This document shows, one piece after another, positions 1 to 14,304 of a stretch of DNA of 14,304 nucleotides. Origin of the DNA: a virus. Taxonomy: Duplodnaviria; Heunggongvirae; Uroviricota; Caudoviricetes. The DNA lies in the IMG/VR virus record IMGVR_UViG_2681813271_000007. One strand, given 5' to 3'. The notes beneath the pieces are model-generated. The model ran no database searches, had not been told where the DNA came from, and worked only from the letters and a program-made list of their open reading frames with translations. Numbering within the stretch: position 1 is the first letter of the stretch; each line of letters starts with the position of its first letter. The position numbers were made by a program, and so were the translations under genes.

Positions 1-90
1 CTCAGCAAATGATACATTGCCATGAGATAAATCATTACGATGTTGTTTAACAGTGGCTAATTTTTCACCATGTTTAGTGTGAGTGTTCAT
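1..90 (-). CDS. hypothetical small protein, 5' part only (continues beyond left edge); fourth gene of cargo cassette
   Basis: ATG at 90..88 on minus strand, in-frame stop one codon upstream; hand translation MNTHTKHGEKLATVKQHRNDLSHGNVSFAE open to window edge; overlaps end of upstream gene by 17 nt; AT-rich like neighbours; no clear SD. Confidence 0.35.
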   Translation of the reverse strand, partial: MNTHTKHGEKLATVKQHRNDLSHGNVSFAE

Positions 91-397
91 TTTTTAATCT
101 TTTTAATATTTCTGACCTGAGATTTTTCCTGAGTTTGTCAAATTCTACGTTTCTATCATAAATAGTCTCATGAATAAGGCAGATAGCTTCTCTCATTGTT
201 GATTCAATGAGGTTATATAACAGTATATATACTGCTCCCTTTAGAGTTTTTCGTGATTGAGCAGTAATGGAGAACTTATGTTCTTTATCATCAGCTGATA
301 TCAGTTCTGCACCGGCATACTCAATAAATTTCAAAAGATCCAAATAGGCCAAGATCTCTCCTGACCTTTCGTCAAAATCCTCACGAAAACGATCCAT
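74..397 (-). CDS. hypothetical protein (107 aa), third gene of cargo cassette
   Basis: ORF in track; strong SD (AGAGGA) 6-7 nt upstream of ATG embedded in end of upstream gene; stop-1nt-start junction (TAACATG) suggests translational coupling; AT-rich; no domain recognised. Confidence 0.6.
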   Translation of the reverse strand: MDRFREDFDERSGEILAYLDLLKFIEYAGAELISADDKEHKFSITAQSRKTLKGAVYILLYNLIESTMREAICLIHETIYDRNVEFDKLRKNLRSEILKRLKNEHSH

Positions 398-398
398 G

Positions 399-722
399 TT
401 AATCCTCTAATAATTTATCCCGAACATATTCAATTCGTTCAATTACCTTCACGCGACTATTAGCTCCGTCGGAAGTGGTCAATCGTTTGAATTCTTCTGA
501 GCTTAGCCAATCTAAGTTCTTGGGAACAAGGTCAGGGACTTCACGTAATGCAAGTGCTGCGCCAACAGCGAGAGATTCGAATCTAACTCGAGGTGTAGAT
601 TTTGCAGTAATAGTTTTCTTGAATCCTGCTGGGAAATAGTTTTCAACAAAAGATAGAACATTAGCAAACTCTTGTTTCATTGAGTTTTGTTTAGTTTCGT
701 CTATATCTCGATTTTCTGACAT
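399..722 (-). CDS. hypothetical protein (107 aa), possibly the C-terminal continuation of the DUF262 protein
   Basis: ORF in track; weak/no SD; its frame stays open upstream of the ATG all the way into the N run at 755..793 (..HSVRDFLNDY-M..). Confidence 0.5.
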   Translation of the reverse strand: MSENRDIDETKQNSMKQEFANVLSFVENYFPAGFKKTITAKSTPRVRFESLAVGAALALREVPDLVPKNLDWLSSEEFKRLTTSDGANSRVKVIERIEYVRDKLLED

Positions 723-726
723 ATAG

Positions 727-1587
727 TCATTTAGAAAATCCCGTACGGAATGATNNNNNNNNNNNNNNNNNNNNNNNNNNNNNNNNNNNNNNNTTGTACT
801 TATCTACGTAGGCAAAGAATCTTAATGTAAATTCTAACCGTTCATCTCGTTTTTCTTTAGTCTGAGATAAAGGTGCTAATTCTTTAAATTTAGGTATTGT
901 TGAGCATGGCTTAATAACCTGTGTATATAAATTTGTTGAACCAAGTTCTGATCCNNNNNNNNNNNNNNNNNNNNNNNNNNNNNNNNNNNNNNNNNNNNNN
1001 NNGCCAGAGTTAATACGCTCAAAAAGATCTCTACGGGTTTCTTCATTGCATTTAGAACTCAATTCTATAACGCGGACAGGAATTCTCATGAAACGACGTT
1101 GACGTGATAATGGTAAATCTTGGAATTTGAAACCATTAAGGACGTCTAAAGATTTCAGGTCTTGTAAAACTAATTCATTTTGGATAAAAGCGTGTATAGT
1201 CCTAACTCGTTGTGAGCCATCAACAATCTCAATTCGCCCATCTAAATCGGGATCTTCGGAGAGAACATCTGCTATAAATATATATGGTATAGGAAAACCC
1301 AAAATCAAAGACTCTATCAATTTTGATTGTCTTTTTTCACTCCAAACAAAATCCCTTTGATAATCAGGAACAAAGAGTTCGTTAGTATCATCCTCTAATC
1401 CGTTATGATACTTATTAACTAATAACTCAACGGTAAATTCTTTGGTCTCAAAATCCACATCCTTTTGCTCAGCACGAATTTGCTCTTCAGCGTTTTGCTT
1501 TATCACCTCTAGCTGAGCAAGCAACTCTGCTCTTTTCTTGGCATTATCTTCATTTTCTAGTTGAGATTTTAAATCAATAATGTCCAT
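727..1587 (-). CDS. DUF262 / ParB-like domain protein (GmrS-like N-terminal domain family), interrupted by two N runs
   Basis: Translation contains VPDYQRDFVW ... LILGFPIPYIFI ... IEIVDGSQRVRTIHAF ... FERINSG, matching the hallmark YQR..W and DGQQR-type motifs of DUF262; preceded by ~45 aa charged coiled-coil-like N-terminus; first ATG at 1587 with AAGGGAA SD 8 nt upstream (track ORF extends to TTG at 1605). Confidence 0.7.
   Translation of the reverse strand: MDIIDLKSQLENEDNAKKRAELLAQLEVIKQNAEEQIRAEQKDVDFETKEFTVELLVNKYHNGLEDDTNELFVPDYQRDFVWSEKRQSKLIESLILGFPIPYIFIADVLSEDPDLDGRIEIVDGSQRVRTIHAFIQNELVLQDLKSLDVLNGFKFQDLPLSRQRRFMRIPVRVIELSSKCNEETRRDLFERINSGXXXXXXXXXXXXXXXXGSELGSTNLYTQVIKPCSTIPKFKELAPLSQTKEKRDERLEFTLRFFAYVDKYXXXXXXXXXXXXXXSFRTGFSK
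755..793. other. run of 39 N (masked or unsequenced bases) inside DUF262 gene
   Basis: seen directly in sequence. Confidence 1.
955..1002. other. run of 48 N (masked or unsequenced bases) inside DUF262 gene
   Basis: seen directly in sequence. Confidence 1.
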
Positions 1588-1605
1588 GTCTAGTTCCCTT
1601 AACAA

Positions 1606-1772
1606 GTGTTAAAAATTGAAGCGGATAGCATACCGCATAGATCATGAAAAATGCCATCATGTGCATGGATTTGCATGCGTCAGAAGTCGCTTTTATTGTT
1701 AGTTATCACTAGCGCTGGCGTGCTCTTGGAGTGTTCATGCAACTGCATTAAAACCGCCCCATGAAGCGGGCG
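1606..1772 (-). promoter_or_regulatory. putative promoter/operator region of the cargo operon
   Basis: Non-coding gap between cos and first cargo gene; contains direct repeat TGCATG..TGCATG (1662..1677) and several CATG motifs; no convincing sigma70 -35/-10 pair found by eye. Confidence 0.25.
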
Positions 1773-1791
1773 GGCGAGGCGGGGAAAGCAC
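1773..1791. other. cos: P2-type cos site (19-nt cohesive end)
   Basis: Sequence GGCGAGGCGGGGAAAGCAC matches my recollection of the P2 cohesive end; lies just beyond the 3' end of portal gene Q as in P2. Confidence 0.6.
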
Positions 1792-1931
1792 TGCGCGCTG
1801 GCGGTGGTGCTGATTTTATTTTCCAGCGTCTCAGCGCGTCGTGACGGCGCTTAGTCTGCCCGTTGGGCGTTGGTGTGTCTGCGGGATTTTTTGTGCGGTG
1901 ATGAGCGTGTGAGGGCGTGATGGCGGGGTGT

Positions 1932-1953
1932 AAAAAAGCCGCCCGCAGGCGGC
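1932..1953 (-). terminator. rho-independent terminator downstream of Q
   Basis: GCCGCC-cgca-GGCGGC hairpin (1938..1953) followed on the minus strand by TTTTTT (1932..1937), 5 nt after the Q stop codon. Confidence 0.6.
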
Positions 1954-1958
1954 GATGT

Positions 1959-2993
1959 TCAGCCGTTGTCAGTGTCCAGTGAGTAGTTTTTAAAGCGGAT
2001 GACCTCCTGACCGAGCCAGCCGTTTATCTCGCGGATCCTGTCCTGTAACGGGATAAGCTCATTGCGGACAAAGACCTTTGCCACTTTCTCAATATCACCC
2101 AGCGACCCGACGTTCTCCGGCTTGCCCCCCATCAACTGAAAGGGGATGCGGTGCGCGTCCAGCAGGTCAGCGGCGCTGGCTTTTTTGATATTAAAAAAAT
2201 CGTCCTTCGTTGCCACTTCACTGAGCGGGATAATTTTAATGCCGTCGGCTTTCCCCTGTGGGGCATAGAGAAACAGATTTTTAAAGTTATTGCGGCCTTT
2301 CGACTTAACCATGTTTTCGCGAAGCATTTCGATATCGTTGCGATCCTGCACGGCATCGGTGACGTACATGATGTATCCGGCATGTGCGCCGTTTTCGTAA
2401 TACTTGCGGCGGAACAGCGTGGCCGACTCATTCAGCCATGCAGAGTTAAGGGCGCTGAGATATTCCGGCAGGCCGTACAGCTCCTGATTAATATCAGGCT
2501 CCAGCAGGTGAAACACGGAGCCGGGCGCGAAGGCTGTCGGCTCGTTGAAGGACGGCACCCACCAGTAAACATCCTCCTCCACGCCACGACGGGTATATTT
2601 GGCCGGTGAGGTTTCCAGTCTGATGACCTTACCGGTGGTGCTGTAACGCTTTTCCAGAAACGCATTACCGAACACCAGAAAATCCAGCACAAAACGGCTG
2701 AAATCCTGCTGGGAAAGCCACGGGTGCGGGATAAACGTTGAAGCCAGAATATTACGTTTGACGTAAATCGGTGAGCTGTGATGCACGGCAGCACGCAGGC
2801 TTTTTGCCAGACCGGTAAAGCTGACCGGCGGCTCATACCATCTGCCGTTACTGATGCACTCGACGTAATCCAGAATGTCACGGCGGTCGAGTACCGGCAC
2901 CGGCTCACCAAAGGTGAATGCTTCCATTTTCGGGGCGCTGGCGGTGATTGTTTTTGCCGCAGGTCGCGGTGTTTTCCCTTTTTTCTTGCTCAT
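1959..2993 (-). CDS. Q: portal (capsid portal) protein, P2 gpQ
   Basis: 344 aa, N-terminus MSKKKGKTPRPAAK.., size and position match P2 Q; start overlaps P stop (TGATG). Confidence 0.93.
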   Translation of the reverse strand: MSKKKGKTPRPAAKTITASAPKMEAFTFGEPVPVLDRRDILDYVECISNGRWYEPPVSFTGLAKSLRAAVHHSSPIYVKRNILASTFIPHPWLSQQDFSRFVLDFLVFGNAFLEKRYSTTGKVIRLETSPAKYTRRGVEEDVYWWVPSFNEPTAFAPGSVFHLLEPDINQELYGLPEYLSALNSAWLNESATLFRRKYYENGAHAGYIMYVTDAVQDRNDIEMLRENMVKSKGRNNFKNLFLYAPQGKADGIKIIPLSEVATKDDFFNIKKASAADLLDAHRIPFQLMGGKPENVGSLGDIEKVAKVFVRNELIPLQDRIREINGWLGQEVIRFKNYSLDTDNG

Positions 2994-4765
2994 CAGTAAA
3001 ACTCCAGAATGGTGGATGTCAGCGGAGTGCTGATACCGGCGGTGAGTGGCTCATTTAACAGGGCGTGCATGGTTGCCCAGGCGAGGTCGGCGTGGCTGGC
3101 TTCCTCGCTGCGGCTGGCCTCATAGGTGGCACTGCGTCCGCTGCTGGTCATGGTCTTGCGGATAGCCATGAACGAGCTGGTGATGTCGGTGGCGCTGACG
3201 TCATATTCCAGACAGCCACGGCGGATGACGTCTTTGGCCTTGAGCACCATTGCGGTTTTCATTTCCGGCGTGTAGCGGATATCGCGCGCGGCGGGATAGA
3301 ACGAGCGCACGAGCTGGAACACGCCGACACCGAGGCCGGTGGCATCAATACCGATGTATTCGACGTTGTATTTTTCGGTGAGTTTGCGGATGGACTCCGC
3401 CTGGGTGGCAAAGTCCATGCCTTTCCACTGGTGACGCTCAAGTATTCTGAATTTGCCACCGGCCACCACCGGCGGTGCCAGCACCACGCATCCGGCGCTG
3501 TCGCCACGGTGTGACGGGTCGTAACCAATCCATACCGGGCGGGAGCCGAACGGATTTGCGGCAAACGGCGCGTAGTCTTCCCATTCTTCCAGCGTGTCGA
3601 CCATGCAGCGTTGCAGCTCCTCGAACGGGAACACCGATACCTTGTCGTCAACAAATTCACACATGAACAGGTTTTTAAAATCGTCGGCGCTGTTTTCGCG
3701 TTTGAGCTGCTCAATGTCGAACAATGTGCAGCCGCCTTTCAGGGCGTCCTCAATGGTGACAATCTGCCGCCACTGGCCGTCCGCACAGAGAAGACCACCG
3801 GCAAGGGCGTTATGACTGACGTCGATTTCCACACGTTCGGCGGCGCTGGCGCGTCCCCGGTTGAACAGTTCACCCGACCAGAACGGGTAGGCGTCGTGCG
3901 CCAGCGTGGACGGGGTGGAGAAATAGGTCGAGCGCAGGTGACTCTGTGAGGCCATACCTGATGCCACCTTACGCAGTACCTGAAAATTCGGGATCCAGAA
4001 AATCTCGTCGACGTACAGGTCGCCGTTATGGCTCTGTGCGGTGTTGGAGTTGGTGCCGAGAAAAATCAGTTTTGCGCCGTTATTGCCCAGGACAATCGGG
4101 TCACCGGTCAGGTCAACGTCAACCAGACGAGCAAAGGCGATGATGTATTCACGGAACACATACGCCTGCGTTTTACTGGCCGACAGAAAAATCTGGTTAT
4201 GGCCGGTTTTCAGGGCGCGCAGCAGCGCCTCGCGGGAAAAATAAAACGTCGCGCCAATCTGGCGGGATTTCAGGATATCGCGGATGCGGTGCTCAAGCCC
4301 GGCACGATACCAGTGCAACTGATAGTCGAAAGACTGCTCAAAGAAAATCTGCTCCAGCTTTTCGATGGCCTCGTCACTGAAAAAATTCTTTTTCGGTTTG
4401 CGACGCCCGCCTTTGTTGCGGTTAGCGATGTTCGGATTAAGGTCTGCCTCGTTGCCGGTCTGGCTGTAGCGGTTTACCCGTGCCAGTCGTTCAATCTGGC
4501 GTCCGAGCAGGTCAATTTCCTTGAAGTCACCGCCGGTTTTCTGCGGTTTGATGATGAGCTGGGTCAGCCGCGCTTCCAGACTCATTTCGACACGGCTGAT
4601 GGGGGCAACACTGTCCCAGCCGTCGCGCTGTTTCCAGCTCTGCACCGTCGGGCGTTTCATCTGCAACATGGCGGCAATCTGCGGCACGGAAAACCCCTGC
4701 CAGTACAGCAGCGCCGCCTGACGACGCGGGTCGTGTAAAAGAGTGGTGTCTGTGGTGATGGTCAT
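2993..4765 (-). CDS. P: terminase large (ATPase) subunit, P2 gpP
   Basis: 590 aa from ATG at 4765 (MTITTDTTLL..) with GAGG SD; track ORF extends 10 codons further upstream; size/order match P2 P. Confidence 0.93.
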   Translation of the reverse strand: MTITTDTTLLHDPRRQAALLYWQGFSVPQIAAMLQMKRPTVQSWKQRDGWDSVAPISRVEMSLEARLTQLIIKPQKTGGDFKEIDLLGRQIERLARVNRYSQTGNEADLNPNIANRNKGGRRKPKKNFFSDEAIEKLEQIFFEQSFDYQLHWYRAGLEHRIRDILKSRQIGATFYFSREALLRALKTGHNQIFLSASKTQAYVFREYIIAFARLVDVDLTGDPIVLGNNGAKLIFLGTNSNTAQSHNGDLYVDEIFWIPNFQVLRKVASGMASQSHLRSTYFSTPSTLAHDAYPFWSGELFNRGRASAAERVEIDVSHNALAGGLLCADGQWRQIVTIEDALKGGCTLFDIEQLKRENSADDFKNLFMCEFVDDKVSVFPFEELQRCMVDTLEEWEDYAPFAANPFGSRPVWIGYDPSHRGDSAGCVVLAPPVVAGGKFRILERHQWKGMDFATQAESIRKLTEKYNVEYIGIDATGLGVGVFQLVRSFYPAARDIRYTPEMKTAMVLKAKDVIRRGCLEYDVSATDITSSFMAIRKTMTSSGRSATYEASRSEEASHADLAWATMHALLNEPLTAGISTPLTSTILEFY

Positions 4766-4938
4766 GAATACCTCGCCGTGATGAATACACGGCAAGGCTA
4801 CTGAGTCGCGCCCCGCGATTCGCTAATGTGCTGTTGTGTCAGTGATAAACCATCCGGGACTGATGGCGGAGGATGCGCATCGTCGGGAAACTGATGCCGA
4901 CATGTGACTCCTCTAATCACTATTCAGGACTCCTGACA
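4766..4938. promoter_or_regulatory. divergent late promoter region between P and O
   Basis: Intergenic region between divergently transcribed P and O, the position of the Ogr-dependent late promoters in P2; contains partial dyad TGTGA-N9-TCACT near 4905..4925; motif match imperfect. Confidence 0.4.
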
Positions 4939-5793
4939 ATGGCAAAAAAAGTCTCAAAATTCTTTCGTATCGGCGTTGAGGGTGACACCTGTGACGGGCG
5001 TGTCATCAGTGCGCAGGATATTCAGGAAATGGCCGAAACCTTTGACCCGCGTGTCTATGGTTGCCGCATTAACCTGGAACATCTGCGCGGCATCCTGCCT
5101 GACGGTATTTTTAAGCGTTATGGCGATGTGGCCGAACTGAAGGCCGAAAAGATTGACGATGATTCGGCGCTGAAAGGCAAATGGGCGCTGTTTGCGAAAA
5201 TCACCCCGACCGATGACCTTATCGCGATGAACAAGGCCGCGCAGAAGGTCTACACCTCAATGGAAATTCAGCCGAACTTTGCCAACACCGGCAAATGTTA
5301 TCTGGTGGGTCTGGCCGTCACCGATGACCCGGCAAGCCTCGGCACGGAATACCTGGAATTCTGCCGCACGGCAAAACACAACCCCCTGAACCGCTTCAAA
5401 TTAAGCCCTGAAAACCTGATTTCAGTGGCAACGCCTGTTGAGCTGGAATTTGAAGACCTGCCTGAAACCGTGTTCACCGCCCTGACCGAAAAGGTGAAAT
5501 CCATTTTTGGCCGCAAACAGGCCAGCGATGATGCCCGTCTGAATGACGTGCATGAAGCGGTGACCGCTGTTGCTGAACATGTGCAGGAAAAACTGAGCGC
5601 CACTGAGCAGCGCCTCGCTGAGATGGAAACCGCCTTTTCTGCACTTAAGCAGGAGGTGACTGACAGGGCGGATGAAACCAGCCAGGCATTCACCCGCCTG
5701 AAAAACAGTCTCGACCACACCGAAAGTCTGACCCAGCAGCGCCGCAGCAAGGCCACCGGTGGTGGCGGTGACGCCCTGATGACGAACTGCTGA
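4939..5793 (+). CDS. O: capsid scaffolding protein, P2 gpO
   Basis: 284 aa from ATG 4939 (MAKKVSKFFRIGVEGD..) with AGGA SD; size/order match P2 O. Confidence 0.92.
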   Translation: MAKKVSKFFRIGVEGDTCDGRVISAQDIQEMAETFDPRVYGCRINLEHLRGILPDGIFKRYGDVAELKAEKIDDDSALKGKWALFAKITPTDDLIAMNKAAQKVYTSMEIQPNFANTGKCYLVGLAVTDDPASLGTEYLEFCRTAKHNPLNRFKLSPENLISVATPVELEFEDLPETVFTALTEKVKSIFGRKQASDDARLNDVHEAVTAVAEHVQEKLSATEQRLAEMETAFSALKQEVTDRADETSQAFTRLKNSLDHTESLTQQRRSKATGGGGDALMTNC

Positions 5794-5851
5794 CCGGCGT
5801 CAGTCAGTCCGGGAAAACCTTCACGATTAACCCTTAATTTCAGGAAAAACT

Positions 5852-6924
5852 ATGCGCCAGGAAACCCGCTTTAAATTTAATGCTTACCTGTCCCGTGTTG
5901 CCGAGCTGAACGGCATCGACGCCGGTGATGTGTCGAAAAAATTCACCGTTGAACCGTCGGTCACCCAGACCCTGATGAACACCATGCAGGAGTCCTCTGA
6001 CTTTCTGACCCGCATCAACATTGTGCCGGTCAGTGAAATGAAAGGGGAAAAAATTGGCATCGGTGTCACCGGCTCCATCGCCAGCACCACCGACACCGCC
6101 GGTGGCACCGAGCGTCAGCCGAAGGACTTCTCGAAGCTGGCGTCAAACAAGTACGAATGCGACCAGGTTAACTTCGATTTTTATATCCGCTACAAAACGC
6201 TTGACCTGTGGGCGCGTTATCAGGATTTCCAGCTCCGTATCCGTAACGCCATTATCAAACGCCAGTCCCTTGATTTCATCATGGCCGGTTTTAACGGCGT
6301 GAAGCGTGCCGAAACCTCTGACCGCAACAGTAATCCGATGCTGCAGGATGTGGCGGTCGGCTGGCTGCAGAAATACCGAATGAAGCCCCGGCGCGCGTGA
6401 TGAGCAAGGTCACTGACGAGGAAGGCCGCACCACCTCTGAGGTTATCCGCGTGGGTAAGGGCGGTGATTATGTAAGCCTCGATGCACTGGTGATGGATGC
6501 GACCAACAACCTGATTGAACCTTGGTATCAGGAAGACCCTGACCTTGTGGTGATTGTGGGGCGTCAGCTACTGGCGGACAAGTATTTCCCTATCGTCAAC
6601 AAGGAGCAGGATAACAGCGAGATGCTGGCCGCTGACGTCATCATCAGCCAGAAACGCATCGGTAACCTGCCGGCGGTACGCGTCCCGTACTTCCCGGCGG
6701 ATGCGATGCTCATCACGAAGCTGGAAAACCTGTCCATCTACTACATGGATGACAGCCATCGCCGCGTGATTGTGGAAAACCCGAAACTCGACCGCGTGGA
6801 GAACTACGAGTCAATGAACATTGATTACGTGGTGGAGGACTACGCCGCCGGTTGTCTGGTGGAAAAAATTAAGGTCGGTGATTTCTCCACACCGGCTAAA
6901 GCGACCGCAGAGCCGGGAGCGTAA
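5852..6924 (+). pseudogene. N: major capsid protein P2 gpN, disrupted by a -1 frameshift near 6378..6381 (fragments 5852..6400 and 6397..6924)
   Basis: Two adjacent ORFs of 182 and 175 aa in different frames, overlapping by 4 nt; together 357 aa, the expected size of P2 N; upstream frame ends ..GWLQKYR then MKPRRA-stop, downstream frame reads NEAPARVMSKVTDE.. Confidence 0.75.
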
Positions 6925-6927
6925 CCG

Positions 6928-7671
6928 ATGACGAGTCCCGCACAGCGCCACATGATGCGGGTCTCGGCAGCGATGACCGCGCAGCGGGAAGCCGCCCCGC
7001 TGCGACATGCAACTGTCTATGAGCAGATGCTGGTCAAGCTGGCCGCAGACCAGCGCACACTGAAAGCGATTTATTCAAAAGAGCTGAAGGCCGCGAAAAA
7101 ACGCGAACTGCTGCCGTTCTGGTTGCCGTGGGTGAACGGCGTGCTGGAGCAGGGCAAAGGTGCACAGGATGACATTCTGATGACGGTCATGCTGTGGCGT
7201 CTGGATACCGGCGATATTGCCGGTGCGCTGGAGATTGCCCGTTATGCCCTGAAGTACGGTCTGACCATGCCGGGTAAACACCGCCGCACCCCGCCGTACA
7301 TGTTCACCGAGGAGGTGGCGCTTGCGGCCATGCGCGCTCACGCTGCCGGTGAGTCTGTGGATCCCCGCCTGCTGACGGACACCCTCGAACTGACCGCCAC
7401 GGCTGACATGCCTGATGAAGTGCGCGCAAAGCTGCACAAAATCACCGGTCTGTTTCTGCGTGACGCTGGTGATGCCGCAGGTGCGCTGGTACACCTGCAA
7501 CGTGCGACACAGCTCGACTGTCAGGCAGGCGTCAAAAAAGAGATTGAACGACTGGAGCGGGAGCTGAAACCGAAGCCGGAGCCGCAGCCCAAAGCGGCCA
7601 CCCGCACTCCGCGTAAGACCCGGAGCGTGACACCGGCAAAACGTGGACGCCCGAAAAAGAAAGCCAGTTAA
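6928..7671 (+). CDS. M: terminase small (endonuclease) subunit, P2 gpM
   Basis: 247 aa, GGGAG SD; basic KPKPEPQPK..RGRPKKK C-terminus; size/order match P2 M. Confidence 0.92.
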   Translation: MTSPAQRHMMRVSAAMTAQREAAPLRHATVYEQMLVKLAADQRTLKAIYSKELKAAKKRELLPFWLPWVNGVLEQGKGAQDDILMTVMLWRLDTGDIAGALEIARYALKYGLTMPGKHRRTPPYMFTEEVALAAMRAHAAGESVDPRLLTDTLELTATADMPDEVRAKLHKITGLFLRDAGDAAGALVHLQRATQLDCQAGVKKEIERLERELKPKPEPQPKAATRTPRKTRSVTPAKRGRPKKKAS

Positions 7672-7770
7672 CAACCGAATGCGCCCCGCGCCAGGGCGGC
7701 ACGCCGGTCAGTGACGGTGAATCACCTGACACTGCACCGGCGTCCACCGCCCGACTTTTCAGAGGTAGTC

Positions 7771-8280
7771 ATGATGACGCTGATTATTCCGCGAAAGGAG
7801 GCTCCCGTGTCCGGTGAGGGTACGGTGGTTATCCCGCAACCGGCAGGCGACGAGCCGGTGATTAAAAACACGTTCTTTTTTCCCGATATTGACCCGAAGC
7901 GCGTCCGGGAACGTATGCGCCTTGAGCAGACCGTCGCCCCCGCCCGTCTGCGTGAGGCCATCAAGTCAGGCATGGCGGAGACGAATGCGGAGCTGTACGA
8001 GTACCGCGAACAGAAAATTGCTGCCGGTTTTTCGCGTCTGGCTGACGTCCCGGCGGACGACATCGACGGTGAAAGCATCAAAGTTTTTTACTACGAGCGC
8101 GCTGTGTGTGCGATGGCGACCGCGTCGCTTTATGAGCGTTACCGCGGCGTGGATGCCAGTGCCAAGGGCGACAAGAAGGCCGACAGCATTGACAGCACCA
8201 TTGATGAGCTGTGGCGGGATATGCGCTGGGCGGTGGCGCGTATCCAGGACAAGCCGCGCTGCATCGTGAGTCAAATCTGA
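7771..8280 (+). CDS. L: head completion/stabilisation protein, P2 gpL
   Basis: 169 aa from ATG 7771 (MMTLIIPRKE..) with GAGG SD; track ORF starts 20 codons upstream. Confidence 0.9.
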   Translation: MMTLIIPRKEAPVSGEGTVVIPQPAGDEPVIKNTFFFPDIDPKRVRERMRLEQTVAPARLREAIKSGMAETNAELYEYREQKIAAGFSRLADVPADDIDGESIKVFYYERAVCAMATASLYERYRGVDASAKGDKKADSIDSTIDELWRDMRWAVARIQDKPRCIVSQI

Positions 8281-8483
8281 TGAAGACCTTTGCGCTACAG
8301 GGCGACACGCTCGACGCCATTTGTGTTCGGTATTACGGGCGCACTGAGGGCGTGGTCGAGGCCGTGCTCGCCGCAAATCCGGGACTGGCTGAACTGGGGG
8401 CGGTGCTGCCACACGGCACCGCCGTCGAACTGCCCGACGTTCAGACCGCGCCCGTGGCTGAAACTGTCAATCTGTGGGAGTAA
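8280..8483 (+). CDS. X: tail protein X, P2 gpX
   Basis: 67 aa (MKTFALQGDTLDAICVRYYG..), ATG overlaps L stop (TGATG). Confidence 0.85.
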   Translation: MKTFALQGDTLDAICVRYYGRTEGVVEAVLAANPGLAELGAVLPHGTAVELPDVQTAPVAETVNLWE

Positions 8484-8486
8484 CGC

Positions 8487-8768
8487 ATGACAGCAGAAGA
8501 AAAAAGCGTCCTGTCGCTTTTCATGATTGGGGTGCTGATTGTTGTCGGCAAGGTGCTTGCCGGTGGTGAACCCATCACTCCGCGTCTGTTTATCGGGCGC
8601 ATGTTGCTCGGTGGTTTTGTCTCGATGGTTGCCGGTGTTGTTCTGGTGCAGTTTCCTGACCTGTCACTGCCTGCGGTGTGCGGCATCGGCTCCATGCTGG
8701 GTATCGCCGGTTATCAGGTGATTGAGATTGCCATTCAGCGCCGCTTTAAGGGCAGGGGGAAACCGTAA
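8487..8768 (+). CDS. Y: holin, P2 gpY
   Basis: 93 aa, hydrophobic transmembrane segments, GGGAG SD, position upstream of endolysin. Confidence 0.9.
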   Translation: MTAEEKSVLSLFMIGVLIVVGKVLAGGEPITPRLFIGRMLLGGFVSMVAGVVLVQFPDLSLPAVCGIGSMLGIAGYQVIEIAIQRRFKGRGKP

Positions 8769-9265
8769 TGCCGGTAATTAGCACACATCAGAATATCGCC
8801 GCCTTTCTCGACATGCTGGCCGTGTCCGAAGGGACGGCGAATCATCCGCTGACGAAAAACCGGGGCTATGACGTGATAGTCACCGGACTGGACGGGAAGC
8901 CGGAAATCTTCACCGACTACAGTGACCACCCGTTCGCACATGGCCGACCGGCGAAGGTGTTTAACCGTCGCGGTGAAAAATCCACGGCCTCCGGTCGCTA
9001 TCAGCAGCTTTACCTGTTCTGGCCGCACTACCGCAAACAGCTTGCCCTGCCGGATTTCAGTCCGTTGTCACAGGACAGGCTCGCCATTCAGTTGATCCGC
9101 GAACGCGGTGCACTGGATGACATCCGGGCGGGACGCATTGAGCGCGCCATTTCACGCTGTCGCAATATCTGGGCGTCCCTGCCGGGTGCCGGTTACGGTC
9201 AGCGTGAGCATTCACTGGAAAAACTGGTCACCGTCTGGCGCACCGCTGGCGGCGTACCGGCTTAA
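8768..9265 (+). CDS. K: endolysin (lysozyme), P2 gpK
   Basis: 165 aa, start overlaps Y stop (TAATG); size/order match P2 K. Confidence 0.92.
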   Translation: MPVISTHQNIAAFLDMLAVSEGTANHPLTKNRGYDVIVTGLDGKPEIFTDYSDHPFAHGRPAKVFNRRGEKSTASGRYQQLYLFWPHYRKQLALPDFSPLSQDRLAIQLIRERGALDDIRAGRIERAISRCRNIWASLPGAGYGQREHSLEKLVTVWRTAGGVPA

Positions 9266-9279
9266 ACGGAGTAAACACC

Positions 9280-9705
9280 ATGAAGAAATTATCCCTTTCA
9301 CTGATGCTGAACGTGTCGCTGGCGCTGATGCTGGCACTGTCCCTGATTTACCCGCAGAGCGTGGCCGTCAGTTTTGTCGCTGCATGGGCGATTCTGGCGA
9401 CGGTTATCTGTGTGATTGCCGGTGGTGTCGGCGTGTATGCCGCGGAGTATGTGCTGGAACGCTACGGGCGGGAGCTGCCGCCGGAATCGCTGGCCGTGAA
9501 GATTGTCACGTCGCTGTTTTTGCAGCCGGTGCCGTGGCGCAGACGGGCAGCGGCTCTGATGGTGATGGTGGCGACGTTTATCTCGCTGGTCGCTGCCGGG
9601 TGGATTTTTACCGCACTGATTTATCTCGTGGCATCGCTGTTTTTCCGGCTGATACGTACGGCCTGCCGTCAGCGTCTTGAGGGGCGGGAACCATGTCAAA
9701 ACTGA
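9280..9705 (+). CDS. lysA: lysis accessory membrane protein LysA
   Basis: 141 aa, strongly hydrophobic multi-TM protein, GGAG SD; order matches P2. Confidence 0.85.
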   Translation: MKKLSLSLMLNVSLALMLALSLIYPQSVAVSFVAAWAILATVICVIAGGVGVYAAEYVLERYGRELPPESLAVKIVTSLFLQPVPWRRRAAALMVMVATFISLVAAGWIFTALIYLVASLFFRLIRTACRQRLEGREPCQN

Positions 9706-10118
9706 TGATTGTGCTGGTTGTGTTGTTATCGCTGGCGGTGGCCGGTCTGTTTCTGGTGAAACACAAAAATGCCAGCCTGCGCGCCTTGCTGGACAGGGCG
9801 AACAACGTCGCCAGTGAACAGCAGACGACCATCACCATGCTGAAAAACCAGCTTCATGTTGCCCTCACCAGGGCAGACAAAAACGAGCTGGCGCAGGTGG
9901 CACTGCGTCAGGAACTGGAGAACGCCGCGAAGCGTGAAGCTCAGCGCGAGAAAACCATCACGAGGTTACTTAATGAAAACGAAGATTTTCGCCGCTGGTA
10001 CGGTGCTGACCTGCCTGATGCTGTGCGCCGGTTGCACCAGCGCACAGCCTGCGCAGACGCCAGTGATTGTCCACAACGCCTGCCCGAAAGTGAGCCTTTG
10101 CCCGATGCCGGGCAGTGA
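9693..10118 (+). CDS. lysB: LysB, Rz-like inner-membrane spanin
   Basis: 141 aa, N-terminal TM helix then coiled-coil-like periplasmic region; GAGG SD. Confidence 0.85.
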   Translation: MSKLMIVLVVLLSLAVAGLFLVKHKNASLRALLDRANNVASEQQTTITMLKNQLHVALTRADKNELAQVALRQELENAAKREAQREKTITRLLNENEDFRRWYGADLPDAVRRLHQRTACADASDCPQRLPESEPLPDAGQ

Positions 10119-10263
10119 CCCGCAGACGAACGGCGATTTAAGTGCTGATATCCGGCAGCTTGAGAACGCGCTGGCACGCTGTGCCAGCCAGGTAAAAATG
10201 ATTAAACACTGTCAGGACGAAAACGATGCTCAAACCCGACAGCCTGCGCAGGGCGCTGACTGA
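9973..10263 (+). CDS. lysC: LysC, Rz1-like outer-membrane lipoprotein spanin, nested in +1 frame within lysB
   Basis: 96 aa from ATG 9973 with GAGG SD; MKTKIFAAGTVLTCLMLCAGCTS.. lipoprotein signal with lipobox-like LCAGC; Pro-rich mature part. Confidence 0.8.
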   Translation: MKTKIFAAGTVLTCLMLCAGCTSAQPAQTPVIVHNACPKVSLCPMPGSDPQTNGDLSADIRQLENALARCASQVKMIKHCQDENDAQTRQPAQGAD

Positions 10264-10693
10264 TGCCGTCACGGTGCTGAAAACAAGCCCCGAGATGCTG
10301 CGGATATTCGTGGATAACGGGAGTATTGCCTCCACACTGGCGACGTCGCTGTCATTCGAAAAGCGTTACACGCTCAACGTGATTGTGACCGACTTTACCG
10401 GTGATTTTGACCTGCTCATCGTGCCGGTGCTGGCGTGGCTGCGGGAAAATCAGCCCGACATCATGACCACCGACGAAGGCCAGAAAAAGGGCTTCACGTT
10501 TTATGCAGACATCAACAATGACAGCAGCTTTGATATCAGCATCAGCCTGATGCTGACCGAGCGCACGCTGGTCAGTGAGGTGGACGGCGCGCTGCATGTG
10601 AAGAATATCCCGGAACCTCCGCCGCCGGAGCCGGTCACCCGCCCGATGGAGCTTTATATCAATGGCGAACTGGTGAGTAAGTGGGATGAATGA
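10226..10693 (+). CDS. R: tail completion protein, P2 gpR
   Basis: 155 aa, AGGA SD; size/order match P2 R. Confidence 0.9.
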   Translation: MLKPDSLRRALTDAVTVLKTSPEMLRIFVDNGSIASTLATSLSFEKRYTLNVIVTDFTGDFDLLIVPVLAWLRENQPDIMTTDEGQKKGFTFYADINNDSSFDISISLMLTERTLVSEVDGALHVKNIPEPPPPEPVTRPMELYINGELVSKWDE

Positions 10694-11138
10694 GTTTAAG
10701 CGTTTTGAAGACAGGCTGACCGGACTTATTGAGTCGCTGTCACCGTCAGGGCGTCGGCGACTGAGCGCCGAACTGGCGAAACGTCTGCGTCAGAGTCAGC
10801 AGCGTCGGGTGATGGCACAGAAAGCCCCGGACGGCACACCCTACGCACCACGCCAGCAGCAGAGCGCCAGAAAAAAGACCGGTCGCGTTAAGCGAAAAAT
10901 GTTTGCGAAACTTATCACCAGTCGTTTTTTGCATATCCGCGCCAGCCCTGAACAGGCATCAATGGAGTTTTACGGCGGGAAGTCACCGAAAATAGCCAGT
11001 GTGCATCAGTTCGGTCTGTCGGAAGAAACCCGGAAAGACGGTAAGAAAATTCATTATCCGGCGCGTCCCCTGCTCGGCTTTACCGGTGAGGATGTGCAGA
11101 TGATTGAAGAGATTATCCTGGCTCACCTCGACCGTTAG
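10686..11138 (+). CDS. S: tail completion protein, P2 gpS
   Basis: 150 aa, ATG overlaps end of R; size/order match P2 S. Confidence 0.9.
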   Translation: MNEFKRFEDRLTGLIESLSPSGRRRLSAELAKRLRQSQQRRVMAQKAPDGTPYAPRQQQSARKKTGRVKRKMFAKLITSRFLHIRASPEQASMEFYGGKSPKIASVHQFGLSEETRKDGKKIHYPARPLLGFTGEDVQMIEEIILAHLDR

Positions 11139-11170
11139 TTGTGCCATTCCTGACACCTCATCGTCACATT

Positions 11171-11192
11171 GCCGCCGGTATGACCCGGCGGC
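11171..11192 (+). other. perfect 8-bp stem hairpin in S-V intergenic region
   Basis: GCCGCCGG-tatgac-CCGGCGGC, 12 nt upstream of the V start codon; no downstream T-tract. Confidence 0.5.
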
Positions 11193-11204
11193 ATCCTTCC
11201 CGTT

Positions 11205-11840
11205 ATGAACACTCTCGCAAATATTCAGGAACTCGCGCGCGCACTGCGCAACATGATCCGCACCGGCATTATCGTCGAAACCGACCTTAATGCCGGTCGC
11301 TGCCGTGTGCAGACCGGCGGCATGTGCACCGACTGGCTTCAGTGGCTGACCCATCGCGCCGGACGTTCGCGCACATGGTGGGCACCTTCCGTGGGGGAAC
11401 AGGTGCTGATTCTGGCCGTAGGCGGTGAACTCGACACGGCGTTCGTTCTGCCGGGGATTTATTCCGGTGATAACCCCGCGCCGTCTGCGTCGGCGGATGC
11501 CCTGCATATCCGTTTCCCTGACGGGGCGGTGATTGAGTATGAACCTGAAACCAGTGCACTCACGGTAAGCGGAATTAAAACGGCCAGCGTGACGGCTTCT
11601 GATTCTGTTACTGCCACGGTGCCGGTGGTCACGGTGAAAGCATCAACCCGCGTCACTCTGGACACGCCGGAGGTGGTCTGCACAAACAAGCTGATCACTG
11701 GCACGCTGGAAGTGCAGAAGGGCGGGACGATGCGCGGCAACATTGAACACACCGGCGGTGAACTCTCATCAAACGGGAAGGTACTGCATACCCATAAACA
11801 CCCCGGCGACAGCGGCGGCACAACCGGGAGTCCTCTATGA
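11205..11840 (+). CDS. V: baseplate central spike protein, P2 gpV
   Basis: 211 aa; size/order match P2 V. Confidence 0.92.
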   Translation: MNTLANIQELARALRNMIRTGIIVETDLNAGRCRVQTGGMCTDWLQWLTHRAGRSRTWWAPSVGEQVLILAVGGELDTAFVLPGIYSGDNPAPSASADALHIRFPDGAVIEYEPETSALTVSGIKTASVTASDSVTATVPVVTVKASTRVTLDTPEVVCTNKLITGTLEVQKGGTMRGNIEHTGGELSSNGKVLHTHKHPGDSGGTTGSPL

Positions 11841-12184
11841 CAGCGCGTTATCTCGGAATGAATCGCAGTGATGGCCTGACTGTCTCTGACCTTGAGCATA
11901 TCAGCCAGAGTATCGGCGATATCCTGCGCACGCCGGTCGGCTCACGGGTGATGCGTCGTGATTACGGCTCGTTGCTGGCGTCAATGATTGACCAGCCGCA
12001 GACCCCGGCGCTTGAGTTGCAGATTAAGGTCGCCTGTTACATGGCCGTGCTGAAATGGGAAGCCCGCGTCACCCTGTCATCCGTCACCACGGCGCGCAGC
12101 TTTGACGGGCGAATGACGGTCACGTTAACCGGCCAGCACAACGACACCGGCCAGCCACTTTCGTTAACCATCCCTGTGAGTTGA
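11837..12184 (+). CDS. W: baseplate wedge protein, P2 gpW (gp25-like)
   Basis: 115 aa, ATG overlaps V stop (ATGA). Confidence 0.9.
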   Translation: MTARYLGMNRSDGLTVSDLEHISQSIGDILRTPVGSRVMRRDYGSLLASMIDQPQTPALELQIKVACYMAVLKWEARVTLSSVTTARSFDGRMTVTLTGQHNDTGQPLSLTIPVS

Positions 12185-12188
12185 AACC

Positions 12189-13097
12189 ATGCCGATTATC
12201 GACCTGAACCAGCTACCCGCACCGGATGTGGTCGAGGAGCTGGACTTTGAAACCATTCTTGCCGAACGCAAGGCGACACTGATTTCCCTTTACCCGGAAG
12301 ACCAGCAGGAGGCGGTCGCCCGTACCCTGACGCTGGAATCCGAGCCTCTCGTCAAACTGCTGGAGGAAAATGCTTATCGTGAGCTTATCTGGCGTCAGCG
12401 TGTGAATGAGGCCGCACGGGCGGTAATGCTGGCCTGTGCCGCCGGTAATGACCTTGATGTGATTGGTGCCAATTACAACACCACGCGCCTGATTATCACC
12501 CCGGCAGATGATTCGACCCTCCCGCCGACACCGGCAGTGATGGAATCTGACACGGATTATCGTCTGCGTATTCAGCAGGCGTTTGAAGGTTTAAGCGTCG
12601 CCGGGTCGGTGGGGGCCTATCAGTATCATGGTCGCAGTGCCGACGGGCGTGTCGCGGATATTTCTGTAACCAGTCCGTCTCCGGCCTGCGTCACCATCTC
12701 TGTGCTGTCACGTGAAAATAACGGTGTCGCATCCGAAGACCTGCTGGCGGTGGTGCGTAACGCCCTTAATGGTGAGGACGTCAGGCCGGTGGCCGACCGC
12801 GTGACCGTGCAGTCTGCCGCCATCGTTGAATACCAGATAAACGCCACGCTTTACCTTTACCCTGGTCCCGAAAGCGAACCCATACGCGCTGCTGCCGTGA
12901 AAAAACTGGAAGCGTACATCACGGCACAGCACCGGCTGGGGCGCGACATCCGTCTGTCTGCCATTTATGCCGCTTTGCATGTGGAAGGCGTGCAGCGTGT
13001 CGAACTGACTGCACCGCTGGCCGACATCGTGCTCAACAGTACGCAGGCGTCTTTCTGTACCGAATACCGCGTCGTGACCGGAGGCTCGGATGAGTGA
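12189..13097 (+). CDS. J: baseplate assembly protein, P2 gpJ
   Basis: 302 aa; size/order match P2 J. Confidence 0.92.
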   Translation: MPIIDLNQLPAPDVVEELDFETILAERKATLISLYPEDQQEAVARTLTLESEPLVKLLEENAYRELIWRQRVNEAARAVMLACAAGNDLDVIGANYNTTRLIITPADDSTLPPTPAVMESDTDYRLRIQQAFEGLSVAGSVGAYQYHGRSADGRVADISVTSPSPACVTISVLSRENNGVASEDLLAVVRNALNGEDVRPVADRVTVQSAAIVEYQINATLYLYPGPESEPIRAAAVKKLEAYITAQHRLGRDIRLSAIYAALHVEGVQRVELTAPLADIVLNSTQASFCTEYRVVTGGSDE

Positions 13098-13620
13098 TTC
13101 GCGACTGCTGCCGACCGGCTCATCACCGCTTGAAGTTGCCGCCGCAAAAGCCTGTGCGGAAATTGAAAAAACGCCGGTCAGGATTCGTGAACTGTGGAAC
13201 CCGGATACCTGTCCGGCAAATCTGCTGCCGTGGCTGGCGTGGGCGTTTTCGGTCGACAGGTGGGATGAAAAGTGGCCGGAAGCGACAAAACGCGCCGTTA
13301 TCCGCGATGCCTATTTCATCCACTGTCATAAAGGCACTATCGGCGCAATCCGGCGTGTGGTGGAGCCGCTCGGCTATCTCATCAACGTGACGGAGTGGTG
13401 GGAAAACAGTGACCCGCCCGGCACCTTCCGGCTTGATATTGGTGTACTGGAAAGCGGCATCACAGAGGCAATGTATCAGGAAATGGAACGGCTTATTGCT
13501 GATGCCAAACCTGCAAGCCGTCATCTTATTGGCCTGAACATTACCCGGGACATTCCCGGCTACCTGTTCGCCGGTGGTGTGGCTTACGACGGCGATGTAA
13601 TTACGGTTTACCCCGGATAA
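13090..13620 (+). CDS. I: baseplate assembly protein, P2 gpI
   Basis: 176 aa, GGAGG SD, overlaps J end. Confidence 0.9.
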   Translation: MSDSRLLPTGSSPLEVAAAKACAEIEKTPVRIRELWNPDTCPANLLPWLAWAFSVDRWDEKWPEATKRAVIRDAYFIHCHKGTIGAIRRVVEPLGYLINVTEWWENSDPPGTFRLDIGVLESGITEAMYQEMERLIADAKPASRHLIGLNITRDIPGYLFAGGVAYDGDVITVYPG

Positions 13621-13630
13621 GTGAGGAATA

Positions 13631-14304
13631 ATGAGCACAAAATTCAGAACCGTTATCACCACTGCCGGTGCAGCAAAGCTGGCAGCGGCAACCGCACCGG
13701 GAGGGCGGAAGGTCAACATTACCACGATGGCCGTCGGGGATGGCGGTGGTAAATTGCCTGTCCCGGATGCCGGACAGACCGGGCTTATCCACGAAGTCTG
13801 GCGACATACGCTGAACAAAATCAGCCAGGACAAACGAAACAGTAATTATATTATCGCAGAGCTGGTTATTCCGCCGGAGGTGGGCGGTTTCTGGATGCGT
13901 GAGCTTGGCCTGTACGATGATGCGGGAACGTTAATTGCCGTGGCGAACATGGCCGAAAGTTATAAGCCAGCTCTTGCCGAAGGCTCAGGGCGTTCGCAGA
14001 CCTGTCGCATGGTCATCATCGTCAGCAGTGTGGCCTCGGTGGAGCTGACCATTGACACCACAACGGTGATGGCGACACAGGATTACGTTGATGACAAAAT
14101 TGCAGAGCACGAACAGTCACGACGTCACCCGGACGCCTCGCTGACCGCAAAAGGTTTTACTCAGTTAAGCAGTGCGACCAACAGCACGTCTGAAACACTG
14201 GCCGCAACGCCGAAAGCGGTAAAGGCCGCCTATGACCTTGCTAACGGGAAATATACCGCACAGGACGCTACCACAGCTCGAAAAGGTCTTGTCCAGCTCA
14301 GTAG
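13631..14304 (+). CDS. H: tail fibre protein P2 gpH, N-terminal part (continues beyond right edge)
   Basis: Not in ORF track because no stop inside window; hand translation from ATG 13631 gives MSTKFRTVITTAGAAKLAAATAPGGRKVNITTMAVGDGGG.. with no stops to the window end; GAGG SD. Confidence 0.88.
   Translation, partial: MSTKFRTVITTAGAAKLAAATAPGGRKVNITTMAVGDGGGKLPVPDAGQTGLIHEVWRHTLNKISQDKRNSNYIIAELVIPPEVGGFWMRELGLYDDAGTLIAVANMAESYKPALAEGSGRSQTCRMVIIVSSVASVELTIDTTTVMATQDYVDDKIAEHEQSRRHPDASLTAKGFTQLSSATNSTSETLAATPKAVKAAYDLANGKYTAQDATTARKGLVQLS

What the first reader, a model, noticed from the sequence alone, without database searches (positions are those of the whole stretch)
1..1772. AT-rich four-gene cargo cassette at the old/tin position next to cos
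Immediately left of cos, where phage P2 carries its non-essential old and tin exclusion genes, this prophage has an unrelated block of four minus-strand genes read away from cos. They are separated by 4 nt, 1 nt and a 17-nt overlap, so they look like a single translationally coupled operon. The block is far more AT-rich than the flanking phage genes, which indicates separate horizontal acquisition. This locus is a documented hotspot for anti-phage defence systems in P2-like prophages. The largest gene is a DUF262/ParB-like protein and the rest have no recognisable domains. This gene combination at this locus is a strong candidate for an uncharacterised defence or exclusion system; the cassette continues past the left edge, so its full content is unknown.
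Basis: partly seen in the sequence, partly recalled or inferred. Interest (0 to 1): 0.85.

Follow-up and report, generated by a model that had tools for sequence, protein, structure and literature searches.

The report
Broken DUF262–HEPN defence cassette beside cos
The AT-rich block next to the cos site of this P2-like prophage is two genes, not four: a ParB/DUF262 protein and a HEPN RNase, from a cassette already catalogued at this hotspot, and an assembly gap plus a 161-base deletion make them look like four.

Summary
The AT-rich block is real: 35.5% GC against 56.9% for the rest of the window. It lies directly left of cos (window 1774-1792), in the P2 old/tin hotspot.

The four-gene operon is not real.
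- Genes 1 and 2 are one DUF262/ParB gene (380 aa in intact relatives). The reading frame switches exactly across a 39-N assembly gap, where relatives have 8 nt.
- Genes 3 and 4 are one MAE_28990-family HEPN gene (226 aa). A 161-nt deletion removes 54 codons and puts the catalytic Rx4H motif out of frame.

The window is an entire draft contig, so it cannot be extended leftwards. In all 9 complete E. coli genomes with the cassette, the layout is gpA, a C5-cytosine methyltransferase, then HEPN and DUF262 on the opposite strand, then cos, all uninterrupted.

Prior knowledge:
- Rousset 2022 Table S5A lists this arrangement with the protein accessions of the intact E. coli relative L001.
- Anantharaman 2013 described the MAE_28990 + ParB + methylase operon type.
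- The validated system PD-T4-2 (Vassallo 2022) has the same DUF262 + HEPN architecture, but this clade is distinct in sequence.

Likely mechanism (inferred): a DNA-sensing NTPase controls a HEPN RNase, and the methylase marks self DNA. As assembled, this copy lacks a working effector. Interest is low to moderate.

The parts
399..1587 (-). One gene for a ParB/DUF262 (GmrSD_N) protein with a C-terminal helical domain, 380 aa in intact relatives. Two assembly gaps interrupt it here.
755..793 (.). Run of 39 N standing where intact relatives have 8 nt (CAAAGTTC). The 31 extra positions cause the apparent frameshift and the false stop at 727-729.
   Evidence: Alignment to L001. The same N run is in the stored copy of the source contig. 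Frames are given.
955..1002 (.). Run of 48 N standing where intact relatives have 33 nt. The difference of 15 keeps the frame.
   Evidence: Alignment to L001.
86..397 (-). N-terminal 104 codons of the MAE_28990-family HEPN gene. The start codon lies 1 nt after the DUF262 stop. After the deletion junction the frame runs into a stop at 74-76.
   Evidence: Pfam HEPN_MAE_28990 1.2e-9. 98% identical to aa 1-104 of the 226-aa E. coli protein.
85..86 (.). Junction of a 161-nt deletion relative to L001 9086-9246. It removes HEPN aa 105-158, including the conserved SGNID motif, and shifts the frame.
   Evidence: Alignment and tblastn frames. The deletion is absent from all 9 complete E. coli genomes with the cassette. 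The junction sequence was not found in viral contigs.
1..84 (-). Out-of-frame remnant of the HEPN C-terminal part (aa 159-186), holding the catalytic Rx4H motif RNDLSH. The last 40 codons and the stop lie beyond the contig end.
   Evidence: 100% identical to aa 159-186 of the E. coli protein. Pfam HEPN_MAE_28990 profile positions 152-176. R174, N175, H179 and G180 are invariant in 56 homologues.
1588..1753 (-). Untranslated spacer upstream of the DUF262 gene (GC 46% over 1606-1773). It is the presumed promoter region, with an AAGGGA Shine-Dalgarno-like motif about 8 nt before the ATG.
   Evidence: Sequence. The consensus scan found no sigma-70-like site here at its thresholds, so the promoter is inferred, not shown.
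1754..1773 (-). GC-rich hairpin followed by a T run, abutting cos. It is terminator-like and could insulate the cassette from leftward late transcription of the P and Q genes.
   Evidence: Pattern scan: 5 terminator-like sites in 1-2000 against 1.1 expected. This is a consensus match only.
1774..1792 (+). P2-type cos cohesive-end sequence GGCGAGGCGGGGAAAGCAC, the right boundary of the hotspot.
   Evidence: Identical to bases 1-19 of the linear genome record of Peduovirus L-413C.

Best explanation
Window 1-1772 carries the cos-proximal part of a three-gene cargo module of the P2 old/tin hotspot.

Gene content:
- A ParB/DUF262 NTPase with a helical DNA-binding domain (380 aa in intact relatives).
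- A MAE_28990-family HEPN ribonuclease (226 aa), whose start lies 1 nt after the DUF262 stop.
- In every intact relative, a convergent C5-cytosine DNA methyltransferase. In this assembly it would lie beyond the contig end.

The four ORFs are these two genes broken up. An assembly gap of wrong length splits DUF262. A 161-nt deletion splits HEPN.

Proposed mechanism (inferred):
1. The DUF262 protein is an NTP-driven DNA sensor, as in BrxU, SspE and NsnA.
2. The methyltransferase marks host and prophage DNA as self.
3. Incoming DNA that lacks the mark triggers the sensor.
4. The sensor releases or activates the partner HEPN RNase.
5. RNA cleavage stops phage gene expression, possibly at the cost of the infected cell.

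In this contig as assembled the HEPN effector is truncated and its Rx4H motif is out of frame, so this copy is predicted to be inactive.
For: Shown:
- Gene identities: Pfam, PADLOC and PHROGs.
- Frame analysis and alignment to intact relatives.
- All 9 complete E. coli genomes with the cassette hold Dcm + HEPN + DUF262 in one uninterrupted piece.
- In loci from many phyla, every locus with a full-length DUF262 match and enough downstream DNA (28 loci) has HEPN immediately downstream. A C5-methyltransferase is adjacent in about 20, either upstream in the same direction or downstream and convergent.
- Conserved catalytic motifs: DUF262 D75-Y-Q-R78 and D123-G-S-Q-R127; HEPN R174-N-x-L-x-H179-G.
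- The same layout occurs at the same hotspot in Peduovirus P24B2 and in a Tatumella P2-like prophage.

From the literature:
- PD-T4-2 (DUF262 + HEPN) defends against T4 on a plasmid and in its native strain (PMC9519451).
- In SspE, the DUF262 NTPase senses DNA modification and activates the fused nuclease (PMC10952713).

Inferred: the sensor-to-effector logic, self-marking by the methylase, and the RNA target.
Against: - No experiment on this clade was found.
- The HEPN protein matches no PADLOC model, including PD-T4-2_B. The DUF262 protein scores better on Menshen NsnA than on PD-T4-2_A, so transferring function from PD-T4-2 is analogy, not membership.
- A clade at 40-44% identity lacks the methylase.
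- In Peduovirus P24B2 the methylase reading frame is broken while DUF262 and HEPN are intact. This argues against strict dependence on the methylase, unless that frameshift is a sequencing error.
- ParB/Srx proteins can nick DNA themselves, so the DUF262 protein might be an effector as well as a sensor.
- The methylase cannot be seen in this window.
- Whether the 161-nt deletion is real or a wrongly closed assembly gap is unknown.
Confidence: 0.6

Rival explanations
1. The cassette is intact in the living strain. On this view the two N runs, the 161-nt deletion and the 1-nt deletion in the capsid gene are all errors of a low-coverage short-read draft in an AT-rich region, so the prophage carries a working DUF262-HEPN(-Dcm) system.
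For: - The window is a 14.3-kb draft contig that ends inside the cassette and holds two N runs of wrong length within 250 nt.
- No complete genome shows the deletion.
- Several database entries for this HEPN are partial (P0124, P0155, P0172). That would fit frequent assembly breaks in this AT-rich region, but their contig positions were not checked.
- The truncated 107-aa product is on record for this contig only.
Against: - The deletion is a clean join without N and without flanking repeats, which is not the usual signature of a collapsed assembly.
- An independent frameshift in the essential capsid gene N would fit a decaying prophage equally well.
Confidence: 0.4
2. It is a modification-dependent (type IV-like) restriction module. 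The DUF262 protein recognises modified phage DNA, such as hmC or glucosyl-hmC of T-even phages, as GmrSD and BrxU do. The neighbouring methyltransferase is unrelated cargo, for instance protecting the phage from host restriction.
For: - The closest solved folds are the type IV enzymes BrxU and SspE.
- Rousset 2022 Table S6 labels a Vibrio DUF262 + DUF262/DndB + HEPN_MAE_28990 system as type-IV restriction.
- PD-T4-2 was selected with T4.
- A methylase-less clade exists.
Against: - There is no DUF1524/HNH nuclease domain.
- The methylase stays adjacent across phyla in two different orientations and outside phages, which points to functional linkage.
Confidence: 0.2
3. It is a classical restriction-modification-like system. 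The ParB/DUF262 protein is itself the DNase that cuts unmethylated DNA, and HEPN is an accessory or back-up RNase.
For: - Anantharaman 2013 calls the partner a ParB nuclease in a methylase operon.
- A PADLOC model labelled type II restriction enzyme (PDLC03418) matches the DUF262 region weakly (3e-5 to 6e-13).
- ParB/Srx proteins with nicking activity are cited in PMC12839542.
Against: - In the characterised DUF262 enzymes the domain is an NTPase and sensor, and cleavage is done by a separate DUF1524 domain (PMC10952713).
- HEPN adjacency is universal in the loci examined while the methylase is not.
Confidence: 0.15
4. One reading: a single four-gene, translationally coupled operon encoding a DUF262 protein and three proteins without known domains, a new gene combination.
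For: The mechanical ORF list and the gene calls on the draft contig give 286 + 107 + 107 aa plus a partial ORF.
Against: - The frame switches coincide with an N run and a deletion.
- Every intact relative has two genes.
- ORFs 2-4 match the C-terminal part of DUF262-family profiles and the HEPN_MAE_28990 profile.
Confidence: 0.03

Closest known systems
ParB(DUF262) + MAE_28990 HEPN + DNA methylase operon (Anantharaman et al. 2013, Biol Direct 8:15, Table 1); listed for the P2 hotspot in Rousset et al. 2022, Table S5A
   Same: - Same three domain families in the same neighbourhood.
- Rousset's table gives WP_000351260 + WP_001697730 + WP_000373633. These are the accessions annotated in the intact relative L001, which is about 98% identical to the window.
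   Different: - The copy in this window is gapped and its HEPN gene is broken.
- The methylase is not on the contig.
- The published entries are catalogue or comparative-genomics entries. No function was tested.
PD-T4-2 (Vassallo et al. 2022; E. coli ECOR65; DUF262 + HEPN)
   Same: - Two-gene operon with DUF262 first and HEPN second.
- E. coli mobile-element cargo.
- PD-T4-2_A profile matched over its full length (5e-35, positions 55-355 of 363).
- The HEPN here also passes Pfam RiboL-PSP-HEPN (36 bits against a cut-off of 28.4), the family reported for PD-T4-2.
   Different: - The HEPN protein matches no PADLOC model, so PD-T4-2_B is not matched.
- PD-T4-2 is smaller: 1540 bp for both ORFs against about 1825 bp.
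- No methylase is described for PD-T4-2.
- The DUF262 protein scores higher on NsnA than on PD-T4-2_A.
Menshen (NsnABC; Millman 2022; Menshen analysis in NAR 2025, PMC12065111)
   Same: The DUF262 protein matches the NsnA profile end to end (2e-54, positions 23-376 of 385). This implies the same ParB-DUF262 + helical ParBDB architecture that is proposed to sense DNA.
   Different: - There is no NsnB ABC ATPase and no NsnC effector. The neighbour is a HEPN nuclease.
- The Menshen paper itself lists PD-T4-2 as a separate DUF262 system.
GmrSD / BrxU / SspE type IV restriction enzymes
   Different: - No DUF1524/HNH nuclease domain.
- The effector is a separate HEPN protein.
- Sequence similarity is confined to about 35-70 residues.
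P2 old and tin
   Same: Same genomic position between gpA and cos, transcribed away from cos. Non-essential cargo, presumably with an exclusion function.
   Different: No Pfam or PADLOC hit suggests homology to old or tin. No direct comparison with the old and tin proteins was made.

Membership tests
MAE_28990 HEPN + ParB + methylase operon (Anantharaman 2013) | HEPN protein of the MAE_28990 family with a conserved Rx4-6H motif | tested here: met
   Window fragments hit PF18737 (1.2e-9 and 0.005). The intact homologue scores 2.8e-29, 103 bits against a cut-off of 26.8. R174 and H179 are invariant in 56 sequences. In the window the motif is present (RNDLSH, within 1-84) but out of frame.
MAE_28990 HEPN + ParB + methylase operon (Anantharaman 2013) | Adjacent ParB-superfamily (DUF262) gene in the same operon | tested here: met
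   The DUF262 stop and the HEPN start are 1 nt apart. The adjacency is kept in every locus with a full-length DUF262 match and enough downstream DNA (28 loci).
MAE_28990 HEPN + ParB + methylase operon (Anantharaman 2013) | Adjacent DNA methyltransferase gene | not testable with these tools
   The contig ends 123 nt before the HEPN stop. A methylase is present in all 9 complete E. coli genomes, in Peduovirus P24B2, in Tatumella, and in about 20 of the loci examined.
PD-T4-2 | Gene A matches the PD-T4-2_A profile | tested here: inconclusive
   5e-35 (119 bits) over profile positions 55-355 of 363 for the intact homologue, but NsnA scores higher at 183 bits. No true PD-T4-2_A sequence was available for calibration.
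PD-T4-2 | Gene B matches the PD-T4-2_B profile | tested here: not met
   No PADLOC hit for the HEPN protein of L001, L002, L022, L028 or P24B2; that of L025 hits only Csx1/Csm6 weakly.
PD-T4-2 | Two-gene DUF262 then HEPN operon that confers phage resistance | not testable with these tools
   The architecture is met. The resistance phenotype needs an experiment.
Menshen (NsnABC) | NsnA-like ParB-DUF262 + ParBDB protein | tested here: met
   PADLOC NsnA 2e-54, profile positions 23-376 of 385.
Menshen (NsnABC) | NsnB ABC ATPase and NsnC effector immediately downstream | tested here: not met
   The downstream gene is HEPN, followed by the methylase. The genes flanking the cassette in L001 carry no ATPase annotation.
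GmrSD / BrxU / SspE | DUF262 NTPase domain with conserved motifs | tested here: met
GmrSD / BrxU / SspE | C-terminal DUF1524 (His-Me/HNH) nuclease domain in the same protein | tested here: not met

The most novel reading that the evidence does not exclude
The methyltransferase-linked DUF262 + MAE_28990 HEPN triad could be a distinct, still untested class of restriction-modification-like immunity. In it, the cytosine-methylation state of DNA is read by a ParB-fold NTPase, and the output is RNA cleavage by a HEPN nuclease rather than DNA cleavage. P2-like phages would then spread it among Enterobacterales.
Probability: 0.3. Interest if true: 0.55.

Novelty: new member of a known kind. Interest (0 to 1): 0.3.

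Why it matters
For this window, the main value is corrective. An apparent four-gene novel operon is a draft-assembly and deletion artefact of a two-gene module that is already catalogued at the P2 hotspot.

More broadly, the Dcm + DUF262 + MAE_28990 HEPN triad is widespread. It is conserved across many phyla and is common in Enterobacterales, at least partly within P2-like prophages. It has the architecture of a validated system (PD-T4-2), yet I found no experimental work on it. Testing whether DNA methylation gates an RNase effector would be a reasonable but unsurprising addition to defence-system biology. An intact copy, such as the one in E. coli 2014EL-1345-2, would be the copy to test, not this one.

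Tried and rejected
- Extending the contig leftwards: impossible. The exact-protein look-up shows the window is the whole 14,304-bp contig CXCM01000103.1 of GCA_001256555.1.
- Finding the source genome or a second copy of the deletion: the genome-contig scan returned no locus above 84% identity, and the junction 31-mer is absent from viral contigs.
- Filing under Menshen: rejected, because NsnB and NsnC are absent.
- Filing under GmrSD/BrxU: rejected, because there is no DUF1524 domain.
- Filing as PD-T4-2 proper: rejected. The HEPN protein has no PD-T4-2_B hit, and all tested clade members score alike (about 1e-33 to 1e-36) on PD-T4-2_A.
- Sequence search of solved structures: only marginal DUF262 hits, at best E = 0.002 with a profile.
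- NCBIfam: no specific model for either protein.
- Rfam: nothing in the window.
- Promoter scan: no sigma-70-like site at the tool's thresholds in the 1588-1753 spacer.
- Literature: no paper testing the triad was found.
- The searchable text of Vassallo 2022 does not say whether PD-T4-2 acts by abortive infection or direct immunity.
Full report
**What is in the sequence**

The mechanical ORF list gives four minus-strand ORFs in 1-1772:
- 727-1605, with an ATG at 1587
- 399-722
- 74-397
- a partial ORF starting at 90 and running off the left edge

The block has 35.5% GC, against 56.9% for the rest of the window. No other 1605-nt stretch of the window falls below 53.8%.

The sequence GGCGAGGCGGGGAAAGCAC at 1774-1792 is identical to the first 19 bases of the linear genome of Peduovirus L-413C, so cos directly abuts the block. 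The rest of the window is an ordinary P2/L-413C-type late region (Q, P, O, N, M, L, X, lysis genes, R, S, V, W, J, I and the start of H). It is 98% identical to sequenced Peduoviruses.

The window also contains two runs of N, at 755-793 (39 N) and 955-1002 (48 N), both inside the largest ORF.

**Four ORFs are two genes**

Nine of 5,426 complete E. coli genomes carry the same block at about 98% identity (one at 88%). There it is annotated as only two genes: a 380-aa DUF262 protein and a 226-aa MAE_28990/MAE_18760-family HEPN-like nuclease.

I aligned the window to one of them, L001 (NZ_CP024223.1). Three differences matter:
1. The 39-N run stands where L001 has 8 nt.
2. The 48-N run stands where L001 has 33 nt.
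3. 161 nt of L001 (9086-9246) are missing between window 85 and 86.

tblastn of the intact proteins on the window shows the consequence:
- DUF262 aa 1-259 lie in frame -1 (1587..796) and aa 264-380 in frame -2 (752..402). Only four residues are unaccounted for where 13 codons of N stand. The frame change occurs exactly across the N run.
PADLOC had already placed it on PD-T4-2_A profile positions 257-356 of 363.
- HEPN aa 1-104 lie in frame -3 (397..86) and aa 159-186 in frame -1 (84..1).
- The deletion removes 54 residues, including the conserved SGNID motif, and shifts the frame.
- The fourth gene begins at an ATG (88-90) that lies just upstream of the deletion junction and comes into frame with the remnant only because of the deletion. 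It is the out-of-frame remnant that carries the catalytic RNDLSH (Rx4H) motif.

Only the 1-nt DUF262/HEPN junction is a true gene boundary.

**Why the sequence is in this state**

The exact-protein look-up shows that the window is the entire contig CXCM01000103.1 (14,304 bp) of the draft assembly GCA_001256555.1. The N runs are in the stored copy too.

The contig ends inside the AT-rich HEPN gene, 123 nt before its stop. It has two gaps of wrong length within 250 nt. It also has a 1-nt deletion that splits the major capsid gene N into 182-aa and 174-aa products.

I read the N runs as assembly gaps with imprecise size estimates. This is an inference. It is supported by the fact that all nine complete genomes have uninterrupted genes at these positions.

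The 161-nt deletion is a clean join without N. It may be a real lesion in a decaying prophage or a wrongly closed gap, and I cannot tell which. I put the artefact reading at about 0.4.

**The full cassette and its distribution**

In all nine complete E. coli genomes the order is gpA replication endonuclease, a C5-cytosine methyltransferase (340 aa; Pfam DNA_methylase 4e-58; TIGR00675), then HEPN and DUF262 on the opposite strand, then cos and the portal gene.

The same layout sits at the same place in two other P2-type elements:
- Peduovirus P24B2, with proteins only 45% (DUF262), 30% (HEPN) and 72-77% (methylase) identical. The methylase reading frame is broken there.
- A P2-like prophage of Tatumella terrea.

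A scan of one genome per species found 33 loci from Gammaproteobacteria, Bacteroidota, Planctomycetota, Cyanobacteria, Acidobacteriota and others. Every locus with a full-length DUF262 match and enough downstream DNA (28 loci) has HEPN immediately downstream of DUF262. A C5-methyltransferase is adjacent in about 20 of them, either upstream in the same direction or downstream and convergent. A clade at 40-44% identity lacks the methylase.

Close homologues (75-87% identity) occur in Klebsiella, Salmonella, Cronobacter, Serratia, Pantoea, Pectobacterium, Yersinia, Proteus and Providencia. They are named only "DUF262 domain-containing protein" and "MAE_28990/MAE_18760 family HEPN-like nuclease". 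PHROGs holds both proteins as families of unknown function, phrog_2598 and phrog_3846.

**What the proteins are**

DUF262 protein:
- Pfam GmrSD_N (4.7e-26).
- Full-length matches to PADLOC NsnA (2e-54) and PD-T4-2_A (5e-35).
- Invariant D75-Y-Q-R78 and D123-G-S-Q-R127 in 50 homologues. These correspond to the DUF262 motifs needed for nucleotide hydrolysis in related enzymes (literature).
- There is no DUF1524/HNH domain.

HEPN protein:
- Pfam HEPN_MAE_28990 (2.8e-29) and RiboL-PSP-HEPN (8.5e-9; 36 bits, above the 28.4 cut-off).
- Invariant R174, N175, H179, G180 and G136, N137.

No solved structure is detectably related by sequence beyond a short DUF262 motif.

**How it most likely works**

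Shown here:
- A ParB-fold NTPase with intact motifs and a helical C-terminal domain.
- An obligately adjacent HEPN protein with an intact RNase motif.
- A frequently adjacent C5-methyltransferase.

Established for relatives:
- NsnA is proposed to be the DNA sensor of Menshen.
- HEPN domains are metal-independent RNases used as effectors in many defence and toxin systems.
- PD-T4-2 (DUF262 + HEPN) protects against T4 both on a plasmid and in its native strain.

Inferred: the DUF262 protein surveys DNA and the methylase marks self DNA. Unmarked or foreign DNA triggers an NTP-dependent switch that frees or activates the HEPN RNase, which shuts down gene expression.

Two observations weigh against strict methylase dependence. 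One clade lacks the methylase, and the P24B2 methylase is frameshifted.

The rivals are a type IV-like reading (modified DNA is the trigger and the methylase is unrelated) and a classical restriction-modification reading (DUF262 as the DNase).

In the contig as assembled the effector is truncated, so this copy is predicted to be inactive.

**Comparison with what is known**

- The operon type is in Anantharaman et al. 2013, Table 1: "MAE_28990 ... [quoted passage not shown]
- Rousset et al. [quoted passage not shown] These are exactly the accessions annotated in L001. The 89% allele is listed too. Their table of tested systems contains no DUF262 entry.
- The clade is not PD-T4-2 proper, because no PD-T4-2_B match was found and PD-T4-2 is smaller.
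- It is not Menshen, because NsnB and NsnC are absent.
- It is not GmrSD, because DUF1524 is absent.

I found no paper that tests the triad.

**Verdict**

The AT-rich cargo block at the old/tin position is real and is very probably a defence module. However, the four-gene operon and the "no recognisable domains" statement are artefacts of a gapped, damaged draft copy.

The cassette is a catalogued member of the ParB/DUF262 + HEPN kind, with a methylase in intact copies. I rate novelty as a new member of a known kind and interest at 0.3.

The residual novelty lies in the untested methylase-linked triad as a class. It should be studied from an intact copy.

Noticed in passing
window ~6378 (major capsid gene N, about 5852-6924, + strand): A 1-nt deletion relative to L001 (ATACCGCAATG becomes ATACCGAATG) splits the P2-family major capsid gene into 182-aa and 174-aa products in the assembly's gene calls. 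This means either a defective prophage or a draft sequencing error.
   Followed up: partly
L037 (Peduovirus P24B2, NC_049387.1) about 3255-3259: At the same hotspot P24B2 has a divergent allele of the triad: DUF262 45%, HEPN 30% and methylase 72-77% identical. The C5-methyltransferase reading frame is broken (annotated as 234 aa) while DUF262 and HEPN are intact. If real, this argues against strict dependence on the methylase.
   Followed up: partly
L001 compared with L037, and L004-L031: Among alleles the HEPN effector diverges fastest (about 30-40% identity) and DUF262 is intermediate (45-63%). The methylase is the best conserved between the two P2-hotspot alleles (72-77%), though in the cross-phylum loci it is no more conserved than DUF262 (about 50-56%). 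This fits diversifying pressure on the effector.
   Followed up: no
window 1754-1773 and 1938-1953, minus strand: Two GC-rich hairpins followed by T runs flank cos, one just after the portal gene Q and one abutting cos on the cassette side. Terminator-like sites are enriched in 1-2000 (5 found against 1.1 expected).
   Followed up: no
window about 13630-14304: The right end of the contig falls roughly 670 nt into the tail-fibre gene H, so both contig ends lie inside genes.
   Followed up: no
proteins P0124, P0155, P0172: Several database entries for this HEPN protein are labelled partial, in E. coli and Salmonella. This may reflect short-read assemblies breaking inside this AT-rich cassette; their contig positions were not checked.
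   Followed up: no

What the first reader, a model, noticed from the sequence alone, without database searches (positions are those of the whole stretch)
1..397. Two small proteins with R-x4-H motifs downstream of the DUF262 gene
The third gene ends ..KRLKNEHSH and the fourth (partial) contains ..KQHRNDLSHGN. Both fit the minimal R-x(4-6)-H pattern that forms the catalytic site of HEPN RNases, a common abortive-infection effector family. Such a short motif occurs by chance and the fourth gene is truncated by the window edge, so this is a weak lead toward a possible effector rather than an assignment.
Basis: inference. Interest (0 to 1): 0.45.

Follow-up and report, generated by a model that had tools for sequence, protein, structure and literature searches.

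The report
One broken HEPN nuclease gene
The "two small proteins" are two pieces of one already-named HEPN nuclease gene, which sits with a DUF262 gene in a P2-type prophage defence hotspot and is split in this draft Shigella sonnei contig by a missing 160 bases; only one of the two reported motifs is real.

Summary
Both peptide strings are present on the minus strand (ORF 74-397 and the open frame 1-90). They are not two genes. In nine complete E. coli genomes the same DNA (98.7% identical in eight, 89% in one) holds one 226-aa gene, annotated "MAE_28990/MAE_18760 family HEPN-like nuclease", directly after a 380-aa DUF262 gene.

The window is a whole 14,304-base Shigella sonnei draft contig. 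It lacks 160 bases inside that gene. This removes codons 105-158 and shifts the frame.

- ORF 74-397 is residues 1-104 plus an out-of-frame "HSH" tail. Its RLKNEH motif is made by the junction; intact proteins read RLKNESVNIES.
- The frame 1-90 is residues 159-186. Its RNDLSH is the true HEPN motif: R174 and H179 are invariant in 107 full-length homologues and present in 140 of 140 divergent representatives.

The HEPN guess is right and the two-protein reading is wrong. The family and its operon context were described in 2013. Whether the gap is a real deletion or an assembly error cannot be decided without reads.

The parts
74..397 (-). 5' fragment of the HEPN (MAE_28990 family) gene: residues 1-104 of the 226-aa protein, then three out-of-frame codons (HSH) and a stop
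   Evidence: ORF list. Pfam PF18737 1.2e-09 over profile positions 6-93 of 211. Residue mapping onto the intact L001 protein.
83..100 (-). Spurious R-x4-H (RLKNEH): Arg and the next four residues are native, His comes from the wrong frame beyond the junction
   Evidence: The intact protein reads RLKNESVNIES. Column 105 is Ser or a gap, not His, in 107 homologues.
86..87 (.). Junction of a 160-base gap relative to all intact relatives (L001 6087-6246 missing). It removes codons 105-158 and shifts the frame. No flanking repeat of 7 bases or more.
   Evidence: blastn of the window against L001. Deleted segment and flanks. All nine complete E. coli genomes carry the extra bases.
1..90 (-). 3'-ward fragment of the same HEPN gene: residues 159-186, cut by the contig end 40 codons before the stop. 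The ATG at 90-88 is created across the junction and has no good ribosome-binding site.
   Evidence: Translation. Pfam PF18737 profile positions 152-176. Mapping. Upstream sequence.
22..39 (-). True HEPN catalytic motif RNDLSH (R174...H179 of the intact protein)
   Evidence: R174, N175, L177, H179 and G180 are invariant in 107 and 72 homologues. R-x4-H is present in 140 of 140 divergent representatives.
399..1587 (-). DUF262 / GmrSD_N (ParB-like NTPase) gene, the partner of the HEPN gene. It appears as two ORFs (727-1605 and 399-722) only because of the N-runs. Its stop is 1 base from the HEPN start, and a GAGGA lies inside its last codons.
   Evidence: Pfam PF03235 5.7e-24. The intact 380-aa orthologue scores 4.7e-26 on Pfam and 2e-54 on PADLOC NsnA. 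Mapping. Junction sequence.
755..793 (.). N-run of 39 bases where intact relatives have 8 bases; it breaks the DUF262 reading frame
955..1002 (.). N-run of 48 bases where intact relatives have 33 bases
1959..2993 (-). P2-type portal gene that bounds the variable cargo (defence hotspot) on one side
   Evidence: RefSeq annotation of L001 and L002. The identical portal protein is flanked by ten different cargos.

Best explanation
Window 1-397 (minus strand) holds two fragments of one gene for a 226-aa stand-alone HEPN nuclease of the MAE_28990 family (Pfam PF18737). The gene is translationally coupled to the DUF262 (ParB-like NTPase, NsnA-like) gene upstream. In intact relatives a convergent C5-cytosine methyltransferase follows it. 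The cassette is cargo in the variable locus between the portal gene and the replication gene of a P2-type prophage, a known anti-phage hotspot.

In this Shigella sonnei draft contig the gene lacks 160 bases (codons 105-158, including the invariant FSGNI and YGF motifs) and is frameshifted, so no active HEPN protein can be made from the sequence as written. Whether the gap is a true deletion or an assembly error is open, at roughly even odds.

Inferred mechanism of the intact system: the DUF262 protein binds DNA and acts as an NTP-dependent sensor. In this subclade it probably reads the methylation mark laid down by the linked methylase. It then licenses the HEPN dimer, whose composite R174/H179 site cleaves RNA (tRNA, rRNA or mRNA) and stops translation in the infected cell.

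Shown here: gene identity, the split, motif conservation, fold and gene linkage. Inferred, not tested: defence function, RNA as the substrate, and the sensor role of DUF262.
For: - One gene, not two: eight complete E. coli genomes at 98.7% identity and one at 89% have a single 681-base CDS named MAE_28990/MAE_18760 family HEPN-like nuclease. The window differs by a 160-base gap.
- Family membership: the intact protein scores 103 bits on PF18737 (cut-off 26.8) over profile positions 6-211 of 211. The two window fragments hit profile positions 6-93 and 152-176.
- Motif conservation: RN(D)L(A/S)HG(N) is invariant in 107 full-length homologues down to 33% identity. R-x4-H is present in 140 of 140 representatives from a library scan with 1,757 hits.
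- Gene linkage: a DUF262 homologue lies immediately upstream on the same strand in 80 of 80 loci from Gammaproteobacteria, Cyanobacteria, Bacteroidales and Acidobacteria. Dcm is present in 34 of 36 loci of the DUF262 subclade that includes this copy, against 3 of 41 of the rest.
- Hotspot: an identical portal protein is flanked by SIR2+DUF87, HATPase+methylase, AAA_13, GAPS4 and other cargos. A 30%-identical version of the same cassette sits at the same place in Peduovirus P24B2.
[quoted passage not shown] The DUF262+HEPN pair PD-T4-2 protects against T4, both natively in ECOR65 and when moved to K-12 (PMC9519451).
Against: - No experiment bears on this particular cassette.
- The HEPN protein matches no PADLOC 2.0 model even at E<=10, so it is not a recognised component of PD-T4-2 or any listed system.
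- The RNA substrate is assumed from the superfamily.
- About half of the related loci lack the methylase, so methylation cannot be a general requirement.
- The methylase itself lies beyond the end of this contig and was not seen here.
Confidence: 0.85

Rival explanations
1. One reading: two separate small proteins, each carrying its own minimal HEPN R-x4-H site.
For: Two ORFs with start codons exist in the contig as written, and NCBI's automatic annotation gave the 107-aa product an accession.
Against: - Both ORFs map collinearly onto one 226-aa protein in all intact relatives.
- The first motif's His is out-of-frame sequence.
- The 107-aa product occurs on one contig only among about 15 billion proteins.
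- The second ORF's ATG is created by the junction and lacks a ribosome-binding site.
- Each fragment has only part of the helical bundle.
Confidence: 0.02
2. The 160-base gap is an error of a short-read, scaffolded assembly, and the strain really has an intact HEPN gene.
For: - The left end of the contig is a chain of short pieces (1-86, 87-754, 794-954). Two joins are N-runs whose lengths disagree with relatives: 39 against 8 bases and 48 against 33.
- The missing stretch is the most A+T-rich part of the cassette (27.5% G+C).
- About 200 Salmonella draft contigs end inside this gene at codons 84-114, and others start at codon 83.
- No repeat flanks the gap.
- The truncated product is unique to this assembly.
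Against: The join has no N and only 1 base of overlap. Scaffolders normally leave at least one N at an unclosed gap, and a de Bruijn assembler needs reads across a junction. No reads could be examined.
Confidence: 0.5
3. The 160-base gap is a real deletion. The HEPN toxin gene has been inactivated in a decaying prophage of Shigella sonnei.
For: - The major capsid gene of the same prophage is also frameshifted, by a 1-base deletion at window 6379 that is not in a homopolymer. Ten other contigs with the same portal have an intact capsid.
- Another frameshifted copy of the HEPN gene exists elsewhere (P0051).
- Loss of a toxic effector is a common fate (general knowledge).
Against: It is a single observation in a gap-ridden draft. 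The same region breaks many other short-read assemblies.
Confidence: 0.45
4. The intact cassette is a restriction-modification-like system. The methylase marks self DNA, and the DUF262-HEPN pair attacks unmarked DNA directly (HEPN or DUF262 acting on DNA) rather than killing the cell through RNA cleavage.
For: - The methylase is tightly linked and co-varies with the DUF262 subclade (34 of 36 against 3 of 41).
- Anantharaman et al. list the operon with a DNA methylase.
- DUF262 proteins of GmrSD, BrxU and SspE act on DNA (PMC10952713).
- The DUF262 protein weakly matches a type II restriction enzyme model (3.1e-05).
Against: - Characterised active HEPN domains are RNases (PMC3710099; DARNA preprint).
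- No DUF1524/His-Me or other DNase domain was found in either protein.
- Many relatives work without a linked methylase.
Confidence: 0.25

Closest known systems
MAE_28990/MAE_18760 HEPN family (Pfam PF18737; Anantharaman et al. 2013, PMC3710099)
   Same: - Full-length profile match of the intact orthologue (103 bits).
- Invariant R-N-x-L-A/S-H-G motif.
- The operon context described for the family, a ParB/DUF262 gene plus a DNA methylase, is reproduced here.
   Different: Nothing in kind. This copy is disrupted and cut by the contig end. The family has no biochemically characterised member that I could find in the searched literature.
PD-T4-2 (Vassallo et al. 2022, PMC9519451), from E. coli ECOR65
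   Same: - Two-gene DUF262 + small HEPN architecture.
- HHpred places its HEPN in the same pair of families (PF18735 97.8%, PF18737 96.9%).
- The DUF262 protein here matches the PD-T4-2_A model at 5e-35.
   Different: - The HEPN protein here does not match the PD-T4-2_B model even at E<=10.
- PD-T4-2 is shorter, about 1.54 kb for both genes against 1.83 kb.
- PD-T4-2 is listed as DUF262 + HEPN only, with no methylase.
- The DUF262 here scores higher on NsnA than on PD-T4-2_A.
- The PD-T4-2 sequences could not be fetched for a direct alignment.
Menshen (NsnABC; Millman 2022; Li et al. 2025, PMC12065111)
   Same: The DUF262 partner matches the NsnA model end to end (2e-54, positions 23-376 of 385). 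This implies the same ParB-DUF262 plus DNA-binding 'sensor' architecture.
   Different: There is no NsnB ATPase and no NsnC inPIN-nuclease effector in the locus; the neighbours are the HEPN gene and Dcm. The Menshen paper does not mention HEPN effectors.
PD-lambda-5 (Vassallo et al. 2022): ParB/HEPN protein plus methyltransferase, 'a compacted prophage RM+Abi system'
   Same: The same logic of ParB-like domain + HEPN + DNA methylase in an E. coli prophage.
   Different: It is a fusion protein with a ParBc domain and only faint HEPN similarity, and its methylase is a D12-class N6-adenine enzyme rather than Dcm. No PADLOC PD-lambda-5 hit was seen.
GmrSD / BrxU / SspE type IV-like enzymes
   Same: An N-terminal DUF262 NTPase domain with a DGQQR-type motif (here DGSQR).
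   Different: There is no DUF1524 His-Me nuclease domain. The effector is a separate HEPN protein.
HepT/MNT HEPN toxin-antitoxin pairs (5yep, 7ae2, 8xdj)
   Different: - No MNT nucleotidyltransferase partner.
- The protein is about 90 residues longer, with an inserted region (residues 104-160) carrying its own invariant motifs.
- No sequence-level match to any solved structure.

Membership tests
HEPN superfamily | R-x(4-6)-H catalytic motif conserved across the family | tested here: met
   R174 and H179 are invariant in 107 homologues and in 72. R-x4-H is present in 140 of 140 divergent representatives. In the window only the 1-90 fragment carries it, at 22-39.
HEPN superfamily | All-alpha up-down helical bundle similar to solved HEPN domains | tested here: met
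HEPN superfamily | Dimerisation to form a composite active site; RNase activity | not testable with these tools
   Needs biochemistry or a multimer model; neither was run.
MAE_28990 family (Pfam PF18737) | Score above Pfam's gathering threshold over the whole domain | tested here: met
   Intact orthologue: 103.2 bits against a 26.8 cut-off, profile 6-211 of 211. Window fragment 74-397: 39.1 bits over profile 6-93. Fragment 1-90: 17.4 bits, below the cut-off, over profile 152-176.
MAE_28990 family (Pfam PF18737) | Operon with a ParB/DUF262 gene and a DNA methylase (Anantharaman 2013) | tested here: met
   DUF262 lies upstream in 80 of 80 loci. Dcm is present in 34 of 36 loci of the relevant subclade and in L001, L002 and L094. 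The methylase is not within this contig.
PD-T4-2 | Component A (DUF262) matches the PD-T4-2_A model | tested here: met
   5e-35, 119 bits, but weaker than the NsnA match at 183 bits.
PD-T4-2 | Component B (HEPN) matches the PD-T4-2_B model | tested here: not met
   No PADLOC hit for the intact HEPN protein at E<=10.
Menshen (NsnABC) | NsnA-like DUF262 protein | tested here: met
   2e-54 over nearly the whole model.
Menshen (NsnABC) | NsnB ATPase and NsnC effector genes adjacent | tested here: not met
   The neighbours in intact loci are the HEPN gene and Dcm only.
GmrSD-type type IV restriction enzyme | DUF262 joined to, or paired with, a DUF1524 His-Me nuclease | tested here: not met
   Pfam finds only GmrSD_N in the 380-aa protein, and the partner is HEPN.
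HEPN-MNT toxin-antitoxin | Adjacent minimal nucleotidyltransferase antitoxin | tested here: not met
   No such gene in L001, L002 or L094.

The most novel reading that the evidence does not exclude
The intact three-gene cassette (DUF262 - MAE_28990 HEPN - Dcm) may be a hybrid of restriction-modification and abortive infection. In this reading a ParB-like NTPase reads the C5-methylation state of DNA set by its own methylase and switches on an RNase rather than a DNase. The clean split between a methylase-linked subclade and a methylase-free subclade of the DUF262 sensor would then mark two different ways of telling self from non-self with the same effector.
Probability: 0.25. Interest if true: 0.55.

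Novelty: already known. Interest (0 to 1): 0.15.

Why it matters
For the scan, this is a correction. An apparent pair of motif-bearing mini-proteins is one annotated HEPN gene, broken by a gap in a poor draft contig. One of the two motifs exists only because of that break.

For biology, the intact cassette is widespread. The HEPN family has 1,757 family representatives, and the cassette occurs in Klebsiella, Salmonella, E. coli and cyanobacteria. It is mobile on P2-type phages and belongs to a class (DUF262 + HEPN) with one validated member, PD-T4-2, and no known mechanism. The cassette is therefore a reasonable but not urgent target for experiment; this damaged copy is not.

Tried and rejected
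- Megablast of window 1-1700 against deposited phage genomes gave no match. A later protein search found only 29-32% relatives, in Peduovirus P24B2 and Moraxella phages.
- PADLOC models for the HEPN protein gave none, even at E<=10. Two distant homologues gave only weak Csx1/Csm6 HEPN hits.
- NCBIfam gave no model hit for either the HEPN or the DUF262 protein.
- A sequence search of the family profile against PDB chains gave nothing meaningful; the best E-value was 0.32.
- Rfam on the whole window gave no match.
- I looked for fusions of this HEPN to DUF262 among the 150 best representatives. All are stand-alone proteins of 144-264 aa.
- I tried to reach the PD-T4-2A sequence through a homologue search with the DUF262 protein. 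The 120 listed hits were all close relatives, so no direct alignment to PD-T4-2 was possible.
- I looked for direct repeats flanking the 160-base gap that would explain a slippage deletion or a collapsed assembly. None of 7 bases or more exists.
- I considered that the N-runs were masks added to the window. The same runs are in the copy of the record fetched independently, and their lengths do not fit the relatives, so they behave as scaffold gaps.

Full report
**What is in the sequence.** On the minus strand of window 1-1605 there is a run of low-G+C ORFs (24-42% G+C against 53-60% in the phage genes that follow).
- ORF 727-1605 matches GmrSD_N/DUF262.
- ORF 399-722 has no family hit.
- ORF 74-397 (107 aa) ends KRLKNEHSH.
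- An open frame from the ATG at 90-88 runs off base 1 and reads MNTHTKHGEKLATVKQHRNDLSHGNVSFAE.

The R-x4-H pattern itself is uninformative. It appears in 64% and 29% of shuffles of the two peptides, and in 32 of 54 long stop-free stretches of the window.

**One gene, not two.** Pfam places ORF 74-397 on positions 6-93 of the 211-position HEPN_MAE_28990 profile. It places the 30-residue fragment on positions 152-176 of the same profile.

Nine complete E. coli chromosomes hold the same DNA, eight at 98.7% identity and one at 89%. There the region is annotated as only two genes: a 380-aa DUF262 protein and a 226-aa 'MAE_28990/MAE_18760 family HEPN-like nuclease'. A convergent DNA cytosine methyltransferase follows, and the set lies between the P2-type replication endonuclease and portal genes.

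Base-level comparison gives three collinear blocks:
- Window 1-86 corresponds to L001 6001-6086, and window 86-754 to L001 6247-6915. The window therefore lacks 160 bases inside the HEPN gene.
- The N-run 755-793 (39 N) stands where relatives have 8 bases.
- The N-run 955-1002 (48 N) stands where relatives have 33 bases.

Translating both versions shows that ORF 74-397 is residues 1-104 of the intact protein followed by HSH and a stop, read in the wrong frame. The frame 1-90 is residues 159-186 preceded by Met-Asn created across the junction. Codons 105-158 are gone. ORF 399-722 is simply residues 275-380 of the DUF262 protein, thrown out of frame by the wrong-length N-run.

**Which motif is real.** In the intact protein the sequence after Arg100 is RLKNESVNIES. 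The His that completes RLKNEH in the window is encoded by bases 85-83, beyond the junction and out of frame. Homologues have Ser or a gap at that column.

RNDLSH corresponds to R174-H179. In an alignment of 107 full-length homologues reaching down to 33% identity, R174, N175, L177, H179, G180, F184 and G188 are invariant. A search of 1.84 billion cluster representatives with the family profile found 1,757 members at E<=0.001, and all 140 full-length proteins among the best 150 carry R-x4-H, mostly as RNxLAHG.

Other invariant positions are Y61 and E65 (the LYNLIE motif) in the first fragment, and G136, N137 (FSGNI), Y150 and F152 (YGF). These last four all lie in the missing stretch.

- further down, Csm6, Las1, AbiA and HepS

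**Context and linkage.** A scan of one genome per species found 412 relatives. In all 80 loci fetched, a DUF262 homologue lies directly upstream on the same strand.

The methylase shows a sharp pattern. Among loci whose DUF262 protein is of the type found here (at least 370 bits to the E. coli protein), 34 of 36 have a closely related Dcm, and in 33 it is convergent and immediately after the HEPN gene. Among the remaining loci only 3 of 41 have one. The hosts span Gammaproteobacteria, Cyanobacteria, Bacteroidales and Acidobacteria.

In the window the DUF262 stop and the HEPN start are one base apart, with GAGGA inside the last DUF262 codons. This suggests coupled translation.

The locus is the P2 hotspot described by Rousset et al. 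(PMC9122126) and Vassallo et al. (PMC9519451). Contigs encoding the identical portal protein carry ten different cargos at this place, including SIR2+DUF87, HATPase+methylase, an AAA_13 protein and a GAPS4-type nuclease. A sequenced P2-type phage, Peduovirus P24B2, carries a version of the same three-gene cassette at the same place. Its HEPN is only 30% identical yet keeps every invariant motif (hhalign probability about 100%, E 1.4e-38).

**Source and quality of the contig.** The window is the whole of contig CXCM01000103.1 of assembly GCA_001256555.1, Shigella sonnei. The 107-aa truncated product is recorded on this contig only. Several observations bear on whether the gap is real:
- The contig's left end is a chain of short pieces: 1-86, 87-754 and 794-954.
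- The missing 160 bases are the most A+T-rich part of the cassette (27.5% G+C) and are not flanked by any repeat of 7 bases or more.
- About 200 Salmonella draft contigs end inside this gene at codons 84-114, and others begin at codon 83. Short-read assemblies therefore often fail here.
- Against this, the join contains no N.
- The prophage's major capsid gene also carries a 1-base deletion (window 6379) that splits it. Ten contigs with the same portal have an intact capsid. This fits real decay of the prophage equally well.

I cannot decide between an assembly error and a true deletion without reads. Either way the two ORFs are not two genes, and the sequence as written cannot give an active HEPN protein.

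**How the intact system most likely works.** Shown here: a small stand-alone HEPN protein with an invariant R-x4-H site is obligatorily paired with a DUF262 protein and, in this subclade, with a C5 methylase. The whole set travels as cargo of P2-type phages.

From the literature:
- DUF262 domains are ParB-like NTPases. In GmrSD, BrxU and SspE they sense DNA modification and control a nuclease domain (PMC10952713).
- The DUF262 protein here matches the Menshen sensor NsnA from end to end (2e-54; PMC12065111).
- Active HEPN domains are RNases that work as dimers (PMC3710099; DARNA preprint).
- The DUF262+HEPN pair PD-T4-2 protects E. coli against T4, both natively and when transferred (PMC9519451).

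My inference is that the DUF262 protein is the DNA-bound sensor and the HEPN dimer is the RNase effector that arrests translation in infected cells. In the methylase-linked subclade the sensor would use the methylation mark to tell self from invader. A restriction-like reading with DNA as the target is less likely, because neither protein has a recognisable DNase domain and half the relatives lack a methylase.

**Comparison with known systems.**
- The gene is a plain member of Pfam PF18737. [quoted passage not shown]
- It is not a PD-T4-2 member by the available test. The A component matches at 5e-35, but the HEPN component does not match the B model at all. PD-T4-2 is also shorter and is listed as DUF262 + HEPN only, with no methylase.
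- It is not Menshen, because NsnB and NsnC are absent.
- It is not GmrSD, because there is no DUF1524 domain.
- It is not a HEPN-MNT toxin-antitoxin pair, because there is no MNT gene.
- PD-lambda-5 shares the ParB + HEPN + methylase idea but uses different families.

**Verdict.** The novelty rating is 'already known' and interest is low. The only open and mildly interesting point is the untested mechanism of the methylase-linked DUF262-HEPN cassette. That question concerns the intact relatives rather than this damaged copy.

Noticed in passing
window 5852-6924 (+), indel at 6379: The P2-type major capsid gene is split into two ORFs (5852-6400 and 6397-6924) by a 1-base deletion relative to L001. 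Ten other contigs with the identical portal protein have an intact 357-aa capsid. This is either prophage decay or a consensus error.
   Followed up: partly
window 755-793 and 955-1002: Two N-runs of 39 and 48 bases stand where intact relatives have 8 and 33 bases. The first shifts the frame and makes the DUF262 gene look like two genes (727-1605 and 399-722). The same runs are in the independently fetched copy of the record.
   Followed up: yes
L004-L083 (genome-contig loci): Linkage to a C5-cytosine methylase tracks the DUF262 subclade: 34 of 36 loci with the E. coli-type DUF262 have it (33 convergent right after the HEPN gene), against 3 of 41 of the others. This suggests two versions of the system, with and without self-marking.
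   Followed up: partly
L094 (Peduovirus P24B2, LR595873.1 29078-31979): A sequenced P2-type phage carries a strongly diverged copy (HEPN 30% identical) of the same DUF262-HEPN-Dcm cassette at the same hotspot. All three genes are annotated only as hypothetical or methyltransferase, and its Dcm CDS is short at 234 aa.
   Followed up: partly
L084-L093 (contigs with the identical portal protein): The same portal protein is followed by ten different cargos between the portal and replication genes. They include SIR2+DUF87, HATPase_c_3+methylase, an AAA_13 protein, a PDDEXK_GAPS4 set and several sets without any Pfam hit. This illustrates the hotspot and offers a source of unannotated candidates.
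   Followed up: no
proteins P0115-P0128, P0035, P0052: About 200 Salmonella enterica draft contigs of about 104-105 kb end inside this HEPN gene at codons 84-114, and complementary fragments start at codon 83. Short-read assemblies systematically break in this A+T-rich stretch.
   Followed up: partly
window 1819-1863: A cluster of small indels relative to L001 lies in the G+C-rich intergenic stretch between the cargo and the portal gene, where P2 phages have their cos region. I did not examine it further.
   Followed up: no
protein P0051: Another frameshifted copy of the HEPN gene (184 aa, diverging after ...REEIKE) sits on an unrelated 1.8-kb contig. Either disruption of this gene recurs, or the same sequencing difficulty recurs.
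   Followed up: no

What the first reader, a model, noticed from the sequence alone, without database searches (positions are those of the whole stretch)
723..793. Gene boundary between the DUF262 protein and the next ORF is ambiguous because of the N run
After the 39-nt N run the DUF262 frame continues for only 8 codons (SFRTGFSK-stop), while the frame of the next ORF is open from the N run through its ATG (..HSVRDFLNDY-M-SENRD..) and that ORF lacks a good ribosome-binding site. If the N run does not represent exactly 39 real bases, the two ORFs may be one protein of about 400 aa, a typical length for DUF262-family proteins. If it does, they are separate genes.
Basis: seen in the sequence. 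Interest (0 to 1): 0.4.

Follow-up and report, generated by a model that had tools for sequence, protein, structure and literature searches.

The report
One gene split by scaffold gaps
The two open reading frames are one ordinary 380-residue DUF262 (ParB-like) defence gene of a P2-like prophage in Shigella sonnei, split only because two runs of N in the draft assembly have the wrong length.

Summary
The genes lie on the minus strand. A 39-N run (755..793) is followed by 8 codons and a stop in the DUF262 frame. The frame of the next ORF is open from the N run to its ATG (722), which has no ribosome-binding site.

The window is the whole contig CXCM01000103.1 of S. sonnei assembly GCA_001256555.1, and the deposited record carries the same N runs. 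Two independent assemblies of the same allele are 100% identical at all resolved bases. They have 8 nt (GAACTTTG) in place of the 39 N and 33 nt in place of the 48 N (955..1002). Eight bases restore the frame and give a 1143-nt, 380-aa CDS (1587..399). The 120 best homologues are 378-395 aa and none of 13 aligned shows an indel at either site. The "start" Met is internal residue 274.

The gene is paired with a MAE_28990-family HEPN nuclease gene and, in relatives, a C5 cytosine methyltransferase gene. It sits 186 nt from the P2 cos site, in the known gpA-gpQ defence hotspot. This is an assembly artefact in an already annotated gene, so interest is low. A 161-nt frameshifting gap in the HEPN gene of this contig remains unexplained.

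The parts
399..1587 (-). Single DUF262 / ParB-like (NsnA-like, PD-T4-2_A-like) gene. As deposited it is broken into a 286-aa and a 107-aa ORF. The repaired length is 1143 nt = 380 aa.
   Evidence: Replacing the N runs with the 33 nt and 8 nt of L087 gives one ORF of 380 codons with a single stop. Pfam GmrSD_N PF03235, E 5e-24 to 5e-26. PADLOC NsnA 2e-54 over the full length and PD-T4-2_A 5e-35. It is annotated as one 380-aa CDS in E. coli relatives.
755..793 (.). Scaffold gap A: 39 N that stand for 8 real bases (GAACTTTG on the coding strand). It causes the apparent frame change.
   Evidence: Alignments A1, A3: L001, L002, L005 and L087 all have 8 nt here. The homologues have KNFD/xxFD with no length variation.
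955..1002 (.). Scaffold gap B: 48 N that stand for 33 real bases (coding for SDILKDMEVRK). It is frame-neutral.
   Evidence: All 13 homologues have 11 residues here.
727..729 (-). Spurious stop codon (TGA), read only because the 39-N run keeps the wrong frame.
   Evidence: It is out of frame in the repaired gene.
720..722 (-). Apparent start of the second ORF. It is really internal Met274 of the 380-aa protein.
   Evidence: There is no Shine-Dalgarno. This column is M or L in the homologues and lies inside a conserved block. In the AF2 model the junction lies in a short turn between helices 244-261 and 266-276.
1..397 (-). 5' part of the MAE_28990-family HEPN nuclease gene. It lies 1 nt after the DUF262 stop and runs off the contig end. 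It lacks 161 nt between window 87 and 86, which shifts the frame (stop at 76..74) and puts the Rx4H motif (HRNDLSHG, about 45..22) out of frame.
   Evidence: Pfam HEPN_MAE_28990. Alignments. R174 and H179 are invariant in 80 homologues and the deletion covers codons about 105-158. The gene is an intact 226 aa in the same-allele S. sonnei contig L087.
1773..1791 (+). P2-type cos site (19-nt cohesive end GGCGAGGCGGGGAAAGCAC). It marks the cos-proximal cargo hotspot.
   Evidence: It is identical to the annotated cosL of phage P2 NC_001895.
1959..2993 (-). P2-like portal gene Q, the conserved border of the hotspot.
   Evidence: Pfam Phage_portal in the source record's gene calls. Annotated as phage portal protein in relatives.

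Best explanation
The apparent gene boundary is an assembly artefact. The window is a scaffolded draft contig of Shigella sonnei. Two unresolved stretches inside an AT-rich prophage cargo gene were filled with N runs whose lengths (39 and 48) are estimates, not base counts. The real stretches are 8 and 33 nt. Because 39 is 0 mod 3 and 8 is 2 mod 3, the 39-N run makes the reading frame appear to shift. This creates a false stop after 8 codons and promotes internal Met274 to a false start. The real gene (1587..399, minus strand) encodes one 380-aa protein. It has an N-terminal ParB-like DUF262 NTPase domain with an intact DGSQR motif and a C-terminal helical domain of the kind called ParBDB in NsnA. 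This much is shown.

The following is inferred. The gene is the first of a two-gene operon with a HEPN (Rx4H) nuclease, and across many phyla the pair is tightly linked to a C5 cytosine methyltransferase. The most likely function is a methylation-linked anti-phage module carried in the P2 gpA-gpQ hotspot. In this model the methyltransferase marks self DNA, the DUF262 protein binds and senses foreign (probably unmethylated) DNA using NTP hydrolysis, and it then licenses the HEPN nuclease (probably an RNase) to stop the infection. I put about 0.55 on that mechanism, and 0.95 on the single-gene reading.
For: (1) The source record GCA_001256555.1 CXCM01000103.1 carries the same N runs.
(2) L087 (S. 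sonnei GCA_900160255.1) is 100% identical to the window at all 1477 resolved nt from 1559 to 1. It has 8 nt and 33 nt at the two runs. L005 (E. coli GCA_051713005.1) is also identical and also has 8 nt at run A.
(3) E. coli relatives at 98% and 88% identity carry one 1143-nt CDS.
(4) The 120 best homologues are 378-395 aa with 93-100% coverage. There is no indel at either site in 13 homologues down to 55% identity. S. sonnei proteins of the same allele are continuous across both sites.
(7) The cargo has 27-39% GC against 52-60% in the phage backbone, which is a plausible reason for poor short-read coverage.
(8) For the function: a HEPN homologue lies directly downstream in 80 of 82 loci and a C5-MTase is adjacent in 72 of 82. 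Nine of the ten loci without an MTase are cut by a contig end. R174 and H179 of the HEPN are invariant. The same ParB + methylase operon was noted for MAE_28990 HEPN in PMC3710099. PD-T4-2, described as 'DUF262, HEPN', is experimentally validated (PMC9519451). The P2 gpA-gpQ hotspot is described in PMC9122126 and PMC13586616.
Against: The unresolved bases of this particular isolate have not been seen, so a private mutation inside either gap cannot be excluded. The same contig has a frameshifting 161-nt gap in the neighbouring HEPN gene, so the module might be decaying in this strain. That the N runs come from a scaffolder's gap-size estimate is my inference from their odd lengths, since the assembly method was not available. 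For the function there is no experiment on this family. The HEPN gives no hit to any PADLOC model, including PD-T4-2_B. The methyltransferase side of the locus is beyond the contig end in the window.
Confidence: 0.95

Rival explanations
1. The 39 N stand for exactly 39 real bases, so this isolate really has two separate genes: a 286-aa DUF262 protein and a 107-aa downstream protein.
For: As deposited, the gene caller produced 286-aa and 107-aa products. The 107-aa product is also called in a second assembly, L005.
Against: In L005 the 107-aa call arises only because the 5' 50 nt of that 717-nt contig are unrelated sequence with an in-frame TAA. Its sequence across the gap site is continuous with 8 nt. 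A real 31-nt insertion at run A and a 15-nt insertion at run B, both falling exactly on unresolved stretches of an otherwise 100% identical allele, is very unlikely. ATG 722 has no RBS. No homologue is split here.
Confidence: 0.01
2. The gene is one gene by descent but is truly broken (a pseudogene) in this isolate. A private indel or rearrangement lies inside one of the unresolved stretches and is the reason the assembler failed there.
For: The adjacent HEPN gene in the same contig lacks 161 nt and is frameshifted. Other S. sonnei and E. coli assemblies show this gene with foreign sequence at its 5' end (L087 and L005), so disruption of the module does occur.
Against: Every resolved base from 1559 to 1 is identical to the intact allele. 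Both gaps lie in low-GC sequence, where short-read coverage is typically poor. Many draft assemblies break inside these two genes (partial products), which points to a technical rather than biological cause.
Confidence: 0.04

Closest known systems
RefSeq DUF262 domain-containing protein WP_000351260.1 / WP_021539397.1 with the MAE_28990/MAE_18760 family HEPN-like nuclease, in E. coli P2-like prophages
   Same: The locus is the same: portal Q, cos, DUF262, HEPN. DNA identity is 98% and 88%. The DUF262 CDS is 1143 nt and the HEPN gene starts 1 nt after its stop.
   Different: In the window the gene is interrupted by two mis-sized N runs, the HEPN gene lacks 161 nt, and the contig ends before the methyltransferase.
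MAE_28990 HEPN operons with a ParB nuclease and a DNA methylase (Anantharaman et al. 2013, PMC3710099)
   Same: The HEPN family is the same (Pfam PF18737) and the gene neighbourhood is the same: ParB/DUF262 plus C5-MTase in 72 of 82 loci.
   Different: That description is only computational and gives no mechanism or phenotype. In the P2/gammaproteobacterial version the MTase is downstream and convergent. In most other phyla it is upstream in the same operon.
PD-T4-2 (Vassallo et al. 2022, E. coli ECOR65)
   Same: It is a two-gene DUF262 + HEPN anti-phage system. The PD-T4-2_A model matches the window's protein family at 5e-35 over nearly its whole length. The HEPN here also matches Pfam HEPN_RiboL-PSP (PF18735), the family reported for PD-T4-2.
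   Different: The HEPN gives no hit to PD-T4-2_B or any other PADLOC model. PD-T4-2 spans 1540 bp against 1825 bp here. A linked methyltransferase is not reported for PD-T4-2 in the texts read.
Menshen NsnA (Millman 2022; Li et al. 2025, PMC12065111)
   Same: This is the best PADLOC match (NsnA 2e-54, residues 25-374 against profile 23-376 of 385). The architecture is the same: ParB-DUF262 followed by a helical DNA-binding ParBDB domain.
   Different: There is no NsnB ABC-ATPase and no NsnC effector in the locus. The partner is a HEPN nuclease.
GmrSD / BrxU / SspE type IV restriction enzymes
   Different: There is no C-terminal DUF1524 HNH nuclease domain. Nuclease activity would be supplied in trans by the HEPN protein.

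Membership tests
DUF262 / GmrSD_N (Pfam PF03235) proteins | Match to PF03235 above the gathering score | tested here: met
   85.8 bits for the window ORF1 and 92.6 bits for the full-length relative, against a cut-off of 33.2.
DUF262 / GmrSD_N (Pfam PF03235) proteins | DGQQR-type NTPase motif | tested here: met
   D123-G-S-Q-R127 is invariant in 14 and in 60 homologues. The role of the motif is taken from the literature passage.
GmrSD type IV restriction enzyme | C-terminal DUF1524 (HNH) nuclease domain in the same chain | tested here: not met
   No Pfam hit other than GmrSD_N at E <= 0.1. The protein ends at residue 380 with an all-helical C-terminal region.
PD-T4-2 | Gene A: DUF262 protein matching PD-T4-2_A | tested here: met
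   PADLOC PDLC04027, E 5e-35, profile positions 55-355 of 363.
PD-T4-2 | Gene B: HEPN protein matching PD-T4-2_B | tested here: not met
   No PADLOC family at E <= 0.1 or <= 0.01 for the HEPN protein. It does match Pfam PF18735 at 36.0 bits (cut-off 28.4), so it is a related but distinct HEPN.
PD-T4-2 | Protection against phage T4 | not testable with these tools
   This needs a plaque assay.
Menshen (NsnABC) | NsnA-like ParB-DUF262 + ParBDB protein | tested here: met
   PADLOC NsnA 2e-54 over the full length.
Menshen (NsnABC) | Adjacent NsnB ABC-ATPase and NsnC effector | tested here: not met
   In the relatives the downstream genes are a HEPN nuclease and a C5-MTase followed by phage gpA. In the window the gene after DUF262 is the HEPN.
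MAE_28990 HEPN - ParB - methylase operon (PMC3710099) | HEPN of the MAE_28990 family with a conserved Rx4-6H motif | tested here: met
   PF18737 at 103 bits for the relative and 39 bits for the truncated window ORF. R174 and H179 are invariant in 80 homologues. In the window itself the motif is out of frame because of the 161-nt gap.
MAE_28990 HEPN - ParB - methylase operon (PMC3710099) | Adjacent ParB-like gene and DNA methylase gene | tested here: inconclusive
   The ParB/DUF262 gene is adjacent in the window. The methylase side lies beyond the contig end. It is present in same-allele L087 (PF00145), in L001 and L002, and in 72 of 82 loci.
Cargo of the P2-like gpA-gpQ (cos-proximal) defence hotspot | Location between portal gene Q / cos and replication gene A of a P2-like prophage | tested here: met
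   cos is at 1773..1791 and is identical to P2 cosL. Portal Q is at 1959..2993. The gpA flank is seen in L087, L001 and L002. The hotspot is described in PMC9122126 and PMC13586616.

The most novel reading that the evidence does not exclude
The C5-methyltransferase / DUF262 (ParB-like NTPase + DNA-binding domain) / MAE_28990-HEPN triad is a distinct, experimentally untested, methylation-linked defence system. It would be a hybrid of restriction-modification and abortive infection in which a ParB-like sensor of unmethylated DNA licenses a HEPN RNase. It is conserved from Enterobacteriaceae to Bacteroidota, Planctomycetota, Acidobacteriota and Cyanobacteria, and is carried as cargo in the P2 cos-proximal hotspot. 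It is related to PD-T4-2 and Menshen NsnA but is not recognised by the 2023 PADLOC models.
Probability: 0.45. Interest if true: 0.5.

Novelty: already known. Interest (0 to 1): 0.12.

Why it matters
The main value is for annotation hygiene. The deposited S. sonnei record and derived protein databases carry three fragment "proteins" (286, 107 and 107 aa; CSP93692.1 and CSP93686.1 are two of them). These are pieces of two ordinary genes. N runs in scaffolded drafts should not be treated as exact lengths when calling frames.

There is a secondary point. The gene belongs to a widespread methyltransferase-DUF262-HEPN module that was noticed computationally in 2013. In the literature searched here it has no experimental characterisation. 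Its presence in the P2 defence hotspot makes the intact E. coli and S. sonnei versions convenient material for testing it.

Tried and rejected
(1) I searched 5.8 billion proteins with the 117-aa ORF2 stretch alone. This returned only fragments of 70-205 aa, which at first sight suggests a stand-alone small protein. I rejected that reading. Only 51 candidates were scored, most came from contigs of 0.3-6 kb, and the full-length query shows the family is uniformly 378-395 aa.

(2) I scanned genome contigs for the 161-nt deletion junction. There was no match, so the junction is not shared by any species-representative genome. The truncated 107-aa HEPN product exists only in the source contig.

(4) NCBIfam gave no family for either protein.

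(5) The unrelated 5' 56 nt of L005 found nothing in E. coli complete genomes, so their origin is unresolved.

(6) I looked for a repeat that could explain the 161-nt loss. There is none at the boundaries, and microhomology is at most 1 nt.

(7) The promoter scan of 1..2000 found no more sites than in shuffled sequence and was not used.

(8) I considered that the N runs might be 1:1 masks. I rejected this because their lengths disagree with all resolved relatives and they are present in the NCBI record itself.

Full report
**Observation.** The coding strand is the minus strand. The window has exactly two N runs, 755..793 (39 N) and 955..1002 (48 N).
- From ATG 1587 the frame runs through both N runs. 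After the 39-N run it reads SFRTGFSK and then TGA (729..727).
- In the frame of the next ORF the sequence from the N run reads HSVRDFLNDY-M-SENRD, with the ATG at 722 and the stop at 401..399.
- ATG 722 has no Shine-Dalgarno. ATG 1587 has AAGGGA and the following gene's ATG 397 has GAGGA.

**Source.** The window is the complete 14,304-nt contig CXCM01000103.1 of NCBI assembly GCA_001256555.1. Its proteins are named Shigella sonnei (CSP93686.1, CSP93692.1). The NCBI record carries the same two N runs, and the gene caller there produced products of 286, 107 and 107 aa.

**What the N runs stand for.**
- E. coli chromosomes with the same prophage locus (98% and 88% DNA identity) carry one DUF262 CDS of 1143 nt (380 aa). 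A 226-aa MAE_28990/MAE_18760-family HEPN-like nuclease gene follows 1 nt later.
- In the alignment, the 39 N correspond to 8 nt (GAACTTTG) and the 48 N to 33 nt.
- Two independent assemblies carry exactly the window's allele.
  - L005 (E. coli GCA_051713005.1) is identical on both sides of the 39-N run, shares the window-specific SNPs, and has the 8 nt.
  - L087 (S. sonnei GCA_900160255.1, FUCR01000035.1) is identical to the window at all 1477 resolved bases from 1559 down to 1. It has 33 nt and 8 nt at the two sites.
- Joining the frames needs a gap length of 2 mod 3. Eight satisfies this and 39 does not.
- Substituting the two stretches gives a 1143-nt ORF of 380 codons with a single stop.

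**Family evidence.**
- The 120 best homologues of the 380-aa protein are all 378-395 aa and cover 93-100% of it.
- In an alignment of 13 homologues down to 55% identity, neither site shows any length variation: 11 residues (SDILKDMEVRK) at run B and 4 residues (KNFD) at run A.
- The residues just after run A are conserved, and the column of the false start is M or L (conservation over 60 sequences).
- S. sonnei proteins from other assemblies are identical to the window's allele and continuous across both sites.
- In 80 loci from species-representative genomes of many phyla, the match runs to the C-terminus in one piece.
- An AlphaFold2 model (pLDDT 88.3, pTM 0.78) places the junction in a short turn between helices 244-261 and 266-276 of the C-terminal helical region.

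**Conclusion on the boundary.** The boundary is an artefact. There is one gene, 1587..399. The TGA at 729..727 is out of frame and Met 722 is internal residue 274.

**Likely cause.** The two cargo genes have 27-39% GC against 52-60% for the phage backbone. Many draft assemblies of S. sonnei, E. coli and Salmonella end or break inside these two genes (partial products). That the N lengths are scaffolder estimates is my inference, because the assembly method could not be read with these tools.

**What the gene is.**
- Pfam finds only GmrSD_N (DUF262) at residues 63-206, and no DUF1524.
- PADLOC's best models are Menshen NsnA (2e-54, full length) and PD-T4-2_A (5e-35).
- NsnA-type proteins are described as a ParB-DUF262 domain plus a ParBDB DNA-binding domain (PMC12065111). 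The window's second ORF is part of that second domain.
- The downstream gene is a HEPN of the MAE_28990 family (PF18737; it also passes PF18735). Its Rx4H residues R174 and H179 are invariant in 80 homologues. It matches no PADLOC model.

**Genomic context.**
- The P2 cohesive-end sequence lies at 1773..1791, 186 nt upstream of the DUF262 start, and portal gene Q follows at 1959..2993.
- In L087, L001 and L002 the pair is followed by a convergent C5 cytosine methyltransferase and then the replication gene A.
- This is the gpA-gpQ defence hotspot of P2-like phages (PMC9122126, PMC13586616).

**Conservation of the module.** Of the 82 loci examined, 80 have a HEPN homologue directly downstream (usually overlapping or within a few nt). 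In 72, a C5-MTase is adjacent. It is mostly upstream in the same operon, and downstream and convergent in the gammaproteobacterial/P2 branch. Nine of the ten loci without an MTase are cut by a contig end. [quoted passage not shown]

**Membership.**
- It is not GmrSD, because there is no DUF1524.
- It is not Menshen, because there is no NsnB or NsnC.
- PD-T4-2 ("DUF262, HEPN", ECOR65, 1540 bp, validated against T4) is the nearest experimentally supported relative. However, its B-gene model does not match here, so I file this as a PD-T4-2-like relative rather than a member.

**Mechanism (inferred).** The methyltransferase marks self DNA. The DUF262/ParBDB protein senses foreign DNA with NTP hydrolysis. 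It then licenses the HEPN nuclease. No experiment on this family was found.

**Other points.**
- The HEPN gene in the window lacks 161 nt between 87 and 86. This removes codons about 105-158 and shifts the frame, so the Rx4H motif is not translated.
- The same allele in L087 is intact.
- The junction occurs in no species-representative genome, and the truncated product occurs in no other contig.
- There is no repeat at the boundaries. The lowest GC of the operon (22-25%) lies at the left edge of the missing stretch, and the contig ends 86 nt further on.
- I cannot decide between a real private deletion and an unmarked mis-join.
- The stretch between the two N runs is also exactly 161 nt, which may or may not be a coincidence.

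**Verdict.** The feature is a scaffold-gap artefact in a gene already annotated as a single 380-aa DUF262 protein elsewhere. Interest is low. The underlying MTase-DUF262-HEPN module is a reasonable but separate subject for experiment.

Noticed in passing
window 86/87 (minus strand, inside the HEPN gene 397..1): 161 nt present in all relatives, including the 100%-identical S. sonnei allele L087, are missing, and no N marks the join. The frame shifts (stop at 76..74) and the invariant Rx4H motif (about 45..22) is out of frame. There is no repeat at the boundaries. The junction and the truncated product are unique to this contig. This is either a real private deletion or an unmarked mis-join.
   Followed up: partly
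window 794..954 versus the missing stretch at 86/87: The resolved island between the two N runs is exactly 161 nt, the same length as the stretch missing from the HEPN gene. This may be a signature of the assembler (a minimum node or contig size) or a coincidence.
   Followed up: no
window 1773..1791: The 19-nt P2 cohesive end (GGCGAGGCGGGGAAAGCAC) is identical to the annotated cosL of phage P2. The defence cargo therefore starts 186 nt from cos, at the right end of the packaged genome, where P2 itself carries old and tin.
   Followed up: yes
L006-L085 (80 species-representative loci), L001, L002, L087: The DUF262-HEPN pair is linked to a C5 cytosine methyltransferase in 72 of 82 loci across many phyla, with two layouts. 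In most phyla the order is MTase-DUF262-HEPN co-directional with overlapping stops and starts. In the gammaproteobacterial/P2 branch the MTase is downstream and convergent. Only L083 has full flanks and no MTase.
   Followed up: partly
L087:1-100 and L005:1-50: In two other assemblies of the same allele, the 5' part of the DUF262 gene is replaced by unrelated sequence at a contig end. L087 gives a product starting MGWQKCSGIKRSY instead of MDIIDLKSQ. L005 has an in-frame TAA, which is why the same 107-aa product is called there. These could be insertion or rearrangement junctions or chimeric contig ends. The L005 stretch has no match in complete E. coli genomes.
   Followed up: partly
protein cluster 1 (Salmonella enterica assemblies): Dozens of Salmonella draft contigs of about 104.7 kb end inside the HEPN gene, giving partial products of 84-114 aa. 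This is the same place where the window's 161-nt gap begins (codon 105). It suggests a spot that short-read assemblies systematically fail to cross.
   Followed up: no
L001 (NZ_CP116176.1 position 1); also hits H7 and H8: Several complete E. coli chromosome records begin exactly at the start codon of the P2 replication endonuclease gene A, so the prophage hotspot lies at 3.5-5.6 kb of the record. The chromosomes were presumably rotated to a 'replication' gene by an assembly tool.
   Followed up: no

What the first reader, a model, noticed from the sequence alone, without database searches (positions are those of the whole stretch)
727..1605. DUF262/ParB-like protein with an unusual charged N-terminal extension
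The translation shows the canonical DUF262 motifs (PDYQRDFVW, then IEIVDGSQRVRTI, then FERINSG). This domain is the NTPase/DNA-binding module of GmrSD type IV restriction enzymes and SspE-like defence proteins. Here it is preceded by about 45 residues of charged, coiled-coil-like sequence, and no DUF1524/HNH nuclease partner is visible within the window. The effector may therefore be one of the small downstream proteins or lie beyond the left edge.
Basis: partly seen in the sequence, partly recalled or inferred. Interest (0 to 1): 0.7.

Follow-up and report, generated by a model that had tools for sequence, protein, structure and literature searches.

The report
Prophage DUF262–HEPN–methylase defence cassette
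The flagged gene is a real ParB-like (DUF262) DNA-sensor protein whose partners are a HEPN nuclease gene directly behind it and a cytosine methylase just beyond the window edge; together they form a widespread, already catalogued but mechanistically unstudied anti-phage cassette carried by a P2-type prophage.

Summary

A contig that is 100% identical outside the gaps (L092) has both genes intact. It also has a convergent C5-cytosine methylase, then P2 gene A. The cassette lies beside cos, in the known P2 defence hotspot.

Across 158 loci from many phyla, HEPN follows DUF262 in 152. An m5C methylase is adjacent in 142.

This operon type was noted computationally in 2013. Its closest validated relative is PD-T4-2. 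The N-terminal helix is a family feature, not an oddity.

Most likely it works like a restriction-modification system: the methylase marks self DNA, the DUF262 NTPase senses DNA, and HEPN is the effector. This mechanism is inferred, not shown.

Verdict: a new member of a known kind, of modest interest.

The parts
399..1587 (-). Gene for a 380-aa DUF262/ParB-like NTPase with a helical C-terminal (ParBDB-like) domain. In this contig it is interrupted by two N-gaps.
1453..1587 (-). N-terminal charged helical extension (residues 1-45).
   Evidence: AlphaFold2 models helices 3-12 and 16-40 at pLDDT 86-90. The extension is conserved in relatives of 59% identity or more; E34, R38 and Q41 are nearly invariant. 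Residues of about 30 onward are conserved in distant loci.
1003..1416 (-). DUF262/ParB-like core, with PDYQRDFVW, the DGSQR variant of the DGQQR NTPase motif, and FERINSG.
   Evidence: D123, G124, S125, Q126 and R127 are invariant in 31 homologues. The motif aligns with DGQQR of a solved DUF262 protein.
955..1002 (.). Assembly gap: 48 N standing for 33 nt (SDILKDMEVRK).
755..793 (.). Assembly gap: 39 N standing for 8 nt. It shifts the apparent frame and creates the false stop at 727.
1..397 (-). 5' two-thirds of the MAE_28990-family HEPN nuclease gene. It starts 1 nt after the DUF262 stop. About 161 nt are missing between 87 and 86. The Rx4H motif (RNDLSHG) lies at about 13-33, out of frame in this contig. 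The gene runs off the contig end.
   Evidence: Pfam PF18737 at E 1.2e-9 on the fragment and 2.8e-29 on the intact relative. The intact 226-aa protein is in L092. R174, N175, H179 and G180 are invariant.
1588..1772 (-). Leader and probable promoter region between cos and the DUF262 start.
   Evidence: Sequence. The consensus scan found no convincing promoter here. An AAGGGA Shine-Dalgarno-like element lies upstream of the ATG (read).
1773..1791 (+). P2 cos 19-mer. It marks the cassette as the first cargo next to the cohesive end, at the 'old/tin' hotspot.
   Evidence: Exact match; 0 of 200 shuffles give a match. The identity of the 19-mer as P2 cos comes from my own knowledge.
1959..2993 (-). 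P2-type portal gene (Q), the conserved flank of the hotspot.

Best explanation
Window 1-1587(-) is the first two genes of a three-gene, restriction-modification-like anti-phage cassette. The genes are DUF262/ParB-like NTPase, then a MAE_28990 HEPN nuclease, then a convergent C5-cytosine DNA methyltransferase (off-window). A P2-type prophage carries it as low-GC cargo between cos/portal and replication gene A.

Proposed mechanism:
1. The methylase marks a specific site in resident DNA.
2. The DUF262 protein (ParB-like NTP-binding core with DGSQR, plus a helical DNA-binding C-domain) scans DNA and reports incoming DNA with the wrong methylation state.
3. It switches on its tightly co-evolving partner, a HEPN Rx4H nuclease. 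That nuclease most likely cuts RNA and stops the infection.

Shown: gene identities, intactness in an identical contig, operon structure, and conserved three-gene linkage. Inferred: who senses what, the methylase as self-marker, and the HEPN substrate.
For: Identity of the parts:
- Pfam PF03235, PF18737/PF18735 and PF00145.
- Invariant DGSQR and Rx4H motifs.
- The methylase carries the FCGAGG, PCQ, ENV, QNR and GNAVP motifs.

Intact cassette: L092 is 100% identical to the window outside the gaps and encodes 380-aa, 226-aa and 340-aa proteins, then gene A. RefSeq annotates the same trio in E. coli.

Operon: there is a 1-nt gap between the DUF262 stop and the HEPN start.

Linkage across 158 loci:
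- HEPN is directly downstream in 152. Four others are contig ends.
- The methylase is adjacent in 142: 115 convergent, 25 upstream co-directional, 2 downstream co-directional.
- The trio recurs in cyanobacteria, Bacteroidota, Planctomycetota, Acidobacteriota, Burkholderia, Vibrionaceae, P2-like phage P24B2 and Moraxella phages.

Co-evolution: pairwise distances correlate at r 0.90 for DUF262-HEPN and r 0.58 for DUF262-methylase. In each case 0 of 300 permutations reach the observed value.

Defence context:
- GC is 30-36% against 55-60% in the rest of the prophage.
- The position next to cos is the P2 hotspot that holds old/tin and many validated systems (PMC9519451).

Precedent:
- PD-T4-2 ('DUF262, HEPN') protects against T4.
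- In SspE, sensing of the host DNA modification drives the DUF262 NTPase, which switches on the attached nicking domain (review PMC10952713).
Against: - No experiment exists on this subfamily.
- PD-T4-2 was cloned as two genes without a methylase and was tolerated in K-12. That is not expected if unmethylated self DNA triggers the pair.
- Four loci with sequence on both sides lack any adjacent methylase: L076, L149, L153 and L162.
- P24B2 has a frameshifted methylase next to intact DUF262 and HEPN genes.
- Known DUF262 sensors (GmrSD, BrxU, SspE, probably Dazbog) recognise modified, not unmodified, DNA.
- The HEPN fold was not confirmed by structure search.
- The methylase itself is outside the window.
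Confidence: 0.55

Rival explanations
1. Two-pronged PrrC-like model (Anantharaman 2013). The DUF262/ParB-like protein is itself the restriction DNase that cuts unmethylated DNA. HEPN is a latent suicide RNase held in check by it and released only when a phage blocks restriction.
For: - This is the published inference for HEPN genes in R-M neighbourhoods.
- The same conserved trio fits this model.
- Strong DUF262-HEPN co-evolution fits a physical complex.
- A PADLOC 'Type II restriction enzyme' profile of similar length (372 positions) hits these DUF262 proteins at up to 1e-12.
Against: - In characterised relatives the DUF262 domain is an NTPase or sensor, and cleavage is done by a separate DUF1524/HNH domain that is absent here.
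- No nuclease-type hit was found for the C-terminal domain.
Confidence: 0.2
2. Modification-dependent (type IV-like) system. The DUF262 protein senses hypermodified phage DNA such as glc-hmC of T-even phages and activates HEPN. The neighbouring methylase is not the self-marker; it could be an anti-restriction or epigenetic gene of the mobile element.
For: - GmrSD and BrxU recognise modified phage DNA; SspE (which senses the host's phosphorothioate mark) and probably Dazbog also sense modified DNA.
- PD-T4-2 protects against T4 and other T-even phages and worked without a methylase.
- A few loci lack the methylase.
Against: - An orthologous m5C methylase is adjacent in 142 of about 148 assessable loci, across many phyla and in three gene orders. 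That is hard to explain without functional coupling.
- Methylase distances correlate with those of DUF262 and HEPN.
Confidence: 0.15
3. In this particular genome the cassette is a decaying pseudogene remnant. On this reading the frame shift in DUF262 and the 161-nt loss in HEPN are real lesions.
For: - As written, the contig interrupts both genes.
- The prophage's capsid gene N carries a 1-nt deletion, so the prophage may be defective.
Against: - L092, from another assembly, is 100% identical on all non-N segments and has both genes intact.
- The exact 380-aa and 226-aa proteins occur on 798 and 678 contigs.
- The interruptions coincide with scaffold N-gaps in a draft assembly, and many 'partial' calls of these low-GC genes exist in Shigella sonnei drafts.
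Confidence: 0.05
4. It is a bona fide member of Menshen (NsnA) or of GmrSD/SspE, with the other components encoded elsewhere.
For: The best PADLOC hit is NsnA, at 183 bits and full length. The DUF262 fold matches BrxU and SspE.
Against: - No NsnB ATPase or NsnC gene, and no DUF1524 domain, was found in the window, in L092/L001 or in 158 related loci. HEPN is the constant neighbour instead.
Confidence: 0.02

Closest known systems
ParB(DUF262)-MAE_28990 HEPN-DNA methylase operon type (Anantharaman et al. 2013, Biol Direct 8:15, Table 1)
   Same: It has the same three components: a Pfam PF18737 HEPN with Rx4H, an adjacent ParB-like DUF262 gene and an adjacent DNA methylase. Microcystis aeruginosa, source of the name-giving MAE_28990, is among the related loci (L040 and L052).
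   Different: Nothing essential differs. That description is purely computational and gives no mechanism or phenotype. Here the cassette rides in a P2 prophage hotspot.
PD-T4-2 (Vassallo et al. 2022, E. coli ECOR65; 'DUF262, HEPN')
   Same: It is a two-gene DUF262 then HEPN operon in E. coli. The A protein is homologous over its full length (PADLOC PD-T4-2_A, 119 bits, profile 55-355 of 363). HHpred on the B protein hit the same Pfam HEPN families, PF18735 and PF18737. It is a validated anti-T4 defence.
   Different: - The B protein here is 226 aa against a 168-position profile, and it does not hit PD-T4-2_B at E<=0.01.
- The A protein scores higher on NsnA than on PD-T4-2_A.
- PD-T4-2 was cloned and works without a methylase, whereas this subfamily almost always has one.
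Menshen NsnA (Millman 2022; Nucleic Acids Res 2025, gkaf357)
   Same: It has the same architecture of ParB-DUF262 plus a C-terminal helical 'ParBDB' DNA-binding domain. The full-length PADLOC NsnA hit is 183 bits and includes part of the N-terminal helix.
   Different: There is no NsnB ABC-ATPase and no NsnC effector. The partner is a HEPN nuclease and a methylase.
GmrSD / BrxU / SspE type IV-like enzymes
   Different: There is no DUF1524/HNH nuclease domain and the protein is 380 aa against 560-800 aa. The effector is a separate HEPN protein. The cassette is linked to an m5C methylase rather than acting alone or with a phosphorothioation system.
P2 old/tin locus (P2 defence hotspot #1)
   Same: It occupies the same genomic slot, between cos/portal Q and replication gene A. 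It is low-GC cargo.
   Different: The gene content is unrelated.

Membership tests
GmrSD family (type IV restriction) | N-terminal DUF262 (PF03235) ParB-like NTPase domain | tested here: met
GmrSD family (type IV restriction) | C-terminal DUF1524 His-Me/HNH nuclease domain | tested here: not met
   Only PF03235 was found on the 380-aa protein. The C-terminal half is an all-helical domain. No neighbouring gene carries DUF1524.
GmrSD family (type IV restriction) | DGQQR nucleotide-hydrolysis motif | tested here: inconclusive
   The motif is present as DGSQR and is invariant in 31 homologues. It aligns to DGQQR of a solved DUF262 protein. The effect of the Q-to-S change is unknown.
SspABCD-SspE | Phosphorothioation genes nearby and a DUF1524 domain | tested here: not met
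   The neighbours are HEPN, an m5C methylase and P2 genes. PADLOC SspE hits are 19 bits or less and cover the N-terminal motif only.
PD-T4-2 | A component: DUF262 protein of about 363 aa | tested here: met
   PADLOC PD-T4-2_A at E 5e-35 and 119 bits; residues 73-371 align to profile 55-355 of 363.
PD-T4-2 | B component: short HEPN protein matching PD-T4-2_B | tested here: not met
   No PADLOC hit for the 226-aa HEPN protein at E<=0.01. Only a marginal 0.007 hit for one distant relative. The Pfam HEPN families are the same as those reported for PD-T4-2B, so homology at superfamily level is likely.
PD-T4-2 | Protection against T4 and other T-even phages | not testable with these tools
   Needs plaque assays.
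Menshen (NsnABC) | NsnA-like ParB-DUF262 plus ParBDB protein | tested here: met
   PADLOC NsnA at E 2e-54 and 183 bits; residues 25-374 align to profile 23-376 of 385.
Menshen (NsnABC) | Adjacent NsnB ABC-ATPase and NsnC effector | tested here: not met
   Both are absent from the window, L001 and L092. The constant neighbour in 152 of 158 loci is HEPN.
ParB-MAE_28990 HEPN-methylase operon (Anantharaman 2013) | MAE_28990-family HEPN with a conserved Rx4-6H motif | tested here: met
   PF18737 at E 2.8e-29. R174, N175, L177, H179 and G180 are invariant in 33 homologues. RNDLSHG is visible at the window's left end.
ParB-MAE_28990 HEPN-methylase operon (Anantharaman 2013) | Adjacent ParB-like (DUF262) gene | tested here: met
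   1-nt intergenic gap. HEPN follows DUF262 in 152 of 158 loci.
ParB-MAE_28990 HEPN-methylase operon (Anantharaman 2013) | Adjacent DNA methylase gene | tested here: met
   The methylase is not in the window because the contig ends. It is present in identical L092 (6858-7880, minus strand) and in L001 (PF00145, E 4e-58), and in 142 of 158 loci.
Classical type II restriction-modification | Endonuclease that cleaves the unmethylated form of the site modified by the cognate methylase | not testable with these tools
   Only indirect evidence: the conserved methylase linkage and weak-to-moderate hits to a PADLOC REase_II profile (21 bits here, up to 1e-12 in relatives).
P2 hotspot #1 cargo | Located between portal Q/cos and replication endonuclease A of a P2-like prophage | tested here: met
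   cos lies at 1773-1791 and the portal gene at 1959-2993. Gene A follows the methylase in L092 and L001.

The most novel reading that the evidence does not exclude
The trio is a restriction-modification system whose 'restriction' arm is not a DNase. A ParB-like NTPase clamp reads the m5C state of incoming DNA and, on finding unmethylated sites, licenses a HEPN RNase. DNA methylation would then gate an RNA-targeting, abortive-infection response. This would also explain how PD-T4-2-type pairs work, and it would be a new logic for self/non-self discrimination.
Probability: 0.3. Interest if true: 0.7.

Novelty: new member of a known kind. Interest (0 to 1): 0.35.

Why it matters
DUF262-HEPN pairs such as PD-T4-2 are validated anti-phage systems with no known mechanism. 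The near-obligate link to an orthologous m5C methylase in this larger subfamily (142 of about 148 assessable loci) gives a concrete, testable hypothesis: methylation-gated activation of a HEPN nuclease by a ParB-like NTPase.

The cassette is common in Enterobacteriaceae prophages. The exact proteins occur on about 700-800 public contigs, many of them Shigella sonnei or E. coli. PADLOC v2 profiles do not classify it as a system.

For annotation practice, the case shows how scaffold N-gaps of wrong length turn two genes into four.

Tried and rejected
- NCBIfam scan: no family for any of the five protein pieces.
- PDB sequence searches: nothing closer than marginal DUF262 N-motif hits, and none for HEPN.
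- Locating the PD-T4-2 locus of ECOR65, to see whether it has a methylase. tblastn against deposited phages found no PD-T4-2-like P2 phage. PADLOC on methylase-less relatives showed they are not closer to PD-T4-2.
- Inferring the methylase target site. PDB homology (M.HaeIII N-half, DNMT1 C-half) does not give specificity, so I dropped this.
- Promoter scan upstream of the gene: no better than shuffles.
- Rfam: no RNA family in the window.
- I first read the 161-nt loss and the frame shift as real pseudogenisation. I rejected this after finding identical intact L092 and learning that the window is a draft contig.
- I also considered deliberate masking as the cause of the N-runs. They are scaffold gaps present in the public record.

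Full report
**1. What is in the sequence**

The window is a P2-type prophage segment. On the minus strand it carries portal Q (1959-2993) and terminase P. On the plus strand it carries the scaffold, capsid, small terminase, head completion, lysis and tail genes. The left 1.6 kb has 30-36% GC, against 55-60% elsewhere.

The stretch 1003-1587 matches Pfam GmrSD_N/DUF262 at E 3.4e-24. The DUF262 observation is therefore real and well beyond chance.

**2. The gene model is wrong because of the assembly**

- There are N-runs at 755-793 (39 N) and 955-1002 (48 N).
- An E. coli relative (L001, NZ_CP024223, about 98% identical) has 8 nt and 33 nt at those places, plus 161 nt that are absent between window 86 and 87.
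- A viral contig, L092 (IMGVR_UViG_2558860170_000011), is 100% identical to the window over every non-N segment: 1003-6587, 794-954, 86-754 and 1-86. It also has the 33 nt, the 8 nt and the roughly 161 nt.
- In L092 the DUF262 gene is one ORF of 380 aa (MDIIDLK...LLED). A 226-aa ORF follows after a single base.
- Exact-sequence look-ups show that the window is the entire draft contig CXCM01000103.1 of GCA_001256555.1. There the 107-aa ORF 399-722 was deposited as a separate 'uncharacterised protein' of Shigella sonnei.
- The exact intact 380-aa and 226-aa proteins occur on 798 and 678 public contigs.

Consequences:
- The stop at 727 and the 'four genes' are scaffold-gap artefacts.
- The true DUF262 gene is 399-1587(-).
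- ORF 399-722 is its C-terminus.
- ORF 74-397 is the 5' part of the next gene.

**3. The two genes**

*DUF262 protein.*
- Pfam finds only PF03235, at residues 63-206. There is no DUF1524.
- PADLOC gives full-length hits to NsnA of Menshen (183 bits) and PD-T4-2_A (119 bits). Hits to BrxU-like HEC-05, HEC-06 and SspE cover only the N-terminal motif.
- AlphaFold2 on 31 homologues gives pLDDT 82.7. The model has helices 3-12 and 16-40, a ParB-like alpha/beta core at about 50-180, and an all-helical C-domain at 182-378.
- The NTPase motif is DGSQR, invariant in 31 homologues. It aligns with DGQQR of a solved DUF262 protein.

*Downstream protein.*
- It is a MAE_28990/MAE_18760-family HEPN: PF18737 at E 2.8e-29 and PF18735 at E 8.5e-9. 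RefSeq names it accordingly.
- R174, N175, L177, H179 and G180 (Rx4H) are invariant in 33 homologues.
- Its AlphaFold2 model is confident (pLDDT 91) and all-helical. Foldseek gave no informative match.

**4. The N-terminal extension**

By my count from the translation, 19 of residues 1-45 are charged, and the segment is modelled as helix. All homologues from 100% down to 59% identity are about 380 aa and cover 98-100% of the query. E34, R38 and Q41 are nearly invariant. The NsnA profile aligns from residue 25. Distant relatives usually align from about residue 30, while the P24B2 and Moraxella-phage proteins are shorter at the very tip. The extension is a family feature, variable in its first 25-30 residues. 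Its role, such as dimerisation or contact with HEPN, was not testable here.

**5. The partner that the window does not show**

In L092 and L001 a convergent C5-cytosine methyltransferase follows HEPN. It is 340 aa, matches PF00145 at E 4e-58, and has all catalytic motifs. P2 replication gene A comes next.

The same trio appears in:
- Pseudomaricurvus, Photobacterium and Methylomonas;
- the P2-like phage P24B2, where DUF262 is 45% identical and the methylase 72-76% identical but frameshifted;
- nine Moraxella phages.

I scanned one genome per species and IMG/VR with the protein alignment and obtained 158 loci. I then searched them with my own profiles.

| Feature | Count among 158 loci |
|---|---|
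| HEPN directly downstream of DUF262 | 152 |
| HEPN not assessable (contig end) | 4 |
| HEPN absent despite room (L042, L114) | 2 |
| Methylase adjacent, total | 142 |
| Methylase convergent downstream | 115 |
| Methylase upstream, co-directional | 25 |
| Methylase downstream, co-directional | 2 |
| Methylase slightly displaced (L034, L164) | 2 |
| Methylase not assessable (contig end) | 10 |
| Methylase truly absent (L076, L149, L153, L162) | 4 |

The hosts span Enterobacterales, Methylococcales, Vibrionaceae, many cyanobacteria (including Microcystis aeruginosa), Bacteroidota, Planctomycetota, Acidobacteriota and Burkholderia.

On 125 non-identical trios, pairwise distances correlate as follows:
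- DUF262-HEPN, r 0.90
- DUF262-methylase, r 0.58
- HEPN-methylase, r 0.59

In each case 0 of 300 permutations reach the observed value. Relatedness inflates such numbers, so I take them only as support for co-inheritance as a unit.

**6. Genomic setting**

The exact P2 cos 19-mer lies at 1773-1791 (its identity as P2 cos is from my own knowledge). The cassette is thus the first cargo next to the cohesive end, between cos/portal and gene A. This is the old/tin slot, described as a P2 defence hotspot (PMC9519451). Nine of 5,426 complete E. coli genomes carry the cassette there.

**7. Mechanism**

*Shown:*
- a translationally coupled DUF262-HEPN operon;
- active-site motifs conserved in both proteins and in the methylase;
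- near-obligate three-gene linkage in three gene orders.

*Inferred:*
- The methylase marks self DNA.
- The DUF262 protein, with its ParB-like NTP switch and helical DNA-binding domain (called ParBDB in NsnA), discriminates DNA by methylation state.
- HEPN is the effector, most likely an RNase as in other HEPN defence proteins.

*Main rivals:*
- The published PrrC-like model has DUF262 as the DNase and HEPN as back-up suicide RNase.
- A type IV-like model has DUF262 sensing modified phage DNA. It is favoured by GmrSD, BrxU and Dazbog, and by PD-T4-2 working against T-even phages without a methylase.
- The methylase-less loci and the frameshifted P24B2 methylase keep that second rival alive.

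**8. Comparison with known systems**

- PD-T4-2 is the closest validated system. The A component is homologous. The B component is HEPN of the same Pfam families but is not matched by the PD-T4-2_B profile.
- It is not GmrSD or SspE, because there is no DUF1524.
- It is not Menshen, because there is no NsnB or NsnC.
- I found no paper in the library that characterises the three-gene form.

**9. Verdict**

The finding is a correct domain call on a mis-delimited gene. The object is a member of a known, annotated, widely distributed but mechanistically unexplored defence cassette. Interest is modest. The useful lead is the methylase linkage as a handle on how DUF262-HEPN systems tell self from non-self.

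Noticed in passing
window 755-793, 955-1002 and the 86|87 junction: The N-runs (39 and 48 N) stand for 8 and 33 nt. About 161 nt are silently missing between 86 and 87, relative to the otherwise 100% identical contig L092. The window is the whole draft contig CXCM01000103.1 (GCA_001256555.1). These defects split two genes into four deposited or mechanical ORFs.
   Followed up: yes
window 6378/6379 (capsid gene N, ORFs 5852-6400 and 6397-6924): The P2 major capsid gene has a 1-nt deletion (CCGCAATG to CCGAATG) relative to L001, which splits it into 182-aa and 175-aa ORFs. The same base is missing in the independent contig L092. The prophage may therefore be genuinely defective while still keeping the defence cassette.
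   Followed up: partly
window 1773-1791 (+): This is an exact match to the 19-nt P2 cohesive-end (cos) sequence. GC-rich hairpin/T-run terminator-like sites flank it at 1754-1773 and 1938-1953.
   Followed up: partly
phage records H63-H114 (e.g. RB49, JSE, KP15, Matisse): Many T4-like coliphages and Klebsiella phages encode short proteins that match only residues about 52-193 of the DUF262 protein at about 30% identity. These are stand-alone DUF262 domains in lytic phages. They could be decoys or counter-defence, but I did not examine them.
   Followed up: no
L007 about 2361-2365 (Peduovirus P24B2): The cassette's methylase is full length by tblastn (72-76% identity) but changes frame at about residue 227. 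It is annotated as a 234-aa protein, while DUF262 and HEPN are intact. This is either a sequencing error or a natural methylase-defective cassette, which would bear on the R-M model.
   Followed up: partly
L034 6169-7649; L163 and L164; L149 6842-7366: Several loci have odd architectures. The Okeania locus L034 has three consecutive HEPN ORFs before the methylase. In L163 and L164 the methylase is co-directional and overlaps the HEPN ORF, so it may be a fusion or a frameshift. L149 has a second DUF262 fragment downstream instead of a methylase.
   Followed up: no
L001 10233-11252 (-), the cassette methylase: The C-terminal third of the methylase (residues about 210-338) finds eukaryotic DNMT1 as its best solved relatives (E about 6e-20). 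The N-terminal half finds M.HaeIII. No target specificity could be derived.
   Followed up: no
PADLOC profile PDLC03418 'REase_II' against L153, L162 and L076 DUF262 proteins: A 372-position 'Type II restriction enzyme' profile matches these DUF262 proteins at up to E 1e-12. This suggests that some REBASE-derived restriction enzyme family is itself DUF262-like. I could not identify which enzyme.
   Followed up: no

What the first reader, a model, noticed from the sequence alone, without database searches (positions are those of the whole stretch)
1590..1800. Sharp base-composition boundary at cos
By visual count the first 60 nt of the window are about 35 percent GC, and the whole region left of about 1600 looks similarly AT-rich, whereas the phage structural genes to the right are clearly GC-rich (over 50 percent by eye). 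The transition coincides with the cos-proximal intergenic region, consistent with cargo swapped in by recombination at a conserved flank.
Basis: seen in the sequence. Interest (0 to 1): 0.4.

Follow-up and report, generated by a model that had tools for sequence, protein, structure and literature searches.

The report
AT-rich defence cargo beside P2 cos
The sharp drop in GC content is real, but it is the already-described junction in P2-type prophages between the conserved DNA-packaging site (cos) and a slot where AT-rich anti-phage gene cassettes are swapped in and out.

Summary
GC is 0.355 for window 1-1605 and 0.569 for 1959-14304. The maximum-likelihood change point is 1712 (support interval 1701-1755). 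GC3 is 0.19-0.30 on the left and 0.58-0.74 on the right.

The right side is a P2-type phage backbone. It holds the exact P2 19-nt cohesive end at 1773-1791, the conserved core cos at about 1743-1799, the tQ terminator, portal gene Q and terminase gene P.

The left side is a DUF262 (ParB/GmrSD_N-like) plus HEPN cassette on the minus strand. It sits where phage P2 carries old-tin.

About 40% of complete E. coli genomes (2,175 of 5,426) carry the cos/Q flank, but only 9 carry this cargo. Other prophages hold retron, TIR, cdtABC, helicase and other genes in the same slot. In 94 P2-class IMG/VR contigs the 1 kb left of cos always has GC of 0.46 or less (mean 0.376).

By-products:
- a phased TGCAT repeat array marks the outer edge of the conserved flank;
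- this copy's HEPN gene carries a 161-bp frameshifting deletion.

The parts
1..397 (-). Remnant of the HEPN (MAE_28990/MAE_18760 family) gene, second gene of the cargo operon. It is disrupted by a 161-bp deletion between window 86 and 87 and is also cut by the window start.
   Evidence: Pfam HEPN_MAE_28990 scores 1.2e-09 on ORF 74-397 and 3.2e-29 on the intact 226-aa E. coli orthologue. The alignment to L001/L002 shows the 161-bp gap. The catalytic RNDLSH motif is encoded in 1-86 but out of frame with the N-terminal 104 aa.
399..1587 (-). DUF262 / ParB-like (GmrSD_N) gene, first gene of the AT-rich cargo operon. ATG at 1587. The N runs at 755-793 and 955-1002 interrupt it only apparently.
   Evidence: Pfam GmrSD_N scores 5.7e-24. 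PADLOC gives NsnA 4.5e-41 and PD-T4-2_A 1e-15 for the window copy, and 1.8e-54 and 4.5e-35 for the intact E. coli orthologue. All three unmasked segments translate in frame with the 380-aa orthologue. The N runs are 31 and 15 nt longer than the homologous sequence, which creates the false ORF split 399-722 / 727-1605.
1588..1647 (-). Cargo-specific leader and presumed promoter region (GC 0.37), with a ribosome-binding site AAGGGAA at 1594-1600. This is the last stretch that travels with the cargo.
   Evidence: It is shared only with same-cargo prophages L001 and L002. In phage P2 the old-tin transcript starts in the equivalent interval, 149-151 bp left of cos. No sigma-70 consensus promoter was found here, so the promoter is inferred.
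1649..1677 (.). Array of TGCAT repeats phased at about 10 bp: a degenerate TGCCA at 1649, then TGCAT at 1662 and 1672. It is the outer limit of the conserved flank and probably a terminase recognition site.
   Evidence: Among 111 non-redundant flanks, TGCAT starts at -124/-121/-120, -111 and -101 from cos in 41/13/15, 64 and 77 of them. The background count is 0.17 per offset. Of 29 elements without a Q gene, 26 have TGCAT near -111 and all 29 have it near -101. Phage P2 has the repeats at -123, -111 and -101. A Tatumella prophage with a different cohesive-end sequence also has the array.
1681..1742 (.). Variable spacer of nearly constant length between the repeat array and the core cos (GC 0.45). 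The maximum-likelihood composition change point, 1712, falls here.
   Evidence: The window's spacer variant is shared with prophages carrying TIR and cdtABC cargos (L007, L008, L009, L087). The same-cargo prophage L002 has a different spacer. Change point.
1743..1799 (.). Core cos packaging signal. It includes the hairpin at 1754-1773 and the 19-nt cohesive-end sequence at 1773-1791.
   Evidence: The 19-mer matches exactly in all 15 sequences compared. The linear records of phages Wphi and 11W begin at window 1773/1774. The block is near-invariant in 14 elements including a P4-like satellite and carries 1.3-2.0 bits per position across 111 flanks. It corresponds to the 55-bp core of Ziermann & Calendar 1990 as cited in PMC5694545. 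The hairpin was flagged by the terminator scan.
1938..1953 (-). tQ, the rho-independent terminator at the end of the P-Q late operon.
   Evidence: The terminator scan gives GCCGCC-TGCG-GGCGGC followed by TTTTTT. Phage P2 has tQ annotated at the homologous position, 160-181.
1959..2993 (-). Portal protein gene Q (344 aa), the first backbone gene to the right of cos.
   Evidence: Pfam Phage_portal scores 3.3e-14. The DNA is 91-96% identical to Q of P2-like phages.
2993..4795 (-). Large terminase (ATPase) subunit gene P.
   Evidence: Pfam Terminase_6N 3.6e-59, Terminase_6C 3.3e-47 and Terminase_5 2.4e-27.

Best explanation
The composition step is the junction between the conserved backbone of a P2-type (Peduovirus) prophage and the hypervariable cargo slot that these phages keep between replication gene A and cos. 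This is the slot that holds old-tin in phage P2.

Right of about 1648 lies sequence the phage cannot vary: a phased TGCAT repeat array, a spacer, the core cos with its 19-nt cohesive end, the tQ terminator, portal gene Q and terminase gene P.

Left of 1648 lies an imported, AT-rich, leftward-transcribed two-gene cassette. It encodes a ParB-like DUF262 protein and a HEPN nuclease, the same domain architecture as the validated anti-T4 system PD-T4-2.

Cassettes are exchanged among co-resident P2-like (pro)phages by recombination in the conserved flanks. One flank is the cos region and Q. The other is the 3' end of gpA, which lies outside this window. The cargo keeps the low GC that is typical of the mobile defence-gene pool.

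Shown here: the composition step, the identity of both sides, the conserved-flank and variable-cargo pattern, and the clustering of homology breakpoints.

Inferred: that exchange is by homologous recombination, that the cassette has a defence function, that the cassette has its own promoter in 1588-1647, and that the TGCAT array binds terminase.
For: Composition:
- GC is 0.355 on the left and 0.569 on the right, with the change point at 1712.
- The log-likelihood gain is 132, against at most 32 in block shuffles. GC3 is 0.19-0.30 versus 0.58-0.74.

Backbone identity:
- The exact P2 cos 19-mer is present.
- Q and P are identified by Pfam, and tQ by the terminator scan.
- The gene order matches P2, where old has its start codon 195 bp left of cos and the old-tin transcript starts 149-151 bp left of cos.

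Position inside a prophage:
- In near-identical E. coli prophages the order is gpA, Dcm methyltransferase, HEPN, DUF262, cos, Q.
- There the AT-rich island runs from the last 15-40 nt of gpA to the cos flank.

Flank common, cargo rare:
- 2,175 of 5,426 genomes carry the flank and 9 carry the cargo.
- Alternative cargos seen in the slot: old-tin, retron, TIR, cdtABC, ParB plus methyltransferase, DEAD helicase and an ABC-three-component system.

Breakpoints and mosaicism:
- Homology start points cluster at 1648-1664, 1706-1718 and 1726-1744.
- Spacer variant and cargo re-assort.

Generality:
- In 94 P2-class IMG/VR contigs GC is 0.376 +/- 0.036 in the 1 kb left of cos and 0.538 +/- 0.022 to the right.
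- In the non-Q class, which includes P4-like satellites, the low-GC side is the opposite side of cos.

Cross-lineage transfer:
- A Tatumella P2-like prophage carries the cargo at 84% amino-acid identity, while its Q is 63% and its gpA 31% identical.

Literature:
- Rousset 2022 (PMC9122126) describes the hotspot between gpA and gpQ next to cos, with 1,650 arrangements in 18,150 loci.
- Vassallo 2022 (PMC9519451) reports the same slot and lists PD-T4-2 as 'DUF262, HEPN'.
Against: - No exchange event is observed directly. Clustered homology end points could partly reflect where functional constraint ends rather than where crossovers occur.
- No sigma-70 consensus promoter was found for the cassette.
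- The HEPN protein matches no PADLOC model, PD-T4-2_B included, so homology to a tested system rests on the DUF262 partner alone.
- In this window the HEPN gene is frameshifted by a 161-bp deletion, so the cassette is probably non-functional here.
- The gpA-side flank is outside the window and is known only from relatives.
Confidence: 0.9

Rival explanations
1. The step is the end of the prophage: an attachment-site junction between AT-rich host or island DNA and the phage.
For: Prophage ends often coincide with composition shifts. The window itself stops inside the cargo, so the far flank is not visible.
Against: In the E. coli genomes with 98% and 89% identical sequence, the cargo is followed by a methyltransferase and then by phage genes gpA, cox and repressor-like genes. 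In P2 prophages cos is internal. There is no integrase, tRNA gene or att-like repeat here (Rfam: nothing).
Confidence: 0.02
2. The AT-rich block is a self-mobile element (IS, transposon or integron-like cassette) that inserted next to cos using its own recombinase.
For: It is a discrete block of foreign composition with sharp edges.
Against: The intact island holds no transposase or integrase gene. Only short, 70-82% matching repeats, at chance level, flank it. The NAR 2026 study also reports that transposable elements are almost absent from these hotspots. Edges coincide with functional phage elements (the gpA 3' end and the TGCAT array) across dozens of unrelated cargos.
Confidence: 0.03
3. 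Exchange is driven by the cos ends themselves. Cohesive ends produced by terminase, or exposed after injection, initiate recombination, and a second homologous crossover occurs at gpA. This is not ordinary homologous recombination between two flanks.
For: [quoted passage not shown] Rousset 2022 raises this idea.
Against: Homology end points lie 30-125 bp left of the cleavage site, at the edges of conserved blocks, not at the cleavage site. The 19-mer and about 30 bp on either side are invariant, so the sequence data cannot separate the two pathways.
Confidence: 0.25
4. The low GC reflects selection or mutation bias acting on defence genes wherever they reside. It is not a sign of a recent import from an AT-rich donor.
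For: All 94 P2-class cargos have GC of 0.46 or less. In 31 of 33 genomes from many phyla the DUF262-HEPN module has lower GC than its flanks, while partly tracking host GC (0.26-0.53).
Against: This is compatible with the main explanation rather than opposed to it. It concerns why the cargo is AT-rich, not what the boundary is. The cargo's rarity in E. coli (9 of 5,426 genomes) and its presence in divergent phages still require transfer.
Confidence: 0.5

Closest known systems
Cos-proximal defence hotspot of P2-like phages, between gpA and gpQ (Rousset et al. 2022, PMC9122126; Odegrip et al. 2006; Dodd & Egan 1996 for retrons replacing DNA next to cos in a 186-like prophage)
   Same: The position is the same: directly left of cos and Q, and downstream of gpA in the intact relatives. 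The architecture is the same: conserved flanks with hypervariable cargo. The cargo has the same defence-type domains. Like old-tin in P2, the cassette reads leftward, away from cos.
   Different: Nothing essential differs. The papers read here do not mention base composition. They also do not describe the nucleotide-level edge found here, where cargo ends at the phased TGCAT array about 125 bp from the cleavage site.
P2 old-tin lysogenic-conversion module (NC_001895)
   Same: It occupies the same slot, is on the minus strand, and is AT-rich (old 0.348, tin 0.329, versus Q 0.534). The distance from its start codon to cos is similar: 195 bp in P2 and 186 bp here.
   Different: The proteins are unrelated. 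P2 has an OLD-family ATPase-nuclease and Tin; this window has DUF262 and HEPN.
PD-T4-2 (Vassallo et al. 2022), a two-gene 'DUF262, HEPN' system from E. coli ECOR65 that is active against T4
   Same: It is a two-gene operon with a DUF262 protein followed by a HEPN protein. The DUF262 protein matches the PADLOC PD-T4-2_A model over nearly its whole length (4.5e-35).
   Different: The HEPN partner matches no PADLOC model. The DUF262 protein scores higher against Menshen NsnA (1.8e-54). The relatives add an adjacent C5-cytosine methyltransferase.
P2/P4 cos site (Ziermann & Calendar 1990; 55-bp core)
   Same: The 19-nt cohesive end is identical, and a near-invariant core of about 57 bp is shared with P4-like satellites.
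   Different: A second conserved element lies 100-125 bp from the cleavage site: three TGCAT repeats with 10-bp phasing. I could not check whether the 1990 paper already describes it, because that paper is not held.

Membership tests
P2-like cos-proximal defence hotspot (Rousset 2022) | The locus lies between replication gene gpA and portal gene gpQ, directly adjacent to cos | tested here: met
   cos at 1773-1791 and Q at 1959-2993 are in the window. gpA is outside the window, but it flanks the same cargo in 98% and 89% identical E. coli prophages.
P2-like cos-proximal defence hotspot (Rousset 2022) | Gene content is hypervariable between conserved flanks | tested here: met
   The flank is in 2,175 genomes and this cargo in 9. 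There are 58 cargo clusters among 93 elements. At least 8 different cargo types appear in annotated loci.
P2-like cos-proximal defence hotspot (Rousset 2022) | The cargo confers anti-phage defence | not testable with these tools
   Only domain-level support is available: DUF262 (NsnA and PD-T4-2_A models) and HEPN. The HEPN gene is disrupted in this copy.
P2-type cos site | 19-nt cohesive-end sequence GGCGAGGCGGGGAAAGCAC within a core of about 55 bp shared with P4 | tested here: met
   The 19-mer matches exactly. The core at about 1743-1799 is conserved in P2, other P2-like prophages and a P4-like satellite. The 55-bp core is cited in PMC5694545.
PD-T4-2 | The first protein matches PD-T4-2_A (DUF262) | tested here: met
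   E = 1e-15 for the N-masked window copy. E = 4.5e-35 with profile coverage 55-356 of 363 for the intact orthologue. NsnA scores higher, however.
PD-T4-2 | The second protein belongs to the PD-T4-2 HEPN partner family | tested here: not met
   The protein is a HEPN protein by Pfam (HEPN_MAE_28990, 3.2e-29). It has no hit to any PADLOC model, even at E <= 10.
Menshen (NsnABC) | Three-gene system: NsnA (DUF262 plus ParBDB), NsnB (ABC ATPase plus DUF3696) and an NsnC effector | tested here: not met
   An NsnA-like protein is present (1.8e-54). The next gene is a HEPN protein, and no ATPase gene is in the island. The definition is from PMC12065111.
GmrSD type IV restriction enzyme | DUF262 fused to a DUF1524 HNH-type nuclease domain | tested here: not met
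   Only GmrSD_N is found in the 380-aa protein. There is no DUF1524 hit.
Moron (autonomous transcription unit inserted in a phage genome) | Deviant base composition together with its own promoter and terminator | tested here: inconclusive
   The composition criterion is met. No consensus promoter was found in 1588-1720. The terminator end lies outside the window. P2 old-tin has mapped transcript starts in the equivalent position.
Transposon / IS / integron cassette | Terminal repeats, target duplication or an associated recombinase | tested here: not met
   The intact island has no recombinase gene. Only weak repeats at chance level flank it.

The most novel reading that the evidence does not exclude
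Two readings go beyond the literature I could read.

(a) The three 10-bp-phased TGCAT repeats at -124 to -97 from the cos cleavage site may be the terminase small-subunit recognition array of P2-type phages. The array is shared by helper phages and P4-like satellites. On this reading it is the hard outer limit of the cargo slot and may serve as a homology anchor for cassette exchange.

(b) The cargo may really be a three-gene unit conserved across phyla: a C5-cytosine methyltransferase, a ParB-like DUF262 protein and a HEPN protein. It would act as an unconventional restriction-modification-like system in which methylation marks self DNA.

Neither reading is excluded by my data, and neither was tested functionally.
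Probability: 0.35. Interest if true: 0.45.

Novelty: already known. Interest (0 to 1): 0.15.

Why it matters
It matters little as a discovery. P2-like prophages are known to carry a hotspot of AT-rich defence and lysogenic-conversion cassettes next to cos, and this window is one more instance, apparently a decaying one.

The check is still useful in three ways:
- It shows that a GC step beside a P2 cos is a reliable, family-wide marker of the cargo slot. It held in all 94 P2-class contigs examined, and the low-GC side is mirrored to the other side of cos in the non-Q class, which includes P4-like satellites.
- It fixes the edge of the exchangeable region at nucleotide resolution, about 125 bp left of the cleavage site at a phased TGCAT array.
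- It flags a methyltransferase plus DUF262 plus HEPN module, conserved across phyla, that has the architecture of PD-T4-2 but is not covered by current defence-system models for its HEPN partner.

Tried and rejected
- Rfam scan of the whole window: no RNA family reached threshold.
- Sigma-70 promoter scan of 1400-2100: nothing between the DUF262 start and cos. A manual look at the minus strand found no convincing -35/-10 pair either. The cassette's promoter therefore remains inferred by analogy with P2 old-tin.
- Search for transposon-like terminal or direct repeats around the intact island in L001: only chance-level matches.
- PADLOC scan for the HEPN partner, also at E <= 10: no hit.
- Literature:
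  - Odegrip 2006 (PMC1367236) is not held.
  - A search for P2 terminase (gpM) binding sites returned only irrelevant papers.
  - Neither hotspot paper mentions base composition.
  - Three queries failed on term-format rules.
- My first attempt to separate P2-like from P4-like contigs by ungapped identity of the right flank failed because of small indels. I replaced it with BLAST against the Q region.
- I first took the 70-bp matches at 1729-1799 as all being P4-like satellites. One (H116) turned out to be a P2-like prophage with a retron cargo and a partly deleted portal region. Another (H108) is a genuine P4-like element.
- I initially miscounted the cos start as 1774; the exact-match search gives 1773.
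- The prophage-end (att) reading was rejected because phage early genes continue beyond the cargo in the relatives.

Full report
**1. The observation**

The window falls into two compositional domains.
- With N excluded, GC is 0.350 for bases 1-60, 0.355 for 1-1605 and 0.569 for 1959-14304.
- On the left, 300-bp windows range 0.31-0.42. On the right they never drop below 0.497.
- A two-segment likelihood scan puts the change point at 1712, with a 2-log-likelihood interval of 1701-1755.
- The gain is 132 nats. In 500 shuffles of 100-bp blocks the mean gain was 8.1 and the maximum 32.1.
- In 50-bp windows GC climbs from 0.30-0.34 at 1551-1650 to 0.72 at 1751-1800.
- The difference is strongest at third codon positions: GC3 is 0.19-0.30 in the left genes and 0.58-0.74 in fifteen genes on the right.

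**2. What lies on each side**

*Right side: a P2-type phage backbone*
- The 19-nt P2 cohesive-end sequence GGCGAGGCGGGGAAAGCAC is at 1773-1791.
- Linear GenBank records of phages Wphi and 11W begin exactly there.
- Next come a terminator hairpin at 1938-1953, which matches the annotated tQ of P2, and then portal gene Q (1959-2993, minus strand) and large terminase gene P (2993-4795, minus strand).

*Left side: a minus-strand operon*
- The first gene encodes a DUF262/GmrSD_N (ParB-like) protein, with its ATG at 1587. The second encodes a HEPN protein of the MAE_28990 family, starting at 397.
- The apparent split of the DUF262 gene into ORFs 727-1605 and 399-722 is an artefact. The N runs at 755-793 and 955-1002 are 31 and 15 nt longer than the sequence they replace in close relatives. 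All three unmasked segments translate in frame with the 380-aa E. coli orthologue.

**3. Context from relatives**

Eight complete E. coli genomes carry window 1-2100 at about 98% identity, and one carries it at 89%. In these genomes the gene order is replication endonuclease gpA, C5-cytosine methyltransferase, HEPN, DUF262, cos, Q, P, O, N, M. The boundary is therefore internal to a prophage and is not an att junction.

In strain JNE120442 the AT-rich island is about 3 kb long. Homology to other P2-like elements stops within the last 15-40 nt of gpA on one side. On the other side it stops at the cos flank.

Phage P2 itself has the same architecture. Its genes old (GC 0.348) and tin (GC 0.329) are on the minus strand. 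The old start codon is 195 bp left of cos, and the mapped old-tin transcript starts are 149-151 bp left of cos. In the window the DUF262 ATG is 186 bp left of cos.

**4. Conserved flank, variable cargo**

- The cos/Q flank is present in 2,175 of 5,426 complete E. coli genomes, but the cargo is present in only 9.
- In annotated loci the same slot holds old-tin, a retron, a TIR protein, cdtABC, ParB plus methyltransferase, a DEAD-box helicase, an ABC-three-component system, or hypothetical genes.
- Scanning IMG/VR for the exact 19-mer returned 120 contigs.
- In 94 contigs with a Q gene, the 1 kb left of cos has GC 0.376 +/- 0.036 (range 0.28-0.46) and the 1 kb to the right has 0.538 +/- 0.022.
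- In 29 contigs without Q, a class that includes P4-like satellites, the low-GC kilobase (0.352 +/- 0.026) lies on the opposite side of cos. In the one such element whose annotation I read (L005), that is the side carrying the cargo gene next to the integrase. Rousset 2022 places the P4 hotspot between psu and the integrase.
- The averaged profile steps up between -150 and -50 relative to cos.

The composition boundary is therefore a family-wide property, not a peculiarity of this window.

**5. Nucleotide-level anatomy of the junction**

An alignment of 14 elements anchored on cos, and per-position information content over 111 non-redundant flanks, show four layers.
- **1743-1799:** a near-invariant core cos, shared with P4-like satellites. 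It corresponds to the 55-bp core of Ziermann & Calendar 1990 as cited in PMC5694545.
- **1681-1742:** a spacer that varies in sequence but is nearly constant in length.
- **1649-1677:** TGCAT repeats. Copies start at -124/-121/-120, -111 and -101 from cos in 41/13/15, 64 and 77 of the 111 flanks. The background count is 0.17 per offset. Of the 29 non-Q elements, 26 have a copy near -111 and all 29 have one near -101. P2 has copies at -123, -111 and -101. A Tatumella prophage with a different cohesive-end sequence also has them.
- **Left of 1648:** nothing is shared except among same-cargo prophages.

The 10-bp phasing of the repeats, and their presence in satellites that share only the packaging signal with their helpers, point to a terminase recognition array. 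This is an inference. I could not check whether it has already been described.

With sensitive BLAST scoring, homology of other elements to the window begins in three zones: 1648-1664, 1706-1718 or 1726-1744. The megablast sample of E. coli genomes agrees. The likelihood change point at 1712 falls in the spacer.

**6. Evidence for exchange**

- The window's spacer variant is shared with prophages that carry TIR or cdtABC cargos. The same-cargo prophage GN04592 has a different spacer.
- Among 93 elements there are 58 cargo clusters and 57 spacer variants. Eight of the 21 cargo clusters with more than one member are linked to more than one spacer type.
- A P2-like prophage of Tatumella terrea carries DUF262, HEPN and the methyltransferase at 84%, 83% and 87% amino-acid identity, in the same slot and orientation. 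Its portal is only 63% identical and its gpA only 31% identical.
- The island holds no transposase or integrase gene and has no terminal repeats.

The simplest mechanism is recombination in the conserved flanks between co-resident P2-like genomes. Rousset et al. speculate that the cos ends themselves may initiate the exchange. The sequence data cannot separate these two pathways.

**7. The cargo**

- The intact E. coli DUF262 protein matches PADLOC NsnA (Menshen) at 1.8e-54 and PD-T4-2_A at 4.5e-35, in both cases over nearly its full length.
- The HEPN protein is a full-length HEPN_MAE_28990 (3.2e-29) but matches no PADLOC model.
- Menshen requires an ABC ATPase and an NsnC effector, and both are absent here. 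GmrSD requires a DUF1524 domain, which is also absent.
- PD-T4-2 is listed as 'DUF262, HEPN' and was validated against T4. It is therefore the closest functional analogue, but family membership is not established for the HEPN partner.
- In 33 genomes from many phyla, 28 have the HEPN gene immediately after DUF262, and most also have an adjacent C5-methyltransferase. The module's GC is below that of its flanks in 31 of the 33.
- A restriction-modification-like logic, in which methylation marks self DNA, is possible but untested.

**8. State of this copy**

Compared with the E. coli relatives, the window lacks 161 bp inside the HEPN gene, between window 86 and 87. This leaves 104 N-terminal residues followed by a frameshift. 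The catalytic RNDLSH motif is out of frame.

Capsid gene N has a 1-bp deletion near 6378/6379, which splits it into ORFs 5852-6400 and 6397-6924.

Either the prophage is decaying or the assembly has errors.

**9. Verdict**

- The edge is the outer limit of an extended packaging signal of about 150 bp, not the cleavage site.
- Low GC is generic to this cargo pool and does not by itself indicate a recent swap.

The feature is the cos-proximal defence hotspot of P2-like phages described by Rousset 2022 and Vassallo 2022. From my own knowledge, earlier work on P2 'morons' and on the AT-rich old, tin and Z/fun genes belongs to the same picture. The feature is already known and ordinary, so interest is low.

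Noticed in passing
window 1649-1677 (plus a further TGCAT at 1744): Three TGCAT repeats phased at about 10 bp lie at -124/-121, -111 and -101 from the cos cleavage site. They are conserved at fixed distance in P2, in most P2-like prophages and in nearly all non-Q (P4-like) elements. This may be a terminase recognition array. I could not check whether it has been described before.
   Followed up: partly
window 86/87 (HEPN gene, minus strand): A 161-bp deletion relative to nine E. coli orthologues frameshifts the HEPN gene ahead of its RNDLSH catalytic motif. The cargo's presumed effector is therefore probably inactive in this genome, unless this is an assembly error.
   Followed up: partly
window 6378/6379 (major capsid gene N, 5852-6924, + strand): A 1-bp deletion relative to E. 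coli JNE120442 splits the capsid gene into ORFs 5852-6400 and 6397-6924. This points to a defective prophage or a sequencing error.
   Followed up: partly
window 755-793 and 955-1002: These runs of N (39 and 48 nt) replace only 8 and 33 nt of sequence in close relatives. They do not preserve length or reading frame, so ORF calls across them are unreliable.
   Followed up: yes
L001 4826-7702; L135-L164 (genome-contig loci): A C5-cytosine methyltransferase sits next to the DUF262-HEPN pair in the E. coli and Tatumella prophages and in most homologous loci from Gammaproteobacteria, Bacteroidota, Planctomycetota, Acidobacteriota and others. This suggests a conserved three-gene module resembling a restriction-modification system. 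The HEPN partner is not covered by PADLOC models.
   Followed up: partly
L135 (Tatumella terrea), reverse-complement coordinates about 7440-8145: This divergent P2-like prophage has a different cohesive-end sequence (GGCGTGGCGGGGGAACGAG). It also has an additional AT-rich ORF between cos and Q, which is a second cargo position on the other side of cos.
   Followed up: no
window 1754-1773, minus strand: A GC-rich hairpin followed by TTTT sits inside the invariant core cos, abutting the cleavage site, and is flagged as terminator-like. It could also insulate the cargo from leftward late transcription. This is speculative.
   Followed up: no
L003 (E. coli EF7-18-58) and L014 (E. coli B-RalR): These P2-like prophages keep an intact cos and cargo (a retron in L003, an ABC-three-component system in L014) but have truncated portal genes. 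The cargo and cos can evidently persist in decaying prophages.
   Followed up: no
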